Shown in pieces: positions 1 to 64,000 of a stretch of DNA of 64,000 nt. The translations under genes were made by a program, and so were the position numbers. Source of the stretch: Patescibacteria group bacterium (lineage in GTDB: Bacteria > Patescibacteriota > Gracilibacteria > UBA4473); assembly GCA_965660445.1 (NCBI GenBank), contig CBFIAK010000001.1, positions 288,001-352,000 of the forward strand. The letters run 5' to 3'. Positions within the stretch are counted from its first letter, which is position 1. Every line of letters begins with the position of its first letter. Under the pieces are notes generated by a model that saw only the letters and a list, made by a program, of their open reading frames with translations, made no database searches and was not told the origin of the DNA.

Positions 1-22
1 TTCTCATTGAGATTCCAGATTC

Positions 23-871
23 TTATTTAAACCATGATTGAACCGTTGTTTTTATGCGATATGAGAATGAGTTTTGTATCTGCATAATATTTGTTTTATA
101 TTGCTGAGCCATCTTTGCAAAGGGAGCATCAGTTATTGTGAGTGAGTTGAGTATATATAATGCCTCATCGTACTTTTTTTGATAAAATAATCCCTGTGCT
201 TTTAAGAATAAAAGACCTTCATAATAGGGGAACCTTTGGAGTCCTTCGTTTACTATTGCTAACCCACCTTCAATATCAGATTGGTATTTTAAGAGATAGG
301 AAGCGTAATGATAAAAATCAGACTCGCTTCCGTATTCCATAATAGACCGAGAATGATCTTTATTGACCTGATCAGCTTTGTCTTTGTATTCTTGCGTGAG
401 AGTTATATCATTTTTTAGAAGAGAACGTCCTGCCATATGTCCATATAAACGCATCAAGAATAAAACGTCTTTTGTGTCATTGGGTGGTGTTTGAAGCATT
501 TCTTCATAGACTTCAATAGAAGTGAGAATCTCTTGATCATGCAGAGTCTCGATATCTTTTTTTTGGATTGATTTTAAAAGATCATCGTTATCCGAAAAAA
601 TATTTAAAACATCTTCATCATCTTTTTCAGATATATCGTTTGGATGAAATTCAATATGAGTGTTTGTATTATAAGACGAGTCTTCCCAATTGTTTTTGAA
701 GTCTTGGTGTTCTTTCTCAAGCGTTAATAAATCTGTCATTGCTTGAGTTGATTCAATCGTTTTGAGTAATGAAGAAAGTCGATCGTATCCTGCATCAAAA
801 TAATGAACCCCGTTTTCAGAATTCATTAAATCATCCTTTATAGATTGTAATCTTTGTTCAAATGTATTCAT
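23..871 (-). CDS. Hypothetical protein with C-terminal TPR-like repeats
   Basis: 282-aa ORF; TPR-like segment AIVNEGLQRFPYYEGLLFLKAQGLFYQKKYDEAL. Confidence 0.6.
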   Translation of the reverse strand: MNTFEQRLQSIKDDLMNSENGVHYFDAGYDRLSSLLKTIESTQAMTDLLTLEKEHQDFKNNWEDSSYNTNTHIEFHPNDISEKDDEDVLNIFSDNDDLLKSIQKKDIETLHDQEILTSIEVYEEMLQTPPNDTKDVLFLMRLYGHMAGRSLLKNDITLTQEYKDKADQVNKDHSRSIMEYGSESDFYHYASYLLKYQSDIEGGLAIVNEGLQRFPYYEGLLFLKAQGLFYQKKYDEALYILNSLTITDAPFAKMAQQYKTNIMQIQNSFSYRIKTTVQSWFK

Positions 872-875
872 TTAT

Positions 876-2369
876 TTATGCGTTCAGTTTCTTACGTCCT
901 AAAAAGAAAAAGAGCCATGAACAAAACAAAATAAGGACAATTGATCCAAATCCAAGGAAGATTATGTATTCTTTTGGGTATCCACCATACCATTCTTGAG
1001 TTTCTTTGTAGAGCGTTGCTATAAAGAGTAAAGAAAGAATAATCGGAGTGAGTTTCATAAGAGAATCAAATAGAGCTGGAATTTTAAATGATCGAGCGTG
1101 ATCATTGATCCAATGCCGAACAGTGCTCGCTCCAACTTTATAAGCAATAACGTATGATTCTAAGATACCGACCAAAAGAAGCATGAATCCACTAATAAAA
1201 TGATCAACAATATCTAAGTAATATAACCCAGCTCCGAACAAATAAGGGAGAGAAAGAAGCATTGCAACACCAACCACCCGAAGGAGTAAAGAAAAATATG
1301 TTTTTTCTTCGCCACCAAATAAATCATTAAATGAGCCTGTAATAGCTTCTAGTAACCCAAAAATAGAATCAATTGCTAAGAAAAAGAAAATAATAAATAA
1401 CAGTAATGCAAAAAATAAAACACCCGTTGGCATCAATGATATAGCTGTTGGGAGTACTGAAAAAATAAGCATTGGTCCTCCTTGTGAAACTTCAGAAACA
1501 CCAACTCCTTGAGATTGTGCCATAAATCCAAGTGTTGAAAACACAGCTAGTCCCGATAGGAGTGATACCAAAAAATTTCCACCTAAAATCCATAAAGAGC
1601 TTAGAGGTAATTCTTCATCTTTTTTTCGGTGACTCGCTGCTAAAATAAAGTATGCCATTGCCACAGATGCCGAAAAGAAACTCTGAGAAATCGCTGCTTG
1701 CCATAACTGGATATTGAATAAGCTTCCCCAATCAGGAATTAAAAACAATGCCAGTCCATCAGCCGCCCCCGGAAGAGTTACACCTCGAATCATCATAATG
1801 AAAAGAAGAATAAATGGCGCAATAGCGGTTACTTTTACGACCGAAGACAGTGTTTGTACGTTTTTTCGTAACGCGAAAAGGACAAGAGCATATCCAATAA
1901 GAACTGCAAACAAAATAGGAAACTGAAATGTTCCCATATCGGTAATGTTATCGGTGAGTTGAATAATGTTTTCTGTAAAATATCCAGATGGGTTTGCTAA
2001 AAATTCTGGATTAAAGATATGAGCCATATATGTTAATCCCCATGCCATAATAGGGGTGTAATAGGTCAAAATACCAAAAATAGAAAATACAGCAATCCAT
2101 TGAATCCAAGAGGTGTTCTTTGAAAATTTTTCAAACGATTGAGGTGCTGCAAGTCTGAATTTCTGACCAATAACACTTTCACTTAAAAGCAGTGGATATA
2201 CAATAAAAAGGTTTGAAATAAGAAGCGCTATAATAAACGCAGCCCCTCCATTTTCATAGGCGAGCATCGGAAACCTCCAGAGATTACCAAGCCCAGCAGC
2301 ACAACCTATAGCGGCTAAAATATAACTAAAATTACTATTCCATGTAGACCGATTTTGAAAAAGAGACAT
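876..2369 (-). CDS. Sodium-dependent transporter, NSS/SNF family
   Basis: R..W.S...ILAAIGCAAGLGNLWRFP..AYENGGAAF signature; about 12 TM helices. Confidence 0.93.
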   Translation of the reverse strand: MSLFQNRSTWNSNFSYILAAIGCAAGLGNLWRFPMLAYENGGAAFIIALLISNLFIVYPLLLSESVIGQKFRLAAPQSFEKFSKNTSWIQWIAVFSIFGILTYYTPIMAWGLTYMAHIFNPEFLANPSGYFTENIIQLTDNITDMGTFQFPILFAVLIGYALVLFALRKNVQTLSSVVKVTAIAPFILLFIMMIRGVTLPGAADGLALFLIPDWGSLFNIQLWQAAISQSFFSASVAMAYFILAASHRKKDEELPLSSLWILGGNFLVSLLSGLAVFSTLGFMAQSQGVGVSEVSQGGPMLIFSVLPTAISLMPTGVLFFALLLFIIFFFLAIDSIFGLLEAITGSFNDLFGGEEKTYFSLLLRVVGVAMLLSLPYLFGAGLYYLDIVDHFISGFMLLLVGILESYVIAYKVGASTVRHWINDHARSFKIPALFDSLMKLTPIILSLLFIATLYKETQEWYGGYPKEYIIFLGFGSIVLILFCSWLFFFLGRKKLNA

Positions 2370-2432
2370 GTCAAAAACCGTTAAGAAGTAACGTGAATGT
2401 AACAGAAAAAAACTTTTTGCGCCAGTGTTTTT

Positions 2433-3602
2433 TTATTCAAATAAATAAAGATAGTGTTCGTATCCTTCTTCTTTCATTGTCTCGAGTGGTACGAATCGTA
2501 ATGATGCAGAATTAACACAAAACCGATTTCCCCCATGTTCCTCTGGTCCATCAGAGAAAACGTGTCCTAAATGAGCGTCAGAAGCACTCGAACGTATTTC
2601 TGTTCGTGGAATAGGAAGTTTTTCATCAGGAAGGGTTTCAACTGATTCAGGTCGAATTGTTTTATAAAAACTTGGCCAACCTGTTCCTGAATCATACTTG
2701 TGTGTCGACGAAAAAAGAGGATCCCCACTTACTTTATCAACATAAATACCGTCAGCTGTATGGTTCCAGTATTCATTATCAAAAGGTTTTTCAGTGCCTC
2801 CTTCTATAATCACATGATAAGAAAGCGGATCGAGTGATTCAATGACTTCTGCTGAAGGTTTTTGATAGGCAGGCGTAAAGAGAGCATCGTAGGCTTCTTC
2901 TTTTCGTTGTATGTATTTGTTTCTTCCAGATGCGTTTGCGTATTGTTTATACCGTTGTGATTGTTTGAGATAAAAATTTTGATGGTATTCTTCTGCCAAA
3001 AAAAATGTTGTAAATGGCAAAACCTGCGTAAAAATAGGACCATCAAAAATATCAGATTCCTGAAGTTTTTTCATATACATTTCAGCAATGTGTTCTTGAT
3101 CGTCTGTATGATAAAAAACAGCTGTTGTGTAATGAAACCCTTTGTCAGCAAACTGTCCTTCGCTATCAGTGGGGTCAATAACACGAAAAAATGTTTCAAG
3201 AAGTGTCTCATACGAAACTTTTGCAGGATTATACCATACTTGAACAGATTCTCGATGGCCTGTTTCTCCTTGTGTCACTTGGTCGTAGGTCGGATTTTCT
3301 TCATTTCCACCAGCATATCCACTCAAGGCTTCTTCAACACCATCCAGTGATTCAAAAGGACCTTCTAAACACCAAAAACATCCACCAGCAAATGTGGCCT
3401 TTTCAAGATTGGATTGTTGTCTCAAAGACTCAATGCGGTCGGAAGCATCAATAAATAAACGATTAGGCAAAGAGGATTCATCCATGTCATATGAAGATAA
3501 AGAGTGTAAAACACCAGACTGAGCAAGATTAAGCCATAGAAGACCAGAAAGAAAAATAATGCTTACTGTGCTTATTAAATAGAGGTGTTTTTTTTTATTC
3601 AT
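2433..3602 (-). CDS. msrAB: Bifunctional methionine sulfoxide reductase MsrA/MsrB with N-terminal membrane anchor
   Basis: GGCFWC (MsrA), AEEYHQ; KYDSGTGWPSF, HLGHVF, RFCVNS (MsrB). Confidence 0.95.
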   Translation of the reverse strand: MNKKKHLYLISTVSIIFLSGLLWLNLAQSGVLHSLSSYDMDESSLPNRLFIDASDRIESLRQQSNLEKATFAGGCFWCLEGPFESLDGVEEALSGYAGGNEENPTYDQVTQGETGHRESVQVWYNPAKVSYETLLETFFRVIDPTDSEGQFADKGFHYTTAVFYHTDDQEHIAEMYMKKLQESDIFDGPIFTQVLPFTTFFLAEEYHQNFYLKQSQRYKQYANASGRNKYIQRKEEAYDALFTPAYQKPSAEVIESLDPLSYHVIIEGGTEKPFDNEYWNHTADGIYVDKVSGDPLFSSTHKYDSGTGWPSFYKTIRPESVETLPDEKLPIPRTEIRSSASDAHLGHVFSDGPEEHGGNRFCVNSASLRFVPLETMKEEGYEHYLYLFE

Positions 3603-4038
3603 TGTGGAGTTTTATGCTTCGGTGTTGAATATCAATCGTTTGGTGTATGCAATTAATACGGAAAATCGAAAACCCAGTCTTTGTGGGTGTTACCATTTGA
3701 ATATCACTATTGGGATTGAGTGTTTGAGTTTCAATTCGTTGAAGGTATTGTTCATAAATATGAGTAAATAAATCAAACGGAATAAGTTTTGTGTCTTTGT
3801 TTTCTTGAGTAAGCGTGTTGTATAAATCTTCTGCAGATACAACAAAGGTGAGTGATTCTTGTGTAGACGACGGTAGAAATTGTATGTTCCATTCAGGATA
3901 ATCAAGAGAATCAATATGTACTTTGAGGGTGTCCAGGTTTTCTCGAGCGGTTTTTTGGCTCGTTGTATCAGTCGTTTCGAATCGAGTTTCTCGTGTTTCT
4001 GATGGTTTATTTTGGTATATAAAACGAATAGAATCCAT
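3595..4038 (-). CDS. Hypothetical protein
   Basis: 147-aa ORF whose stop overlaps the msrAB start; TATAAT upstream. Confidence 0.6.
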   Translation of the reverse strand: MDSIRFIYQNKPSETRETRFETTDTTSQKTARENLDTLKVHIDSLDYPEWNIQFLPSSTQESLTFVVSAEDLYNTLTQENKDTKLIPFDLFTHIYEQYLQRIETQTLNPNSDIQMVTPTKTGFSIFRINCIHQTIDIQHRSIKLHNE

Positions 4039-4142
4039 ATGGTGGAAAAAAAATCGGTTCTATTATACACAAAAAAAAGAAAGAAATCGAGGCGTTTTGA
4101 CTTTTTTGCAAAAAGAGACAGAATACGTCTGACGTATCTTTT

Positions 4143-5936
4143 TTGATTATGAGTTTACTTGCAACGGGAATAAGAACACATACTTGTGGTGATATTCAGA
4201 AAGAATCAATCGGTTCGGCAGTTGTGTTGAGTGGATGGGTGTCTCAACGTCGTGATTTGGGGAATCTGATTTTTTTAGTGATTCGTGATCAGTATGGGAC
4301 GGTGCAAGTAGTATGTGATCCAGAAAAAACAAAAGATGTACATGCTGTTGCTGAAAAACTTCGATCAGAATGGGTTGTGCGTATCACAGGGACCGTTCAA
4401 GAAAAAGAAGATAAAACCGGAAAAGAAATACGCCCACAGTCACTTGAAGTATTAAACCAGTCGCTCACTCCTCCGTTTGAACTCAAAAATGAAGTGGATG
4501 TGAAAAATGAAGATTTGCGACTCGAATATCGGTATCTTGATTTGCGACGAGAACGTATGCAACGAAATCTATCAATGCGTCATCATCTGGTGCATTGGAT
4601 TCGGAACTATTTTTATGAACATCGGTTTACCGATATTGAAACTCCTATTTTAGTGAAAGGAACACCAGAAGGGTCGCGAGAATATATTGTGCCCAGTCGA
4701 CTTCATCCTGAAAAATTTTATGTGTTGCCACAATCTCCACAACAATTAAAACAGTTACTGATGGTGGGGGGGGTGGATCGGTATTTCCAAATAGCACGAT
4801 GTTTTCGAGATGAAGACTTGCGAGGTGATCGGCAACCTGAGTTTACTCAGTTTGAGATTGAAATGAGTTTTTGTACACAGGAAGATATATTAAACGTTAT
4901 AGAAGGATGTTTTCAAGGACTAATGGAGTTTATAAACACAAAAAAAGACGAACTTAGATGGAATATTCAACCGAAAAATTATACTCAATTTTTAGAAAAT
5001 GGACGGTTTCGACGTATCACTTGGAAAGATGCTATGACTCGGTTTGGGTCTGATAAACCTGATATGCGGTTCGGACTTGAATTGCAAGATGTTTCATCTA
5101 TTGCACACCTGTCTGGGTTTGGAGTATTCGAAAACGCTGAATATGTATCAGCGCTCTCTGTTCCAAAAGATGTACAAACGTTTTCGCGAAAAGATATTGA
5201 TACACTGACTCAACTGGCCCAACACAATGGAGCAAAAGGATTGGCGTGGTATCGATTTGGAGAAGAATCAGGAGCTATTGCGAAAAATACAACACATGAG
5301 TTTCAAAATAGACTTCAACAACAATTACAAGCTCATGATGGGGATATGGTATTCTTTGGAGCTGGAGGGTTTATTGAAGCTTGTGAACCACTCGGATCAG
5401 TGCGATTGCATATTGCTCAACAATCAAATCTTATAAATGCGACTGATTATGCGTTTGTGTGGGTGCTCGATTTTCCATTATTTGAAACCAAAAAAGATGG
5501 TAGTTTTGGATCGGCGCATCATCCATTTACTCGTCCCCACACAGAAGATATCGAAAAATTAAAAACAGACCCTTTATCAGTGTTGTCTCATGCGTATGAT
5601 ATTGTGCTGAATGGCGTTGAGTTAGGAGGTGGGTCATTGCGTATTCACCAACAGTCATTACAACATTTAATTTTTGAGGTCTTGGGTATGGATGAGGCAG
5701 AGATACAAATGAAGTTCGGACACATGATGAAAGCGTTTCAGTATGGATGTCCGCCTCATGGAGGTTGTGCGATGGGGTTAGATCGAGTGATTATGATGAT
5801 GAGCGAAGAACCAAATATTCGAGAGGTTATTGCGTTTCCTAAAAATCAGTCTGCGCAAGACCTTATGCTGGGGTCTCCATCAGCGATGCCATTGGCAGAA
5901 TTACACGAACAAAATATCGATATATTACAGCGGTGA
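4143..5936 (+). CDS. aspS: Aspartate--tRNA ligase (RRDLG suggests discriminating type)
   Basis: RTHTCG, LPQSPQ, FRDEDLRGDRQPEFTQ, GAD insert, PPHGG..GLDR. Confidence 0.97.
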   Translation: MIMSLLATGIRTHTCGDIQKESIGSAVVLSGWVSQRRDLGNLIFLVIRDQYGTVQVVCDPEKTKDVHAVAEKLRSEWVVRITGTVQEKEDKTGKEIRPQSLEVLNQSLTPPFELKNEVDVKNEDLRLEYRYLDLRRERMQRNLSMRHHLVHWIRNYFYEHRFTDIETPILVKGTPEGSREYIVPSRLHPEKFYVLPQSPQQLKQLLMVGGVDRYFQIARCFRDEDLRGDRQPEFTQFEIEMSFCTQEDILNVIEGCFQGLMEFINTKKDELRWNIQPKNYTQFLENGRFRRITWKDAMTRFGSDKPDMRFGLELQDVSSIAHLSGFGVFENAEYVSALSVPKDVQTFSRKDIDTLTQLAQHNGAKGLAWYRFGEESGAIAKNTTHEFQNRLQQQLQAHDGDMVFFGAGGFIEACEPLGSVRLHIAQQSNLINATDYAFVWVLDFPLFETKKDGSFGSAHHPFTRPHTEDIEKLKTDPLSVLSHAYDIVLNGVELGGGSLRIHQQSLQHLIFEVLGMDEAEIQMKFGHMMKAFQYGCPPHGGCAMGLDRVIMMMSEEPNIREVIAFPKNQSAQDLMLGSPSAMPLAELHEQNIDILQR

Positions 5937-6608
5937 TTGGCGAGGAATTCCGTTTGCTCGAGGATACGTGTGAGGTGTTGATTTTGTTTTTTTGATACAT
6001 ATACAGACCCGAATGTCTCCCGATGAGAGGGTGGTGTGGTATGTGTGTTGGAGTTGTCCCCCTAGTTTGGCTATTGTTGATAAGGATGTATGCAGTTCTG
6101 ATTCAATAGCAGGACCTTGATAAGCAACAAATGTTCCACCAATACGCACAAAAGGAAGTGCGTACTCTAACAGTACTCGCCAAGGAGCTAATGCACGAGC
6201 AGTAACAATATCAAATTGTTGACGAAACTCTTTTTTATGAGCGTAGTCTTCAATGCGTCCATGATGAGTTGTAATCGGTAAATGGAGTCGGTGAGTCATG
6301 TCTTGCACAGCTTTCATTTTTTTTTGGACACTATCGAGGGCATGAAACGTTGAAGAAGGAGCAAAAATAGCAAGCGGTAACACGGGAAACCCTCCACCAG
6401 AACCAAGATCTAAAATGCGTGCGTTTTGGAATGATATGTATTGTGTGGGAAGAAGAGAATCTTCGAAGTGTTTTTCGTATACGGCACTGCGATCAGAAAA
6501 GGAAGAAAGGTTTATTTTTTGGTTCCATTCGCAAAAAAGTTCAAAAAGGGATTCAAGTTGTTTGTGTTGATCTGCGCTGAGTGTCTGCAGTATGTTTTCG
6601 ATTTGCAT
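5925..6608 (-). CDS. rsmG: 16S rRNA m7G527 methyltransferase RsmG (GidB)
   Basis: WNQKINL, KHFEDS, DLGSGGGFP, ARA, YPR..G.P...PL. Confidence 0.95.
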   Translation of the reverse strand: MQIENILQTLSADQHKQLESLFELFCEWNQKINLSSFSDRSAVYEKHFEDSLLPTQYISFQNARILDLGSGGGFPVLPLAIFAPSSTFHALDSVQKKMKAVQDMTHRLHLPITTHHGRIEDYAHKKEFRQQFDIVTARALAPWRVLLEYALPFVRIGGTFVAYQGPAIESELHTSLSTIAKLGGQLQHTYHTTLSSGDIRVCICIKKTKSTPHTYPRANGIPRQSPL

Positions 6609-6684
6609 GAAAGTATGATAAAAGAGGTTTTTAAAAAAACAAAAGGTATTGTTTTGTTTTTTTTTAAAACGTATACTACAGCTA

Positions 6685-7650
6685 ATGCATATACAAGAAT
6701 CAAATATCGTGTTTTTGGAGGTAGAAGATCAAGACAGAGAGGTAGTCAAAACCCGTTTTCCAAACGCTCAAATTGATAATGGTGTTCGGGAACCCGAAGA
6801 AATTATTCGTCGATACGCAGATGCGGAAATATTGTGTCCGTTTATTTACTCGCCAATAACAGCAGATGTGATATATGGGATGCCAAACTTAAAAGGAATT
6901 GTAACTCGATCGGTCGGGTATAATCATATTGATTTAAAAGCCGCACAAGAAAGAGGGGTTTCCGTATGTAATGTGCCTGATTATGGGTCTCATGCCATAG
7001 CAGAACATGTTTTTGCGTTACTGTTGTCTTCTGTTCGATTTGTACAAGAAGGTGACGAAAGGGTTGAACTTGGATATTTTGATTTTCGGGGACTGCGAGG
7101 GCTTGCTTTGAAAGGAAAAACACTGGGTATCGTTGGACTTGGGAAGATTGGAGTGAATGTTGCACGTATTGCCTCAAAAGGCTTTCTGATGAATGTTTTG
7201 GCGTGTGATATACACGAAGACGCAGAAAAAGCTCAAGAATATGGGTTTTTGTATACCGATCAAGAAACACTGTTTCGAGAATCAGATATTATCTCCCTTC
7301 ATGCACCACTATTAGATTCAACGTATCATATGATCAATACAGAATCTATTGCGTCTATGAAAGATGGAGTAGTTCTTATTAATACCGCTCGAGGAGGTCT
7401 TATTGATACACAAGCATTATTAGAATCATTACGGTCTCGCAAAATTGCTTATGCCGCTTTGGATGTATTAGAACATGAAAAAAATATTGAGCGTCATCAT
7501 GAGTTATTACATATGAAAAATGTTGTTGTTACGCCTCATATTGCTTTTTATGCAGATGACACAATGGCAACAATGTATAGCGAAGCCTTTTTATCTATCG
7601 AATCAATTATGCGTGGTGATGGGTGTTTACATCGTGTGCAAGGTATTTAA
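6685..7650 (+). CDS. D-2-hydroxyacid (D-lactate-like) dehydrogenase
   Basis: RSVGYNHID, GLGKIG, INTARG, DVLEHE, TPHIAF; start moved to ATG 6685, 7 nt after TATACT. Confidence 0.9.
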   Translation: MHIQESNIVFLEVEDQDREVVKTRFPNAQIDNGVREPEEIIRRYADAEILCPFIYSPITADVIYGMPNLKGIVTRSVGYNHIDLKAAQERGVSVCNVPDYGSHAIAEHVFALLLSSVRFVQEGDERVELGYFDFRGLRGLALKGKTLGIVGLGKIGVNVARIASKGFLMNVLACDIHEDAEKAQEYGFLYTDQETLFRESDIISLHAPLLDSTYHMINTESIASMKDGVVLINTARGGLIDTQALLESLRSRKIAYAALDVLEHEKNIERHHELLHMKNVVVTPHIAFYADDTMATMYSEAFLSIESIMRGDGCLHRVQGI

Positions 7651-7716
7651 AGGGGTGCTTGCAATTTTGAAATCAAGTTTTTATAATTGAGTTATATTTT
7701 TTAACTTTTTATTTAC

Positions 7717-8145
7717 ATGTTTAGTGCAGATAACGGTTCTCGTAATGCCGAGGGTCTTTTGCGTACCGGTTTGGCATTGTTTCTTCTTCTTGCAGGGATT
7801 GGAAAACTAATGGGTGGTATTGGAACATTTGTAACGACTATGACAACAGGGATGTTTGCAGAATCTTTTCTTCCTATGGCACTCGTGACAGCGGTTGCTT
7901 ATATTGTTCCTGTTGCAGAAGTAGCACTTGGAGTGTGGCTTTTGAGTGGTTGGAAACGTGATTTAGGATTGTGGATTACAGGGCTTTTGTTTGTGATTTT
8001 TATTGTTGGACATTTATCAGTAGGAGATATGAATCTTCAAGGACTGTTCTTGTATCTTTTAATCACCGCTTATACAGCGACGCTTCCTGCAGAGGATGTT
8101 GTTGTGTACTCAAAATGTGTGGACTTCGAAAATAAGAAAGTATAA
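7717..8145 (+). CDS. DoxX-family membrane protein
   Basis: LLR..LA.F....G.GK and P.AE..LG..LL.G pattern; 4 TM helices. Confidence 0.8.
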   Translation: MFSADNGSRNAEGLLRTGLALFLLLAGIGKLMGGIGTFVTTMTTGMFAESFLPMALVTAVAYIVPVAEVALGVWLLSGWKRDLGLWITGLLFVIFIVGHLSVGDMNLQGLFLYLLITAYTATLPAEDVVVYSKCVDFENKKV

Positions 8146-8155
8146 AAAAATGAAT

Positions 8156-8190
8156 CTTAAAAACCCTTTTCTAAAAAAAGGGTTTTTAAG
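8156..8190 (+). terminator. Intrinsic terminator
   Basis: CTTAAAAACCCTTTT / AAAAGGGTTTTTAAG inverted repeat after the DoxX gene. Confidence 0.75.
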
Positions 8191-8292
8191 AAAAGTGTAA
8201 AAAAAGCATAAGATGAGCTCCATATCGAGTAAAGATTCTTGCAAATTGTACTCACCCATTTCATACTAGAGAGTGAATATTCACTATTTCTT

Positions 8293-10011
8293 ATGCAAAG
8301 AGCACGTTTAAAAATACTCGGACAAAGTGGATCAGGGCTTTTAACAGTTGGAGACCTATTTTCTCAAGCATTACGATCGCTTGGGTTTCAGTTATGTTCC
8401 GATCGAGAATATGCTTCTATTATTAAAGGTGGATATGGGTGTTATACAATCAATTTTGGAGAAACCACTATTCGGTCGTTGTCACAAAATGCGGATATTA
8501 TGGTTGCGATTGATAAACCGAGTTTAGAAGAGTATTACCACCAACTCGTTCCAAAAGGAAAACTTATTCATGCGTTTGAGTTGTTTGCCAGTATGAAAGA
8601 TATTATCGAGTATAATGATCATAACAATATCGAGTCTTTTTTTATTCCGTGTCATTCCATTGCGAAAGAGAATAATGGAACCAAAATTATGACCAATATC
8701 ATTCTTTTGGGAACATTAGCCAAAATATTTGGTATGAAGTATGAAACTATTGAGGCTATTGTGAGAAAAAAGTTCGAGAAAAAAGTAAATATAGTCGATA
8801 TTGTAATGGGGTGTTTACATGCTGGATATGAAGCTGGTGAAATAGGGTTTCATGTTGAGACTCCCAAACAAAAAAATGATATGAGGTTGCTGAACGGAAA
8901 TCATGCTTTAGCACTCGGGGCTTTACATGGGGGTGTTCAGTTTTATGCTGGGTATCCGATGAGTCCATCAAGCTCGATTTTAGGATACATGGCTCAGTTT
9001 GGACCAAAAGCTGATATTGTTGTTCGGCAAGTAGAAGACGAAATTACAGCAGCACAAATGGCATTAGGAGCATGTGCTGCGGGTACGCGGTCGTTAACAG
9101 CAACATCAGGTGGGGGGTTTGATTTAATGACAGAAACACTCTCTTTGGCTGGGATTTTAGAAGTCCCTTTTGTCAGTATTATTGCGCAGCGTCCCGGGCC
9201 AGCTACAGGGCTTCCTACATGGACCGCTCAAGGTGATTTAGATTTGGCTATTCATGCTGGACATGGGGAGTTTCCTCGTATTGTTATTGGGGTTTCGAAT
9301 CCGATTGATTCGTTTCGGTTAATGCAAGAGGCGCTTAATAATGCAGAAAAATATCAAGTGCCGGTTATTGTGTTAATTGAAAAAGTAGTATGTGAATCGA
9401 AGATGACGATTCCACCATTAGAACAAAATACCATTCCTATTGAGCGTTGGTTGGTAGAAGAAAAAGAATTTGAAAAAATACAGTCTTCGGATCGATACAA
9501 AATTACAGAATCAGGTGTTTCTGTGCGATGGAACCCTGGAGATTGTGAAGCGTATTATTTTGCAAACGGTGATGAACACTGGGAAATGGGAGAACTTGAA
9601 GAAGGTGAACGAGCGGGGGAGATGTATGAAAAACGAATGAGAAAACTCGAAACGATTAAAAAAGATTTACCCGCACCAAAAGTGTACGGACCAGAAACAG
9701 CGGATATTTCATTTATTGGTTGGGGAAGTTCTTTGAGTATTATGAGCGATATTATTGCTCTTTATGAATCGAGTGATGTGCGCGTAAATTACCTCCATTA
9801 TGAGTATGTATGGCCGTTGAATCGTGAATCGGCACATGATTTTTTTGAAAAAAATAAGAACGTTCATTTGATTGAGAATAATTACACAGGGCAGTTTGGA
9901 AACAAGTTAGAGTTTCATACGGAAAGTCGGTTTCAAGGACGTCTTTTGAAATGGAACGGACGACCGTTTTTCATTGAAGATGTTCAAGCTTATATTCAAA
10001 CCCATATTTAA
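8293..10011 (+). CDS. 2-oxoacid:ferredoxin oxidoreductase subunit alpha (gamma-alpha fusion)
   Basis: GNHA.A.GA, YPMSP, EDE, ATSGGGFDLM, QRPGPATGLPT; ATG 8293 preferred. Confidence 0.93.
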   Translation: MQRARLKILGQSGSGLLTVGDLFSQALRSLGFQLCSDREYASIIKGGYGCYTINFGETTIRSLSQNADIMVAIDKPSLEEYYHQLVPKGKLIHAFELFASMKDIIEYNDHNNIESFFIPCHSIAKENNGTKIMTNIILLGTLAKIFGMKYETIEAIVRKKFEKKVNIVDIVMGCLHAGYEAGEIGFHVETPKQKNDMRLLNGNHALALGALHGGVQFYAGYPMSPSSSILGYMAQFGPKADIVVRQVEDEITAAQMALGACAAGTRSLTATSGGGFDLMTETLSLAGILEVPFVSIIAQRPGPATGLPTWTAQGDLDLAIHAGHGEFPRIVIGVSNPIDSFRLMQEALNNAEKYQVPVIVLIEKVVCESKMTIPPLEQNTIPIERWLVEEKEFEKIQSSDRYKITESGVSVRWNPGDCEAYYFANGDEHWEMGELEEGERAGEMYEKRMRKLETIKKDLPAPKVYGPETADISFIGWGSSLSIMSDIIALYESSDVRVNYLHYEYVWPLNRESAHDFFEKNKNVHLIENNYTGQFGNKLEFHTESRFQGRLLKWNGRPFFIEDVQAYIQTHI

Positions 10012-10020
10012 TTTTATTTT

Positions 10021-18943: not shown

Positions 18944-19936
18944 ATGAAATCTTTAGTTTCTAGTGCGGTTTCATTTGATGAAAATACTCTCAAATCTTTT
19001 CAGGCATATATGCAAGAAAAGCCGAGTACATTGATTTTAATTCATGCGAATCCAGATGGTGATACATTTGGTGCTGGGTGGGCGTTGTATCATGCTCTTT
19101 TATCGCAAGAATTTGATGTTGATATGGCTTGTAAGGACGATATTCCAGAATCATTTCATTTTATAGGGAATACATCGTTTATAAAACATGATTTTAATCC
19201 GAACGATTATAAAACATTTATTTTTGTGGATTGTGGAGACAAACGAATGACTCAGTTTCACAACCTCTATCCAGAAATATTGTCAGAGAATGTCCATAAA
19301 ATAAATCTTGATCATCATCCTTCAAATGATCTGTTTGGAGATATAAATGGTGTGTTTACAAAGGCTGCCTCTACAACAGAAATTGTGTATCATTTACTAC
19401 TCGATTTGCATATACATATAACTCCATCAATGGCAACCGCATTGCTTTTAGGATTATATACAGATACAGGGGCTTTTATGCATCAAAATACAACGCCACA
19501 TGTGTATCAAATTGCAGGTGATTTGCTTGAAAAAGGAGCGAATATGGCTCGTATATCAAAACAAGTGTTTCGTACATACGATCTTCCAACACTCAAACTA
19601 TGGGGAAGAATCTTGCAAAATGTTTCCATAACTCCAGAAGGAGCCGCTATTGTTGGTATTTCTCGTGAAGAATACGAATCTCTTGGACTCAAACGAGATG
19701 ATATTTCTGGTGTTATTGATTATATCAATGCTCTTGATGAAGTTGAATACGTCGTGATGCTTTCTGAAGATGAAAAAGGAAATGTCAAAGGATCACTACG
19801 AACGAGAAAAGACCACGTAGACCTGAAAGCCTTAGCAGAACAGTTCGGAGGAGGTGGGCATGTGAGAGCCTCTGGGTTTACAATTCCAAAAGGAAGACTT
19901 CAAAAAGAAGTACGATGGAAAATTATACAAGAATAG
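18944..19936 (+). CDS. nrnA: DHH/DHHA1 phosphoesterase (NrnA-like oligoribonuclease/pAp phosphatase)
   Basis: H.NPDGD, DHH, TDTG.F, SLR, GGGH..ASG. Confidence 0.9.
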   Translation: MKSLVSSAVSFDENTLKSFQAYMQEKPSTLILIHANPDGDTFGAGWALYHALLSQEFDVDMACKDDIPESFHFIGNTSFIKHDFNPNDYKTFIFVDCGDKRMTQFHNLYPEILSENVHKINLDHHPSNDLFGDINGVFTKAASTTEIVYHLLLDLHIHITPSMATALLLGLYTDTGAFMHQNTTPHVYQIAGDLLEKGANMARISKQVFRTYDLPTLKLWGRILQNVSITPEGAAIVGISREEYESLGLKRDDISGVIDYINALDEVEYVVMLSEDEKGNVKGSLRTRKDHVDLKALAEQFGGGGHVRASGFTIPKGRLQKEVRWKIIQE

Positions 19937-19944
19937 TCTCAATA

Positions 19945-19982
19945 AAAAGAAGAGGGAAAATTTGACCCTCTTCTTTTTTTTT
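19945..19982 (+). terminator. Intrinsic terminator
   Basis: AAGAAGAGGG/CCCTCTTCTT stem plus T-tract. Confidence 0.8.
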
Positions 19983-20038
19983 GTAGAATCGACTCGCTCT
20001 TTCTATTAAAGATTGAACAGAATGTTTTTTTCCAAAAA

Positions 20039-20123
20039 GCCGGGGTGGCGGAATTGGTAGACGCGCACGACTCAAAATCGTGTTCCGTAAGGAGTGAGAG
20101 TTCGATTCTCTCCCTCGGCACCA
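20039..20123 (+). tRNA. tRNA-Leu (anticodon CAA)
   Basis: 85-nt class II cloverleaf; CACGA-CT-CAA-AA-TCGTG; encoded CCA. Confidence 0.97.
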
Positions 20124-20142
20124 GAAGCACAGTGAATTCTTC

Positions 20143-20297
20143 GAATTCAGAATAATGAATTATGAATTAAGAATTAAGGGGAAGCGCAAGAGCTACATGG
20201 AATCTGGAATCCGGAATCTTGAATCTAGAATAAATCGCAGAAATCATAAGGTGGTGCAAAGCCTTGTGATTTTTCCATAATTCATTATTCCTAATTC
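20143..20297. repeat. Heptamer tandem repeats with inverted ends
   Basis: (GAATnnn)x5 and (nGAATCY)x4 runs; 20143-20164 vs 20276-20297 is a 20/22 inverted repeat. Confidence 0.8.
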
Positions 20298-20305
20298 TAT
20301 TTTTA

Positions 20306-21319
20306 TTACTGAATTGGTGTATCAGGAGAAGGAATGTGTTGTTTGTAAACATTTTCAGGTTGTGTGGGTGTATTTTGTTGTAGCGATTGTCCAGAATAGG
20401 CTGGAGTATTCGTCCCTAAATTAAGAGCTTTAAATAAGTTTTTATCAAAACTATCAAGCGTGAGTGTTCGAATAGGGAATGGAATTTCAATCCCTGCTTT
20501 ATCATAGGCGAGTTTTAAGGCTTGCATTACTTCTGATTGAATAATTGGCCACGGAGATGTTGATTCAATCCAAAATCGAACTTCAAGGGTTATAGCAGAG
20601 TCTCCAAACTCAGTAACAAGTACGTTTGTTTTTGGTTTTACAACCACATCTGGGTGAGCTTCAACTGTTTTAAGGGTTAATTCAATAGCCTCTCGTAAAG
20701 GAGTTGAGTAATGAATTCCAACAGCAAATGAAATACGACGAAATGAGTTTTTAGTCGTGTTTCGAACAACTGACGTAAGCATATCAGAGTTTGGTACAAT
20801 ATGAATAGTTCCATCAAACCCTTGTATCTGGGTTGTTCGAGACTCAATTTCAATAATTTTTCCAAAAATACTGTTTACTTCAATCGTGTCTCCAATCATG
20901 AATTTTTTTTGAGTTAAAATAACCACTCCCGCAATAAAGTTGGCGAGTAAGTCTTTAAACGCAAACCCTAATCCTAACCCGAGAAATCCTAAAATAGAAG
21001 CAATATTAATACCTATAATACGAAACGATATTAAAAGCCCTAAAAATAAAACTCCCACATATACCGCACGATCAATCAAAATAATCATTTCTTGATGTAC
21101 ATCGTATCGAGATCGTGATGTAACACGATAAACAACGAGTTTCTTAACGAACCGAGCAAGGAAAAAAGAAAGTACAAAAACTAAAATAGCCGCTATCCAA
21201 TAAGGAAATGCAGAAGCAATTCCAGCAAGCATGTCTTGAACCCCTGTAGTGGATTCGTCTCGAACGTTTTGTGCAGCAGTTTGGGCAAATGCAACGGGAA
21301 TGATATGGAAAAATGACAT
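20306..21319 (-). CDS. mscS: Small-conductance mechanosensitive channel MscS
   Basis: GFAFKDLLANFIAG, GD.IE, VPNS, GIEIPFP; ATG 21319 preferred. Confidence 0.9.
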   Translation of the reverse strand: MSFFHIIPVAFAQTAAQNVRDESTTGVQDMLAGIASAFPYWIAAILVFVLSFFLARFVKKLVVYRVTSRSRYDVHQEMIILIDRAVYVGVLFLGLLISFRIIGINIASILGFLGLGLGFAFKDLLANFIAGVVILTQKKFMIGDTIEVNSIFGKIIEIESRTTQIQGFDGTIHIVPNSDMLTSVVRNTTKNSFRRISFAVGIHYSTPLREAIELTLKTVEAHPDVVVKPKTNVLVTEFGDSAITLEVRFWIESTSPWPIIQSEVMQALKLAYDKAGIEIPFPIRTLTLDSFDKNLFKALNLGTNTPAYSGQSLQQNTPTQPENVYKQHIPSPDTPIQ

Positions 21320-21454
21320 AGCAAATGAATAAATCCCTCTATTATACCATGGAATAAACTTTTTTTCAACTAAAGCGCCTTGAAAAAGAGTTTGAGAATT
21401 TATACGTTTTTTTGTAGCATGAATACTGAACTGAAAACACATATACACACCGAT

Positions 21455-21895
21455 ATGAAAAAAAAAGGATTTCATCTATCAGAGCTTGTGGTCTTTATGC
21501 TTTGTGCAGGAGTACTTATGAGTGTTGTGGTATGGACTCTTTCTCCTGGAACACAACTTGTGTCACAACGAAACCAGAAACGAAGTCGAGATGTACAGCG
21601 TATTCAGCGATCAATACAGGCTTATTACGAGCATTTTGGTGATTTTCCAGAAGGTATCTCAGATAGAACGTCAGAAATATGTCGTCGAAACGAACCATGG
21701 TGTGGTGATATGATCGATTTTTCGTTACTTGATGATTTGGGAATTTACCCTGATATTTCCCCTGATCCACACGTCGCATCTCGTTATGGAACCGGATATT
21801 TTATTTTAAAAAAAGGATACACTCTCACTATTATTGCTGCTGGAGCAGAAAACGGAGAAATTATAGAATCAACATCGATTTATTCTCAAGAATGA
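21455..21895 (+). CDS. Type IV pilin/GspG-like protein
   Basis: MKKKG-FHLSELVV prepilin motif; RN.KR..DV..I; P-DP. Confidence 0.8.
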   Translation: MKKKGFHLSELVVFMLCAGVLMSVVVWTLSPGTQLVSQRNQKRSRDVQRIQRSIQAYYEHFGDFPEGISDRTSEICRRNEPWCGDMIDFSLLDDLGIYPDISPDPHVASRYGTGYFILKKGYTLTIIAAGAENGEIIESTSIYSQE

Positions 21896-22470
21896 AACAC
21901 TTGGTAGCTGGTATTGATGAAGCAGGAAGAGGAGCCCTTGCTGGTCCAGTGGTTGCAGCTGCGGTTATTGTGCCTGATGATTTTGATTGTACTCTTTTGA
22001 AAGATTCGAAAGTATTGAGTCCTCGAATTCGATCAGAGGTATGTGCTTTAATTATGGCTCATTGTATGTATGGAGTCGGTATGGTGTCAGCAAAAGATGT
22101 TGATCGACTGGGTATAAAAAAAGCAACCCATGCGGCTATGAAGAAAGCACTCCATACACTTCCATCTGTTCCTCAAGAACTCTGGATTGATGGAAATGAT
22201 GGGTTTGTATTCTCAATTCCATCTTCTGATTTTGTAAGGGGAGATGTTTTGTATCCTTGTATATCAGCAGCTTCAATTATTGCAAAAACAGTAAGAGATC
22301 AGTATATGTATGAAATTGCTGAGTCGTACCCGAAGTTTCAGTTTGATTCTCATAAAGGATATGGCACAGAATTTCATAGAAACCTTCTTGAAAAAGGGGA
22401 ATATACCCCTTTTCATCGTAAAACATATCAACCCTTAAAACAAGTGCTTACCCAAGGAAAACTGTTTTAG
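21892..22470 (+). CDS. rnhB: Ribonuclease HII
   Basis: GIDEAGRG.LAGPV, DSK, AASIIAK, HKGYGT. Confidence 0.96.
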   Translation: MKHLVAGIDEAGRGALAGPVVAAAVIVPDDFDCTLLKDSKVLSPRIRSEVCALIMAHCMYGVGMVSAKDVDRLGIKKATHAAMKKALHTLPSVPQELWIDGNDGFVFSIPSSDFVRGDVLYPCISAASIIAKTVRDQYMYEIAESYPKFQFDSHKGYGTEFHRNLLEKGEYTPFHRKTYQPLKQVLTQGKLF

Positions 22471-25400
22471 AGTTTGTTCTTTTGGAGAGAAATAATAATA
22501 GGTTCTCCATCAATCAAAACAGTATCATCATGCATATTATCATCAATAGCATCACTCTTGATAATGTTTTCAGCGAGTACTTCTTGTCCGATGAGAGATG
22601 AAAATTGATGAAAACATTCTTGTAGAAGTTTTGATTGTGTGTGATAAGTGAGAGTAATACGATCAGACAAATCAAAGTTTTGTGTTTTTCGGGTGTCTTG
22701 AATGTATCGAATGAGTTCTCGAGCAAGTCCTTCAAGCAGTAAATCATGTGTAATATCCGTATCAAGGATCACGACCATGTTTTGATAACTATCAGCTTCT
22801 ATCCCTTCTGAGCAGACAAACCCTATCTCGTATTCGTTTGGTTGAATAATTTCACCTTCTATAAGGAGGGACCCATCTTTTTGCATTTCAAATCGTCCTT
22901 CTTTTCCTGCTTGAAGTATGGCTTGTACTTTTTTTCCAAGTCGAGGCCCAGCCGTTTTTGCTTGAATCCGAACAATTCGTTCAGCAATTCCTTGAAGAGA
23001 AGTAAGCGTTTCAACTTTTTTGACGTTCGCTTCTTCTGCAATAATATGAAAATCAAGCTGAATGTCTTCCGTTACTAAAAACCGAAGCCGTGATAAAGGT
23101 TGTCGAAGCTTTATTTTTTTACGAGCGCGTATACTCGCAGCTAAACGCACAATATCACGAGTGATATTGGTCTTTTTTTCAATGTCAGGTTTCATTGCTT
23201 TTTTTATAGGAATGGGAAAAGAATCTAAATGAACAGAGTCGCCTCCACCTAAATCTCGATAGAGCTGTTCGGCTAAAAATGGACATACGGGGGCCAGTAT
23301 TTTTGAAAGAGAAAGTAATACCCAATGAAGTGTTTCGTATCCAGATTGTTTGTCCTCATTCATACCAGACGCCCAAAATCGTCTTCGAGATCGTCGTAAG
23401 TGCCAGTTGTTGAGTTTATCAATGAATTCAGGAATGTGTTTGAGTGCGGATTCTAATTTATACGCGTCAAAATGAGTGCGAAATTGGTCAATAACGTATT
23501 GAAGCTCCGATAAAATCCAGATATCAAGTTCGTTTTTTGGGGTCGGAAACGGAAAGAGTACCGTGTAATCCCCTGTGGAAAGTTTTGGAAATCGAAGAAT
23601 TTCTTCATGAGAACTGATGCCATGTATATGGGACTGTAAACACCGAATCGGAGCAAGATGAGAAACTATAGCAACCGTTTGTCCATGATGTTTTTTCTGA
23701 ATGTCAGCCCAAAATGAGGCCATTCTGTCTTGAATATGAGACAATTGTTCAGTATCGGCATGAAGAATGCAATCATGTGCTGATATAAATGGTTTTCCTT
23801 CAAGTGACCCAAATGACATTTCCGATAATCGATTGTCTTCGTGTAGATCGCATTTTTGTACTTCGCTCAAGAGTTTCGCTGTTTCTTTTGCTCGCTCAAA
23901 TGGGGATGTGTAGATGTTGTCTATAGATGCATGACTCAGTGTGCGAGCAAGTTCTTTTGCTTCTTTTATCCCTGATTCAGTAAGTGCGGATGATGTGTGA
24001 ATATCTCCGTTGTAAATACCAGTTGTATTATGTTGAGCTTCAGCATGTCTTATAGCAAAAATACGTGTTGGCTTCCATTCATCAAGGTTTGCGTATGTTG
24101 AGAAAAACTGATACGTCGATTTCAATGGCAGAATCACAGATTTTAAAACTTCAGCAACACCATATTCTGAAAATCGAAGGTTTTCACCTCGTGCAACAGG
24201 AGAGTTTAATAAATAAAACCGCATTGCATCAGCTCCGTATTTGTTAAATATATGTGACGGGTCAGGATAATTTTTCTTAGATTTCGACATCTTGCTTCCG
24301 TCTTCCGCTTGAATGATTCCGTTTGTAATAACATTTTTATAAATATTTTTTCCAAACAAGGCGACGCCTAACACGTGAAGGTTATAAAACCAACATCGTG
24401 TTTGATCTAACCCTTCCGCAATAAAGTCAGCCGCAGGAAAAACCGATTGAAGTTCATAAGGCGTGGCATTTTGAATTTTATTTTCCCATGGACCAGCAGG
24501 ACGGTTTTCGTTCCAGCTTTGTATCAACTGAATTGGATGCCCGTGTGACACAATAAGAATATTTTTTCCTTCGTATCGATTATTAATATCACGAATGCAA
24601 TCGGATACTCGTTTTTCACAATCAGCAATACTTTCTCCTTGGGGAAAAGGTTTATCTATAATGTTATGACTATCAATATACGCATGGCCTTCCTCTGATG
24701 GTTTGTCATCAAAGATTCCAAAATGAACCTCTTGAAGTCGTTCGTCTTCAATAATTTCTGCTCCTGATATTTCAGCAAATAGGTGGGCTGTCTCACGAGT
24801 ACGACGGAAAGGAGACGTGAAAATAATATCAATATCTTTGTAGCGATCTCGAATATCAAGTACACTTTTTCGTCCCTTTGAAGTAATACCATATTTTTCG
24901 GCAGACTGTGTGGTGCACGAAAGAATTTCTTGTACATTGTTTTCTGCTTGTGCGTGTCGAATGACTACAAATCGGTTCTTAAAAAACCGATGATGTGGCT
25001 CAAATGGGTAATGTTGTGACGCATATGGCATAGACCCTGATTCAAACCAACAATCAAGAACTTCTGGAATACGTCGCATAGTACCTCCCGTTTCAGGGTG
25101 TGTCCATGTGAGATCATCTATAAAGTGACGATGGAGATCAGAAACAGGTTTACCGCTCAAGCGTTCAAGTTCGGCTTTACTGCCAATGACTTGGCATACG
25201 CCGGTTTTATCACATTTCCAGACAGGAATAGGAGTTCCCCAGTATCGGTTTCGAGAAATAGCCCAATCAGGAGCACTTTCGAGACCTTTTCCAAATCGAC
25301 CGTGTTTTAGATAATCAGGTATCCAGTGAATGTTTTCATTCATATCTATTAAATCAGCCTTGATGGACTGAATATCAACAAACCATGTTTTGATACCCGT

Positions 25401-26666
25401 ATACATAAGAGCACATTCAGTTCTCCAACAATGAGGATAAGAATGTCGTATTTGTGCTCTATGGAATAAGGAATGATTTTCTTTTACATATTGAATAACC
25501 CATTCGTTTGCATTATCGGTTGTGTGCTCACCAACTTCTCTATCAAATCGGAAATATTTTCCAGAGAGCTCCTTGATTGTGTCATCAAAATATCCGTTCT
25601 GATCAATTGGAGAAACGAGTGGTGCAATATCGTTTTCTTGGCATACTCGAGCATCGTCTTCCCCGAAGTTTGGAGCTAGATGAACGATTCCAGTTCCGTC
25701 AGTATCGGAAACAAAATCTCCTTTGATAACACGAAAAGCGTTCTTATGGTTTTTAAAAAACGGAAAAAGAGGTGTATAAGCCGTTCCTATCAACGATGCT
25801 CCATCAATTTTACGTTGAATATCAATGGGGTCTTTGAATATCTTTTCAAGAAGGTTTTCTGCTACAATATAAGAGAGTCCATCAATAGGTTTTGTTTGGA
25901 CGTATTGAATATCCGGATGAACTCCAAGCGCAAGATTTGAAGGTAGTGTCCATGGAGTAGTAGTCCATGCTAAAAAGAAAACAGAGACGTCTTCCCCAAG
26001 TGAGACTCGTTTATCAGTGGTTTTAAATTTAACAGTCAATGTTGGGTCATCAATGTCTTTGTAATTGAGACCGGCTTCAAAGTTCGAAAGAGGACTCCCA
26101 AGCTTTGGAGAATAAGCTACCACTTTTTCACCTTCATAAATAAGTCCTTTGTTCCATAACTGATGAAAAACCCACCAAACAGATTCCATGAATTTTGGAT
26201 CCATGGTTTTGTAATCGTCTTGAAAATCAACAAAACGCCCCATGCGCTCAACGGTGTCTTCCCATTGGTCTCTGCAGCGAAGTACTACAGAACGACATAG
26301 TTCATTAAAATTCCCAATCCCCATAGCTTCTATGCCGGGTTTTCCTCCGATTTGGTGTTCTTTTTCGACCTGAAATTCTACGGGGACTCCGTGACAATCC
26401 CAACCCCATTTTCGTTCTACGCGGTATCCTCTCATGGTTTTGTATCGAGGAATGGCGTCTTTCAAGGCTCCAGCAAGAATATGTCCGTAATGCGGTGTTC
26501 CAGTAGCAAACGGTGGGCCATCAAAGAATACAAAGGGGTTTTGTGTTGATCGAGATGAAATAGATCGTTTAAAAATGGAATGATCTCTCCAATAAGAGAG
26601 AATTTTTTCTTCTGACTGAGCAACGGTTTCTTTGGTTTGTGAACTGGGAAAAAAAGGAGTCATCAT
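22467..26666 (-). CDS. ileS: Isoleucine--tRNA ligase type 2 with two inserted histidine-phosphatase domains
   Basis: DGPPFATG.PHYGH, GWDCHG, WTTTPWTLPSN, SRNRYWGTP, KMSKS; two RHA...SP..R..ETA...VSH inserts. Confidence 0.96.
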   Translation of the reverse strand: MMTPFFPSSQTKETVAQSEEKILSYWRDHSIFKRSISSRSTQNPFVFFDGPPFATGTPHYGHILAGALKDAIPRYKTMRGYRVERKWGWDCHGVPVEFQVEKEHQIGGKPGIEAMGIGNFNELCRSVVLRCRDQWEDTVERMGRFVDFQDDYKTMDPKFMESVWWVFHQLWNKGLIYEGEKVVAYSPKLGSPLSNFEAGLNYKDIDDPTLTVKFKTTDKRVSLGEDVSVFFLAWTTTPWTLPSNLALGVHPDIQYVQTKPIDGLSYIVAENLLEKIFKDPIDIQRKIDGASLIGTAYTPLFPFFKNHKNAFRVIKGDFVSDTDGTGIVHLAPNFGEDDARVCQENDIAPLVSPIDQNGYFDDTIKELSGKYFRFDREVGEHTTDNANEWVIQYVKENHSLFHRAQIRHSYPHCWRTECALMYTGIKTWFVDIQSIKADLIDMNENIHWIPDYLKHGRFGKGLESAPDWAISRNRYWGTPIPVWKCDKTGVCQVIGSKAELERLSGKPVSDLHRHFIDDLTWTHPETGGTMRRIPEVLDCWFESGSMPYASQHYPFEPHHRFFKNRFVVIRHAQAENNVQEILSCTTQSAEKYGITSKGRKSVLDIRDRYKDIDIIFTSPFRRTRETAHLFAEISGAEIIEDERLQEVHFGIFDDKPSEEGHAYIDSHNIIDKPFPQGESIADCEKRVSDCIRDINNRYEGKNILIVSHGHPIQLIQSWNENRPAGPWENKIQNATPYELQSVFPAADFIAEGLDQTRCWFYNLHVLGVALFGKNIYKNVITNGIIQAEDGSKMSKSKKNYPDPSHIFNKYGADAMRFYLLNSPVARGENLRFSEYGVAEVLKSVILPLKSTYQFFSTYANLDEWKPTRIFAIRHAEAQHNTTGIYNGDIHTSSALTESGIKEAKELARTLSHASIDNIYTSPFERAKETAKLLSEVQKCDLHEDNRLSEMSFGSLEGKPFISAHDCILHADTEQLSHIQDRMASFWADIQKKHHGQTVAIVSHLAPIRCLQSHIHGISSHEEILRFPKLSTGDYTVLFPFPTPKNELDIWILSELQYVIDQFRTHFDAYKLESALKHIPEFIDKLNNWHLRRSRRRFWASGMNEDKQSGYETLHWVLLSLSKILAPVCPFLAEQLYRDLGGGDSVHLDSFPIPIKKAMKPDIEKKTNITRDIVRLAASIRARKKIKLRQPLSRLRFLVTEDIQLDFHIIAEEANVKKVETLTSLQGIAERIVRIQAKTAGPRLGKKVQAILQAGKEGRFEMQKDGSLLIEGEIIQPNEYEIGFVCSEGIEADSYQNMVVILDTDITHDLLLEGLARELIRYIQDTRKTQNFDLSDRITLTYHTQSKLLQECFHQFSSLIGQEVLAENIIKSDAIDDNMHDDTVLIDGEPIIISLQKNKL

Positions 26667-26671
26667 AAAAA

Positions 26672-26875
26672 ATAAGAAAATACATATATATATGTATTCG
26701 AGAGTCGTATTTAGAGGTTACGACGGTACCATCTCGAAAATTTGCTTAATTTTTTGATAACGCTCAAACAGAGAAAAACGATGGAATCTACTTTTTAAAC
26801 AATGGTGTTTAAATTTCTCTCCATTCCCGTCCCTGATATTTGGGATCGTGGGTGATTACCACTCAGCGGGATCTA
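26672..26875 (-). promoter_or_regulatory. T-box riboswitch (Ile) in the ileS leader
   Basis: Antiterminator GAGA-UGGUACC-GUCG...CGAC-UCUC (26700-26735); Stem II with GAA/AGUA S-turn (26781-26824); GCGUUA F-box-like element; AUC-containing loops. Confidence 0.85.
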
Positions 26876-26938
26876 GTGAATGTAGACAACAGAATAACCA
26901 ATCAGTTATTTTTGTCTTTTATATAAAAAAGCAATTGC

Positions 26939-26967
26939 ATTATATAAAAATGATTGAAAAGGTGCAA
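26939..26967 (-). promoter_or_regulatory. sigma70 promoter of the ileS leader
   Basis: TTGCAC-N17-TATAAT on the minus strand. Confidence 0.7.
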
Positions 26968-27048
26968 TGTTTTTTTATGTGAAAATAGAGAAATAAAAAG
27001 AGCCACAGAGACAAAAAAGCATAAAAAATAAAAAAGACCAAAAAAAGC

Positions 27049-27076
27049 TTGACAATTCCTTTTCTGACGATAAACT
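27049..27076 (+). promoter_or_regulatory. sigma70 promoter of the infA-rpsI operon
   Basis: TTGACA-N16-TAAACT with an A-rich UP region. Confidence 0.75.
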
Positions 27077-27106
27077 TGCGAGGCTTTTTAATAGGTTATA
27101 GTCTCA

Positions 27107-27337
27107 ATGGCAAAAGATAATGTTGTGGAAGCCGAAGGTGTGATTACCATGAATTATCCTGGTTCTGAGTTTCAAGTGGAACTGACAACCGAGGGTTTTG
27201 AAGGTCATAAAATTCGAGCTCGATTGTCTGGAAAAATGCGAATGCATTATATTCGTATTGTGCCAGGAGACAAGGTGCGGGTGGAATTAGCCCCCTATAA
27301 TCTAGAAGAAGGAAGAATAACCTTCCGTTATCGTTAA
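27107..27337 (+). CDS. infA: Translation initiation factor IF-1
   Basis: SGKMRMHYIRIVPGDKVRVEL.PY...GRITFR. Confidence 0.97.
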   Translation: MAKDNVVEAEGVITMNYPGSEFQVELTTEGFEGHKIRARLSGKMRMHYIRIVPGDKVRVELAPYNLEEGRITFRYR

Positions 27338-27348
27338 TTATTTAAACC

Positions 27349-27474
27349 ATGAAAATTGTGTGTTCCCTCAAGTCGGCTAAGAAACGAGACATTAATTGTC
27401 AGGTTGTGCGTCGGCACGGGAAAGTTTTTGTGATTAATAAAAAGAATCCAAAACTAAAAGCAAGACAGCGATAA
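27349..27474 (+). CDS. rpmJ: 50S ribosomal protein L36, zinc-free (type B) form; not in the ORF track
   Basis: Manual translation [41 protein letters not shown], between infA and rpsM. Confidence 0.93.
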
Positions 27475-27493
27475 TCTATTATTTGATACATTC

Positions 27494-27871
27494 ATGCGTA
27501 TAGCAAATACTACAATTCCGGCAGATAAAAGAGTGATTATTAGTTTGACTTATGTTTATGGGGTTGGTCCAAAGCGAGCGAAGGATCTTTGTGTGGCTGC
27601 AAATATTGAGGATCATGTTCGAGTGAAGGATCTCACTATTGAACAAGAACAAGCTATTCGGACGGCATTGGCTGATTTGAAGGTGCCACTAGAGGCTGAT
27701 CTGCGTCGAGAGATATCACAAAACATCAAACGATTGCAAGATATTGGGTCGTATCGAGGGTTTCGTCATCGACATCGGTTGCCGGTGCGAGGACAAAGAA
27801 CAAAAACAAATGCAAAAACTCGAAAAGGTCGAGGACGTGCAATTGCAAATAAAAAAATAGCAACTAAATAA
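27494..27871 (+). CDS. rpsM: 30S ribosomal protein S13
   Basis: YRG.RH...[16 protein letters not shown]. Confidence 0.98.
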
Positions 27872-27875
27872 TACT

Positions 27876-28256
27876 ATGGCAAAGACAACTAAAAAACGGG
27901 TGCGAAAAAGTTTTGAGCATGGGCGAGTGTATGTCGCTGCTCGATACAATAATACGATTGTAACACTTACTGATCCAGACGGAAATGTTTTGGGTTGGAG
28001 TAGTCCGGGAGCAAATGGATACAAAGGAGCTCGTCAGTCAACACCTTATGCGGGGCAGATGTCTGCAGAGAAGGTGGCAGAATTGGCACAAACGTTTGGT
28101 ATTCAGACAGTTGATGTTTTCTTGAAAGGGATGGGGCCTGGTCGTGATCAAACAGTTCGAGGTCTTATCAATAAAGGATTGGATGTGGTTTCTATTGCGG
28201 AACAAACTCGAGTGCCTCATGGAGGGTGTCGCCCAAAACGAGTGCGAAAAATTTAA
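27876..28256 (+). CDS. rpsK: 30S ribosomal protein S11
   Basis: NNTIVT.TD, STPYA, G.GPGR, PH.GCRP. Confidence 0.98.
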   Translation: MAKTTKKRVRKSFEHGRVYVAARYNNTIVTLTDPDGNVLGWSSPGANGYKGARQSTPYAGQMSAEKVAELAQTFGIQTVDVFLKGMGPGRDQTVRGLINKGLDVVSIAEQTRVPHGGCRPKRVRKI

Positions 28257-28288
28257 TTTTGATTTACTTTTAATTTACTCACTATTTA

Positions 28289-28903
28289 ATGAGATATACA
28301 GGACCAAAAGCACGACTTTGTAGACGAGAAGGTATTAACCTTTTTGGATCACCAAAATATCAGAAAATTTTGCAAAAACGATCTGGTATTCCCGGTATTC
28401 ATGGTGGTGGACGAATGGGGAAAATAACGGAATATGCACGACAATTGCGAGAAAAACAAAAAGCAAAACGAGTATATGGGTTATCTGAAAAACAATTTTA
28501 TCGATGTTTCCAAGAAGCAACTCGTCGAAAAGGGGTAACAGGAGAAAACTTGTTTGAATTATTGGAACGACGATTGGATAATGTGCTTTTTCGATCAGGG
28601 TTTGCGTTGAGTAGACCTCAGGCACGGCAGTTTGCAACACATGGTTTGTTTTTGTTAAATGGTCGACGAGTGGATATTCCTTCTATTATTGTGAATCCTG
28701 GAGATGTTATTGAAATTCGATCAAAAACAAAAGGTGCTTCTATTTTTCATAAAAATGCAGAAGAAATGAAAGATTATACTGCTCCTGATTGGTTAAAGGC
28801 TGATTCAGGAAAACTGAAAGTAGAAGTGTTAGAGTTGCCACAAGCAAAACATTTTGAGTCTTTTGTTGATACACAGCTTATTGTTGAGTTCTATTCTCGT
28901 TAA
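28289..28903 (+). CDS. rpsD: 30S ribosomal protein S4
   Basis: RYTGP, QLREKQK, LERRLDN, IVEFYSR. Confidence 0.98.
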   Translation: MRYTGPKARLCRREGINLFGSPKYQKILQKRSGIPGIHGGGRMGKITEYARQLREKQKAKRVYGLSEKQFYRCFQEATRRKGVTGENLFELLERRLDNVLFRSGFALSRPQARQFATHGLFLLNGRRVDIPSIIVNPGDVIEIRSKTKGASIFHKNAEEMKDYTAPDWLKADSGKLKVEVLELPQAKHFESFVDTQLIVEFYSR

Positions 28904-28924
28904 TTTTTTAATTTTCTTTACTAC

Positions 28925-29926
28925 ATGCATATTCTTCATCAAGAAATCGGCGCACCACAAATCAGAATCGAATCGGATTCGAAAACATCCGCACGGTTGG
29001 TGATGAATCCTCTTCCATCGGGATATGGGTATACTATTGGAAATGCATTGCGACGAGTATTGCTTTCGAGTTTGCCAGGAACAGGAATTACAGCGTTAAA
29101 GATTTCAGGTGTTACTCATGAGTATGCAACTATTACTGGAATTAAAGAAACAGTTTTTGATGTTATGCTGAACCTACGACAATTGAGACTGAAGAAACAC
29201 ACAAAGGGGGTAGAAGAAGTAGTGATTCCGTTTGTGAAATCAGGAATTATTACGGCGAAAGATTTACAAGTTTCAAGTGATATTGAAATTTTAGATCCTA
29301 CTCAGTATATCACAACATGTGATGGAGCTGATTCAAAACAAAAAATGACGATCCGTGTTGAAAGAGGGGTTGGGTATATGTTGGTTGCGAATACAGATAA
29401 TGCAAAAGAAGAAGATCCAGAGTATATGCTTATGGATGTAAATTTTTCACCCGTAACGCATGTGGAATACAAAGTAAATCCTGCGCGTGTGGGAGGAGAA
29501 ACAAATCTTCATGAATTAGAATTAGTTGTAAAAACAAATGGATCTATTGAAGCAATACAGGCTTTGAAGTTAGCAGCGAGTATGTTACAAAGCTATTTTG
29601 AGTTATTTAATAATGAAGATGCATATACTGATGAAGATTTCACAACATCTTTTGAACAATTAAAAAAGAAGAAAGAGTCAGAAGAAGCAGAGGCTTCTGC
29701 AAATCAAGAGGTGTCATTTACACCAATTGATATCTTAGGACTTTCTCAACGAACGCTGAATGCATTGGTGAATGGAAATATTAATTCTGTAGAAGAATTG
29801 ATTGCAACTCCAATGAAAACCCTAGCGCAGTTCCGAGGGTTTGGACAAAAAGCAAAAGTAGAACTTGATCAAGTTCTTATGGAACGCGGATATGTACTTC
29901 CTACTGAAAAAAAAATTGATAAATAA
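28925..29926 (+). CDS. rpoA: RNA polymerase alpha subunit
   Basis: PL..GYGYTIGNALRRVLLSS; alpha-CTD. Confidence 0.98.
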   Translation: MHILHQEIGAPQIRIESDSKTSARLVMNPLPSGYGYTIGNALRRVLLSSLPGTGITALKISGVTHEYATITGIKETVFDVMLNLRQLRLKKHTKGVEEVVIPFVKSGIITAKDLQVSSDIEILDPTQYITTCDGADSKQKMTIRVERGVGYMLVANTDNAKEEDPEYMLMDVNFSPVTHVEYKVNPARVGGETNLHELELVVKTNGSIEAIQALKLAASMLQSYFELFNNEDAYTDEDFTTSFEQLKKKKESEEAEASANQEVSFTPIDILGLSQRTLNALVNGNINSVEELIATPMKTLAQFRGFGQKAKVELDQVLMERGYVLPTEKKIDK

Positions 29927-29928
29927 TC

Positions 29929-30294
29929 ATGAGACATAATAATTCTAAACACATCCTTAATCGTCCAGCTGATCAACGAAAAGCGTTGAAGCGGAATCTG
30001 CTTACTTCTTTGTTTTTGTACGGAAAAGTACGAACAACAGAAGCAAAAGCAAAAGCTCTTTCGTCTGAAGTAGAAAAACTCATCACAACGGTTAAACGTC
30101 AAAAAGAAGAGTTTAATGCTATTCGAGAGTTAAAACGAGTACTCTTTACAGAAAATGCATGTCGAAGTGCACTTGAGTACATTAAAAAAACACCAAAAAC
30201 ATCAGGGTTTTCTCGTCGTGTGAAAGTTGGATATCGAGACGGAGATGGTGCGCTTTTGGTTCATGTGGAATTAATTACTGACGCAAATGCATAA
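29929..30294 (+). CDS. rplQ: 50S ribosomal protein L17
   Basis: MRH, TTEAKAK, R.GDGA. Confidence 0.96.
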   Translation: MRHNNSKHILNRPADQRKALKRNLLTSLFLYGKVRTTEAKAKALSSEVEKLITTVKRQKEEFNAIRELKRVLFTENACRSALEYIKKTPKTSGFSRRVKVGYRDGDGALLVHVELITDANA

Positions 30295-30724
30295 AACAAC
30301 ATTAAGACAGAACGTACAAAATACAGACCGAACATGGTTTGTTGTGGATGCAGAAGGGCAAACTTTAGGTCGCCTTTCGGTAGCTATTGCGAATGCTCTT
30401 CGAGGGCGAAATCGCGCTGATTTTACTCCTCATGTTGATGGAGGTGATTATGTTGTTGTTGTGAATACTGAAAAAATAAAACTTACTGGTAAAAAAGAAG
30501 ACCAAAAAAATTATTACCGACATTCTGGGTATCTCGGGAACTTGAAATCTCGATCGGCATCTGAAATGCGATCACGAAACCCACGAAAAATTATTGAGTC
30601 GTCTGTGTATGGAATGCTTCCAAATACAAAGTTGAGAGATCAACAAATGAAACGATTATTGCTTGTGATTGGAAACGAAAATCCTCATATGGCACAAAAA
30701 CCTGAACCTTTACCTTTTGTATAA
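30287..30724 (+). CDS. rplM: 50S ribosomal protein L13
   Basis: W.VVDA....LGR, TPHVD.GDYV, GMLP. Confidence 0.98.
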   Translation: MHKTTLRQNVQNTDRTWFVVDAEGQTLGRLSVAIANALRGRNRADFTPHVDGGDYVVVVNTEKIKLTGKKEDQKNYYRHSGYLGNLKSRSASEMRSRNPRKIIESSVYGMLPNTKLRDQQMKRLLLVIGNENPHMAQKPEPLPFV

Positions 30725-30729
30725 TTATC

Positions 30730-31128
30730 ATGAAAGAAAAACCTTATTTTTACGCTGTCGGAAAACGGAAAACTGCACGAGCTACGGTGAAAGTATTTTT
30801 TGCTGGAAGCGGTGACTGCACAGTCAATGAACAAAAACTGCATCAATGGGCAGATGATCGATCAATGACGGTCAGCGCACTTCAACCATTAGAAGTTTTA
30901 GGACTTAAAAAAGATGTGGATATTGTTGTCCGTACTTCTGGAGGTGGAAAAAAAGCACAAGCCAGTTCTATCTCTTTAGGAATTGCACGAGCTTTATCAA
31001 AAAAAGATCCAGAATTTAAGCACCAATTAAAAGAGTTTGGTCTTTTGACACGAGATTCTCGAGTAAAAGAACGAAAGAAACCAGGACTCAAACGAGCACG
31101 ACGAGCACCACAGTGGTCAAAACGGTAA
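30730..31128 (+). CDS. rpsI: 30S ribosomal protein S9
   Basis: G.RK.A.A, GGG, ERKKPGL..ARRAPQWSKR. Confidence 0.98.
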   Translation: MKEKPYFYAVGKRKTARATVKVFFAGSGDCTVNEQKLHQWADDRSMTVSALQPLEVLGLKKDVDIVVRTSGGGKKAQASSISLGIARALSKKDPEFKHQLKEFGLLTRDSRVKERKKPGLKRARRAPQWSKR

Positions 31129-31131
31129 CAG

Positions 31132-31162
31132 AAAAAAAACGCACATTACGTGCGTTTTTTTA
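31132..31162. terminator. Bidirectional terminator
   Basis: AAAAAAACGCAC/GTGCGTTTTTTT. Confidence 0.8.
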
Positions 31163-32183
31163 ATAGACTATGAGGAAATAAGTTTTGCAGCTGGTCACTG
31201 ATATTTACTGTTGGTTTCGGAACAGGGATGAATAATGATCGACTTGGATCGTGAATATTCCATTCTGTGCGAAGATACGATATCCATTGTTCATCTTGTG
31301 CCCACGAAGATTCGGTAAATGTTTTATGCGATATGATTTCGAGATTATTGGTTTGAATGTATTCGGTTTGTGTTTTCAGAGAATCAATTATTTCTTGGGA
31401 AATAAGAGAGAAAGATATAGGTCGTAATAGCTCATCAACTCGATTGTTTCGGTGTTTCCGAAGAATAAGTTCTATGAGACTTCCGCTCATAACGGTTTTA
31501 AAATGTTCTTCTACAAGATAGTCTTCATAGACCATGCTTTCTCCTGGATATATACGAGAATCAAGAGGGATCCGTGATGCGATAAGTTCCTTTTCATAGG
31601 ATTTCAAGGTTCCATATTGTTCTTCTAATATGCTTTGAGCACTTTGTATGTCTGTTGTTGTATTGTGAATGAAAAACTGTTTTTTTCCAGCTATAAAAGC
31701 AACATGTGTTTGGGGTAAGATATTTGAAAGACCAAGAATTTCTTCTTTGTGGGCTGAGTATCTATAGACCATTCCTAAAACACCAATAGGATATTCTTGT
31801 GCATCTAAAAATTCATAGAAAGAAGAAAAATGGTCTCCGCGTTGACTTGATTTTCCCCAAGGGAAATTAAGGTTTTGGGTTCTATATACCTCAGATTTCG
31901 GTATTTGCCATGCGAGAGTGAGGTGTTTTTTGTTTGCTGGGTGTAATTGCATGTCCCAAGCATTTCCATAAATAGGTTTTCCAAATCGCGTTAAAAACAT
32001 GCGGTTTACAAAAAGAGCACATTGACTCATATTGTCTTGTGTGAACTGGGCAGTGTAATTAAAAATTTCCTTGTATTGCGGATGATTGATATCTATTTGC
32101 ACTGGTATATTGGTTTTTGGGGAAGCAAAAACCGAACAAGGGAGTGCAAATAAAGCCAATAGGAGGATAATATTATTTTTCAT
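31146..32183 (-). CDS. Secreted protein with a divergent CHAP/NlpC-like catalytic motif set
   Basis: Signal peptide from ATG 32183; QCALFV...GNAW, THVAFI. Confidence 0.6.
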   Translation of the reverse strand: MKNNIILLLALFALPCSVFASPKTNIPVQIDINHPQYKEIFNYTAQFTQDNMSQCALFVNRMFLTRFGKPIYGNAWDMQLHPANKKHLTLAWQIPKSEVYRTQNLNFPWGKSSQRGDHFSSFYEFLDAQEYPIGVLGMVYRYSAHKEEILGLSNILPQTHVAFIAGKKQFFIHNTTTDIQSAQSILEEQYGTLKSYEKELIASRIPLDSRIYPGESMVYEDYLVEEHFKTVMSGSLIELILRKHRNNRVDELLRPISFSLISQEIIDSLKTQTEYIQTNNLEIISHKTFTESSWAQDEQWISYLRTEWNIHDPSRSLFIPVPKPTVNISDQLQNLFPHSLLKKRT

Positions 32184-32187
32184 AGGG

Positions 32188-32763
32188 TTATTTTGATGTA
32201 AGATCCTGATATGTTTTTTTATAGAAATCAGAACTGATTTTGTCTTTGTCGTATTGTTGCATTCCTTTAATTCCTGTTGGTTGTAGTGGAGGGTATGCAT
32301 TAAATGCATCTGGGTTTTGTAATAATTCAGGAAAATATTTTTGGAGTGTTTCCGTTGTGAAGTAGGTTGTATTGTAGACATATCCAATGCTTTCAAGTTG
32401 ATTATTTTCTATTTGATATGACTCGTTTGTGCTTTTCAGTTTATTGAGTAGATTCGCTGTTTTAAGGGCATTTTTAAGATTATAAAACTCAATATTGAGT
32501 GATTCTATCGTCAATTTTCCATTCTCAGTTTCAGTAATCTTTGTACTCTGCCCATAACTTTTAATAAGGCTTTCGGTTTTATTCAGTTCTTCAATAGTGA
32601 GCGATCGAGCTTTTCGTTCAGCATTGTCTTTTTCTCCATTATTCTCAATTTCTGTTCGTACTTCTTGTATGCTTTCTTGTGCTTGTTCAGAAGAAATAAA
32701 CCCTTCAGGAGCATGGTTTTGAAAAATAAAAGAAGTTTTTGGAAATGCTGAAAAGTAAATCAT
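32188..32763 (-). CDS. Hypothetical protein
   Basis: 191-aa ORF, 4 nt upstream of the next gene. Confidence 0.65.
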   Translation of the reverse strand: MIYFSAFPKTSFIFQNHAPEGFISSEQAQESIQEVRTEIENNGEKDNAERKARSLTIEELNKTESLIKSYGQSTKITETENGKLTIESLNIEFYNLKNALKTANLLNKLKSTNESYQIENNQLESIGYVYNTTYFTTETLQKYFPELLQNPDAFNAYPPLQPTGIKGMQQYDKDKISSDFYKKTYQDLTSK

Positions 32764-32881
32764 AAGAAAATAAAATAAATCCCTTTATTATACATCAAAA
32801 ACAAATGAAAATCAAGGAAGATATAAAAAACAAGAAAGAAATGATACTTGAGATTTGAATGATTTTTTCTAAGATAGAGCT

Positions 32882-34690
32882 GTGAAGAAAAAAGACCATG
32901 TATTTGTGTTTACTCCCCAAGCCATTCCTCAAGATGCGGGGTGTTATATGTTTTATGATGAGAATGATGATTTGTTGTATGTGGGAAAAGCAAAGAATTT
33001 GAGAAAGCGAGTATCGAGTTATTTTCAAAAAACAAACCAGAAGAAGACAACCCATATCATGGTGTCGAAAATTCGACGCATAGAAACTCATATTACCCAT
33101 TCTGAAATAGAAGCTCTTATTCTTGAGAATAATCTTGTGAAGCAGTATATGCCTCGGTTTAATATTCGGTTAAGAGATGATAAAAATTTTGTGTATCTGC
33201 GTATTACAAAAGAAGAACGTCCTAAAATGGAAATTACGCGTCGTCGTCTCCAAGATAAAAGTACGTATATTGGACCAAAAACTTCTACAAAAGCATTTAA
33301 AAATGTGGTTCGGTTTTGTCAGAAATTTTTTCATGTGCGTATGGTTGATTCAGCGAAAGACTACTACCCCGATGTGATCTCAGGAAAATATGATATCGAT
33401 ACACAGACCTACCAACAAAATGTTGAACGTATGAAAAAGTTTCTCCAAGGACAAACAAAAGAAGTTGAACAAGAATTAGTAGAAACAATGATGAAATTTG
33501 CGAGTGAAAAAAACTTCGAAGCAGCTCAAAATATCAAGGAAACACTGAACGCCTTGCATGTTTCCACGCAAAATCAGTCAGTTACACTTGATGATTCAAT
33601 GGCTCGCGATTTTGTATCGTGTATCGAAAACGGGAACGAAGCGTATTGTGTACGTATTTCGTTTCGCGAAGGAAGACTTATAGACCAGAATGAAGTTGTA
33701 CTCAATAGCCCCAATGTTTTTGATGTTTCTGATATGTATGAAGCATTTTTGATACAGTTTTATGAAACCGTAAGTGATATTCCACGTGAGATATATATTC
33801 CAGTTATTCTCCCAAATGAAGAGTTAATTCAATCCTTCTTATGTGAAATATCATCACAATCAGTTCTAGTGAAGACTCCACAAAGAGGAGAGAAAAAAAC
33901 AATTCTTGATCTGGCTACAAAGCGAGCACTTCATTTTCAAAAAAAACAAGAACTGGAAACATTGTCTCGTGCAGAAAATTTCTCAAAAGCTCTTCCAGAA
34001 CTGGCACTTTCATTAAATCTTGAAAAGAATCTTTCTCGTATAGAATGTTTTGATATTTCTCATTTTTCAGGCGATTCAACCGTTGCGAGTCAAGTTGTGT
34101 TTTTAGATGGAACCCCAGCACCGTCCGAATATAGACGGTTTTCTATAAAAACATTATCAAATGGAAAAATTGATGATTTTGCGAGTATGAAAGAAGTTCT
34201 CTCTCGTCGATTTGCACGAAAAAATGATACAAATTTTGCAAAAAAATTTCCTGATTTAATTGTTATTGATGGTGGAAAGGGGCAATTATCGAGTGTCTGG
34301 AAAGCCGTTGAATCATTTTTAGAAACAGAAACGTTTCCAGATGATTTTGATCCGTATACTCAAATTATAGCGTTGGCTAAAAAAGAAGAATCAATTTTTC
34401 GTCCACATCAAAAAGAACCCTTGCTTTTACCGTTCGATTCGAGTGCTCTTAAATTGCTTCAGCGTATTCGAGATGAAGCACATCGGTTTGCTATTACATA
34501 TAACCGAAAATCGAGAGAGAAAAAAACATACATCTCAGTTCTTGATGAAATACCAGGGATTGGTGCAAAAACAAAAAAAGAATTACTCAAGAAATTTGAA
34601 TCAGCTTCAGGGGTCAAGCAAGCATCAGATGAACAGTTATTATTAGTATTATCTCAGAAACAGTTACAGAGTTTACGAAAATATATATAA
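32882..34690 (+). CDS. uvrC: Excinuclease ABC subunit C
   Basis: GIY-YIG (YVGKAKNLRKRV.SYF), ECFDISH, DGGKGQ, RDEAHRFA, HhH. Confidence 0.97.
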   Translation: MKKKDHVFVFTPQAIPQDAGCYMFYDENDDLLYVGKAKNLRKRVSSYFQKTNQKKTTHIMVSKIRRIETHITHSEIEALILENNLVKQYMPRFNIRLRDDKNFVYLRITKEERPKMEITRRRLQDKSTYIGPKTSTKAFKNVVRFCQKFFHVRMVDSAKDYYPDVISGKYDIDTQTYQQNVERMKKFLQGQTKEVEQELVETMMKFASEKNFEAAQNIKETLNALHVSTQNQSVTLDDSMARDFVSCIENGNEAYCVRISFREGRLIDQNEVVLNSPNVFDVSDMYEAFLIQFYETVSDIPREIYIPVILPNEELIQSFLCEISSQSVLVKTPQRGEKKTILDLATKRALHFQKKQELETLSRAENFSKALPELALSLNLEKNLSRIECFDISHFSGDSTVASQVVFLDGTPAPSEYRRFSIKTLSNGKIDDFASMKEVLSRRFARKNDTNFAKKFPDLIVIDGGKGQLSSVWKAVESFLETETFPDDFDPYTQIIALAKKEESIFRPHQKEPLLLPFDSSALKLLQRIRDEAHRFAITYNRKSREKKTYISVLDEIPGIGAKTKKELLKKFESASGVKQASDEQLLLVLSQKQLQSLRKYI

Positions 34691-34703
34691 TGATATCCGT
34701 ACG

Positions 34704-36059
34704 ATGGATACTCCAAAAGAAAATCAGTCCCAATATGAAGATAAAAAAGAGCTTATTCAACGTGATTTACATGTATTAAAGAGTTCTATCGTTCGTGATA
34801 ATACTCATGTGCAACAAAGGTTCCCTCAAATATATGATATTCGACAATTATCACCTCAATTACAACATCAATTTCAAGGTGGATTTGAATTACCAGAACA
34901 GACAACAAAACGATTCTTCGTGTACGAAAAGTTAAATCAGTGGGATGTGGCTTTTTTGTCACGTGTTCCAAACCTTCAGTTAAAAGTTACAGGATCAACA
35001 CTTGATCCATTACTCGCTCCTTTTGTGGGTGATCTTGAGGCTCCTCATATTTCTATGAAATCTTTGTTTTTACTCTCTACACCTCGACTTCATACATTAA
35101 ATGGAATGCCATATCGTACACCATTTCTTTCAACCAACGTGCGACCAATGCCATTGAAAACTGAATTTTTTCGGCATACTGGGACTAGTTTTTATCTCAA
35201 TAAGTATGCAAGCTCTATTGGAATCGAAACAGAATCACTAAAAAATATAGAGTCACAAATAGAATCAGCAACCGGATCATTTTTACGAGTTTGGTTAACG
35301 TTATCTTCAAAAGATAAAAATAAAAAAGGCGAAATTGAAGAAGGAAACCTTCTTCATCATGCCGATGGTACACCAAAAGAATGGAAAAACTTGGAAAAGA
35401 TGATCATTGATGTGCGTGCTTTACTAAACGCAGCAGAAAAAAGTAAAAAGAAATTAATACTTACTCTCCATAGTTCAGATTTATATAAATATCAATCAGA
35501 TTTCGTGACCGATCCTCAGAAACAAAAATTATTCTTCGAGAAAGACAAGGAATTTTTGCAAACTCTTTGGCATAGACTGTCTGATACAGAAAAAGAAACT
35601 ATTTCGTATATTGAGTTTATGAATGAACCCGATCATGTTTCAGAAGAAATTAATCATAGAGATGTATATCAATTTGTAGAGAAAGGTGTCCAAATGATTC
35701 GGAATATTACTCAGAAACCAATAAGTATCGGACCTGCGAAAATATATAATATGGGACAATGGACGCCATTATTACAACCAAATGATTGTTTTCAGGTTCA
35801 TTGGTATCGAGCCATTGAGGATCAATACGAGGAAGATCCTTATACGCAACTTCAGTATTCTATGAAAACAGCCAATGTGCCTGCAGGTTGTCGAATTATA
35901 CTCGGTGAAGCACAAGGAAATGTAGGAAATATCGATATTACGAATGAAGTTATACAATACAGTCGTCAAAGTGGGTACGATGGAGTATTGTTTTGGTTTG
36001 ATAACCGAAAAAACCCCAAATACACGAAACCATCAATACTTCCAAATCGTATCCCATGA
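34704..36059 (+). CDS. Putative glycoside hydrolase (clan GH-A, GH5-like)
   Basis: LRVW, TLH, MNEP, QVHWY, ILGE, GVLFW in order. Confidence 0.7.
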   Translation: MDTPKENQSQYEDKKELIQRDLHVLKSSIVRDNTHVQQRFPQIYDIRQLSPQLQHQFQGGFELPEQTTKRFFVYEKLNQWDVAFLSRVPNLQLKVTGSTLDPLLAPFVGDLEAPHISMKSLFLLSTPRLHTLNGMPYRTPFLSTNVRPMPLKTEFFRHTGTSFYLNKYASSIGIETESLKNIESQIESATGSFLRVWLTLSSKDKNKKGEIEEGNLLHHADGTPKEWKNLEKMIIDVRALLNAAEKSKKKLILTLHSSDLYKYQSDFVTDPQKQKLFFEKDKEFLQTLWHRLSDTEKETISYIEFMNEPDHVSEEINHRDVYQFVEKGVQMIRNITQKPISIGPAKIYNMGQWTPLLQPNDCFQVHWYRAIEDQYEEDPYTQLQYSMKTANVPAGCRIILGEAQGNVGNIDITNEVIQYSRQSGYDGVLFWFDNRKNPKYTKPSILPNRIP

Positions 36060-36517
36060 AAAAATTTCGTCGTTTTCTTTTAAGTGGCTTTGGTATCGGG
36101 TATGCTCATCATGCTCCTGGCACATGGGGAACACTTGTTGCCTGTGTGATATTATGGATATGTCGATCGTATGGAGTCTCTCTTGAAGAACTTATAATAT
36201 CTATTTTTATAATCTGTTGTTTGGGTGTATGGGCTATTTCTTACGAAAAAAAAGAGAATACGTATGATCATTCTTGGATTGTTCTTGATGAATGGATTGG
36301 TATTTCCATTGCGATTCTCCCTCTGTGGCAGAATGGTTCTTTTCTATGGTGGGTGTCCGCGTTTGCTTTGTTTCGGATATTTGATATTACGAAAAGTGTT
36401 CTGCCTATAGCACAGTTTGATGCATGGCGTTCTCCATGGGGCGTAATGGGCGATGATATTGTTGCGGGTCTCTATACAGCGTTGATTGTCTGGGGAGGAA
36501 ACCTTTTGACTTTTTAG
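36056..36517 (+). CDS. pgpA: Phosphatidylglycerophosphatase A
   Basis: APGTWGT, D...IVLDE..G, FR.FDI.K, GVM.DD..AG. Confidence 0.93.
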   Translation: MKKFRRFLLSGFGIGYAHHAPGTWGTLVACVILWICRSYGVSLEELIISIFIICCLGVWAISYEKKENTYDHSWIVLDEWIGISIAILPLWQNGSFLWWVSAFALFRIFDITKSVLPIAQFDAWRSPWGVMGDDIVAGLYTALIVWGGNLLTF

Positions 36518-36557
36518 GAAAAAAAACGACAATTCGGATATATAATATGTCTTTATA

Positions 36558-37943
36558 ATGACTCGTATTGATATCAAAACCATCCTTAAAAATCATCAAA
36601 CATATCTTCACCAAGAAGTGCATCTTGAAGGATGGGTTCGAACCGTTCGCGATTCAAAGCAATTCGGGTTTTTAGAACTCAATGATGGAACATTTTTTAA
36701 AGGTATTCAAATTGTTTTTGAGTCTCACCTCTCAAATTTTGATGATATTTGCAAACTTACAGTCGGATCTTCGGTGCAAGTAAAAGGTGTACTTATCGAG
36801 TCTCAAGGTGGAAAACAGGCGGTTGAAATTCAAGCGAAAGAAGTACTCATATATGACGTGGCAGACGCAGATTATCCGTTACAAAAAAAACGACATTCGT
36901 TTGAGTTTTTGCGTACGATTCCACATTTGCGTTCTCGTTCAAATACATTTTCTGCTGTGTTTCGAGTTCGGTCAGTGCTGAGTCGTGCTATTCATGAATT
37001 TTTTCAAGACCAAGGATTTGTTTGGGTACATACTCCTATCATTTCAGCACTTGATTGCGAGGGTGCTGGAGAAATGTTTCAGGTAACAACATTACCGTTA
37101 GAAAATGTACCAAAAAAAGAATCTCATATCGATTTTCAGAAAGATTTTTTTGGTAAAAAAACAGGACTTACCGTGAGTGGACAATTAAATGTAGAAACGT
37201 TTGCGATGGCGTTTCAAAAAGTCTATACCTTTGGACCTACATTTCGGGCAGAAAACTCAAATACGTCTCGTCATGCAGCTGAGTTTTGGATGATTGAACC
37301 TGAAATGGCATTTGCGGATTTGCATGATTGTATGGATATGGCAGAATCATTACTAGTCTTTGTTGTGCGATATATTCAAGATCATCTTCCAGAAGAGGTA
37401 GAGTTTTTTAATCAATTTATAGAACCAACATTGAAAGAGAGATTGCAAGTGCTTACCAGCAAACCGTTTGCACGCATGACCTACACACAGGCTGTTGAAA
37501 TGTTGCAGTCATGTGGTGAGTCGTTTGAGTTCCCTGTGTCTTGGGGAATTGATTTACAGTCAGAGCACGAACAATATATCTGTAAAAAAACAGGGGTTCC
37601 AACATTCGTAACTGATTATCCAAAAGATATAAAAGCATTTTATATGCGTCGTAATAAAGACCAAAAAACAGTGGCTGCTATGGATTTATTAGTTCCCGGA
37701 GTCGGTGAACTTATGGGAGGGTCTCAAAGAGAAGAACGCCTTGATGTGCTTTCACAAGCAATGCAATTACATGGATTATCTGATGAGGAATACGGATGGT
37801 ATAAAGACACTCGTCGATTCGGGAGTGTTGTGCATTCTGGGTTTGGGCTCGGGTTTGAGCGATTAATTCAGTATGTAACGGGTATGGGAAATATTCGTGA
37901 TGTTATTCCGTTTCCGAGAACACCAAAAAATTGTGATATGTAG
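36558..37943 (+). CDS. asnS: Asparagine--tRNA ligase
   Basis: CEGAGE.F, LTVSGQL, FRAENSNTSRH..EFWM.EPE, GGSQREER. Confidence 0.97.
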   Translation: MTRIDIKTILKNHQTYLHQEVHLEGWVRTVRDSKQFGFLELNDGTFFKGIQIVFESHLSNFDDICKLTVGSSVQVKGVLIESQGGKQAVEIQAKEVLIYDVADADYPLQKKRHSFEFLRTIPHLRSRSNTFSAVFRVRSVLSRAIHEFFQDQGFVWVHTPIISALDCEGAGEMFQVTTLPLENVPKKESHIDFQKDFFGKKTGLTVSGQLNVETFAMAFQKVYTFGPTFRAENSNTSRHAAEFWMIEPEMAFADLHDCMDMAESLLVFVVRYIQDHLPEEVEFFNQFIEPTLKERLQVLTSKPFARMTYTQAVEMLQSCGESFEFPVSWGIDLQSEHEQYICKKTGVPTFVTDYPKDIKAFYMRRNKDQKTVAAMDLLVPGVGELMGGSQREERLDVLSQAMQLHGLSDEEYGWYKDTRRFGSVVHSGFGLGFERLIQYVTGMGNIRDVIPFPRTPKNCDM

Positions 37944-37948
37944 GTGTA

Positions 37949-38464
37949 TTAATACCATACATTTTTGATACCCAACCAATAAGCAATACGGTTTGAAATA
38001 GTACTGAGCGTTGGTGCAAGAACCAAAAGAATAAGTGTGTCTATCCATGTGATAGAAATACCCCAGAGAAAAACAACCACTAAAGCACCAAGAATATAAT
38101 CTACCCCATCCCAAAAAAACCAAGACTCTCCTGGTTTTTTCCCTTTTCGTCGTTTTATGAAACTTTCAATAAGATCGCCGAAAAGAGCACCAAACCCTAA
38201 AGCGCTTCCATAAAGAAATGCATCAATCGGTGTGTTGAAAAATTGAGGAATCCACTGTCCTATACCCAAACCAATAATTCCACCTCCCAATATCGCTACA
38301 GTAAATCCTCGATAGGTTTTATGAGATCCAAACCATCGAGAAGAAATAGGTGTATTCCATCGAGACAAAAGAGGTACATGTTGTGCGAATACAGGAAGCG
38401 CGTTCGCAATCAACGCTGGAGAAAAAAGGGCAAGAAGAGTAAGGAAATGAAGTGCGAGAGTCAT
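37949..38464 (-). CDS. CarS-like (CDP-archaeol synthase/DUF46) cytidylyltransferase
   Basis: PA..ANA.PV, FGSHKTYRG, GDL.ESFIKRR...PG, D..DY. Confidence 0.85.
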   Translation of the reverse strand: MTLALHFLTLLALFSPALIANALPVFAQHVPLLSRWNTPISSRWFGSHKTYRGFTVAILGGGIIGLGIGQWIPQFFNTPIDAFLYGSALGFGALFGDLIESFIKRRKGKKPGESWFFWDGVDYILGALVVVFLWGISITWIDTLILLVLAPTLSTISNRIAYWLGIKNVWY

Positions 38465-38470
38465 AGAAGT

Positions 38471-39022
38471 TTAGCGTCGAAGAAAATCAAGAAGATGGTT
38501 CATATAAAACCCCATACCAACATAAGCAATGATAATACCCATACCACATAAAAGTACAGAGAGATCTTTTAGATAGGTAACAGTTGGAAAAAGAATAGAG
38601 AGGAATAATGTGTGAAAAATAAGGACAAGGCAGGCAAATTTTGCTTTCCCCCACCAAAGAGCAGAAGTCACTATGTGCTGTGAAAGAAGAAAATTTTTAA
38701 TTCCGTCTACAAATAGATCCCGAATAAGAAATAAGACCACAATCCATGTATCAATCCATGGTGTATGTTGAATAATTAAAAAAAAGATAGTATAGGTGAA
38801 TATTTTATCAATCAGTGGATCAAATATTTTTCCAAACGAAGAAATAACTCTCCATTTTCTCGCTAAATAGCCGTCTAAAAAGTCGGTCGTACTCGCAATA
38901 ATAAAAAGTATATAGATCCATAAGAATTCTGGTTTTTGTGAAGAAAACAGTGGAATAAAAAGCAGTACAATAATGCCTCGAAAAAGAGTGAGTGCGTTTG
39001 GAATAATCGATTTCATTGCCAC
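38471..39022 (-). CDS. pgsA: CDP-alcohol phosphatidyltransferase (PgsA-like)
   Basis: IPN.LT..R; D.LDG.LAR.....S.FG...DP..DK. Confidence 0.9.
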   Translation of the reverse strand: MAMKSIIPNALTLFRGIIVLLFIPLFSSQKPEFLWIYILFIIASTTDFLDGYLARKWRVISSFGKIFDPLIDKIFTYTIFFLIIQHTPWIDTWIVVLFLIRDLFVDGIKNFLLSQHIVTSALWWGKAKFACLVLIFHTLFLSILFPTVTYLKDLSVLLCGMGIIIAYVGMGFYMNHLLDFLRR

Positions 39023-39034
39023 GAAAAAAAAGAA

Positions 39035-39529
39035 TTAAGAAATAATCAAAAAGTACGCAGAAAACAAAAATATCCAAAAAACAACAATAAGTTTTCGGCA
39101 TAGTGCGTGTTTCCACCAATCCATATACCCATCAATATGGAATGTTGCAAACGGATAAAATGGGCGATTTGCAGCTTCTCCCTTATGGGTTGGTATATCA
39201 AGCAAAATATGAGTTGTGTACCCGATAGCAAACCCCAAAATGAGCGGATTTTTGAGAAGAAAAGAAAGCCCATATAAGAAACCAAGAAACACAAAACTAT
39301 GTAAAAGGTAATATATTTTTCGTTCCCATGATGGATGATACGCATCTGGTCCGTCTTTTTTCATGTGTCGCCAAAGTTTCCAGTCTTTTTTACAGATTCT
39401 ATAGAGATAATAGGGGACTTGTGCCATGTCTGGAATAACAGATCCGAGCACGCAGAGTGCTTTTGCTGTCGGGTGTTCAACAAGTGTTGATGCTAACAGT
39501 CCGGTTGCGAGATGTGTACCAATGTCCAT
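39035..39529 (-). CDS. Membrane-bound metal-dependent hydrolase (YdjM-like)
   Basis: N-terminal TH, GS..PD, HS, H..LD..TH. Confidence 0.75.
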   Translation of the reverse strand: MDIGTHLATGLLASTLVEHPTAKALCVLGSVIPDMAQVPYYLYRICKKDWKLWRHMKKDGPDAYHPSWERKIYYLLHSFVFLGFLYGLSFLLKNPLILGFAIGYTTHILLDIPTHKGEAANRPFYPFATFHIDGYMDWWKHALCRKLIVVFWIFLFSAYFLIIS

Positions 39530-39613
39530 GCCAAAAATATTACATAAATCACCATTATACTACGGAAAAAAAAACAGAAAACAAATTTTTTTGACTAAAA
39601 ATTGTATACACAC

Positions 39614-40024
39614 CTAAAGTTCATTTCTATTCCTCAAAAAAAGCCATTTCCATTTATCGATAATTGGGACTGATTCGTGTTGAATTTGTTGTTGTGTTCG
39701 ATGTTCTGTTTTTTGTGGAATAATATCAATATCTTCTTGAATCAGAATTAAAACCTCTTCTCCTTCTTGTTTTCGGTTCATTTGCATTTTTGCTTCTTTA
39801 TCTATTCGTTGTGGAGTTTGGAGGTATTCTAACTGTTTTTCTTTTTCGGTTATTTTTGCAAGGTTCTCTTCATTTTCAAGACGAATAGATTCTATTTCAG
39901 CGTTAATTTGTTTATTATCATACCAGAACGATCCCAAACTATACAAAAGCCATAAAATAACGAGAAAAAGAGTCACCAAGACAATAATATTTTGAGACGT
40001 ATATATGTTTTGGGGTTTCCTCAT
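39614..40024 (-). CDS. Septum formation initiator (FtsB/DivIC-like)
   Basis: One TM plus coiled coil plus L.T...I.KEAK......EGE. Confidence 0.8.
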   Translation of the reverse strand: MRKPQNIYTSQNIIVLVTLFLVILWLLYSLGSFWYDNKQINAEIESIRLENEENLAKITEKEKQLEYLQTPQRIDKEAKMQMNRKQEGEEVLILIQEDIDIIPQKTEHRTQQQIQHESVPIIDKWKWLFLRNRNEL

Positions 40025-40287
40025 TGTTCAGTTTCAGTAGTATCGTCAGTATCAGATTTATCAGGAGACGGAATGTCTCTTGGAGGAATCTTTGTCATGA
40101 GTAAATCTATCTGAGAGAGGGTGAGTCTTTCTTCTGCTCGAAGGTGTGATATTTCGTATGTAATTTCGACACTATTGGTGAACACGTTTGAAAGTTGTAT
40201 AAACACAAAAATAACAACACCTAAAAAAACGGAAAACGTGAGCCAGTTTTTTAATCGTTCATTATCGCTCCAATCAAAGGGTCTCAT
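40021..40287 (-). CDS. Small bitopic membrane protein, possibly FtsL-like
   Basis: One TM plus short coiled coil (YEI..L..E); ATGA-coupled to the FtsB-like gene. Confidence 0.5.
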   Translation of the reverse strand: MRPFDWSDNERLKNWLTFSVFLGVVIFVFIQLSNVFTNSVEITYEISHLRAEERLTLSQIDLLMTKIPPRDIPSPDKSDTDDTTETEQ

Positions 40288-40389
40288 GCTAACGGCAGTA
40301 TAGGATATTCAAAAGAAAAAGAAAGACAAAACAGAGTATATTCGTATTGAATCCTTTCTTGAAATCATTTACACTCGAAAAAAAGAATT

Positions 40390-40923
40390 ATGAAACTTCT
40401 TGTGGGACTTGGGAATATCGGATCACAGTATCACAATACTCGTCATAATATTGGGTTTCAGGTTGTGGAACGTTTTATTGAAAAATATGCAATAGGACCA
40501 TCAACACATGAGCCCCGATTTTTTGGGAGTATTGCTTATGGTCATTGGAATGGAGAAAAAATAATTGTTTTAAAGCCTCATACGTATATGAATGCGAGTG
40601 GTAAATCGGTGCAAGCAGTGACTCAGTTTTATAAAATACATCCGTCTGATATCTGTGTTTTTTATGATGATATTGATTTGCCATTTGAGAGTATTCGTGT
40701 ACGTACTCAAAGTGGAAGTGGTGGACATAATGGAATTAAATCAATTCAACAGTGTATTGGAAATGATTTTTTACGCATAAAAATAGGAGTAGGAAACGAA
40801 CAAAAGTCAGTAATGGGAGCATCGGCATTCGTGTTAGGGAAATGGACGACTGAAGAGTCTGAAAAGCTTCCGAATATCGTTGAAAAAGTTATTGAAATGT
40901 ATGAAACTCATTGTGGTCTATGA
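40390..40923 (+). CDS. pth: Peptidyl-tRNA hydrolase
   Basis: VGLGN, TRHNIGF, KP.TYMN.SG, GGHNGIKS. Confidence 0.97.
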   Translation: MKLLVGLGNIGSQYHNTRHNIGFQVVERFIEKYAIGPSTHEPRFFGSIAYGHWNGEKIIVLKPHTYMNASGKSVQAVTQFYKIHPSDICVFYDDIDLPFESIRVRTQSGSGGHNGIKSIQQCIGNDFLRIKIGVGNEQKSVMGASAFVLGKWTTEESEKLPNIVEKVIEMYETHCGL

Positions 40924-41477
40924 TGTATTTATTTTCACGATTACGGCGTTCCATTGTGTGTAGAGAGAAAAACGAAGGTATGTATCCAATTGGTATTGTT
41001 TTTGATGCTGTTATCTGCCCTCAAAAAGGGAAGATAGAAGCATTGTGGGTAAAGACAAAAGACGGAAAACGATTATTACTTCCAGAAGATATTCGTGAAT
41101 GGGAGAATCAAAATATTATCGTTGTTGATTCAGAGTCTCGGTTGCAAGAACCGGAATCATTAACTGCGCTACAAACAGTGTTTAAGACAGAGGTGCCTCT
41201 TATTGGAGCTTCTGTTTGGAACCGTAATCAATACCAAGGGCGGGTCTTTGATTTTTTATTTGATCGGTATGGATTTTTTATTGAAAAAATATGGTTTCGG
41301 AAAGGGTTTTGGATTTTCGGAAAAAAACGAATGATTGCTCGGTCACATGTGGTAAAAATAAATGAAAAAGGTGTTTTTGTTTCTGATACAGTATTTAAGA
41401 AGATACAATCTACTGATATAGAAGCTCAAGAACCTCTTTCCTCTGAAGCAGAGGCTTTTAAAACAGATGAACAATGA
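40920..41477 (+). CDS. PRC-barrel domain protein
   Basis: Two IG.V.D / LIG..V...G.V.D repeats; start overlaps the pth stop. Confidence 0.65.
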   Translation: MMYLFSRLRRSIVCREKNEGMYPIGIVFDAVICPQKGKIEALWVKTKDGKRLLLPEDIREWENQNIIVVDSESRLQEPESLTALQTVFKTEVPLIGASVWNRNQYQGRVFDFLFDRYGFFIEKIWFRKGFWIFGKKRMIARSHVVKINEKGVFVSDTVFKKIQSTDIEAQEPLSSEAEAFKTDEQ

Positions 41478-41514
41478 TTGACTTTTTAAAAGAAATGGCA
41501 AAAATAGCATCCGC

Positions 41515-42459
41515 ATGAAGTATTCTGATATTATACATGATGCGTGGCGACTAACGGTGAATACTGGAAAGTTAAAATGGCTTTGCTTTGTTTCCAGCTT
41601 TGCAGCTGTTATTTTTTTTGTGGCTGAAATATTGTGGCAAGCGGGCTTGCTTTCAGAAGAGCTTGGTATATTAGAACCTTCTTATGTATATAGTAAGATT
41701 GGAGATTTATTGGCCTTTATAATGAATAATAATTTGCTCGGATGGGCGATTTTTTTTGTTATTTTTATACTGCTTTTTCAGTTTGCATTACCGTCTTGGA
41801 TTTTATCGTCTTTGATTTTAGGTATTAAAGACCGATTTGAGTATCCAGACCGATATTTTTCAGGGCGACAAATTGTAATTGATGGGTTTCAGTATTTTCC
41901 AAAACTGGTGGAACTCCATGCGATTTTATCACCGTTTTCGTTTATGACAATTACATTTTTTTCTATCACACTGTATCGTTATTATCATGGTGAGATATAT
42001 GAAAATATATTTTTACCTTTGTTATTACTCTTTCTGGTGTTCTCTCTTATTGTGAATATTTTTACTGTTTTTGCTCCTTTTTTTATAGTCTTGGATGATG
42101 TGCCGGTCATGACTTCTATCAAAAAAAGTATTGGTCTCGTATTTTTAAATTTTGAATCAACGTTATCTGTTATTGTTATAATGTTGCTTGTAAATATAAG
42201 AGTTATTGTGAATGTTATTGTTGTAATAGGTGTGCCAATGGGACTCTTCTTTGCTCTCTCGTTTTTTGCAAAATCATCATGGTTTGGAATCGCTATTTCA
42301 TTGGTCGCTTTGCTTGGATTAGCTCTTTTAGCTTTAGCCGCTTATTTAACAGCGATTGTTGAGGTTTTTTCAAATGCTGTTTGGGTGAAATCTTATGAGA
42401 CACTCAAACAAAAACAAAAAGAATATATTCGAGAATCTCTTCATCACTCTACTTTGTAA
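41515..42459 (+). CDS. Polytopic membrane protein
   Basis: About 6 TM helices; II..AW and SIKKS..L patterns. Confidence 0.75.
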   Translation: MKYSDIIHDAWRLTVNTGKLKWLCFVSSFAAVIFFVAEILWQAGLLSEELGILEPSYVYSKIGDLLAFIMNNNLLGWAIFFVIFILLFQFALPSWILSSLILGIKDRFEYPDRYFSGRQIVIDGFQYFPKLVELHAILSPFSFMTITFFSITLYRYYHGEIYENIFLPLLLLFLVFSLIVNIFTVFAPFFIVLDDVPVMTSIKKSIGLVFLNFESTLSVIVIMLLVNIRVIVNVIVVIGVPMGLFFALSFFAKSSWFGIAISLVALLGLALLALAAYLTAIVEVFSNAVWVKSYETLKQKQKEYIRESLHHSTL

Positions 42460-43058
42460 TGAAGTGGATATTTTTGGCTCTCGTCTGTATTGGGACGAGT
42501 ATATTGTGGTGGGGGTGGCACGATGTGTATGGCTGGGAAAAAGGATTATATGCTCATTCTCATGGTGTAGTTTGGAATGATGAATTATTTCTCTTTCAGC
42601 ATGAAATATCATCATCTTCAGATTTTCTCCCATTATTGCAGAGTCGGCTTCGTCCAAAACAAGTACAATCATTTTTTGAAGGAGAGATTGGTCATTGGTA
42701 CCAATATCAGGATATAAAACGAGTGCGTTTGTCGTCTGGAGTTTCGGCTCTTCTTTTTCCCGAAATGAGATTATGGGTTGTGCGAGAATTTGATTCTGAT
42801 GATCTAGAGGTCTTTCATCGTACCCCTATTGATATAAAAGCAGATGTTTTAATTTGGATGGCGGATTCTCAGATTCCTTTTTTAAATCCAAAAATACTCA
42901 TATGGTATCCGAAAACAATTTCATCATCTATACGGTCTTGGGCGGCAGAATTCTCAGTGTCGATTATTCAACCAAAAAAAGAAGGACTCGTCTTTCTCGA
43001 ACCGAAAAATAATCAACTTCATCTTCATACACAATCGTCAAAAAAAGATAAAAAATAA
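42459..43058 (+). CDS. Hypothetical protein with N-terminal TM/signal
   Basis: 199-aa ORF, TAATG-coupled to the upstream gene. Confidence 0.6.
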   Translation: MKWIFLALVCIGTSILWWGWHDVYGWEKGLYAHSHGVVWNDELFLFQHEISSSSDFLPLLQSRLRPKQVQSFFEGEIGHWYQYQDIKRVRLSSGVSALLFPEMRLWVVREFDSDDLEVFHRTPIDIKADVLIWMADSQIPFLNPKILIWYPKTISSSIRSWAAEFSVSIIQPKKEGLVFLEPKNNQLHLHTQSSKKDKK

Positions 43059-43082
43059 TGTTTTTGAGGCATCAGAGAATCT

Positions 43083-43110
43083 TTGACTTTTTGAATGACG
43101 AGAGTATACT
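43083..43110 (+). promoter_or_regulatory. sigma70 promoter about 310 nt upstream of rny
   Basis: TTGACT-N16-TATACT. Confidence 0.65.
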
Positions 43111-43420
43111 GCGTTTAAGCGTATTTTTTTTAAGAATTTAATATTTTAAAACCAGAAACAAGAGAAAGAATAAAGAAAGAGATTATGAAATAATGGGAAC
43201 TTGTAGAAAGAAATGATGAGAAAACACGATATCTTTTCAGTTATAAAAAAAGGAATGAACAATCGTTTTGTATTCAATAAATCACATTGGTATTTGTGCC
43301 GAGGCATCTCGGTCTGTGGGTAAAAATTCTCATTTTTTGTTTTCCAGTAAAGGAATAATTAAGTGTTCTTAAAGAAAAAAGAAGGCGTTACAAGCTTTAT
43401 TTTTTAATTTTTTTACACAA

Positions 43421-44956
43421 ATGGAGATTATTATAGCAGGATTAGTAGCTCTCGCCGGTGGTGTAGGAATTGGTTTTTTTGTATGGAGACCTAAAACTCA
43501 AAAGATACACGAAAAAGCAGAATCAGAAGCCCTTGATCGACTCAATAGAGCCAAGAAGGAGTCTGAAGACTTATTGTCTTCTGCCCGTCGTGAAGCACAA
43601 AAAATAAATCAACAAACCTTACAGGAAGAAGCAAAAGCACGAGAGCGTATTACTGAGCTTCAGCGTCAGGCCGATGCTCGTATTGAAAAGAGAGAAGAAG
43701 TTGTTGAGCAGAAGCTCGAAAAAACAGAAAAAAAACGAGAAGAGTACGAAAACGGGATAAAAGAATATGAACAGAAGACAGAAGAACTTCAGAAACGTAT
43801 TGATGAACAAAATAAGGTTTTAGAATCTATTTCTCAGCTCTCAAAAGATGAAGCAAAAGCACAATTGTTTGATCGTATGGAAAAAGAGGCAGATGAAGCG
43901 TTATCAGAGACATTAAAACGTCGAGTTGATCTTATGCGTGAAAAAGCAGATGAAGAAGCCAGTATGATTTTAGTGCAGGCTATTCAGCGTTATGCATCAG
44001 AAACAACCAATGAAACAACGACCTCAACGGTTAAAATTGATTCAGAAGAAATGAAAGGGAAAATTATCGGACGGGAAGGGCGAAATATCAATGCTTTTGA
44101 GATGATGTCAGGGGTCGATGTTATTATTGACGATACGCCTGGAACGATTACGATTTCATCGTTTGATATGTTTCGTCGATATGTGGCAAAAATTGCTCTT
44201 GAACGATTATTGAAAGATGGTCGTATCAATCCTTCAAAAATAGAAGAATGTTTACGGAGCGCACAAGACAGCACCGATAAACTGATTTTAGAAATTGGTC
44301 AAAAAGCGGCTCATGAAATTTTTGCAGAAAAATTACCAGATCAAATTTTAAAACTCATCGGACGATTACGGTTTCGAACATCGTATGGTCAAAACGTATT
44401 AAATCACTCGATTGAAGTGGCGTACTTAGCAGAAGGAATTGCTCATGAAATTCCGGGAGCAAATCCTGATATTTGTCGAAAAGCAGGGCTTGTACATGAT
44501 ATTGGAAAAGCAGTATCTCATGAGATTGAAGGAGGACACGCAGTTATTGGTATGGAGATTTTGCAGAAATTTAATATTGATCCTCGTATTGTAACCGCTA
44601 TGAAATCTCATCACGAAGATTTTCCTTATGAGTCTATTGAAGCTCGTATTTTACAAGCTGCTGATGCAATTTCCGCGTCTCGACCAGGGGCGCGACGTGA
44701 TACATTAGAAAAATATATTCGACGGTTAAAAGAACTAGAAGCGATATCTACTGCTTTTGCAGGAGTTGAAAAAGCGTATGCATTACAAGCTGGGCGAGAA
44801 GTAAGAGTGTTTGTAAATGCAAAGGAAATGTCGGATAGTGATTCGGAAAAACTGTCTTTCAATATTGCACGAAAAATAGAAAAAGATTGTCAGTATCCTG
44901 GAGAAGTGCAAGTAGCTGTAATTCGAGAAAATCGGTTTAAAAACGTTGCACGGTAA
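43421..44956 (+). CDS. rny: Ribonuclease Y
   Basis: TM, coiled coil, KH (KG.IIGREGRNI) and HD (RTSYGQNVL.HS, HDIGK) domains. Confidence 0.97.
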   Translation: MEIIIAGLVALAGGVGIGFFVWRPKTQKIHEKAESEALDRLNRAKKESEDLLSSARREAQKINQQTLQEEAKARERITELQRQADARIEKREEVVEQKLEKTEKKREEYENGIKEYEQKTEELQKRIDEQNKVLESISQLSKDEAKAQLFDRMEKEADEALSETLKRRVDLMREKADEEASMILVQAIQRYASETTNETTTSTVKIDSEEMKGKIIGREGRNINAFEMMSGVDVIIDDTPGTITISSFDMFRRYVAKIALERLLKDGRINPSKIEECLRSAQDSTDKLILEIGQKAAHEIFAEKLPDQILKLIGRLRFRTSYGQNVLNHSIEVAYLAEGIAHEIPGANPDICRKAGLVHDIGKAVSHEIEGGHAVIGMEILQKFNIDPRIVTAMKSHHEDFPYESIEARILQAADAISASRPGARRDTLEKYIRRLKELEAISTAFAGVEKAYALQAGREVRVFVNAKEMSDSDSEKLSFNIARKIEKDCQYPGEVQVAVIRENRFKNVAR

Positions 44957-44970
44957 AAATGTTTCGTTTT

Positions 44971-45016
44971 GAAAAGAGTCTTTGCTGTGTCATACAACGA
45001 GCAAAGACTTTTTTTC
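44971..45016 (+). terminator. Intrinsic terminator
   Basis: AGTCTTTGCT/AGCAAAGACT stem plus T-tract. Confidence 0.75.
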
Positions 45017-45057
45017 TTGAAAAAAAAGGTATTTTATGCAGAATCGAAACGTAAGTC

Positions 45058-47601
45058 ATGTCAACTCCTGTACAACGTCAATATTGGGAACTTAAAAACC
45101 AAAATCCAGATGCGGTTTTATTTTTTCGACTTGGGGATTTTTATGAACTGTTTTACGAAGATGCTGTGGTTGGATCAAAAGTATTGGGTATAACGCTTAC
45201 GGCTCGACATAAAGGAACGGATAACCAAATGCCTATGTGTGGGTTTCCTTACCATGCTCATGAAGAATATTTACGTGTTTTGTTGCAATCTGGGTATAAA
45301 GTGGCTATTGCCGAACAGCAAGAAGATACAGACGGGAAAATTTATCGCCGTATTGATCGAATTGAAACACCTGGAACATCAGTGTCTTTAGGAGAATCAG
45401 ATCAAACAAAAAATAGAATTGTGAGTACTTTTTCGAAGTATAAAAACGGATATTCATGTGCCGCTTTAGATTTTACGACTGGTTCTTTTTGGGTGTTTTC
45501 GTCAGAAAAACAATCAGAAGTCATTGATATGATCCAGTCTTTTCAGCCACAAGAATTGGTGTGTACACAAGATGTTTTTGAAGACGATTCTCTTATGGAT
45601 GCGTTTCCAAAAACCCATAGAACAGTTCGTAATGATAAAAAGAAATCCGAAAACGAATCGAAAGTGCTTCAACAATTTCAGGTGCCAAGTTTTGATATTC
45701 TTGATATTGACTCATCAACAGCAGAAGTGCACTGTATTGCTCGACTCCTTTTTTATATAGAAGATACTCAGCGTACACAAACGAACCATATTTGTCATAT
45801 ACAGCGGTATGATCAAAAACATCATGTTGCGTTAGATCCTATTACATACCGACATTTAGAGATATTTGAATCACTCCATCCCGATGAAAAAAACGCAACA
45901 CTGTATTCTGTATTTGATCGTGCCTCGACTCCTATGGGAGCAAGAATGCTTCGGCAATGGTTGGCGCATCCTTTGTATAATGAAAAACAAATACAAAAGC
46001 GACTCGATTGTGTGGAAGTTCTTCTTAAAGATCGACCATATAGAGACCAAATTGCTGAATCATTACACCAGATTCCAGACCTAGAACGACTTTTGTCTCG
46101 TTGTGTTATTGGCAGGGGAACTCCAAAAGATTTTGGTGCTTTTCGAGATGCTTTTTCTGTTTTTCCAAACTTGTATACACTTTGCAAGAAGAGTGATGGG
46201 CTATTTGACGAGTATGCGGTTCTTTTTCAAGGATTTGAATCGCTTTACACGCTTCTTGATTCTCACTTAACCGAAAGTCCACCCGTACAAATGAGTATTG
46301 GTGGAATTTTCAAAGCAGGAGTTTCAAAAGAGCTTGATGAATATTTTGATTTGTTTATGAATGGAAAACAGTGGTGTGATCGTTATACCGAAGAACAAAA
46401 AAAAGAAACGGGTATTACAACTTTGAGGGTAAAATATTCGAATAATTTTGGGTATTGTTTTGAAGTTTCAAAATCACATATTAAAAACGTGCCTTCCTCA
46501 TGGGAGCGACGTCAAACATTAGTGAACGCTGAACGGTTTACTACACCTGAATTAAAAAATTATGAAGAACGTGTTTTATCTGCCGAGGGAGAGATAGCAC
46601 GGATACAGCAACAATTATTTGAATCACTGAGGGATCAGTTTTTGCACTTTGTATCAGCTATTCAAAAAGTATCAGCGGGGATTGCTTTTCTTGATGGAGT
46701 GCATACATTGTCTCGAACAGCACTTCAGTGGGGATGGACAAAACCCGTAATGGATGATTCTGGTGTCTTGCATATAACAAAAGGAAGACATCCTGTGGTA
46801 GAAAAATTATCAAAAGATCCCTTTATTGCGAATGATATTGTTTTAAAACCAGAAGGAATTCATATGATTACGGGGCCGAATATGGCTGGAAAATCAACGT
46901 TTTTAAGACAGAATGCTCTTTTACTCATACTTGCTCAGATGGGATCATTTGTACCAGCAGAAAGAATGGTATTTACTCCTGTTGATCGTATTTTTACACG
47001 AGTAGGGGCATCGGATAATTTAGCTGGTGGAAAATCAACGTTTTTTGTAGAAATGACAGAAACAGCTCGTATTTTAAGAAACGCAACGAATAAGAGTTTC
47101 GTTATTCTTGATGAAATTGGAAGAGGAACCTCAACATTCGATGGATTGTCTCTTGCGTGGGCGATAACTCATTATATTCACGATGAAATAAAGTGTAAGA
47201 CTTTATTTGCCACCCATTATCATGAACTTATTGATACGGCGAACTCTCTTAAGAATGTACAAAACTTTCATGTTCGTGTTGCACAAGATAGTACAGGAAT
47301 TGTGTTTTTACGACGTATTGAATCGGGTGGTATTTCTGACTCGTTTGGAATAGAAGTCGCTCTTTCTGCAGGCATTCCACAAAAAGTAATTACGCATGCC
47401 AAACATATCTTAAAACGACTTGAGTCGCAATCGCACCCACCACAGCTACAAATGGGGCTTTTTGAAACTCAAAAGGAACAAAACAATAAAGTTTCTCCTC
47501 TTGAAGAAGCCATTCGATGTTATGATATTAATAATAAGACTCCCAAAGAAGCGCTTGACTTTTTATTTCACTTAAAGGCTCTATTGTCAGACGAAATTTA
47601 G
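45058..47601 (+). CDS. mutS: DNA mismatch repair protein MutS
   Basis: GDFYELF, TGPNMAGKST, STF.VEM, DEIGRGTST.DG, ATHYHEL. Confidence 0.98.
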   Translation: MSTPVQRQYWELKNQNPDAVLFFRLGDFYELFYEDAVVGSKVLGITLTARHKGTDNQMPMCGFPYHAHEEYLRVLLQSGYKVAIAEQQEDTDGKIYRRIDRIETPGTSVSLGESDQTKNRIVSTFSKYKNGYSCAALDFTTGSFWVFSSEKQSEVIDMIQSFQPQELVCTQDVFEDDSLMDAFPKTHRTVRNDKKKSENESKVLQQFQVPSFDILDIDSSTAEVHCIARLLFYIEDTQRTQTNHICHIQRYDQKHHVALDPITYRHLEIFESLHPDEKNATLYSVFDRASTPMGARMLRQWLAHPLYNEKQIQKRLDCVEVLLKDRPYRDQIAESLHQIPDLERLLSRCVIGRGTPKDFGAFRDAFSVFPNLYTLCKKSDGLFDEYAVLFQGFESLYTLLDSHLTESPPVQMSIGGIFKAGVSKELDEYFDLFMNGKQWCDRYTEEQKKETGITTLRVKYSNNFGYCFEVSKSHIKNVPSSWERRQTLVNAERFTTPELKNYEERVLSAEGEIARIQQQLFESLRDQFLHFVSAIQKVSAGIAFLDGVHTLSRTALQWGWTKPVMDDSGVLHITKGRHPVVEKLSKDPFIANDIVLKPEGIHMITGPNMAGKSTFLRQNALLLILAQMGSFVPAERMVFTPVDRIFTRVGASDNLAGGKSTFFVEMTETARILRNATNKSFVILDEIGRGTSTFDGLSLAWAITHYIHDEIKCKTLFATHYHELIDTANSLKNVQNFHVRVAQDSTGIVFLRRIESGGISDSFGIEVALSAGIPQKVITHAKHILKRLESQSHPPQLQMGLFETQKEQNNKVSPLEEAIRCYDINNKTPKEALDFLFHLKALLSDEI

Positions 47602-47686
47602 GGAAATGATGAGAGTGGATATGGAATTTTAGTTGCTTTTCTTTTTCAATTTGCTAAAAAAAGAACAGTATATAGATATATTGAAT

Positions 47687-47854
47687 ATGCCACAAAAGGT
47701 ACGCATTTTTTGTCCAGATTGTCGAGGAAGGTTTTTTGTCGACCGTTCCGATATCGTAGAAGAAGATGTTCTTGAATGCCCTTTGTGTAGTGCAGAAATA
47801 GAGATTTTATCAGAAGACCCAATTCAAATTCGATTGGTACAAGATGAATATTAG
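47687..47854 (+). CDS. Small acidic zinc-ribbon protein, LysW-like
   Basis: 55 aa: CPDC...LECPLC.AEIEI...DP. Confidence 0.7.
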   Translation: MPQKVRIFCPDCRGRFFVDRSDIVEEDVLECPLCSAEIEILSEDPIQIRLVQDEY

Positions 47855-47859
47855 CAAAG

Positions 47860-47889
47860 AAAAAAACCTGTGATTGTATCACAGGTTTT
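47860..47889. terminator. Bidirectional terminator
   Basis: AAAACCTGTGA/TCACAGGTTTT. Confidence 0.8.
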
Positions 47890-47894
47890 ATATA

Positions 47895-48752
47895 CTAAAA
47901 TCGGAAAATAATACCTGTTTGCCAGCTTTCCATAAATGGAATTTGGCTGTATTCAATTTCAGTATATCGATACTGAATAAATACAAAAACATTCAAAGGT
48001 TTCAACACTTCAAGCGTGCCTTTTGCCTCAAAGTATTTTCCGGTTTGCCATACCACACTTCCCATTAACTCTAATTGGTAATGGAGGTTGTATGGATCTA
48101 ATGATTGATCAAATACAATACCAGCATTACCCATTATAGGGGTGTTTATGTGCGGTAACATTCCATTGAAGTCATAGCTGGAGAAGTTATTTAAGTAGGC
48201 TATTTTTACTCCTGCGTACGTTTTATGCATATCAGGAACAGCAAACCGAGTTGTTACTCCAGTGTAAATACTTCGGAGTCCATTGGGAGAATTTTGGTTT
48301 GTTTCTATCCGCCAATTCAGAAAAGGCGTCAAAAAAAACAAACTCTTATCCCATCCATATGGTGCGTGGTAATTCAGTACAAACCCTTTTGTTATAAACG
48401 ATTGGTCATAGTTATGAAAAAACGTTCGTGTTTCAACAATGGTTTGCTCTCTAAATGGAGCCATGTTTCTCCCTTGGTATACATACCCAGGAGAAAACAT
48501 CCATATTTGTGGAGGATTGGCAATATCAGCTTCACGTCGTAAATGTGAAAAATTGAATTTTAGACTGGCATTATTGATATCTCCTAGAAGAAGATGCCCA
48601 TAAAATCCAACATTCTCATCAACATCAAGATCTTGATATTGAAATCCGAGCGATATTTTTTCGGTCCCAATTGTTTGAGGGCTCTGAAAACACTGCCCAA
48701 AACTACTCTGAATAAGAGTAAAGATGAGCAGTGATAGGTATGATAATCTCAT
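47895..48752 (-). CDS. Orphan exported protein with outer-membrane beta-barrel-like features
   Basis: Signal peptide; alternating aromatic/hydrophobic strands; ends WQTGIIFRF; AAGGAG 6 nt upstream. Confidence 0.65.
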   Translation of the reverse strand: MRLSYLSLLIFTLIQSSFGQCFQSPQTIGTEKISLGFQYQDLDVDENVGFYGHLLLGDINNASLKFNFSHLRREADIANPPQIWMFSPGYVYQGRNMAPFREQTIVETRTFFHNYDQSFITKGFVLNYHAPYGWDKSLFFLTPFLNWRIETNQNSPNGLRSIYTGVTTRFAVPDMHKTYAGVKIAYLNNFSSYDFNGMLPHINTPIMGNAGIVFDQSLDPYNLHYQLELMGSVVWQTGKYFEAKGTLEVLKPLNVFVFIQYRYTEIEYSQIPFMESWQTGIIFRF

Positions 48753-48878
48753 ACGAATCTCCTTTGTTTATTTATGAATATGTTGTATTATTTCCAATGT
48801 GAAAGAACTTTGTGATTACAAGTGTTATGAATGGTTTTTATGCCATCATAAAAGCACATATGTAATCATTTCTATAAA

Positions 48879-48903
48879 TACATTTTATTTACTGATTAGT
48901 CAA
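48879..48903 (-). promoter_or_regulatory. TTGACT-N14-ATGTA upstream motif (copy C)
   Basis: Same spacing as copies A and B. Confidence 0.55.
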
Positions 48904-48971
48904 GTGCTTTTCAGGATGTAAAAGTGAATGAAAGTATTGAGTTTTCTTGATTTTCATGGTATAATTAAGTG

Positions 48972-50609
48972 ATGTCTGATAGTAATCAGTTGCAACATTT
49001 ACAAAGTATAAACCGTGAATTCGAAGAACGAGAGGTTGAATCTCGTGCTCGAAGTATGGGGATTGGATTTATAAATTTAGAAAAAGAGCATATTGCTTTT
49101 GATACATTACAAGTGATCTCAAAGCTTGATGCCTCAAAATACGGAGTATTGCCTTATTACAAAAACGGAAACCGGATTCATGTGGGCGTGCTAGATCCTG
49201 AAGATCCTAATACAAAAGCGTATTTAGAAATACTGAGAAAAAAATATATTGTTGAGGTTGCATTAACTTCTCGTACAGGGTTTGAGAACAAACTTTCAAT
49301 ATATGATTCTCCTTTATTGCAAAAGAAAAAAGAAGAACTTTCTCCTTTAGTGGCAGGGAAAAGTAGTGATTTGGATACAAATTTTCAAAAGAATATTGAA
49401 AATTTTGTATCATTTCGAGAAAAAATACAAAGCCTTTCTGGGCATCAAGCGTTCAATGAAATAAAAACAATGGCATTACATCTTGGAGTGTCGGATATTC
49501 ACCTAGAACCTTTTGAGAAAACCATATTTTTACGGTTTCGGATTGATGGTATCTTGTATGATATTTTTGAGATACCAATAGAACAAGCAGAAAAAATAAT
49601 TCTTCGTATTAAGTATGAAAGTGGTGTAAAATCAAATATAAAAACAGTGCCTCAAGATGGACATATTGATTACGAATACGAAGGTCGGAAAATTCATTTT
49701 CGAGTTTCATTGATTCCAACTCCATTCGTAGAATCAATTGTGCTTCGAGTGCTGGATCCTCAAAAAGGAAAATCTGATTTAGCACACTTAGGGTTTGATG
49801 ATTTTCTGCGTCAAAAGATAGAAAAAGAATTGATTCGAACTCAAGGGCTTGTTTTGGTCACTGGTCCAACAGGAAGTGGAAAAACAACATCTCTTTATGC
49901 ACTACTTCAAAAACTTAATGTTCGAGAAAAGAAGTTAGTAACGCTCGAAGATCCTATTGAGTATAGAATATCAGGAGTAAGTCAGTCACAAATAGATCCA
50001 AACGAAAACTATACCTTTGAAACAGGGTTTCAATCAGTATTGCGTCATGACCCAGACGTTATTTTAGTGGGAGAGATCAGAAGTCGTGAAACCGCAAGAC
50101 TGGCATGTGAAGCCTCTATGACAGGGCATTTGGTCTTGAGTTCTTTGCATACTAATTCTGCTATACAATCGATTGGACGACTTCGAAACTTAGGGATTGA
50201 TGATTTTAATATCGCTCCTTCTTTGAACATGATTATCGCTCAAAGATTGATTCGAAAGATACATCCTGATAGATGTATTAATGTTGAACTTCCTCTTGAA
50301 AATGAACGGTTTCGCCATGCGATTGATCGATTGAAACAGGTATTTCCTCAGTTAACAGTTCCTCAGACTATCCGACGTGATAAGGAAAGTGAAGACTATC
50401 CAAGTCCTTATGAAGGAAGAATGGCGATTGCAGAAATTTTGCGAGTAAATGATGATGTTCAAGAACTTATTCTTCAACGAAAATCGACAAGAGAAATTCA
50501 AAAATTTTTACAAGAAAAAACAGATTACCTTACTTTGTTTGAATACGGAGTTTTAAAAGTATTACAAGGAGAAACAACACTTGAGGAAGTATATCGAGTG
50601 GCAGGGTAG
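48972..50609 (+). CDS. pilB: Type IV pilus/T2SS assembly ATPase (PilB/GspE family)
   Basis: SDIHLEP, PQDG, GPTGSGKTT, EDPIEY, LRHDPD...GEIR, TGHLV.S.LHTN. Confidence 0.92.
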   Translation: MSDSNQLQHLQSINREFEEREVESRARSMGIGFINLEKEHIAFDTLQVISKLDASKYGVLPYYKNGNRIHVGVLDPEDPNTKAYLEILRKKYIVEVALTSRTGFENKLSIYDSPLLQKKKEELSPLVAGKSSDLDTNFQKNIENFVSFREKIQSLSGHQAFNEIKTMALHLGVSDIHLEPFEKTIFLRFRIDGILYDIFEIPIEQAEKIILRIKYESGVKSNIKTVPQDGHIDYEYEGRKIHFRVSLIPTPFVESIVLRVLDPQKGKSDLAHLGFDDFLRQKIEKELIRTQGLVLVTGPTGSGKTTSLYALLQKLNVREKKLVTLEDPIEYRISGVSQSQIDPNENYTFETGFQSVLRHDPDVILVGEIRSRETARLACEASMTGHLVLSSLHTNSAIQSIGRLRNLGIDDFNIAPSLNMIIAQRLIRKIHPDRCINVELPLENERFRHAIDRLKQVFPQLTVPQTIRRDKESEDYPSPYEGRMAIAEILRVNDDVQELILQRKSTREIQKFLQEKTDYLTLFEYGVLKVLQGETTLEEVYRVAG

Positions 50610-50637
50610 AACGATTTTTTTTTCTGTTTTCTTCTAC

Positions 50638-50669
50638 AAAAAAGCTCCAATAGTATGGAGCTTTTTTTT
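50638..50669. terminator. Bidirectional terminator
   Basis: AAAAAAGCTCCA/TGGAGCTTTTTT. Confidence 0.8.
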
Positions 50670-50689
50670 GTTTTGTATTGTATTGAATG

Positions 50690-52171
50690 TTAGATTTCTT
50701 CCCAGTTCCCGCCAAAGTACTGAGCAGAAATATTGTTTTTTTCAGGGAGTAATACCCATTTTTTATCATTCGTGAGTTGGTATATATTTCCTGGAGCAGG
50801 AATAAAGATATCTGTTTTTTGATGATTTTTGAGTTCTTTGAGTTTGTCTCGTAACGTCATCATTGCAGTGTCTTCTCCGTGGACGAGAAAGGTTGCTTTT
50901 GGTCGACCTACATTTTCTGCAAATCGCAAGAGTCCTCTTTGATCAGCATGAGCAGAGAATGCATTAAATATCTTGACATCAGCATTCAGTGGATACGGAT
51001 CACCGAAGATATTAATAACAGGTTCTTTTTCGACTAGTTTTCGCCCAAGCGTATTTTGAGCCATGAAACCAATAATAAGAATAAGGTTTTTCTCATCGGT
51101 GATATTGTTTTTTAAATGATGACGAATTCGTCCTGCCTCACACATTCCACTGGCAGAAATAATAATACATGATCCAGGAAAATCATTGAGTGATTTTGAT
51201 TCCTCTACATCACGTACGAAATGAAGATTTTCACCTCTTGGACGGAATGGATCTTGACCTCTTTCAAACATTTTATGAAGTTCTCGGTCATAGCATTCTG
51301 GGTGTAGCTGAAAAATCTCTGTAGCAGAAGTTGCCAGTGGAGAATCTACAAAAATAGGAATTTGTGGTATTTTCCCTGCGTGTTCAAGTTCTCGAATGAT
51401 ATAGAGCACTTCTTGAGTTCGTCCAACTGCAAAAGAAGGAATAATTATTTTTCCACCTCGTTCATATGTCTCTTGAATACTTTGTGCAAACAAATCTTCT
51501 ACATCAGCGATTTCGTCATGAAATCGGTTTCCATAGGTTGATTCAGTAAGGAAAACGTCCGCATCATGCAGTTGTACTGGGTCTTTTAAGATAGGGAGAT
51601 TTCGTCGTCCGAGATCACCTGTAAAAACAAGTCGAATGTCTTGTTGAGTATCTAGATCATGGATTTCCCATTCTTCAGTGGCTGATCCAAGAATATGTCC
51701 TGCATCATGAAACGTTACTTTTACTTTTGGAGCAGGATGAAATGATTGTTCATATCCAACTGACCGAAAAAATCCCAATGTTTTTTCTGCGTCAGCAATT
51801 GTATAGAGTGGTGTTGCATTTGGGTCTTTGTTTTTCTTTTTAATCCATTCAGCATCTTTTTCTTGAATATAAGCCGAGTCTTTGAGCATGATACTGCATA
51901 GATCACGAGTTGCGTGTGTGCAGTAAATAGGTCCCTCAAATCCTTTTTTAACCAATAAAGGTAGCAATCCTGCATGATCTATATGGGCATGCGAAAGAAC
52001 AACTGAATCGATGCGATGGGCATCAAAAGGAAAGTTTTCGTTGGCAGCAATAGTTTCAAACCGTCTTCCTTGAAAAAGTCCACAGTCAAGAAGAATCTGT
52101 TTTCCGTTTATATGGAGTAAGTGTTTGGATCCCGTGACATTTCGAGCGGCTCCGGCAAATTCTATTTTCAT
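50690..52171 (-). CDS. MBL-fold beta-CASP ribonuclease
   Basis: SHAHIDHAG, AGHILGS, ESTYG, SASGM, FSAHAD. Confidence 0.93.
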   Translation of the reverse strand: MKIEFAGAARNVTGSKHLLHINGKQILLDCGLFQGRRFETIAANENFPFDAHRIDSVVLSHAHIDHAGLLPLLVKKGFEGPIYCTHATRDLCSIMLKDSAYIQEKDAEWIKKKNKDPNATPLYTIADAEKTLGFFRSVGYEQSFHPAPKVKVTFHDAGHILGSATEEWEIHDLDTQQDIRLVFTGDLGRRNLPILKDPVQLHDADVFLTESTYGNRFHDEIADVEDLFAQSIQETYERGGKIIIPSFAVGRTQEVLYIIRELEHAGKIPQIPIFVDSPLATSATEIFQLHPECYDRELHKMFERGQDPFRPRGENLHFVRDVEESKSLNDFPGSCIIISASGMCEAGRIRHHLKNNITDEKNLILIIGFMAQNTLGRKLVEKEPVINIFGDPYPLNADVKIFNAFSAHADQRGLLRFAENVGRPKATFLVHGEDTAMMTLRDKLKELKNHQKTDIFIPAPGNIYQLTNDKKWVLLPEKNNISAQYFGGNWEEI

Positions 52172-52327
52172 GAAATAAGAGTGTTTATGTGTATATGAAA
52201 AATTCTTTTTATTGTATCATAAGTGTATCAGAAATACAAGGAATACAAATCTATTTTCTCTTTCAAAACAAGAGTATCGTTTTTTTTTGAAGCTTTCATT
52301 CTCTGTTTTTTGGTGTATGAACTTTGT

Positions 52328-52355
52328 TTGACAAACAAAAAATATTGACTAGAGT
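52328..52355 (+). promoter_or_regulatory. sigma70 promoter of rpmB
   Basis: TTGACA-N16-TAGAGT. Confidence 0.65.
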
Positions 52356-52382
52356 GATTGAGCATTTTTTTATATTGAACCG

Positions 52383-52757
52383 ATGTCACGAATCTGCGCC
52401 CTTACCGGAAAACGAACAAGAACAGGGAATAATCGCCCATTTTCATTAAAAGCCACTCGACGTGAATTTCGTCCGAATTTGTTTACCAAACGGGTTTTTA
52501 ATCCGAAAACAGGACGAATGGAAAAAGTGAAATTATCAGCAAAAGCCATTAAAACTTTGAAAAAATGGGAACGGGAAATGTTTGGTGATGTGCTTGTGCC
52601 TCAAGAACAAGAAGCTGGAACAGGAAAACATATCAAAAAAGATAAATTGACTCCAAAACAAAAGAAAGAATTAGCAGCAGCCCAAGAAATGGCTCAAAAA
52701 GAAATGGCAAAACCAGGAATTGTGAAAGATATGGAAACAAAAAAGAAAGGCGAATAA
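52383..52757 (+). CDS. rpmB: 50S ribosomal protein L28 with C-terminal extension
   Basis: MSRIC.LTGK....GNN..S...TRR.F.PNL. Confidence 0.92.
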   Translation: MSRICALTGKRTRTGNNRPFSLKATRREFRPNLFTKRVFNPKTGRMEKVKLSAKAIKTLKKWEREMFGDVLVPQEQEAGTGKHIKKDKLTPKQKKELAAAQEMAQKEMAKPGIVKDMETKKKGE

Positions 52758-52782
52758 AGATTTCTTTTTGTATTCTTATTAG

Positions 52783-53253
52783 ATGAGTATTTTAATTCTT
52801 GAAAACATACGGTCCTTACATAATGTGGGATCGTTTTTTCGTACGGCTGATGGAGCAGGGGTTTCGAAAATTTATTTATCTGGATATACGGGAACACCAC
52901 CCGATAGACGTATTGAAAAAGTTTCGCTTGGGGCTGAGGATTTTGTGGAATGGGAGCATGTGGTTGATCCTTTGTTGGTATGTGCAAACCTAAAACAAAA
53001 AGGGTATGAAATTATTGCTGTAGAGCAAACAGCTCGTTCTGAGGATATGTTTTTGATGCACTGTGAATATAATCGTACGGTATTTATTTTTGGAAACGAA
53101 GTAGAAGGAGTGAGCGATGATCTTTTGTCTATTGCTGATAGACATCTTGAAATCCCTATGTTTGGAAAAAAATCATCACTCAATGTATCTGTTGCGGGGG
53201 GAATAGTGCTGTATGCGATGAGAGAAGAATCGCTTCAGAAAAGGGGGAAATAA
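52783..53253 (+). CDS. SpoU/TrmH-family RNA methyltransferase
   Basis: NIRS.HNVGS.FRT, GNE..GV, IPM.G...SLNVS. Confidence 0.93.
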   Translation: MSILILENIRSLHNVGSFFRTADGAGVSKIYLSGYTGTPPDRRIEKVSLGAEDFVEWEHVVDPLLVCANLKQKGYEIIAVEQTARSEDMFLMHCEYNRTVFIFGNEVEGVSDDLLSIADRHLEIPMFGKKSSLNVSVAGGIVLYAMREESLQKRGK

Positions 53254-53311
53254 AATTGTGTTTTCGTGTTGAGGTTGTATACTAAGAGCAAATATACACA
53301 CAAACATTGTT

Positions 53312-53821
53312 ATGAATACGTCACCTTCGTCTCATTCTACATTTGTTACCCTTATGGCTTGTTTTTTTATAGCGTTAGTCGTAGGGAGTATTGGGTTTTA
53401 TCAATGGCGATTATACCAACTCAAAAATGCAATTTCTCTTACCGAAAGTCGTATTAAAACAAAGCAATCAAGTGTTGAGTCGTTAGCGGGTGGAGTGTCT
53501 TTTTCTGAGTTTCTACAAGCGTTTGAGTCAGTAGAAAACGCACGTGATTATAGAATACAATGGTCAGAAGTGGCATCGTTTGTGTTGGCGTTTGAATCAC
53601 CAACTATGCGGTTTACTAATTTTTCTTCTACGGAGTCTCAACAGATTTCCGTCACTGCGACAGCACCCACAATGAGGGATGTGCAAACACTGCTTCAAAA
53701 AATACAAACACAGTCTGCCAAAGCTTCAAATTTATTTCTTACTTCTTTAAGGAAACAGAAAAATAGTGCAGGGGTAGATGAATATGGATTTGTATTTACT
53801 TTTCAGTTTTTATCTTCATGA
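53312..53821 (+). CDS. PilN-like pilus assembly protein
   Basis: TM plus coiled coil, RIQWS, C-terminal beta strands; upstream of pilO/pilC. Confidence 0.7.
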   Translation: MNTSPSSHSTFVTLMACFFIALVVGSIGFYQWRLYQLKNAISLTESRIKTKQSSVESLAGGVSFSEFLQAFESVENARDYRIQWSEVASFVLAFESPTMRFTNFSSTESQQISVTATAPTMRDVQTLLQKIQTQSAKASNLFLTSLRKQKNSAGVDEYGFVFTFQFLSS

Positions 53822-54330
53822 GAGCGTGGCATATCTTAACATTTTTAGTTGGAGTTATAGTGTTGGGAACATATGTCCAGCCGTTGCGGGAAGATGTGCG
53901 AAACCAAGAACGAGTTTTCCAAACAAAAGAGTCTGAAATAGAGACATTAAATGAACAATTAAATACCATTACACAACTACAAAAAGAGAAATCAGAGTTT
54001 GCAAGCGAATTTGTAGACTCTATTCCTCTTGCTCCTGAGCAAGATGCATTATTACAAGATCTTTATACCCTCACTCTTCGGCATGGGTTTGTTTTTGATG
54101 CCGTTTCGTTTACTCGAGGAGAAAACCCGCAAGTCGGTATTCGTGAGATACGAGCTTCTTTTAATACAGAAGGATCAAAACGAAACCTTATTCCTTTCTT
54201 GAAATCCATTGAAGAAAATAAACGGTTTTTGGGGTTAAAGAATTTGAGTATTACTACTTCTTCAGAAGGCAGCACAGAAACGGTTCGGTTTGGAGTGGAT
54301 ATCTATGCGTTTTATCAACAAGATGAATAA
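53818..54330 (+). CDS. PilO-like pilus assembly protein
   Basis: IP.......L..L, G.......FL..IE...R. Confidence 0.8.
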   Translation: MRAWHILTFLVGVIVLGTYVQPLREDVRNQERVFQTKESEIETLNEQLNTITQLQKEKSEFASEFVDSIPLAPEQDALLQDLYTLTLRHGFVFDAVSFTRGENPQVGIREIRASFNTEGSKRNLIPFLKSIEENKRFLGLKNLSITTSSEGSTETVRFGVDIYAFYQQDE

Positions 54331-55496
54331 TGAGTATACAAACCCACAAATCAAAGAAAACACAACGACGATCTATCATTTACGGAGTAACTGATCGGCG
54401 AGGAGATCCTTTGGCACAGAAACTGAATGATTTTATTATTGATCGTACGACCATATCGTTAAAACAAAAAAGTTTGTTTTTTCATTCGTTGCAATTATTA
54501 GTGAGTTCGGGTGTTGAGTTCACAAAAGCATTAAAAATTCTCGCTGATCGACAAAGAAATGAGCGTTTTCATCGAGTTCTTGATACGATAGTATATGACA
54601 TGATGATGGGGGGAAAAAGTTTTTCTGATGCGTTATCAAAATACCCACAAATATTTACCCAGTCTGATGTGAAAGTGATTTATGCAGGAGAAATATCAGG
54701 AACTATTGAAGAAAATTTGGCTTCGCTTTCTCGTCAGATTTCAAAAAATCTTGAAGTGCAAATGCGAGTACAGTCTGCTTTAATGTACCCAATTACAGTT
54801 TTGGTCGCTATTATATTGGCTGTTTTTGTGGTTATGCTATGGGTTGTCCCTCGGTTTATGGTGCTTTTTAAGGATTTTCCAGCGTCTCAGTTACCGTTTT
54901 CAACAAAAGTATTGATGGGAGTTTCTGAATGGTTTCAGTTGTATTGGTGGATGATGGCTTTTTTTATAGGAGGAGGATGGATAATGTTTCGAAACTGGAA
55001 ACAAACAGAAATTGGAAAACGGGAATGGCACGGGTTTGTATTATCAATTCCAAAAGTGAGAGATATTGTTTCACAAATTCAAACGATTCAGATTGCCAGT
55101 AATTTTTCGAGTTTAATGCAGGCGGGAATTCCTGTAGAGAAAGTATTAAAAATCATTAGTCAGATTGTCTCCAATAGTGTGGTTGGTGATGCTTTAGCAC
55201 AAGTACAGAGAGATACGGTGCAGGGGGTGCCATTGCATGAAGCGTTTCAGCGTCAGTCAGTATTGGATGAAACGTTATCGGAAGTGATTGAAATTGGAGA
55301 ACAAACAGGAAATATTCCAGAAATACTCAAAAAAACATCAGATCAATATGAAATGGAAGTTGATAGTCAATTGAAGAATATAAATACCATTATAGAACCA
55401 GTGATTATTATTGTTATGGGAGGAATGGTGGTATTTATGGCATTGGCGATTCTGACTCCGATTTTGCAGTTGCAAGAATTGTTTACAACCGTATAA
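54330..55496 (+). CDS. pilC: Type IV pilus platform protein PilC/GspF
   Basis: S.SDAL..YP..F, GE.SG, SALMYP, GEQTG, IEP. Confidence 0.93.
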   Translation: MSIQTHKSKKTQRRSIIYGVTDRRGDPLAQKLNDFIIDRTTISLKQKSLFFHSLQLLVSSGVEFTKALKILADRQRNERFHRVLDTIVYDMMMGGKSFSDALSKYPQIFTQSDVKVIYAGEISGTIEENLASLSRQISKNLEVQMRVQSALMYPITVLVAIILAVFVVMLWVVPRFMVLFKDFPASQLPFSTKVLMGVSEWFQLYWWMMAFFIGGGWIMFRNWKQTEIGKREWHGFVLSIPKVRDIVSQIQTIQIASNFSSLMQAGIPVEKVLKIISQIVSNSVVGDALAQVQRDTVQGVPLHEAFQRQSVLDETLSEVIEIGEQTGNIPEILKKTSDQYEMEVDSQLKNINTIIEPVIIIVMGGMVVFMALAILTPILQLQELFTTV

Positions 55497-56009
55497 ATGA
55501 AAAAAAAGAAAGGGTTCTCGTTGATGGAGATGGTGGTGAGTATGGTTATCATTGGGTTATTATCGAGTGTAGTAACTCCTACTTTTTTAGGGTATCAGCG
55601 CCAACGAGCATTTGATTTTTCGGTAGATATATTACAGACCAGTTTCTACCAAGCGTTTTCGAATGCACGGTCAGGGATTACTATCGTGAGTATTGAGGGG
55701 CATCAGAATGCTTCTGGATATACGATTTTTGAGTGTCCTTATAATGAGAATATTCGATGTGATGGTGATGTTAAAGAGAGTGTTATTACTTTTATCGATT
55801 ATGAAAACGGAATAAGGAATGAAACGAGTTTCTTTTTACAGTTTTTGCCTCCACTTGGAAATATTGATATTCAGAATTCTCATATACACAATACTTCATT
55901 AAATAATACAGAAGGGAGTCAGTTGACCCTTGTACAAGAATCAACGGAAAAGAAAAGAAGTTTACGGGTATACCCAAGATCAGGATTTATAGAAGCTATA
56001 TTTGAATGA
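55497..56009 (+). CDS. Minor pilin (FimU/GspH-like)
   Basis: KKG-FSLMEMVV prepilin motif. Confidence 0.85.
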   Translation: MKKKKGFSLMEMVVSMVIIGLLSSVVTPTFLGYQRQRAFDFSVDILQTSFYQAFSNARSGITIVSIEGHQNASGYTIFECPYNENIRCDGDVKESVITFIDYENGIRNETSFFLQFLPPLGNIDIQNSHIHNTSLNNTEGSQLTLVQESTEKKRSLRVYPRSGFIEAIFE

Positions 56010-56542
56010 TACAATTGAAACCTCGATATCGACAAGGGTTTTCCATTATACAAGTAGTGGTTTCTATTGTGATTTTCGGAATGACTATGTCGACAACGGT
56101 TTCATTGGTGGGGGGTGTTGTGCGTCAAAATGTCGATAATAAAAACAGAATTACCGCTATTTATCTAGCGCAAGAATGCGTAGAATTAGCCCGGAACGTG
56201 CGAGATAGTGCATGGAAACAGTATTATCCTTGGGATTGTGCGTTTGATACGGTTGGGGCATATACAATTGAACCTTTCTCTATTACAAATAGATTACTTC
56301 AGCCCGATACATATATGCCTTTGTGTCAGAAAGATTTTGGAGTACACGTGACTCTAGCAGCAGAAAAAAATATTTTTTTTCTGAATTCTAATCGGTACAC
56401 ACATACCGAAGGAGGGGAAAATACTGGGTTTTCTCGAGTATTAAAACGAAAAGATGATATTTTGTTTTCGTGTGAAGTGCAGTGGGGTGAAAATGAGGTA
56501 GTAGAAATTCCGTTTTATTTAACTGATTGGAACCAACAATGA
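56006..56542 (+). CDS. Minor pilin (PilV-like), Gln instead of Glu at +5
   Basis: QG-FSIIQVVV; A.YLAQE..E..RN.RD. Confidence 0.85.
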   Translation: MIQLKPRYRQGFSIIQVVVSIVIFGMTMSTTVSLVGGVVRQNVDNKNRITAIYLAQECVELARNVRDSAWKQYYPWDCAFDTVGAYTIEPFSITNRLLQPDTYMPLCQKDFGVHVTLAAEKNIFFLNSNRYTHTEGGENTGFSRVLKRKDDILFSCEVQWGENEVVEIPFYLTDWNQQ

Positions 56543-57066
56543 ATTACAAAAAACAAGGGGTTACGCTGATTGAACTCTTAGTAGTGATTGTCACTTCTGC
56601 GATTGTGCTTTCGAGTGTAGTGGCGAGTTTTGCATCGCTTGTGGGGGTCGTGGAAAAAATAGATGTGTCGAGACAACTTCAAAAAGAAATACATTTTGCA
56701 CTTGTGAGAGTGGCTGATAGTATGCGAGCGTATGGGATTGATTATGAAGCGTATGAGGGAGGCGACTGTATGGGGCAATCAAAAGAATCGGCAACAAAAG
56801 TCTGTTTTGGGAATGGTTTTGTCTTTGAGAAGAAAAAAAGAGAGAACCGTGAGCATTCGGGATTTTTTATGAATGGAGAACCTTTGTTTTCATCTGTATT
56901 TCATGTGAATGACGTGAATGTATTTGATATCACTCCTCGGGAGAAAGACGATATGAAAAACTATCAACCAAAAGTGACCATTTATCTTGATGTTGTTTCA
57001 AGACAGTATCCCGATATTTCGTTTCAAATTCAAACAACTATTTCTTCACGAGTGTATAACCAATGA
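56539..57066 (+). CDS. Minor pilin (PilW-like)
   Basis: KQG-VTLIELLVV; C-terminal QTTISSR. Confidence 0.85.
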   Translation: MNYKKQGVTLIELLVVIVTSAIVLSSVVASFASLVGVVEKIDVSRQLQKEIHFALVRVADSMRAYGIDYEAYEGGDCMGQSKESATKVCFGNGFVFEKKKRENREHSGFFMNGEPLFSSVFHVNDVNVFDITPREKDDMKNYQPKVTIYLDVVSRQYPDISFQIQTTISSRVYNQ

Positions 57067-57875
57067 TGAATGTTTTCTTTCGAGTTCAAAAGAGATGTTT
57101 AAAAAAATCTCCTCGAAAGCAGGGGTATGTGCTTTTGGTTACGTTTTTACTATCAGGTTTTATTCTTACGTTAGGGCTAGGACTCGCTCATGTAATAACT
57201 CAAGAAATTCAGTTCTCAGCAGACTTGTTATGGGGAGAGAAATCGTATTTTGCTGCTGAATCAGGGGTTGAGTATGCACTTTTGGATTTAAAAACACAAC
57301 CTGTTTCTTTTGTGCAATCAGAAATGATTCTATCCTCAAACGATGTATCGTTTTTTCTAGAGAATGGAAATCAGGTGAAGGAGTATCAAAAAACACTTCA
57401 ACCACTCGAAGCTTTACAGTTTCGATTACAAAAAGATATTGATATTACGAAAGAGTCTGATATTGAGTTTGGGATTCCAAACTCAATTTCTGTCTCACAG
57501 ATGGCTTTTTGGGAATTACAGTGTCAGAATGCAGCTGAAGTACAGGCTCTTTCTGGAAATATCGAGTCTCAGCGGAGTGTTCTCATAAGGGAAATGGAAT
57601 CTGAAAATACAGCCCCTCCCCAAAAAATCTCTGATTTTTTAGAGAATTTAGATGAAGATGCTATGTGTTTTCTTACTTTAGAAAACCTGAGTGACACAAA
57701 TATAATTGATATTGTATTACAATCACACGAAGAAGATTCTGATCAGTTTACACCTCCCATAGCAACGGTGAAATCACGAGGTGTTGCGGGAGGTCGAGAG
57801 AAAATTATTCAGTTTGAGTATGCACAGAAAAATTTAACACGGTTATTTCGATTTGGGTTTTTGAATCAAAACTAA
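57063..57875 (+). CDS. Minor pilin (PilX-like)
   Basis: QG-YVLLVT (no E5); SYFAAESGVE.AL. Confidence 0.82.
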   Translation: MMNVFFRVQKRCLKKSPRKQGYVLLVTFLLSGFILTLGLGLAHVITQEIQFSADLLWGEKSYFAAESGVEYALLDLKTQPVSFVQSEMILSSNDVSFFLENGNQVKEYQKTLQPLEALQFRLQKDIDITKESDIEFGIPNSISVSQMAFWELQCQNAAEVQALSGNIESQRSVLIREMESENTAPPQKISDFLENLDEDAMCFLTLENLSDTNIIDIVLQSHEEDSDQFTPPIATVKSRGVAGGREKIIQFEYAQKNLTRLFRFGFLNQN

Positions 57876-57910
57876 ACCAGTTGACAAATATTGAAAAAAA
57901 AATAATGTAT

Positions 57911-57970
57911 GGACGCGTTTCTACGCAGACGGGCAGAAGTGTTGAATATGTTTCAACCCCCGCTGAGTGA
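57911..57970 (+). promoter_or_regulatory. Structured rplU leader (candidate L21 autoregulatory leader)
   Basis: GC-rich island with GCGT/ACGC, CGGG/CCCG and GTTGAA/TTCAAC stems after TTGACA at 57881. Confidence 0.5.
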
Positions 57971-57989
57971 TTCTTAATATTTTATTCTT

Positions 57990-58313
57990 ATGATAGCAAT
58001 CGTACAAATTGGAGGTCATCAAGCTTTAGTACAAAAAGGTGAGGTGATTGAAGTTGATAAACTTGATGCCGAAGTGGGATCAGAAATTTCGTTTGAAACA
58101 TTACTTGTTTCAGAAACTGATGGAAATAATTTTGCTGTTGGATCACCTACTTTAAAAGATGTAAGTGTGAAAGCAAAAGTTTTAGAACAAGGAAAAGGAG
58201 ACAAAATTCGTATATTTAAAATGAAACCTCGAAAACGGTACCGTCGAACACAAGGACACCGACAAGAGTATACATTGATTGAAATTACTGAAATTTCAAC
58301 ATCAAAAAAATAA
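57990..58313 (+). CDS. rplU: 50S ribosomal protein L21
   Basis: M.AIV..GG.Q, K.K.RK.YRR.QGHRQ.YT. Confidence 0.97.
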   Translation: MIAIVQIGGHQALVQKGEVIEVDKLDAEVGSEISFETLLVSETDGNNFAVGSPTLKDVSVKAKVLEQGKGDKIRIFKMKPRKRYRRTQGHRQEYTLIEITEISTSKK

Positions 58314-58410
58314 GCTGTAAAAGAAGAGAAAGAGGATTCTAAAAAAGAGACTTCAAAAAAAACATCAGCAAAACCAAAAGCTGATACTAAAAAATAAACC
58401 TATTTGATGT

Positions 58411-58833
58411 ATGTCTGACGAATCAAACGTTCCCGTACAAGACGATAATCAATCATCGAGCGAAGGGAGACTCCCAAAACGTGATACATCTTTGTTTATT
58501 ATTCCTCCACATCCAAATACAGTGTTTAATGATGTGGAGTTTTTGGATTTACTAGAAGGGTCTATATCACTTACCCTTGAAGAAAAAAAGAGAGTTGTAC
58601 AAGCCATTCCTCGGCTTGATCAAGCTCAAGTGAATGAACTTATTGATATTTTTCATGAAGAACGTGAAAAGTTTTCAACACTGGAAAAAGAGTTCTCACA
58701 AGATGTCGAAAAACTAAAACGAGAACGTGAAAAAGAGTTGGAATTACTTGCTTTACAGCAAGAAGAAGCAAACGAAGACTCAGGTGTGCTTGATGAAGCC
58801 GAAGCACTGAAACGAAAACTAAGAGGCGAATAA
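58411..58833 (+). CDS. Acidic hypothetical protein
   Basis: 140-aa ORF with a coiled-coil C-terminus, followed by a terminator. Confidence 0.75.
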   Translation: MSDESNVPVQDDNQSSSEGRLPKRDTSLFIIPPHPNTVFNDVEFLDLLEGSISLTLEEKKRVVQAIPRLDQAQVNELIDIFHEEREKFSTLEKEFSQDVEKLKREREKELELLALQQEEANEDSGVLDEAEALKRKLRGE

Positions 58834-58848
58834 AACGCCTTTTTTTTT
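58821..58848 (+). terminator. Intrinsic terminator
   Basis: AGAGGCG/CGCCTTT stem plus T-tract. Confidence 0.65.
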
Positions 58849-59896
58849 ATTTGTTTTTTTCGTCGATAATCATTTGTTGGTAGATATCTCGTGCTTTTTC
58901 AGCATCACTTCTTTCTTTTTTGAGGTTTTCTACTTTTTCTTTTGCGTCTTTTATTGCTTCTTCAAGATCTTCTATTTCCTCGTCGAGTTGGTCTTTTCCT
59001 TCATCAGAAAGCCGATTTGAGTTGGTAAGGTCGGTTCTTGTTTTTTCAAGGATTTCGAGTTGTTGTTCTTGGCGATCAATATCTCGTTCTCGGTTATTGA
59101 TATTGTTATTCAAGTCTGATATGCTTTCGTTCATGTCATCAAACTGTTTTTCTATTGATTCAAGAGGGTTGGGTTTGTTACGAGTTTCGTCTTCAAAACT
59201 TTGTCCAGAATAGACGAGATTTAAAACAGTTTTCACAATTACATATGAAAATATGATCAATACAAGACTTATGGCAGACCACATGAGTCCTTTTTTGGCG
59301 GTTTCTACTTGGTCACTGCTTCCAGTAGAAACGACCAACGTAAACCCATTAATAATAAGAAAGAGAACGGCTACAGACCCAGCAAGAATAGTGATTCCGT
59401 TTGCAAACCTTTGGAAAAAGAGAGTTATATCAGATGCATCGCCACGAAGACTCTTTTCGTCAGCACCAACCAAGTGTTCTGGATAGACCGTTAAAAACCG
59501 GTCATCATTTCTATCTATATTTTGGGCATCTCGTAGAGCCATCCGTAAATCGTATGCGTTGTCTTGTGCTTCTTCCACACAGCGAGCTCTAAACATTGTT
59601 TCTCGTTGGTTCTGAGCGTTAAATTCCGTTACAAATACGTTCATACACGTAAACCCAGAAAGACATGTCTTTTGTTCACAACTACATCCATTTTTATCAA
59701 CAAAATAAAACCCATCACTATCAACTTGTGTTCCTGGGCAAAGATCATCTTGGTCTATTACACAATCTTCGTCTTGGTCTTGTACGCTACTATTTAATAC
59801 ACAATTTCGTGCATATCCAGTATTGGGAACACTTTGTGCGCCTACAAGAGATGTGAAAGATGTAAGTGAGAAGAGAAGAAGAAAAAGAAATCGCAT
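58847..59896 (-). CDS. VirB2/TrbC-like CPR pilin-domain protein with TSP3-like Ca-binding repeat and C-terminal coiled coil
   Basis: Signal; DQDEDCVIDQDDLCPGT..VDKNGC; AVLFLIINGF....STG....ETAKK...W....L.....SY.IV. Confidence 0.8.
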   Translation of the reverse strand: MRFLFLLLFSLTSFTSLVGAQSVPNTGYARNCVLNSSVQDQDEDCVIDQDDLCPGTQVDSDGFYFVDKNGCSCEQKTCLSGFTCMNVFVTEFNAQNQRETMFRARCVEEAQDNAYDLRMALRDAQNIDRNDDRFLTVYPEHLVGADEKSLRGDASDITLFFQRFANGITILAGSVAVLFLIINGFTLVVSTGSSDQVETAKKGLMWSAISLVLIIFSYVIVKTVLNLVYSGQSFEDETRNKPNPLESIEKQFDDMNESISDLNNNINNRERDIDRQEQQLEILEKTRTDLTNSNRLSDEGKDQLDEEIEDLEEAIKDAKEKVENLKKERSDAEKARDIYQQMIIDEKNK

Positions 59897-59899
59897 GGT

Positions 59900-60838
59900 T
59901 TAAAGATTTGGTGAAGGGGTGGGTGATGGTTGAGGTTGGGTGTCATCAAATTCTAAGTATTCAGTCGGTGTGAAAAATTCTCGACACTGGTATTGTTCGG
60001 CTTGATAGGCTTCTTCTGTAGTAGAGAAAATAAAATATGTTGCTTTCATGATTGAGTAACTGAGAATAATCAAAAGGATTCCAATAGAAGCATATATAAA
60101 CCACATTTTAGCCCCCTCAAGTGCACTTGGATCGTCTCCATTATAAATAAATTGTATCCCTGCATAGAGAATCATCACCAGTACTATAGGGGCAATAACA
60201 CTAAAAATAATACGGACAATAATTGGCATGTAATCAAGTAAAAAGTTGCCGTCACAATTAAATCCAATAACTCCTTGTGGAAGCATGTTTAAATTATGCC
60301 ATCGGCTCAAGAAGTTTTGGTACTCGAGTTGTTGTTCTCGCAGTTTTTGTTGTTCATCGGCATATCGGTGTTGTTTATCGGCATATCGGTCTGGAGCATC
60401 GGTGTCTGTTTTTTGTGCTTCTTCAATAAGCCGTTGCATTTCCTCTTCTTCTTGTTGACACTGTGGACGTCCTTTTTGTCGGACACAGTCTTCAAATTTT
60501 ATTTCTGCTTCTCTGGCATTCCCTTTAAACGTATTCTGCGATTGTGTATATTTATCAAACTCTCGTTTTTCGGCTTCTAGATCTTGTAAAGCTTGGGTGA
60601 CACGGAGTTGTTGTTTTTGTATTTCAAGTTGATGTTGGAGGAGTTCTTCTTTTTCTGCAGGAGTCATGCGTTGGATAATTTGTTCCATGTTTTCTGGCAC
60701 CGATTCAGACCCTCTCCATGAAGGGAACAGTGATTGTTCAACCAGATCAAAATGAATGGTTTCTTCTTGGGCATGTACATTTTGTTGTATGCCAATAAGA
60801 GTCGCAAACGTCAGGATGAGAAAAAGAAATCGTTTCAT
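59900..60838 (-). CDS. VirB2/TrbC-like pilin-domain protein with Gln-rich coiled coil
   Basis: Signal VHA-Q; MILYAGIQFI..G.......AK....YA.IG.....LSY. Confidence 0.8.
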   Translation of the reverse strand: MKRFLFLILTFATLIGIQQNVHAQEETIHFDLVEQSLFPSWRGSESVPENMEQIIQRMTPAEKEELLQHQLEIQKQQLRVTQALQDLEAEKREFDKYTQSQNTFKGNAREAEIKFEDCVRQKGRPQCQQEEEEMQRLIEEAQKTDTDAPDRYADKQHRYADEQQKLREQQLEYQNFLSRWHNLNMLPQGVIGFNCDGNFLLDYMPIIVRIIFSVIAPIVLVMILYAGIQFIYNGDDPSALEGAKMWFIYASIGILLIILSYSIMKATYFIFSTTEEAYQAEQYQCREFFTPTEYLEFDDTQPQPSPTPSPNL

Positions 60839-60852
60839 AAATACAAAAAGTC

Positions 60853-62223
60853 TTAAAAAGGAATAGTGAAATCAAACCCAACAATGAGTCGAACAATAGT
60901 GAATGAGAGAACCGCAATAGCGAGCCCAACAAACACAAAAATAAGGGTGTCTTTTGCTTTTTCTTTTGTTTCTTCTTTTTCTGAAAACAGAAAAAATAGA
61001 CCTGATACGATAAGCATAATTACAGAAACTCCCATAAGGGCGACCATAAGCCAATTGGCAAGAGCCGGAATAAAATTTTCAGCAATATAAGAAACTCCAG
61101 TTTTAGGGTCTTCTTGCATATCAGACTCTTTTGGACCAGGAAGAATTCCTCCTTTCAGCACTGGAGGGGTCCGAAACGAACGGATTATTTGCTCAAGGGT
61201 ATTAAAATCGAATTTGAGTTCGTCCATTTGGATTATTGTCTCATTTATTGAGTGCCTATAAGCTTCAAGTGCTTCGTTATAACTTCCAAAATCATCAGTA
61301 TACTCATCAAGAGCATCTTCGCGCTCTTTTTGAGATCTATCAAGAATTGCTTGTTTGTCATCTCGAATAGCAGTTTTGTCAGCGACATTTTTTTGTGCAT
61401 CATCAAGCAGTTGTTCTTTTGTATCTCGCTCAGCTTCAGCTTGATTGAGTTGTTGAGCCAGAACCGGTAATTGAGACTCAAGATTTTGCAATTGCGCTTC
61501 AGCTGCAGCAATTTCACGAGCAGGAACATTATTACTATTTTTTAGAAACTCAATTCTGTCTCTTTGGTCTGCAATTTCATCGTATTGGTCATCAATATCA
61601 TCGTTTATATTATCGACTTTTCTTTGAGCGTCATCAAATTCGTCTTCAGCAATACGGAGTTCGTCATGGGCTAGATCAAGTTCTTTTTGTGCGTCCTGTA
61701 AATCTTTTTCCGCTGTATAGTACTGATTTGTCTTATCATCATAAATAGTTGTAGAACTATGAGGCGGTCCGCTCCCTTGACCATATGCTAAAGCATTAAT
61801 AGCCATGTCAACCGCATCAAGTTTTTTTTCGAGGTCTTCTACTTGAGTAGTGAGTTCTCGGTGTTCAAACAAAACATTGTTGAGAATCGGAATGGCGTAG
61901 GGTTTGGTTTGTCCGAGTCGGTTTCGGAGTGTTTCGGCTTCGGGGGGTATTTTTTTAAGGGTGTCTTTGAGGGCTTGAAGTTCATTATGTGTTTTTTGTG
62001 TGTCGAATCGTTGTTTATTTTGTTTTTGGTCTTTGTCCTCAGAATACAAAAAATACTGATGCCGGATTTCTTCAAGGTGTCCATCGGCTTTCGTAATAGT
62101 ATTACGTAGTGTTCCTACATCAATAGCGGTATTATTTGAACTTTGAGCTCCAACAGGAGAAACCAAAAAAATACTTGCACATATGCCCCAAAAGACGGGT
62201 TGAAAAAGGAAGAATTTCATCAT
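60853..62223 (-). CDS. VirB2/TrbC-like pilin-domain protein with long coiled coil
   Basis: Signal VGA-Q; about 250-aa heptads; VSVIMLIVSG......EE..EKAK.T.....VGL.I..LSFTIV. Confidence 0.8.
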   Translation of the reverse strand: MMKFFLFQPVFWGICASIFLVSPVGAQSSNNTAIDVGTLRNTITKADGHLEEIRHQYFLYSEDKDQKQNKQRFDTQKTHNELQALKDTLKKIPPEAETLRNRLGQTKPYAIPILNNVLFEHRELTTQVEDLEKKLDAVDMAINALAYGQGSGPPHSSTTIYDDKTNQYYTAEKDLQDAQKELDLAHDELRIAEDEFDDAQRKVDNINDDIDDQYDEIADQRDRIEFLKNSNNVPAREIAAAEAQLQNLESQLPVLAQQLNQAEAERDTKEQLLDDAQKNVADKTAIRDDKQAILDRSQKEREDALDEYTDDFGSYNEALEAYRHSINETIIQMDELKFDFNTLEQIIRSFRTPPVLKGGILPGPKESDMQEDPKTGVSYIAENFIPALANWLMVALMGVSVIMLIVSGLFFLFSEKEETKEKAKDTLIFVFVGLAIAVLSFTIVRLIVGFDFTIPF

Positions 62224-62267
62224 TTTTTAGTATACAAGGTATTTTTGAGAAAAACAAAAAAAGATAT

Positions 62268-63236
62268 TTATTCCCATTTATACGTATCATAGATCCAACT
62301 TAAGATATCAGTTGTTTCTCCAAATCGGTCATGAGATCCAAGAATAATACTTAAAATAAGTTTTCCTTGTTGAGTTTCTCCAATGACCACTAAGCATTCT
62401 CCAGCGAGATACGTAAACCCAGTTTTAAGTCCCTTGATATTTAAAAAACTATCAAGGAGTTGGTTTGTGTTTTTTCGACTATGAGAAAACCGTTCATCAA
62501 TAGAGGTTCCATAGAATTCAGGTTTTGTAACCGTTCCTCGCACAAATTCGAATGTCCATAGTTTTCGACTGAGGAGTAATAAATCCCATGCGGACATATG
62601 ATTGCCTAAAACATCAAATTCGGATTCATCGATAGCTTTATCTTGAAGTGTATCGGATGTGTTTGCTGCTGGAGCAGTATGAGGTTGTATAATATCGAGT
62701 CCACTACTGTTATGAAACTCTCCAGAAATCAGATCCATTTCAAACGCACGTTGGTTCATGTGTTTCACAAAATTTTCTTCACTTCCTGCGTGATGAACAG
62801 CGAGTGCTACTGCTGCGTCGTTTGCAGACGCAATAAGCACGGCTTCTAAGAGTGTGCGAACAGTAATTTTTTCATGCTGATACAGACCAATCATAACGCC
62901 TCCAGCCTGTGTTGCTTCGAGTGGAATAGTGACAACTTCGTCCATATCGTGGTTTTCTAAAATAATTAAGGCCGTCATAAGTTTAGTAAGGGATGCAATT
63001 GGTTTTTTTTCGTATGCGTTTTGTTCGATAAGTGTTTTTCCTGACTCTAAATCATAGGCCAATACAGCTCGGTTTGGGTTTGGGATAAGCGCTGGTTCTA
63101 TGTCCTCTGGGTCTTTAAAGGGTCGTTGTGCTATCGTGAGTGAAATTGCAGTTTGATTTTCATTGATAAAGTCATTCAAAGGCATTGCCGGAGGATGTAT
63201 GCTGGAAGACAAAAGTGATAAAAGTGAAAAAATCAT
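62268..63236 (-). CDS. D-alanyl-D-alanine carboxypeptidase (peptidase S11)
   Basis: SLTK, SAN and KTG motifs. Confidence 0.92.
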   Translation of the reverse strand: MIFSLLSLLSSSIHPPAMPLNDFINENQTAISLTIAQRPFKDPEDIEPALIPNPNRAVLAYDLESGKTLIEQNAYEKKPIASLTKLMTALIILENHDMDEVVTIPLEATQAGGVMIGLYQHEKITVRTLLEAVLIASANDAAVALAVHHAGSEENFVKHMNQRAFEMDLISGEFHNSSGLDIIQPHTAPAANTSDTLQDKAIDESEFDVLGNHMSAWDLLLLSRKLWTFEFVRGTVTKPEFYGTSIDERFSHSRKNTNQLLDSFLNIKGLKTGFTYLAGECLVVIGETQQGKLILSIILGSHDRFGETTDILSWIYDTYKWE

Positions 63237-63250
63237 TGTTTAAAAAAGAG

Positions 63251-64000
63251 TTATCGAACTTTGTAGCGAGAATGACCAGTTTCATCAAGAATATCGATAT
63301 TGTATTTTTGAGTGAGGGCATCGCGTATGCGATCAGATTCTGCCCAGTTTTTTTCTTGGCGTGCTTGTGTGCGTAACTGGAGTTGGGTTTCAATATCAGA
63401 CTTGTCTTGTTCAGATAAGAGGACTCTTGTTGTTAGAACATCAAAAATAGAATCAAAATCAGTTTTTAAAAAGGTGACAATGCTTTGTGCATCATGCGGT
63501 GATAACTGGTTTTGGTCTCGTTTTTGGAGTCCTACACGAATACAATCAAAAACAGCAGATAAGGCAAGAGCTGTATTTAAGTCGTCAAAAAGAGCGGTTT
63601 GAAAAGTTTTCTTGTATGAGTTTGTGAAATTACTCGGTGTGGTGTCAGAGATCGATATATCAGAAAATATTCGATAGGCTTCACGTATACGTTCAATCGA
63701 TGATCGTGATTGTTGTAAAAGGCTTAATGAAAAATTTAAACTTGTTTTGTAATGGGCAGAGAGTAATGCGTATCGTATTTCTTCCCCTTTCCATCCTTGA
63801 GAAACTAAATCACGAATAGTATAAAAATTCCCATCTGATTTAGACATTTTTTTTCCATCTACTAAGAGATGTTTTGCGTGCATCCAATAATTCACTGATT
63901 TTTGTCCATGATGACTGCATTCGTTTTGAGCAATTTCACATTCATGATGAGGGAATATGTTGTCTTCGCCTCCTGTGTGAATATCAAAATGATGTCCTAA
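63251..64000 (-). CDS. cysS: Cysteine--tRNA ligase (3' part; runs off the window)
   Basis: DIHTGGEDNIFPHHECEIAQ, KMSKS.GNF, DDLNT, SDRIRD.L. Confidence 0.96.
   Translation of the reverse strand, partial: LGHHFDIHTGGEDNIFPHHECEIAQNECSHHGQKSVNYWMHAKHLLVDGKKMSKSDGNFYTIRDLVSQGWKGEEIRYALLSAHYKTSLNFSLSLLQQSRSSIERIREAYRIFSDISISDTTPSNFTNSYKKTFQTALFDDLNTALALSAVFDCIRVGLQKRDQNQLSPHDAQSIVTFLKTDFDSIFDVLTTRVLLSEQDKSDIETQLQLRTQARQEKNWAESDRIRDALTQKYNIDILDETGHSRYKVR

What the first reader, a model, noticed from the sequence alone, without database searches (positions are those of the whole stretch)
23545..24995. IleRS with two separate histidine-phosphatase domains inserted
Seen: insert 1 (about 24445-24995) lies between SMPYASQHYPFE and FPAADFIAEGLDQTR in the catalytic region and has IRHAQA, SPFRRTRETA and VSHG. 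Insert 2 (about 23545-24070) lies after KMSKS at the start of the anticodon-binding domain and has IRHAEA, SPFERAKETA and VSHL. Both keep the catalytic Arg-His (RHA rather than RHG) and the second His, and they are divergent from each other. Known: CPR aaRSs are reported to carry accessory inserts; two in one enzyme (1399 aa versus roughly 1050) is unusual. Inference: domains that repeatedly target aaRS loops, possibly removing phosphates from tRNA ends or acting on nucleotide by-products.
Basis: partly seen in the sequence, partly recalled or inferred. Interest (0 to 1): 0.7.

Follow-up and report, generated by a model that had tools for sequence, protein, structure and literature searches.

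The report
IleRS with two embedded phosphatase domains
This small bacterium's only isoleucyl-tRNA synthetase has two complete histidine-phosphatase domains spliced into its loops, with every catalytic residue kept; most of its relatives share the habit and nobody appears to have explained it.

Summary
ORF 22467..26666 (-) is the genome's only IleRS (1399 aa). It carries two in-frame His_Phos_1 domains, at aa 557-742 and 867-1044, each scoring E about 1e-33. They are 31% identical and belong to two different His_Phos subfamilies. This is not an oddity or a chimera. In a 121-genome sample of the same class, 103 gave a strong IleRS match and 63 of those are first interrupted at one of three loops, sites A, B or C. 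Relatives carry one to four copies. The same genome's ValRS holds the third and last His_Phos copy. The Arg-His pair and the second His are present in 169 of 169 embedded copies. Models are confident and closest to small-molecule phosphatases (PspA, PhoE, CobC), and the synthetase core is intact. The site-B subfamily also occurs free-standing in an ileS-VOC-YbaK-like-HisPhos-ilvA cluster, but 0 of 20 other free-standing copies have such neighbours. The substrate is unknown. My reading is active phosphatases coupled to Ile/Val-tRNA synthesis (about 0.4), against tolerated passengers (about 0.3). I found no publication.

The parts
22467..26666 (-). Isoleucyl-tRNA synthetase gene, 1399 aa. Type-2 (eukaryote-like) IleRS and the only IleRS in the genome.
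   Evidence: ORF. (TIGR00392, 861.5 bits against 621.4). (tRNA-synt_1, Anticodon_1 at 1048-1192, DUF5915 at 1207-1396). (single IleRS in the 991-kb genome). (best solved relatives are eukaryote-type IleRSs). (TMt 0.90 to 1ile).
24441..24998 (-). Insert 1 (site B), aa 557-742. A His_Phos_1 domain between the WFESG...HYPFE segment and FPAADFIAEGLDQTR of the catalytic domain.
   Evidence: 116.1 bits, E 2.1e-33. (human IleRS residues 548-552 are contiguous across this point). (10-residue block pLDDT means 78-97, most 89 or more). (97% SH-aLRT clade with 16 other site-B domains and the operon-encoded free copies).
23535..24068 (-). Insert 2 (site C), aa 867-1044. A His_Phos_1 domain in the first loop of the anticodon-binding helical domain, about 70 residues after KMSKS.
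   Evidence: 119.9 bits, E 1.4e-34. (the human loop 664-691 is about 27 residues). (pLDDT 96.4, pTM 0.92). (closest to 4ij6/4ij5 PspA, 1h2e PhoE, 9mmh HFP, 6e4b CobC; TMq 0.80-0.86).
24954..24959 (-). Insert 1 catalytic Arg570-His571 (RHA). Its second His is His708, at 24543-24545.
   Evidence: motif positions. (these columns are R and H in 169 of 169 embedded copies; that call's numbering for insert 1 is 2 too low because the alignment was trimmed).
24045..24050 (-). Insert 2 catalytic Arg873-His874 (RHA). Its second His is His1003, at 23658-23660.
   Evidence: R7, H8, R59, E83, R115, H137 invariant in 43 sequences. (this copy is the only one of 89 site-C copies with both RHA and SHL).
26481..26492 (-). 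HIGH signature (HYGH, aa 59-62) of the synthetase.
   Evidence: The motif name is recalled, not tested.
24279..24293 (-). KMSKS signature (aa 792-796), lying between the two inserts.
   Evidence: The motif name is recalled, not tested.

Best explanation
Shown: the gene is a working-looking type-2 IleRS into which two whole histidine-phosphatase domains (branch 1, PhoE/CobC/PspA-like) are inserted in frame at two surface loops. They come from two different His_Phos subfamilies and both keep all catalytic side chains. The trait is lineage-wide. Most IleRSs of this Patescibacteria class carry one to four such domains at three loops, and ValRS carries one or two at the loop homologous to site A. 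In this genome the three embedded copies are the only His_Phos domains present. Inferred: the domains are active phosphomonoesterases kept by selection because they work together with the class Ia synthetase. They would form an added clean-up module, in the way the CP1 editing domain is an inserted module. My leading specific candidate is removal of a terminal 2'/3'-phosphate or pyrophosphate from the tRNA acceptor end, which blocks charging. Such groups are left by tRNases or added by toxSAS-type toxins. The second candidate is hydrolysis of a phosphorylated nucleotide by-product at the synthetase. The two divergent domains could act on different substrates or on successive steps. The substrate is not shown by anything here.
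For: Fold and catalytic competence: Pfam scores; confident models; Arg-His and the second His in 169 of 169 embedded copies, second Arg 99%, Glu 95%. Host restriction: in a domain-only HMMER search of 1.84 billion proteins I scanned 20 long or mid-length hits from the top 150. Sixteen are IleRS-type class I synthetases or fragments, three hold only His_Phos, one is His_Phos+GNAT, and no other host appeared. ValRS hosts. Recurrence: three sites; at least 8, 13 and 5 changes of state on the core tree; domain clades that mix sites and hosts, at 95-98% local support in the FastTree tree and 96% SH-aLRT for ValRS copies plus one site-C lineage in the IQ-TREE tree. Prevalence: 63 of 103 IleRSs are first broken at site A, B or C. 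Own genome: all 3 PF00300 matches are inside IleRS or ValRS, while it has its own pyrophosphatase, iPGM, enolase and PGK. Fusion-versus-operon pattern: the free His_Phos in the G091 cluster ileS-VOC-tRNA_edit-HisPhos-ilvA is most similar to site-B domains, its top 7 hits all being site B. The cluster is kept in 3 of 3 genus-g6 loci, and His_Phos-tRNA_edit adjacency recurs in genus g7. INS/YbaK-superfamily factors clear Abu-, Ser- and Thr-tRNAs including tRNA-Val and tRNA-Ile (PMC11295145, passages read). tRNA 3'-CCA pyrophosphorylation by toxSAS, with tRNA-specific variants, is documented (10.1101/2021.04.30.441581 and 10.1101/2024.07.05.602228; listing and start of abstracts only).
Against: No substrate evidence exists. 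The closest solved structures are all small-molecule phosphatases. Embedded domains are no more basic than free ones, with median net charge -2 to -4 in every group, so there is no sign of an RNA-binding surface. The operon link is narrow: 4 of 9 loci with site-B-like free copies have a tRNA_edit neighbour, and 0 of 20 other free-standing His_Phos loci in the class have IleRS, ValRS, tRNA_edit, VOC or IlvA within about 6 kb. Relatives' IleRSs also hold unrelated inserts, including a Y1 transposase and a DUF559 nuclease domain, which points to a generally insertion-tolerant scaffold. Nothing explains why only IleRS and ValRS would need such an activity. Insert 2 departs from the family at two glycines next to the catalytic histidines. 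I could not measure where the phosphatase active sites face, because no model coordinates are returned.
Confidence: 0.4

Rival explanations
1. Passenger enzymes in an insertion-tolerant scaffold. IleRS and ValRS of this class have permissive loops and collect whole genes. The phosphatases are active housekeeping enzymes that simply ride on an essential, steadily expressed protein, with no mechanistic link to aminoacylation.
For: Relatives' IleRSs also carry GNAT, NUDIX, Ser_hydrolase, AAA_33/Zeta-like, DUF559 and Y1_Tnp domains at the same or other loops. Eleven of 103 IleRSs are broken in the CP1/N-terminal part, and three of those genomes have no PF00300 match at all. Structural neighbours are small-molecule phosphatases. 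There is no basic shift in charge. None of 20 other free-standing copies has a synthetase or editing neighbour.
Against: It does not explain why every host found is IleRS or ValRS. It does not explain why up to four copies per protein all keep the catalytic residues. It does not explain the ileS and tRNA_edit operon neighbourhood of the site-B subfamily.
Confidence: 0.3
2. A metabolic phosphatase tied to threonine/isoleucine supply, for example a PspA-like phospho-amino-acid phosphatase feeding Thr or Ser to IlvA, fused to the synthetase that uses the end product.
For: The best structural match is the PspA phosphoserine phosphatase. The free site-B-type copy sits directly upstream of an equivalog-level IlvA (580.6 bits against 421), with overlapping start and stop codons.
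Against: tblastn at 1e-5 found no IlvA in the window's genome. PspA equivalog scores are far below the cut-off: 57.5 and 89.3 against 350. ValRS has no obvious link to this route. Three or four copies per protein are hard to justify. The roles of PGM and pyrophosphatase are already filled by other genes.
Confidence: 0.12
3. A cis-acting protein phosphatase or regulator. The domain would remove an inhibitory phosphate from the synthetase itself or from a partner, as SixA, Sts-1 and PGAM5 act on proteins (those examples are recalled).
For: The domain is small (about 178-186 aa against 203-211 aa for PhoE-like enzymes), which suggests a trimmed cap. There are weak SixA matches (35.6 bits).
Against: The SixA score is below its cut-off of 74.5. 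SixA-like structures are not among the top Foldseek hits. No kinase partner was identified.
Confidence: 0.06
4. A structural spacer that has lost catalysis, or an assembly or annotation artefact.
For: Insert 2 has RHA and SHL in place of the usual RHG and SHG and sits on a long branch.
Against: All catalytic side chains are kept in both inserts and in 169 of 169 copies. RHA is common in free enzymes. A separate assembly spans the gene with 0 differences. The same architecture is found in many records from several sources.
Confidence: 0.04

Closest known systems
CP1 editing domain of class Ia synthetases (IleRS, ValRS, LeuRS)
   Same: It is a whole hydrolytic domain inserted into a loop of the Rossmann-fold catalytic domain, and it works on the tRNA 3' end alongside the synthetic site (domain layout described in PMC11685878, passages read). 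The window's IleRS keeps it (Foldseek TMt 0.90 to 1ile).
   Different: CP1 is universal, ancient and an ester hydrolase. The His_Phos inserts are confined to one class, vary in number and site, have a different fold, and would do phosphoryl-transfer chemistry.
NCBIfam NF040702, 'isoleucine--tRNA ligase, N-acetyltransferase domain-containing'
   Same: It is a curated recognition that IleRSs with an inserted enzyme domain exist. Several relatives here carry both GNAT and His_Phos (P0004, P0009, P0028 and others).
   Different: The window's protein scores 261.2 bits against a cut-off of 1999 and has no GNAT domain. I found no NCBIfam model or paper for the His_Phos form.
Free-standing PhoE / CobC / PspA / HFP-type histidine phosphatases (PDB 1h2e, 6e4b, 4ij5, 9mmh)
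   Same: Same fold and catalytic residues: TMq 0.80-0.86 and 25-27% identity. Insert 2 is 33-40% identical to many free 170-220 aa relatives.
   Different: The insert is about 25-30 residues shorter and lies inside another enzyme. It passes no NCBIfam equivalog cut-off on its own.
Bifunctional RNase H / acid phosphatase (NCBIfam NF005567)
   Same: It is another fusion of a branch-1 histidine phosphatase with an enzyme of nucleic-acid metabolism. The inserts match its phosphatase half at 68-73 bits.
   Different: That is an end-to-end fusion, not an insertion, with a different partner. The scores are far below the cut-off of 326.
INS/YbaK-superfamily trans-editing factors (ProXp-x, ProXp-ST1/2)
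   Same: They are small single-domain enzymes without RNA-binding domains that clean the acceptor end of tRNAs, including tRNA-Ile and tRNA-Val (PMC11295145). A distant member is the direct operon neighbour of the site-B-type free phosphatase.
   Different: Different fold and chemistry. Only gene neighbourhood in two genera links them. The window's genome has no PF04073 match.

Membership tests
Isoleucyl-tRNA synthetase (TIGR00392 equivalog; type 2, eukaryote-like) | Whole-protein score over the curated cut-off | tested here: met
   861.5 bits against 621.4.
Isoleucyl-tRNA synthetase (TIGR00392 equivalog; type 2, eukaryote-like) | HIGH and KMSKS signatures, plus the CP1 editing domain | tested here: met
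   HYGH at 59-62 and KMSKS at 792-796. The core superposes on 1ile (TMt 0.90) and on the fungal IleRS structures (TMt 0.70-0.84). Motif names are recalled.
Isoleucyl-tRNA synthetase (TIGR00392 equivalog; type 2, eukaryote-like) | Type-2 C-terminal domain, and closest relatives of the eukaryote type | tested here: met
   DUF5915 at 1207-1396. The best PDB sequence hits are 9w01, 8wnd, 7d5c, 8c8u and 1ile.
Isoleucyl-tRNA synthetase (TIGR00392 equivalog; type 2, eukaryote-like) | Aminoacylation of tRNA-Ile | not testable with these tools
   It is the only IleRS in a genome rated 100% complete, and tRNA-Ile(GAU) is present, so activity is expected.
Histidine phosphatase superfamily, branch 1 (Pfam PF00300) | Score over the Pfam gathering cut-off for each insert alone | tested here: met
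   116.1 and 119.9 bits against 21.7.
Histidine phosphatase superfamily, branch 1 (Pfam PF00300) | Catalytic Arg-His, second Arg, Glu and second His | tested here: met
   Present in both inserts. RHA rather than RHG is a common variant.
Histidine phosphatase superfamily, branch 1 (Pfam PF00300) | The alpha/beta fold of the superfamily | tested here: met
   Insert 2: pLDDT 96.4, with Foldseek E 6e-15 to 4ij6 and TMq 0.86. Insert 1 was modelled only within the 1-1200 model and was not searched separately.
Histidine phosphatase superfamily, branch 1 (Pfam PF00300) | Phosphatase or mutase activity | not testable with these tools
   Needs an enzyme assay.
Cofactor-dependent phosphoglycerate mutase | Equivalog score, and a need for it in the genome | tested here: not met
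   dPGM_arch scores 78.3 and 90.1 against 225. The genome has a cofactor-independent PGM-type gene in a 536-aa frame.
Alpha-ribazole phosphatase CobC (TIGR03162) | Equivalog score for a single domain | tested here: not met
   73.9 and 104.2 against 162.9. The whole protein reaches 164.3 only by adding its two domains.
Phosphohistidine phosphatase SixA (TIGR00249) | Equivalog score | tested here: not met
   Insert 2 scores 35.6 against 74.5. Insert 1 is not listed.
Intein or homing-endonuclease insertion | Hint/intein or endonuclease domains, or flanking repeats | tested here: not met
   Pfam lists only synthetase and His_Phos families at E up to 0.01. Only short, chance-like repeats occur around the inserts. 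Protein splicing itself was not tested.

The most novel reading that the evidence does not exclude
Class Ia synthetases of this bacterial class have gained a third catalytic activity beside synthesis and editing. The embedded histidine phosphatases would heal the tRNA acceptor end on the enzyme by removing a 2'/3'-phosphate or pyrophosphate, placed by toxSAS-like toxins or left by tRNases. That would make IleRS and ValRS self-contained tRNA repair-and-charge machines, and the GNAT, NUDIX, kinase and esterase inserts in relatives would be further modules of the same toolkit.
Probability: 0.15. Interest if true: 0.9.

Novelty: new variant of a known kind. Interest (0 to 1): 0.7.

Why it matters
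Aminoacyl-tRNA synthetases are among the most conserved enzymes known. Their accessory domains (editing domains, appended domains in eukaryotes) have repeatedly revealed new biology. Here an entire class of small-genome bacteria has repeatedly built a phosphatase with intact catalytic residues into the catalytic and anticodon-binding parts of two essential synthetases, with up to four copies per protein. In the genome studied these are its only histidine phosphatases. If the phosphatase serves aminoacylation, it would be a new kind of quality control or tRNA repair. If it does not, these enzymes show how far the core of an essential enzyme tolerates whole-gene insertions, and how reduced genomes package functions. 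Either answer can be reached with standard enzymology on a protein that can be expressed from this sequence.

Tried and rejected
PGM or pyrophosphatase replacement: rejected. The genome has PF00719 (168 bits), a 536-aa Metalloenzyme/iPGM-type frame, enolase and PGK.

Assembly chimera: rejected.

Mobile-element scars: only short, chance-like repeats at the insert borders.

RNA-binding adaptation: no charge difference between embedded and free domains.

General operon link: 0 of 20 other free-standing His_Phos loci have IleRS, ValRS, tRNA_edit, VOC or IlvA within about 6 kb by tblastn at 1e-5. The four site-B-like free loci outside family f1, and G246, also lack them.

Own genome: no VOC, YbaK-like or IlvA homologue by tblastn and no PF04073 match. 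It has one long RelA/SpoT-type frame of 696 aa and no short toxSAS-like one. Its tRNA set is ordinary, with 36 genes.

Naming the free-standing relatives: none of the 6 single-domain proteins scanned passes an NCBIfam cut-off.

Geometry of the phosphatase active sites relative to the tRNA: not obtainable. The fold tools return no coordinates, and the passages read from PMC11685878 give no residue ranges. Complex prediction was not used, because no protein-protein claim is made.

Literature: I found no paper on histidine phosphatase or PGM-family domains in IleRS or ValRS in these searches: 'isoleucyl-tRNA synthetase' + 'histidine phosphatase' + 'insertion' (0 papers); 'aminoacyl-tRNA synthetase' / 'Candidate Phyla Radiation' / 'inserted domain' (36 papers holding at least 2 of the 3 terms, 15 listed, none relevant); 'tRNA synthetase' + 'phosphoglycerate mutase' + 'Gracilibacteria'; 'IleRS' + 'His_Phos_1'; 'isoleucyl-tRNA synthetase' + 'Patescibacteria' (2 resistome papers). 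PMC13114784 does not mention these families. Subscription journals and supplementary files were not searchable.

Expression: no RNA holder is listed for this stretch.

The place of insert 2 in the domain tree is unsettled. It is on a long branch in FastTree and in an unresolved fork of the 99% clade in IQ-TREE.

Full report
What is there. The window holds a 1399-aa open frame at 22467..26666 on the minus strand. It matches the ileS equivalog TIGR00392 at 861.5 bits against a cut-off of 621.4. Pfam finds the class I catalytic domain, Anticodon_1 (1048-1192), the type-2 C-terminal DUF5915 (1207-1396) and two stretches of His_Phos_1. Cut out and scanned alone, insert 1 (aa 557-742, window 24441-24998) scores 116.1 bits and insert 2 (aa 867-1044, window 23535-24068) scores 119.9 bits, against a gathering score of 21.7. 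The two inserts are 31% identical.

Is it real DNA? GC content is even across the gene. A separate Logan assembly of run X1, labelled a marine plankton metagenome and possibly the source sample, spans 22300-26800 in one 50,965-base contig at depth 18.5 with 0 differences. More telling, ten other proteins from other records show the same two-insert layout. I reject an assembly chimera.

Where the inserts sit. Aligned to solved IleRSs, insert 1 falls where human cytoplasmic IleRS runs straight through (residues 548-552). Insert 2 replaces a loop of about 27 residues (human 664-691) between the first two helices of the anticodon-binding region. An AlphaFold2 model of residues 1-1200 is confident (mean pLDDT 89.3, pTM 0.82). 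Both inserts are discrete alpha/beta domains with 10-residue block means mostly 88-97 and lowest values of 78 and 81. The core superposes on T. thermophilus IleRS with TMt 0.90 and on the fungal IleRS structures with TMt 0.70-0.84. Insert 2 folded alone gives pLDDT 96.4. Its closest solved structures are small-molecule phosphomonoesterases: PspA phosphoserine phosphatase 4ij6/4ij5, PhoE 1h2e, the riboflavin-pathway HFP 9mmh and CobC 6e4b, with TMq 0.80-0.86. Those proteins have 203-211 residues against 178 here.

How common it is. A search with aa 545-1060 returned 120 listed proteins, and all of them are IleRSs that carry PF00300. Where sources name them, the names are Candidatus Gracilibacteria, Peregrinibacteria or Altimarinota. 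I mapped the His_Phos copies in 122 IleRSs against flanking core segments and found three insertion sites. Site A lies between the WG-PIPVW segment and WFESG. Site B is the site of insert 1. Site C is the site of insert 2. The layouts are C only 57, A only 16, B only 12, A+C 17 (one with a split hit), B+C 11 including the window, A+B+C 5, and tandem A+A 4. One fragment has four copies. That set was chosen by likeness to the query, so I also ran an unbiased survey. In 121 genomes drawn evenly from the class (at least 80% complete), 103 have a strong ileS match. In 26 the match is uninterrupted (frames 923-1088 aa). In 41 the first break is at site A, in 5 at site B and in 17 at site C. Eleven break inside the CP1/N-terminal part and 3 are cut by contig ends. 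Among the 92 rows without in-frame TGA, 62 frames are at least 1150 aa, 21 at least 1380 and 3 at least 1540. Of the 150 listed PF00300 matches in the same genomes (279 in all), 70 lie in frames over 1150 aa and 10 in frames of 901-1150 aa. An enlarged IleRS is the majority state in this class.

ValRS too. The window's genome (991,330 bases, 5 contigs, rated 100% complete) has exactly three PF00300 matches: the two inserts, and one inside a 1041-aa ValRS at C1:178290-181415, which is outside the window. There the domain (aa about 432-606) replaces a loop of about 27 residues of T. thermophilus ValRS (420-447), at the position homologous to site A. Four more ValRSs with one or two copies were found. 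The genome has one IleRS only and no free-standing histidine phosphatase.

Are they enzymes? Across 169 embedded copies (89 site C, 46 site A, 28 site B, 6 ValRS), the Arg-His pair and the second His are present in all 169. The Asn is at 99%, the second Arg at 99%, and the two Glu columns at 95% and 96%. RHA instead of RHG occurs in 14 of 169 embedded and 12 of 62 free copies, so it is an ordinary variant. The window's insert 2 is the only one of 89 site-C copies with both RHA and SHL, and it lies on a long branch, so it may be somewhat relaxed. Neither insert reaches any NCBIfam equivalog cut-off alone (CobC 73.9 and 104.2 against 162.9; archaeal dPGM 78.3 and 90.1 against 225; PspA 57.5 and 89.3 against 350; SixA 35.6 against 74.5). 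They are generic PhoE/CobC-like phosphatases rather than mutases. The genome has its own pyrophosphatase, cofactor-independent PGM, enolase and PGK, so the inserts are not filling those gaps.

Origin and dynamics. A domain-only HMMER search of 1.84 billion representatives gave 10,512 hits at E up to 0.001. Beyond the embedded copies, insert 2 is 33-40% identical to many free proteins of 170-220 aa. Of 20 long or mid-length hits scanned, 16 are IleRS-type synthetases or fragments, 3 hold only His_Phos and 1 is a His_Phos-GNAT protein. No other host was seen. In a FastTree tree of 272 domains, site labels cluster strongly but not as one clade per site. One clade (98%) holds all 28 site-B and 15 site-A copies. 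Another (96%) holds 72 site-C copies. Another (95%) mixes 16 site-C, 12 site-A and all 6 ValRS copies. An IQ-TREE tree of 81 rows puts insert 1 in a 97% clade and insert 2 in the other major clade at 99%. On an IleRS core tree with insert columns left out (115 rows; 7 short proteins dropped), parsimony needs at least 8, 13 and 5 changes for sites A, B and C. The window's enzyme groups with two other B+C enzymes (100%) inside a set of 17 that is mostly C only. These are FastTree or quick-search trees of short, old domains, so only the well-supported statements should be trusted. Together they indicate repeated gain, loss, duplication and re-insertion, including between IleRS and ValRS.

A link outside fusion. 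In G091, a genome of the same family, an IleRS with a site-C copy is followed by four ORFs with overlapping stops and starts: a glyoxalase-fold protein, a tRNA_edit (YbaK/INS superfamily) protein, a free 191-aa His_Phos, and IlvA (580.6 bits against 421). That free phosphatase is most similar to site-B embedded domains. Its top seven hits are all site B, and it is 34% identical to the window's insert 1 against 27% to insert 2. It falls inside the 97% clade with insert 1. The cluster is kept in the two other genus-g6 loci although the phosphatase is only 51-52% identical. In genus g7 (G082) the phosphatase again abuts a tRNA_edit gene, in the other order and without ileS nearby. INS-superfamily factors are known to clear Abu-, Ser- and Thr-tRNAs, including tRNA-Val and tRNA-Ile (PMC11295145, sections 4.1.5 and 4.2.1 read as passages). 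So the same phosphatase lineage is either an operon partner of ileS and a trans-editing factor, or part of IleRS itself.

Limits of that link. Only 4 of 9 loci with site-B-like free copies show the tRNA_edit neighbour. None of 20 other free-standing His_Phos loci from other families of the class has IleRS, ValRS, tRNA_edit, VOC or IlvA within about 6 kb. Embedded domains are not more basic than free ones. Relatives' IleRSs also hold GNAT, NUDIX, Ser_hydrolase, AAA_33/Zeta-like, DUF559 and Y1 transposase domains, which suggests a scaffold that tolerates many inserts.

Reading. The shown facts are an intact type-2 IleRS with two complete histidine-phosphatase domains that keep every catalytic residue, as part of a class-wide and recurrent trait that also affects ValRS. 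The inference I favour (about 0.4) is that these are active phosphomonoesterases working with the synthetase as an added clean-up module. The leading candidate substrate is a phosphate or pyrophosphate blocking the tRNA acceptor end. Such blocks are documented for toxSAS toxins, some of them tRNA-specific (10.1101/2021.04.30.441581 and 10.1101/2024.07.05.602228; listing and start of abstracts only). A phosphorylated nucleotide by-product is the second candidate. The main rival (about 0.3) is an active passenger enzyme with no mechanistic tie. A Thr/Ile-supply phosphatase (about 0.12), a protein phosphatase (about 0.06), and a dead spacer or artefact (about 0.04) follow. I could not measure where the phosphatase active sites point, because no coordinates are returned.

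Novelty. NCBIfam has a model for IleRS with a GNAT insert (NF040702), which this protein does not match (261.2 against 1999). Automatic annotations of some relatives list the domains. Five literature searches and one paper check found no description of histidine-phosphatase inserts in IleRS or ValRS. Subscription journals and supplements were not searchable. I rate it a new variant of a known kind, namely synthetases with accessory inserted domains. It is of high interest because of its prevalence, its copy number and its position inside the catalytic core.

Noticed in passing
Own genome G000:C1:178290-181415 (-), outside the window (locus L003:115-3237:-): The ValRS of the same genome (1041 aa) carries a His_Phos_1 domain (101.7 bits) between WGHRIPVW and DTWFSS. 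Four other ValRSs have one or two copies.
   Followed up: yes
Relatives' IleRSs P0004, P0077, P0111, P0117: Other whole domains are inserted in IleRS: GNAT at site B, AAA_33/Zeta-toxin-like P-loop kinase at site C, NUDIX, DUF559 nuclease and Y1 (IS200-like) transposase domains in the CP1 region, and a Ser_hydrolase domain. IleRS in this class seems to collect enzyme domains.
   Followed up: partly
Genomes G015, G075, G103: Their IleRS frames are 1237-1273 aa and the best ileS match starts only at profile position 292-305, yet they have no PF00300 match. So a different, unidentified insert of about 200 aa sits in the CP1/N-terminal part.
   Followed up: no
P0269 (363 aa): A protein with His_Phos_1 followed by a GNAT domain, the same pair that is co-inserted in some IleRSs. 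It could be a true free fusion or a piece of an IleRS broken by in-frame TGA in a code-25 genome.
   Followed up: no
Domain alignment columns 12, 41, 141; 11 rows with TGA inside the ileS match: Trp stands at otherwise invariant Gly columns in a few database proteins, and many in-frame TGAs occur in some relatives' IleRS. This fits relatives that read TGA as Gly and were translated with TGA=Trp. The window's own genome shows no such TGAs in these genes.
   Followed up: partly
L008 (G091:C1:775500-786500), ORFs 2907-9277: A conserved cluster, ileS - glyoxalase-fold protein - YbaK-like tRNA_edit - His_Phos - IlvA, with overlapping stops and starts. The role of the glyoxalase-fold protein, and of IlvA next to ileS in a 1.3-Mb genome, is unexplained.
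   Followed up: partly
G000:C2:10465-11265 (-): The enolase match is reported with one TAG inside it, in a 420-aa open frame. This may just be the alignment running past the gene end, and I did not examine it.
   Followed up: no
G000:C1:174799-175134 (+): The genome's single RelA/SpoT-family gene (696-aa frame) lies about 3 kb from the His_Phos-bearing ValRS. The adjacency may be chance.
   Followed up: no
Window 27494-29926 (+) and 21892-22470 (+): By eye, ileS is flanked by ribosomal-protein-like and RpoA-like ORFs upstream and by a convergent RNase HII-like ORF downstream, so it seems to stand alone rather than in an operon like that of G091. These names are recalled from the look of the translations and were not tested.
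   Followed up: no
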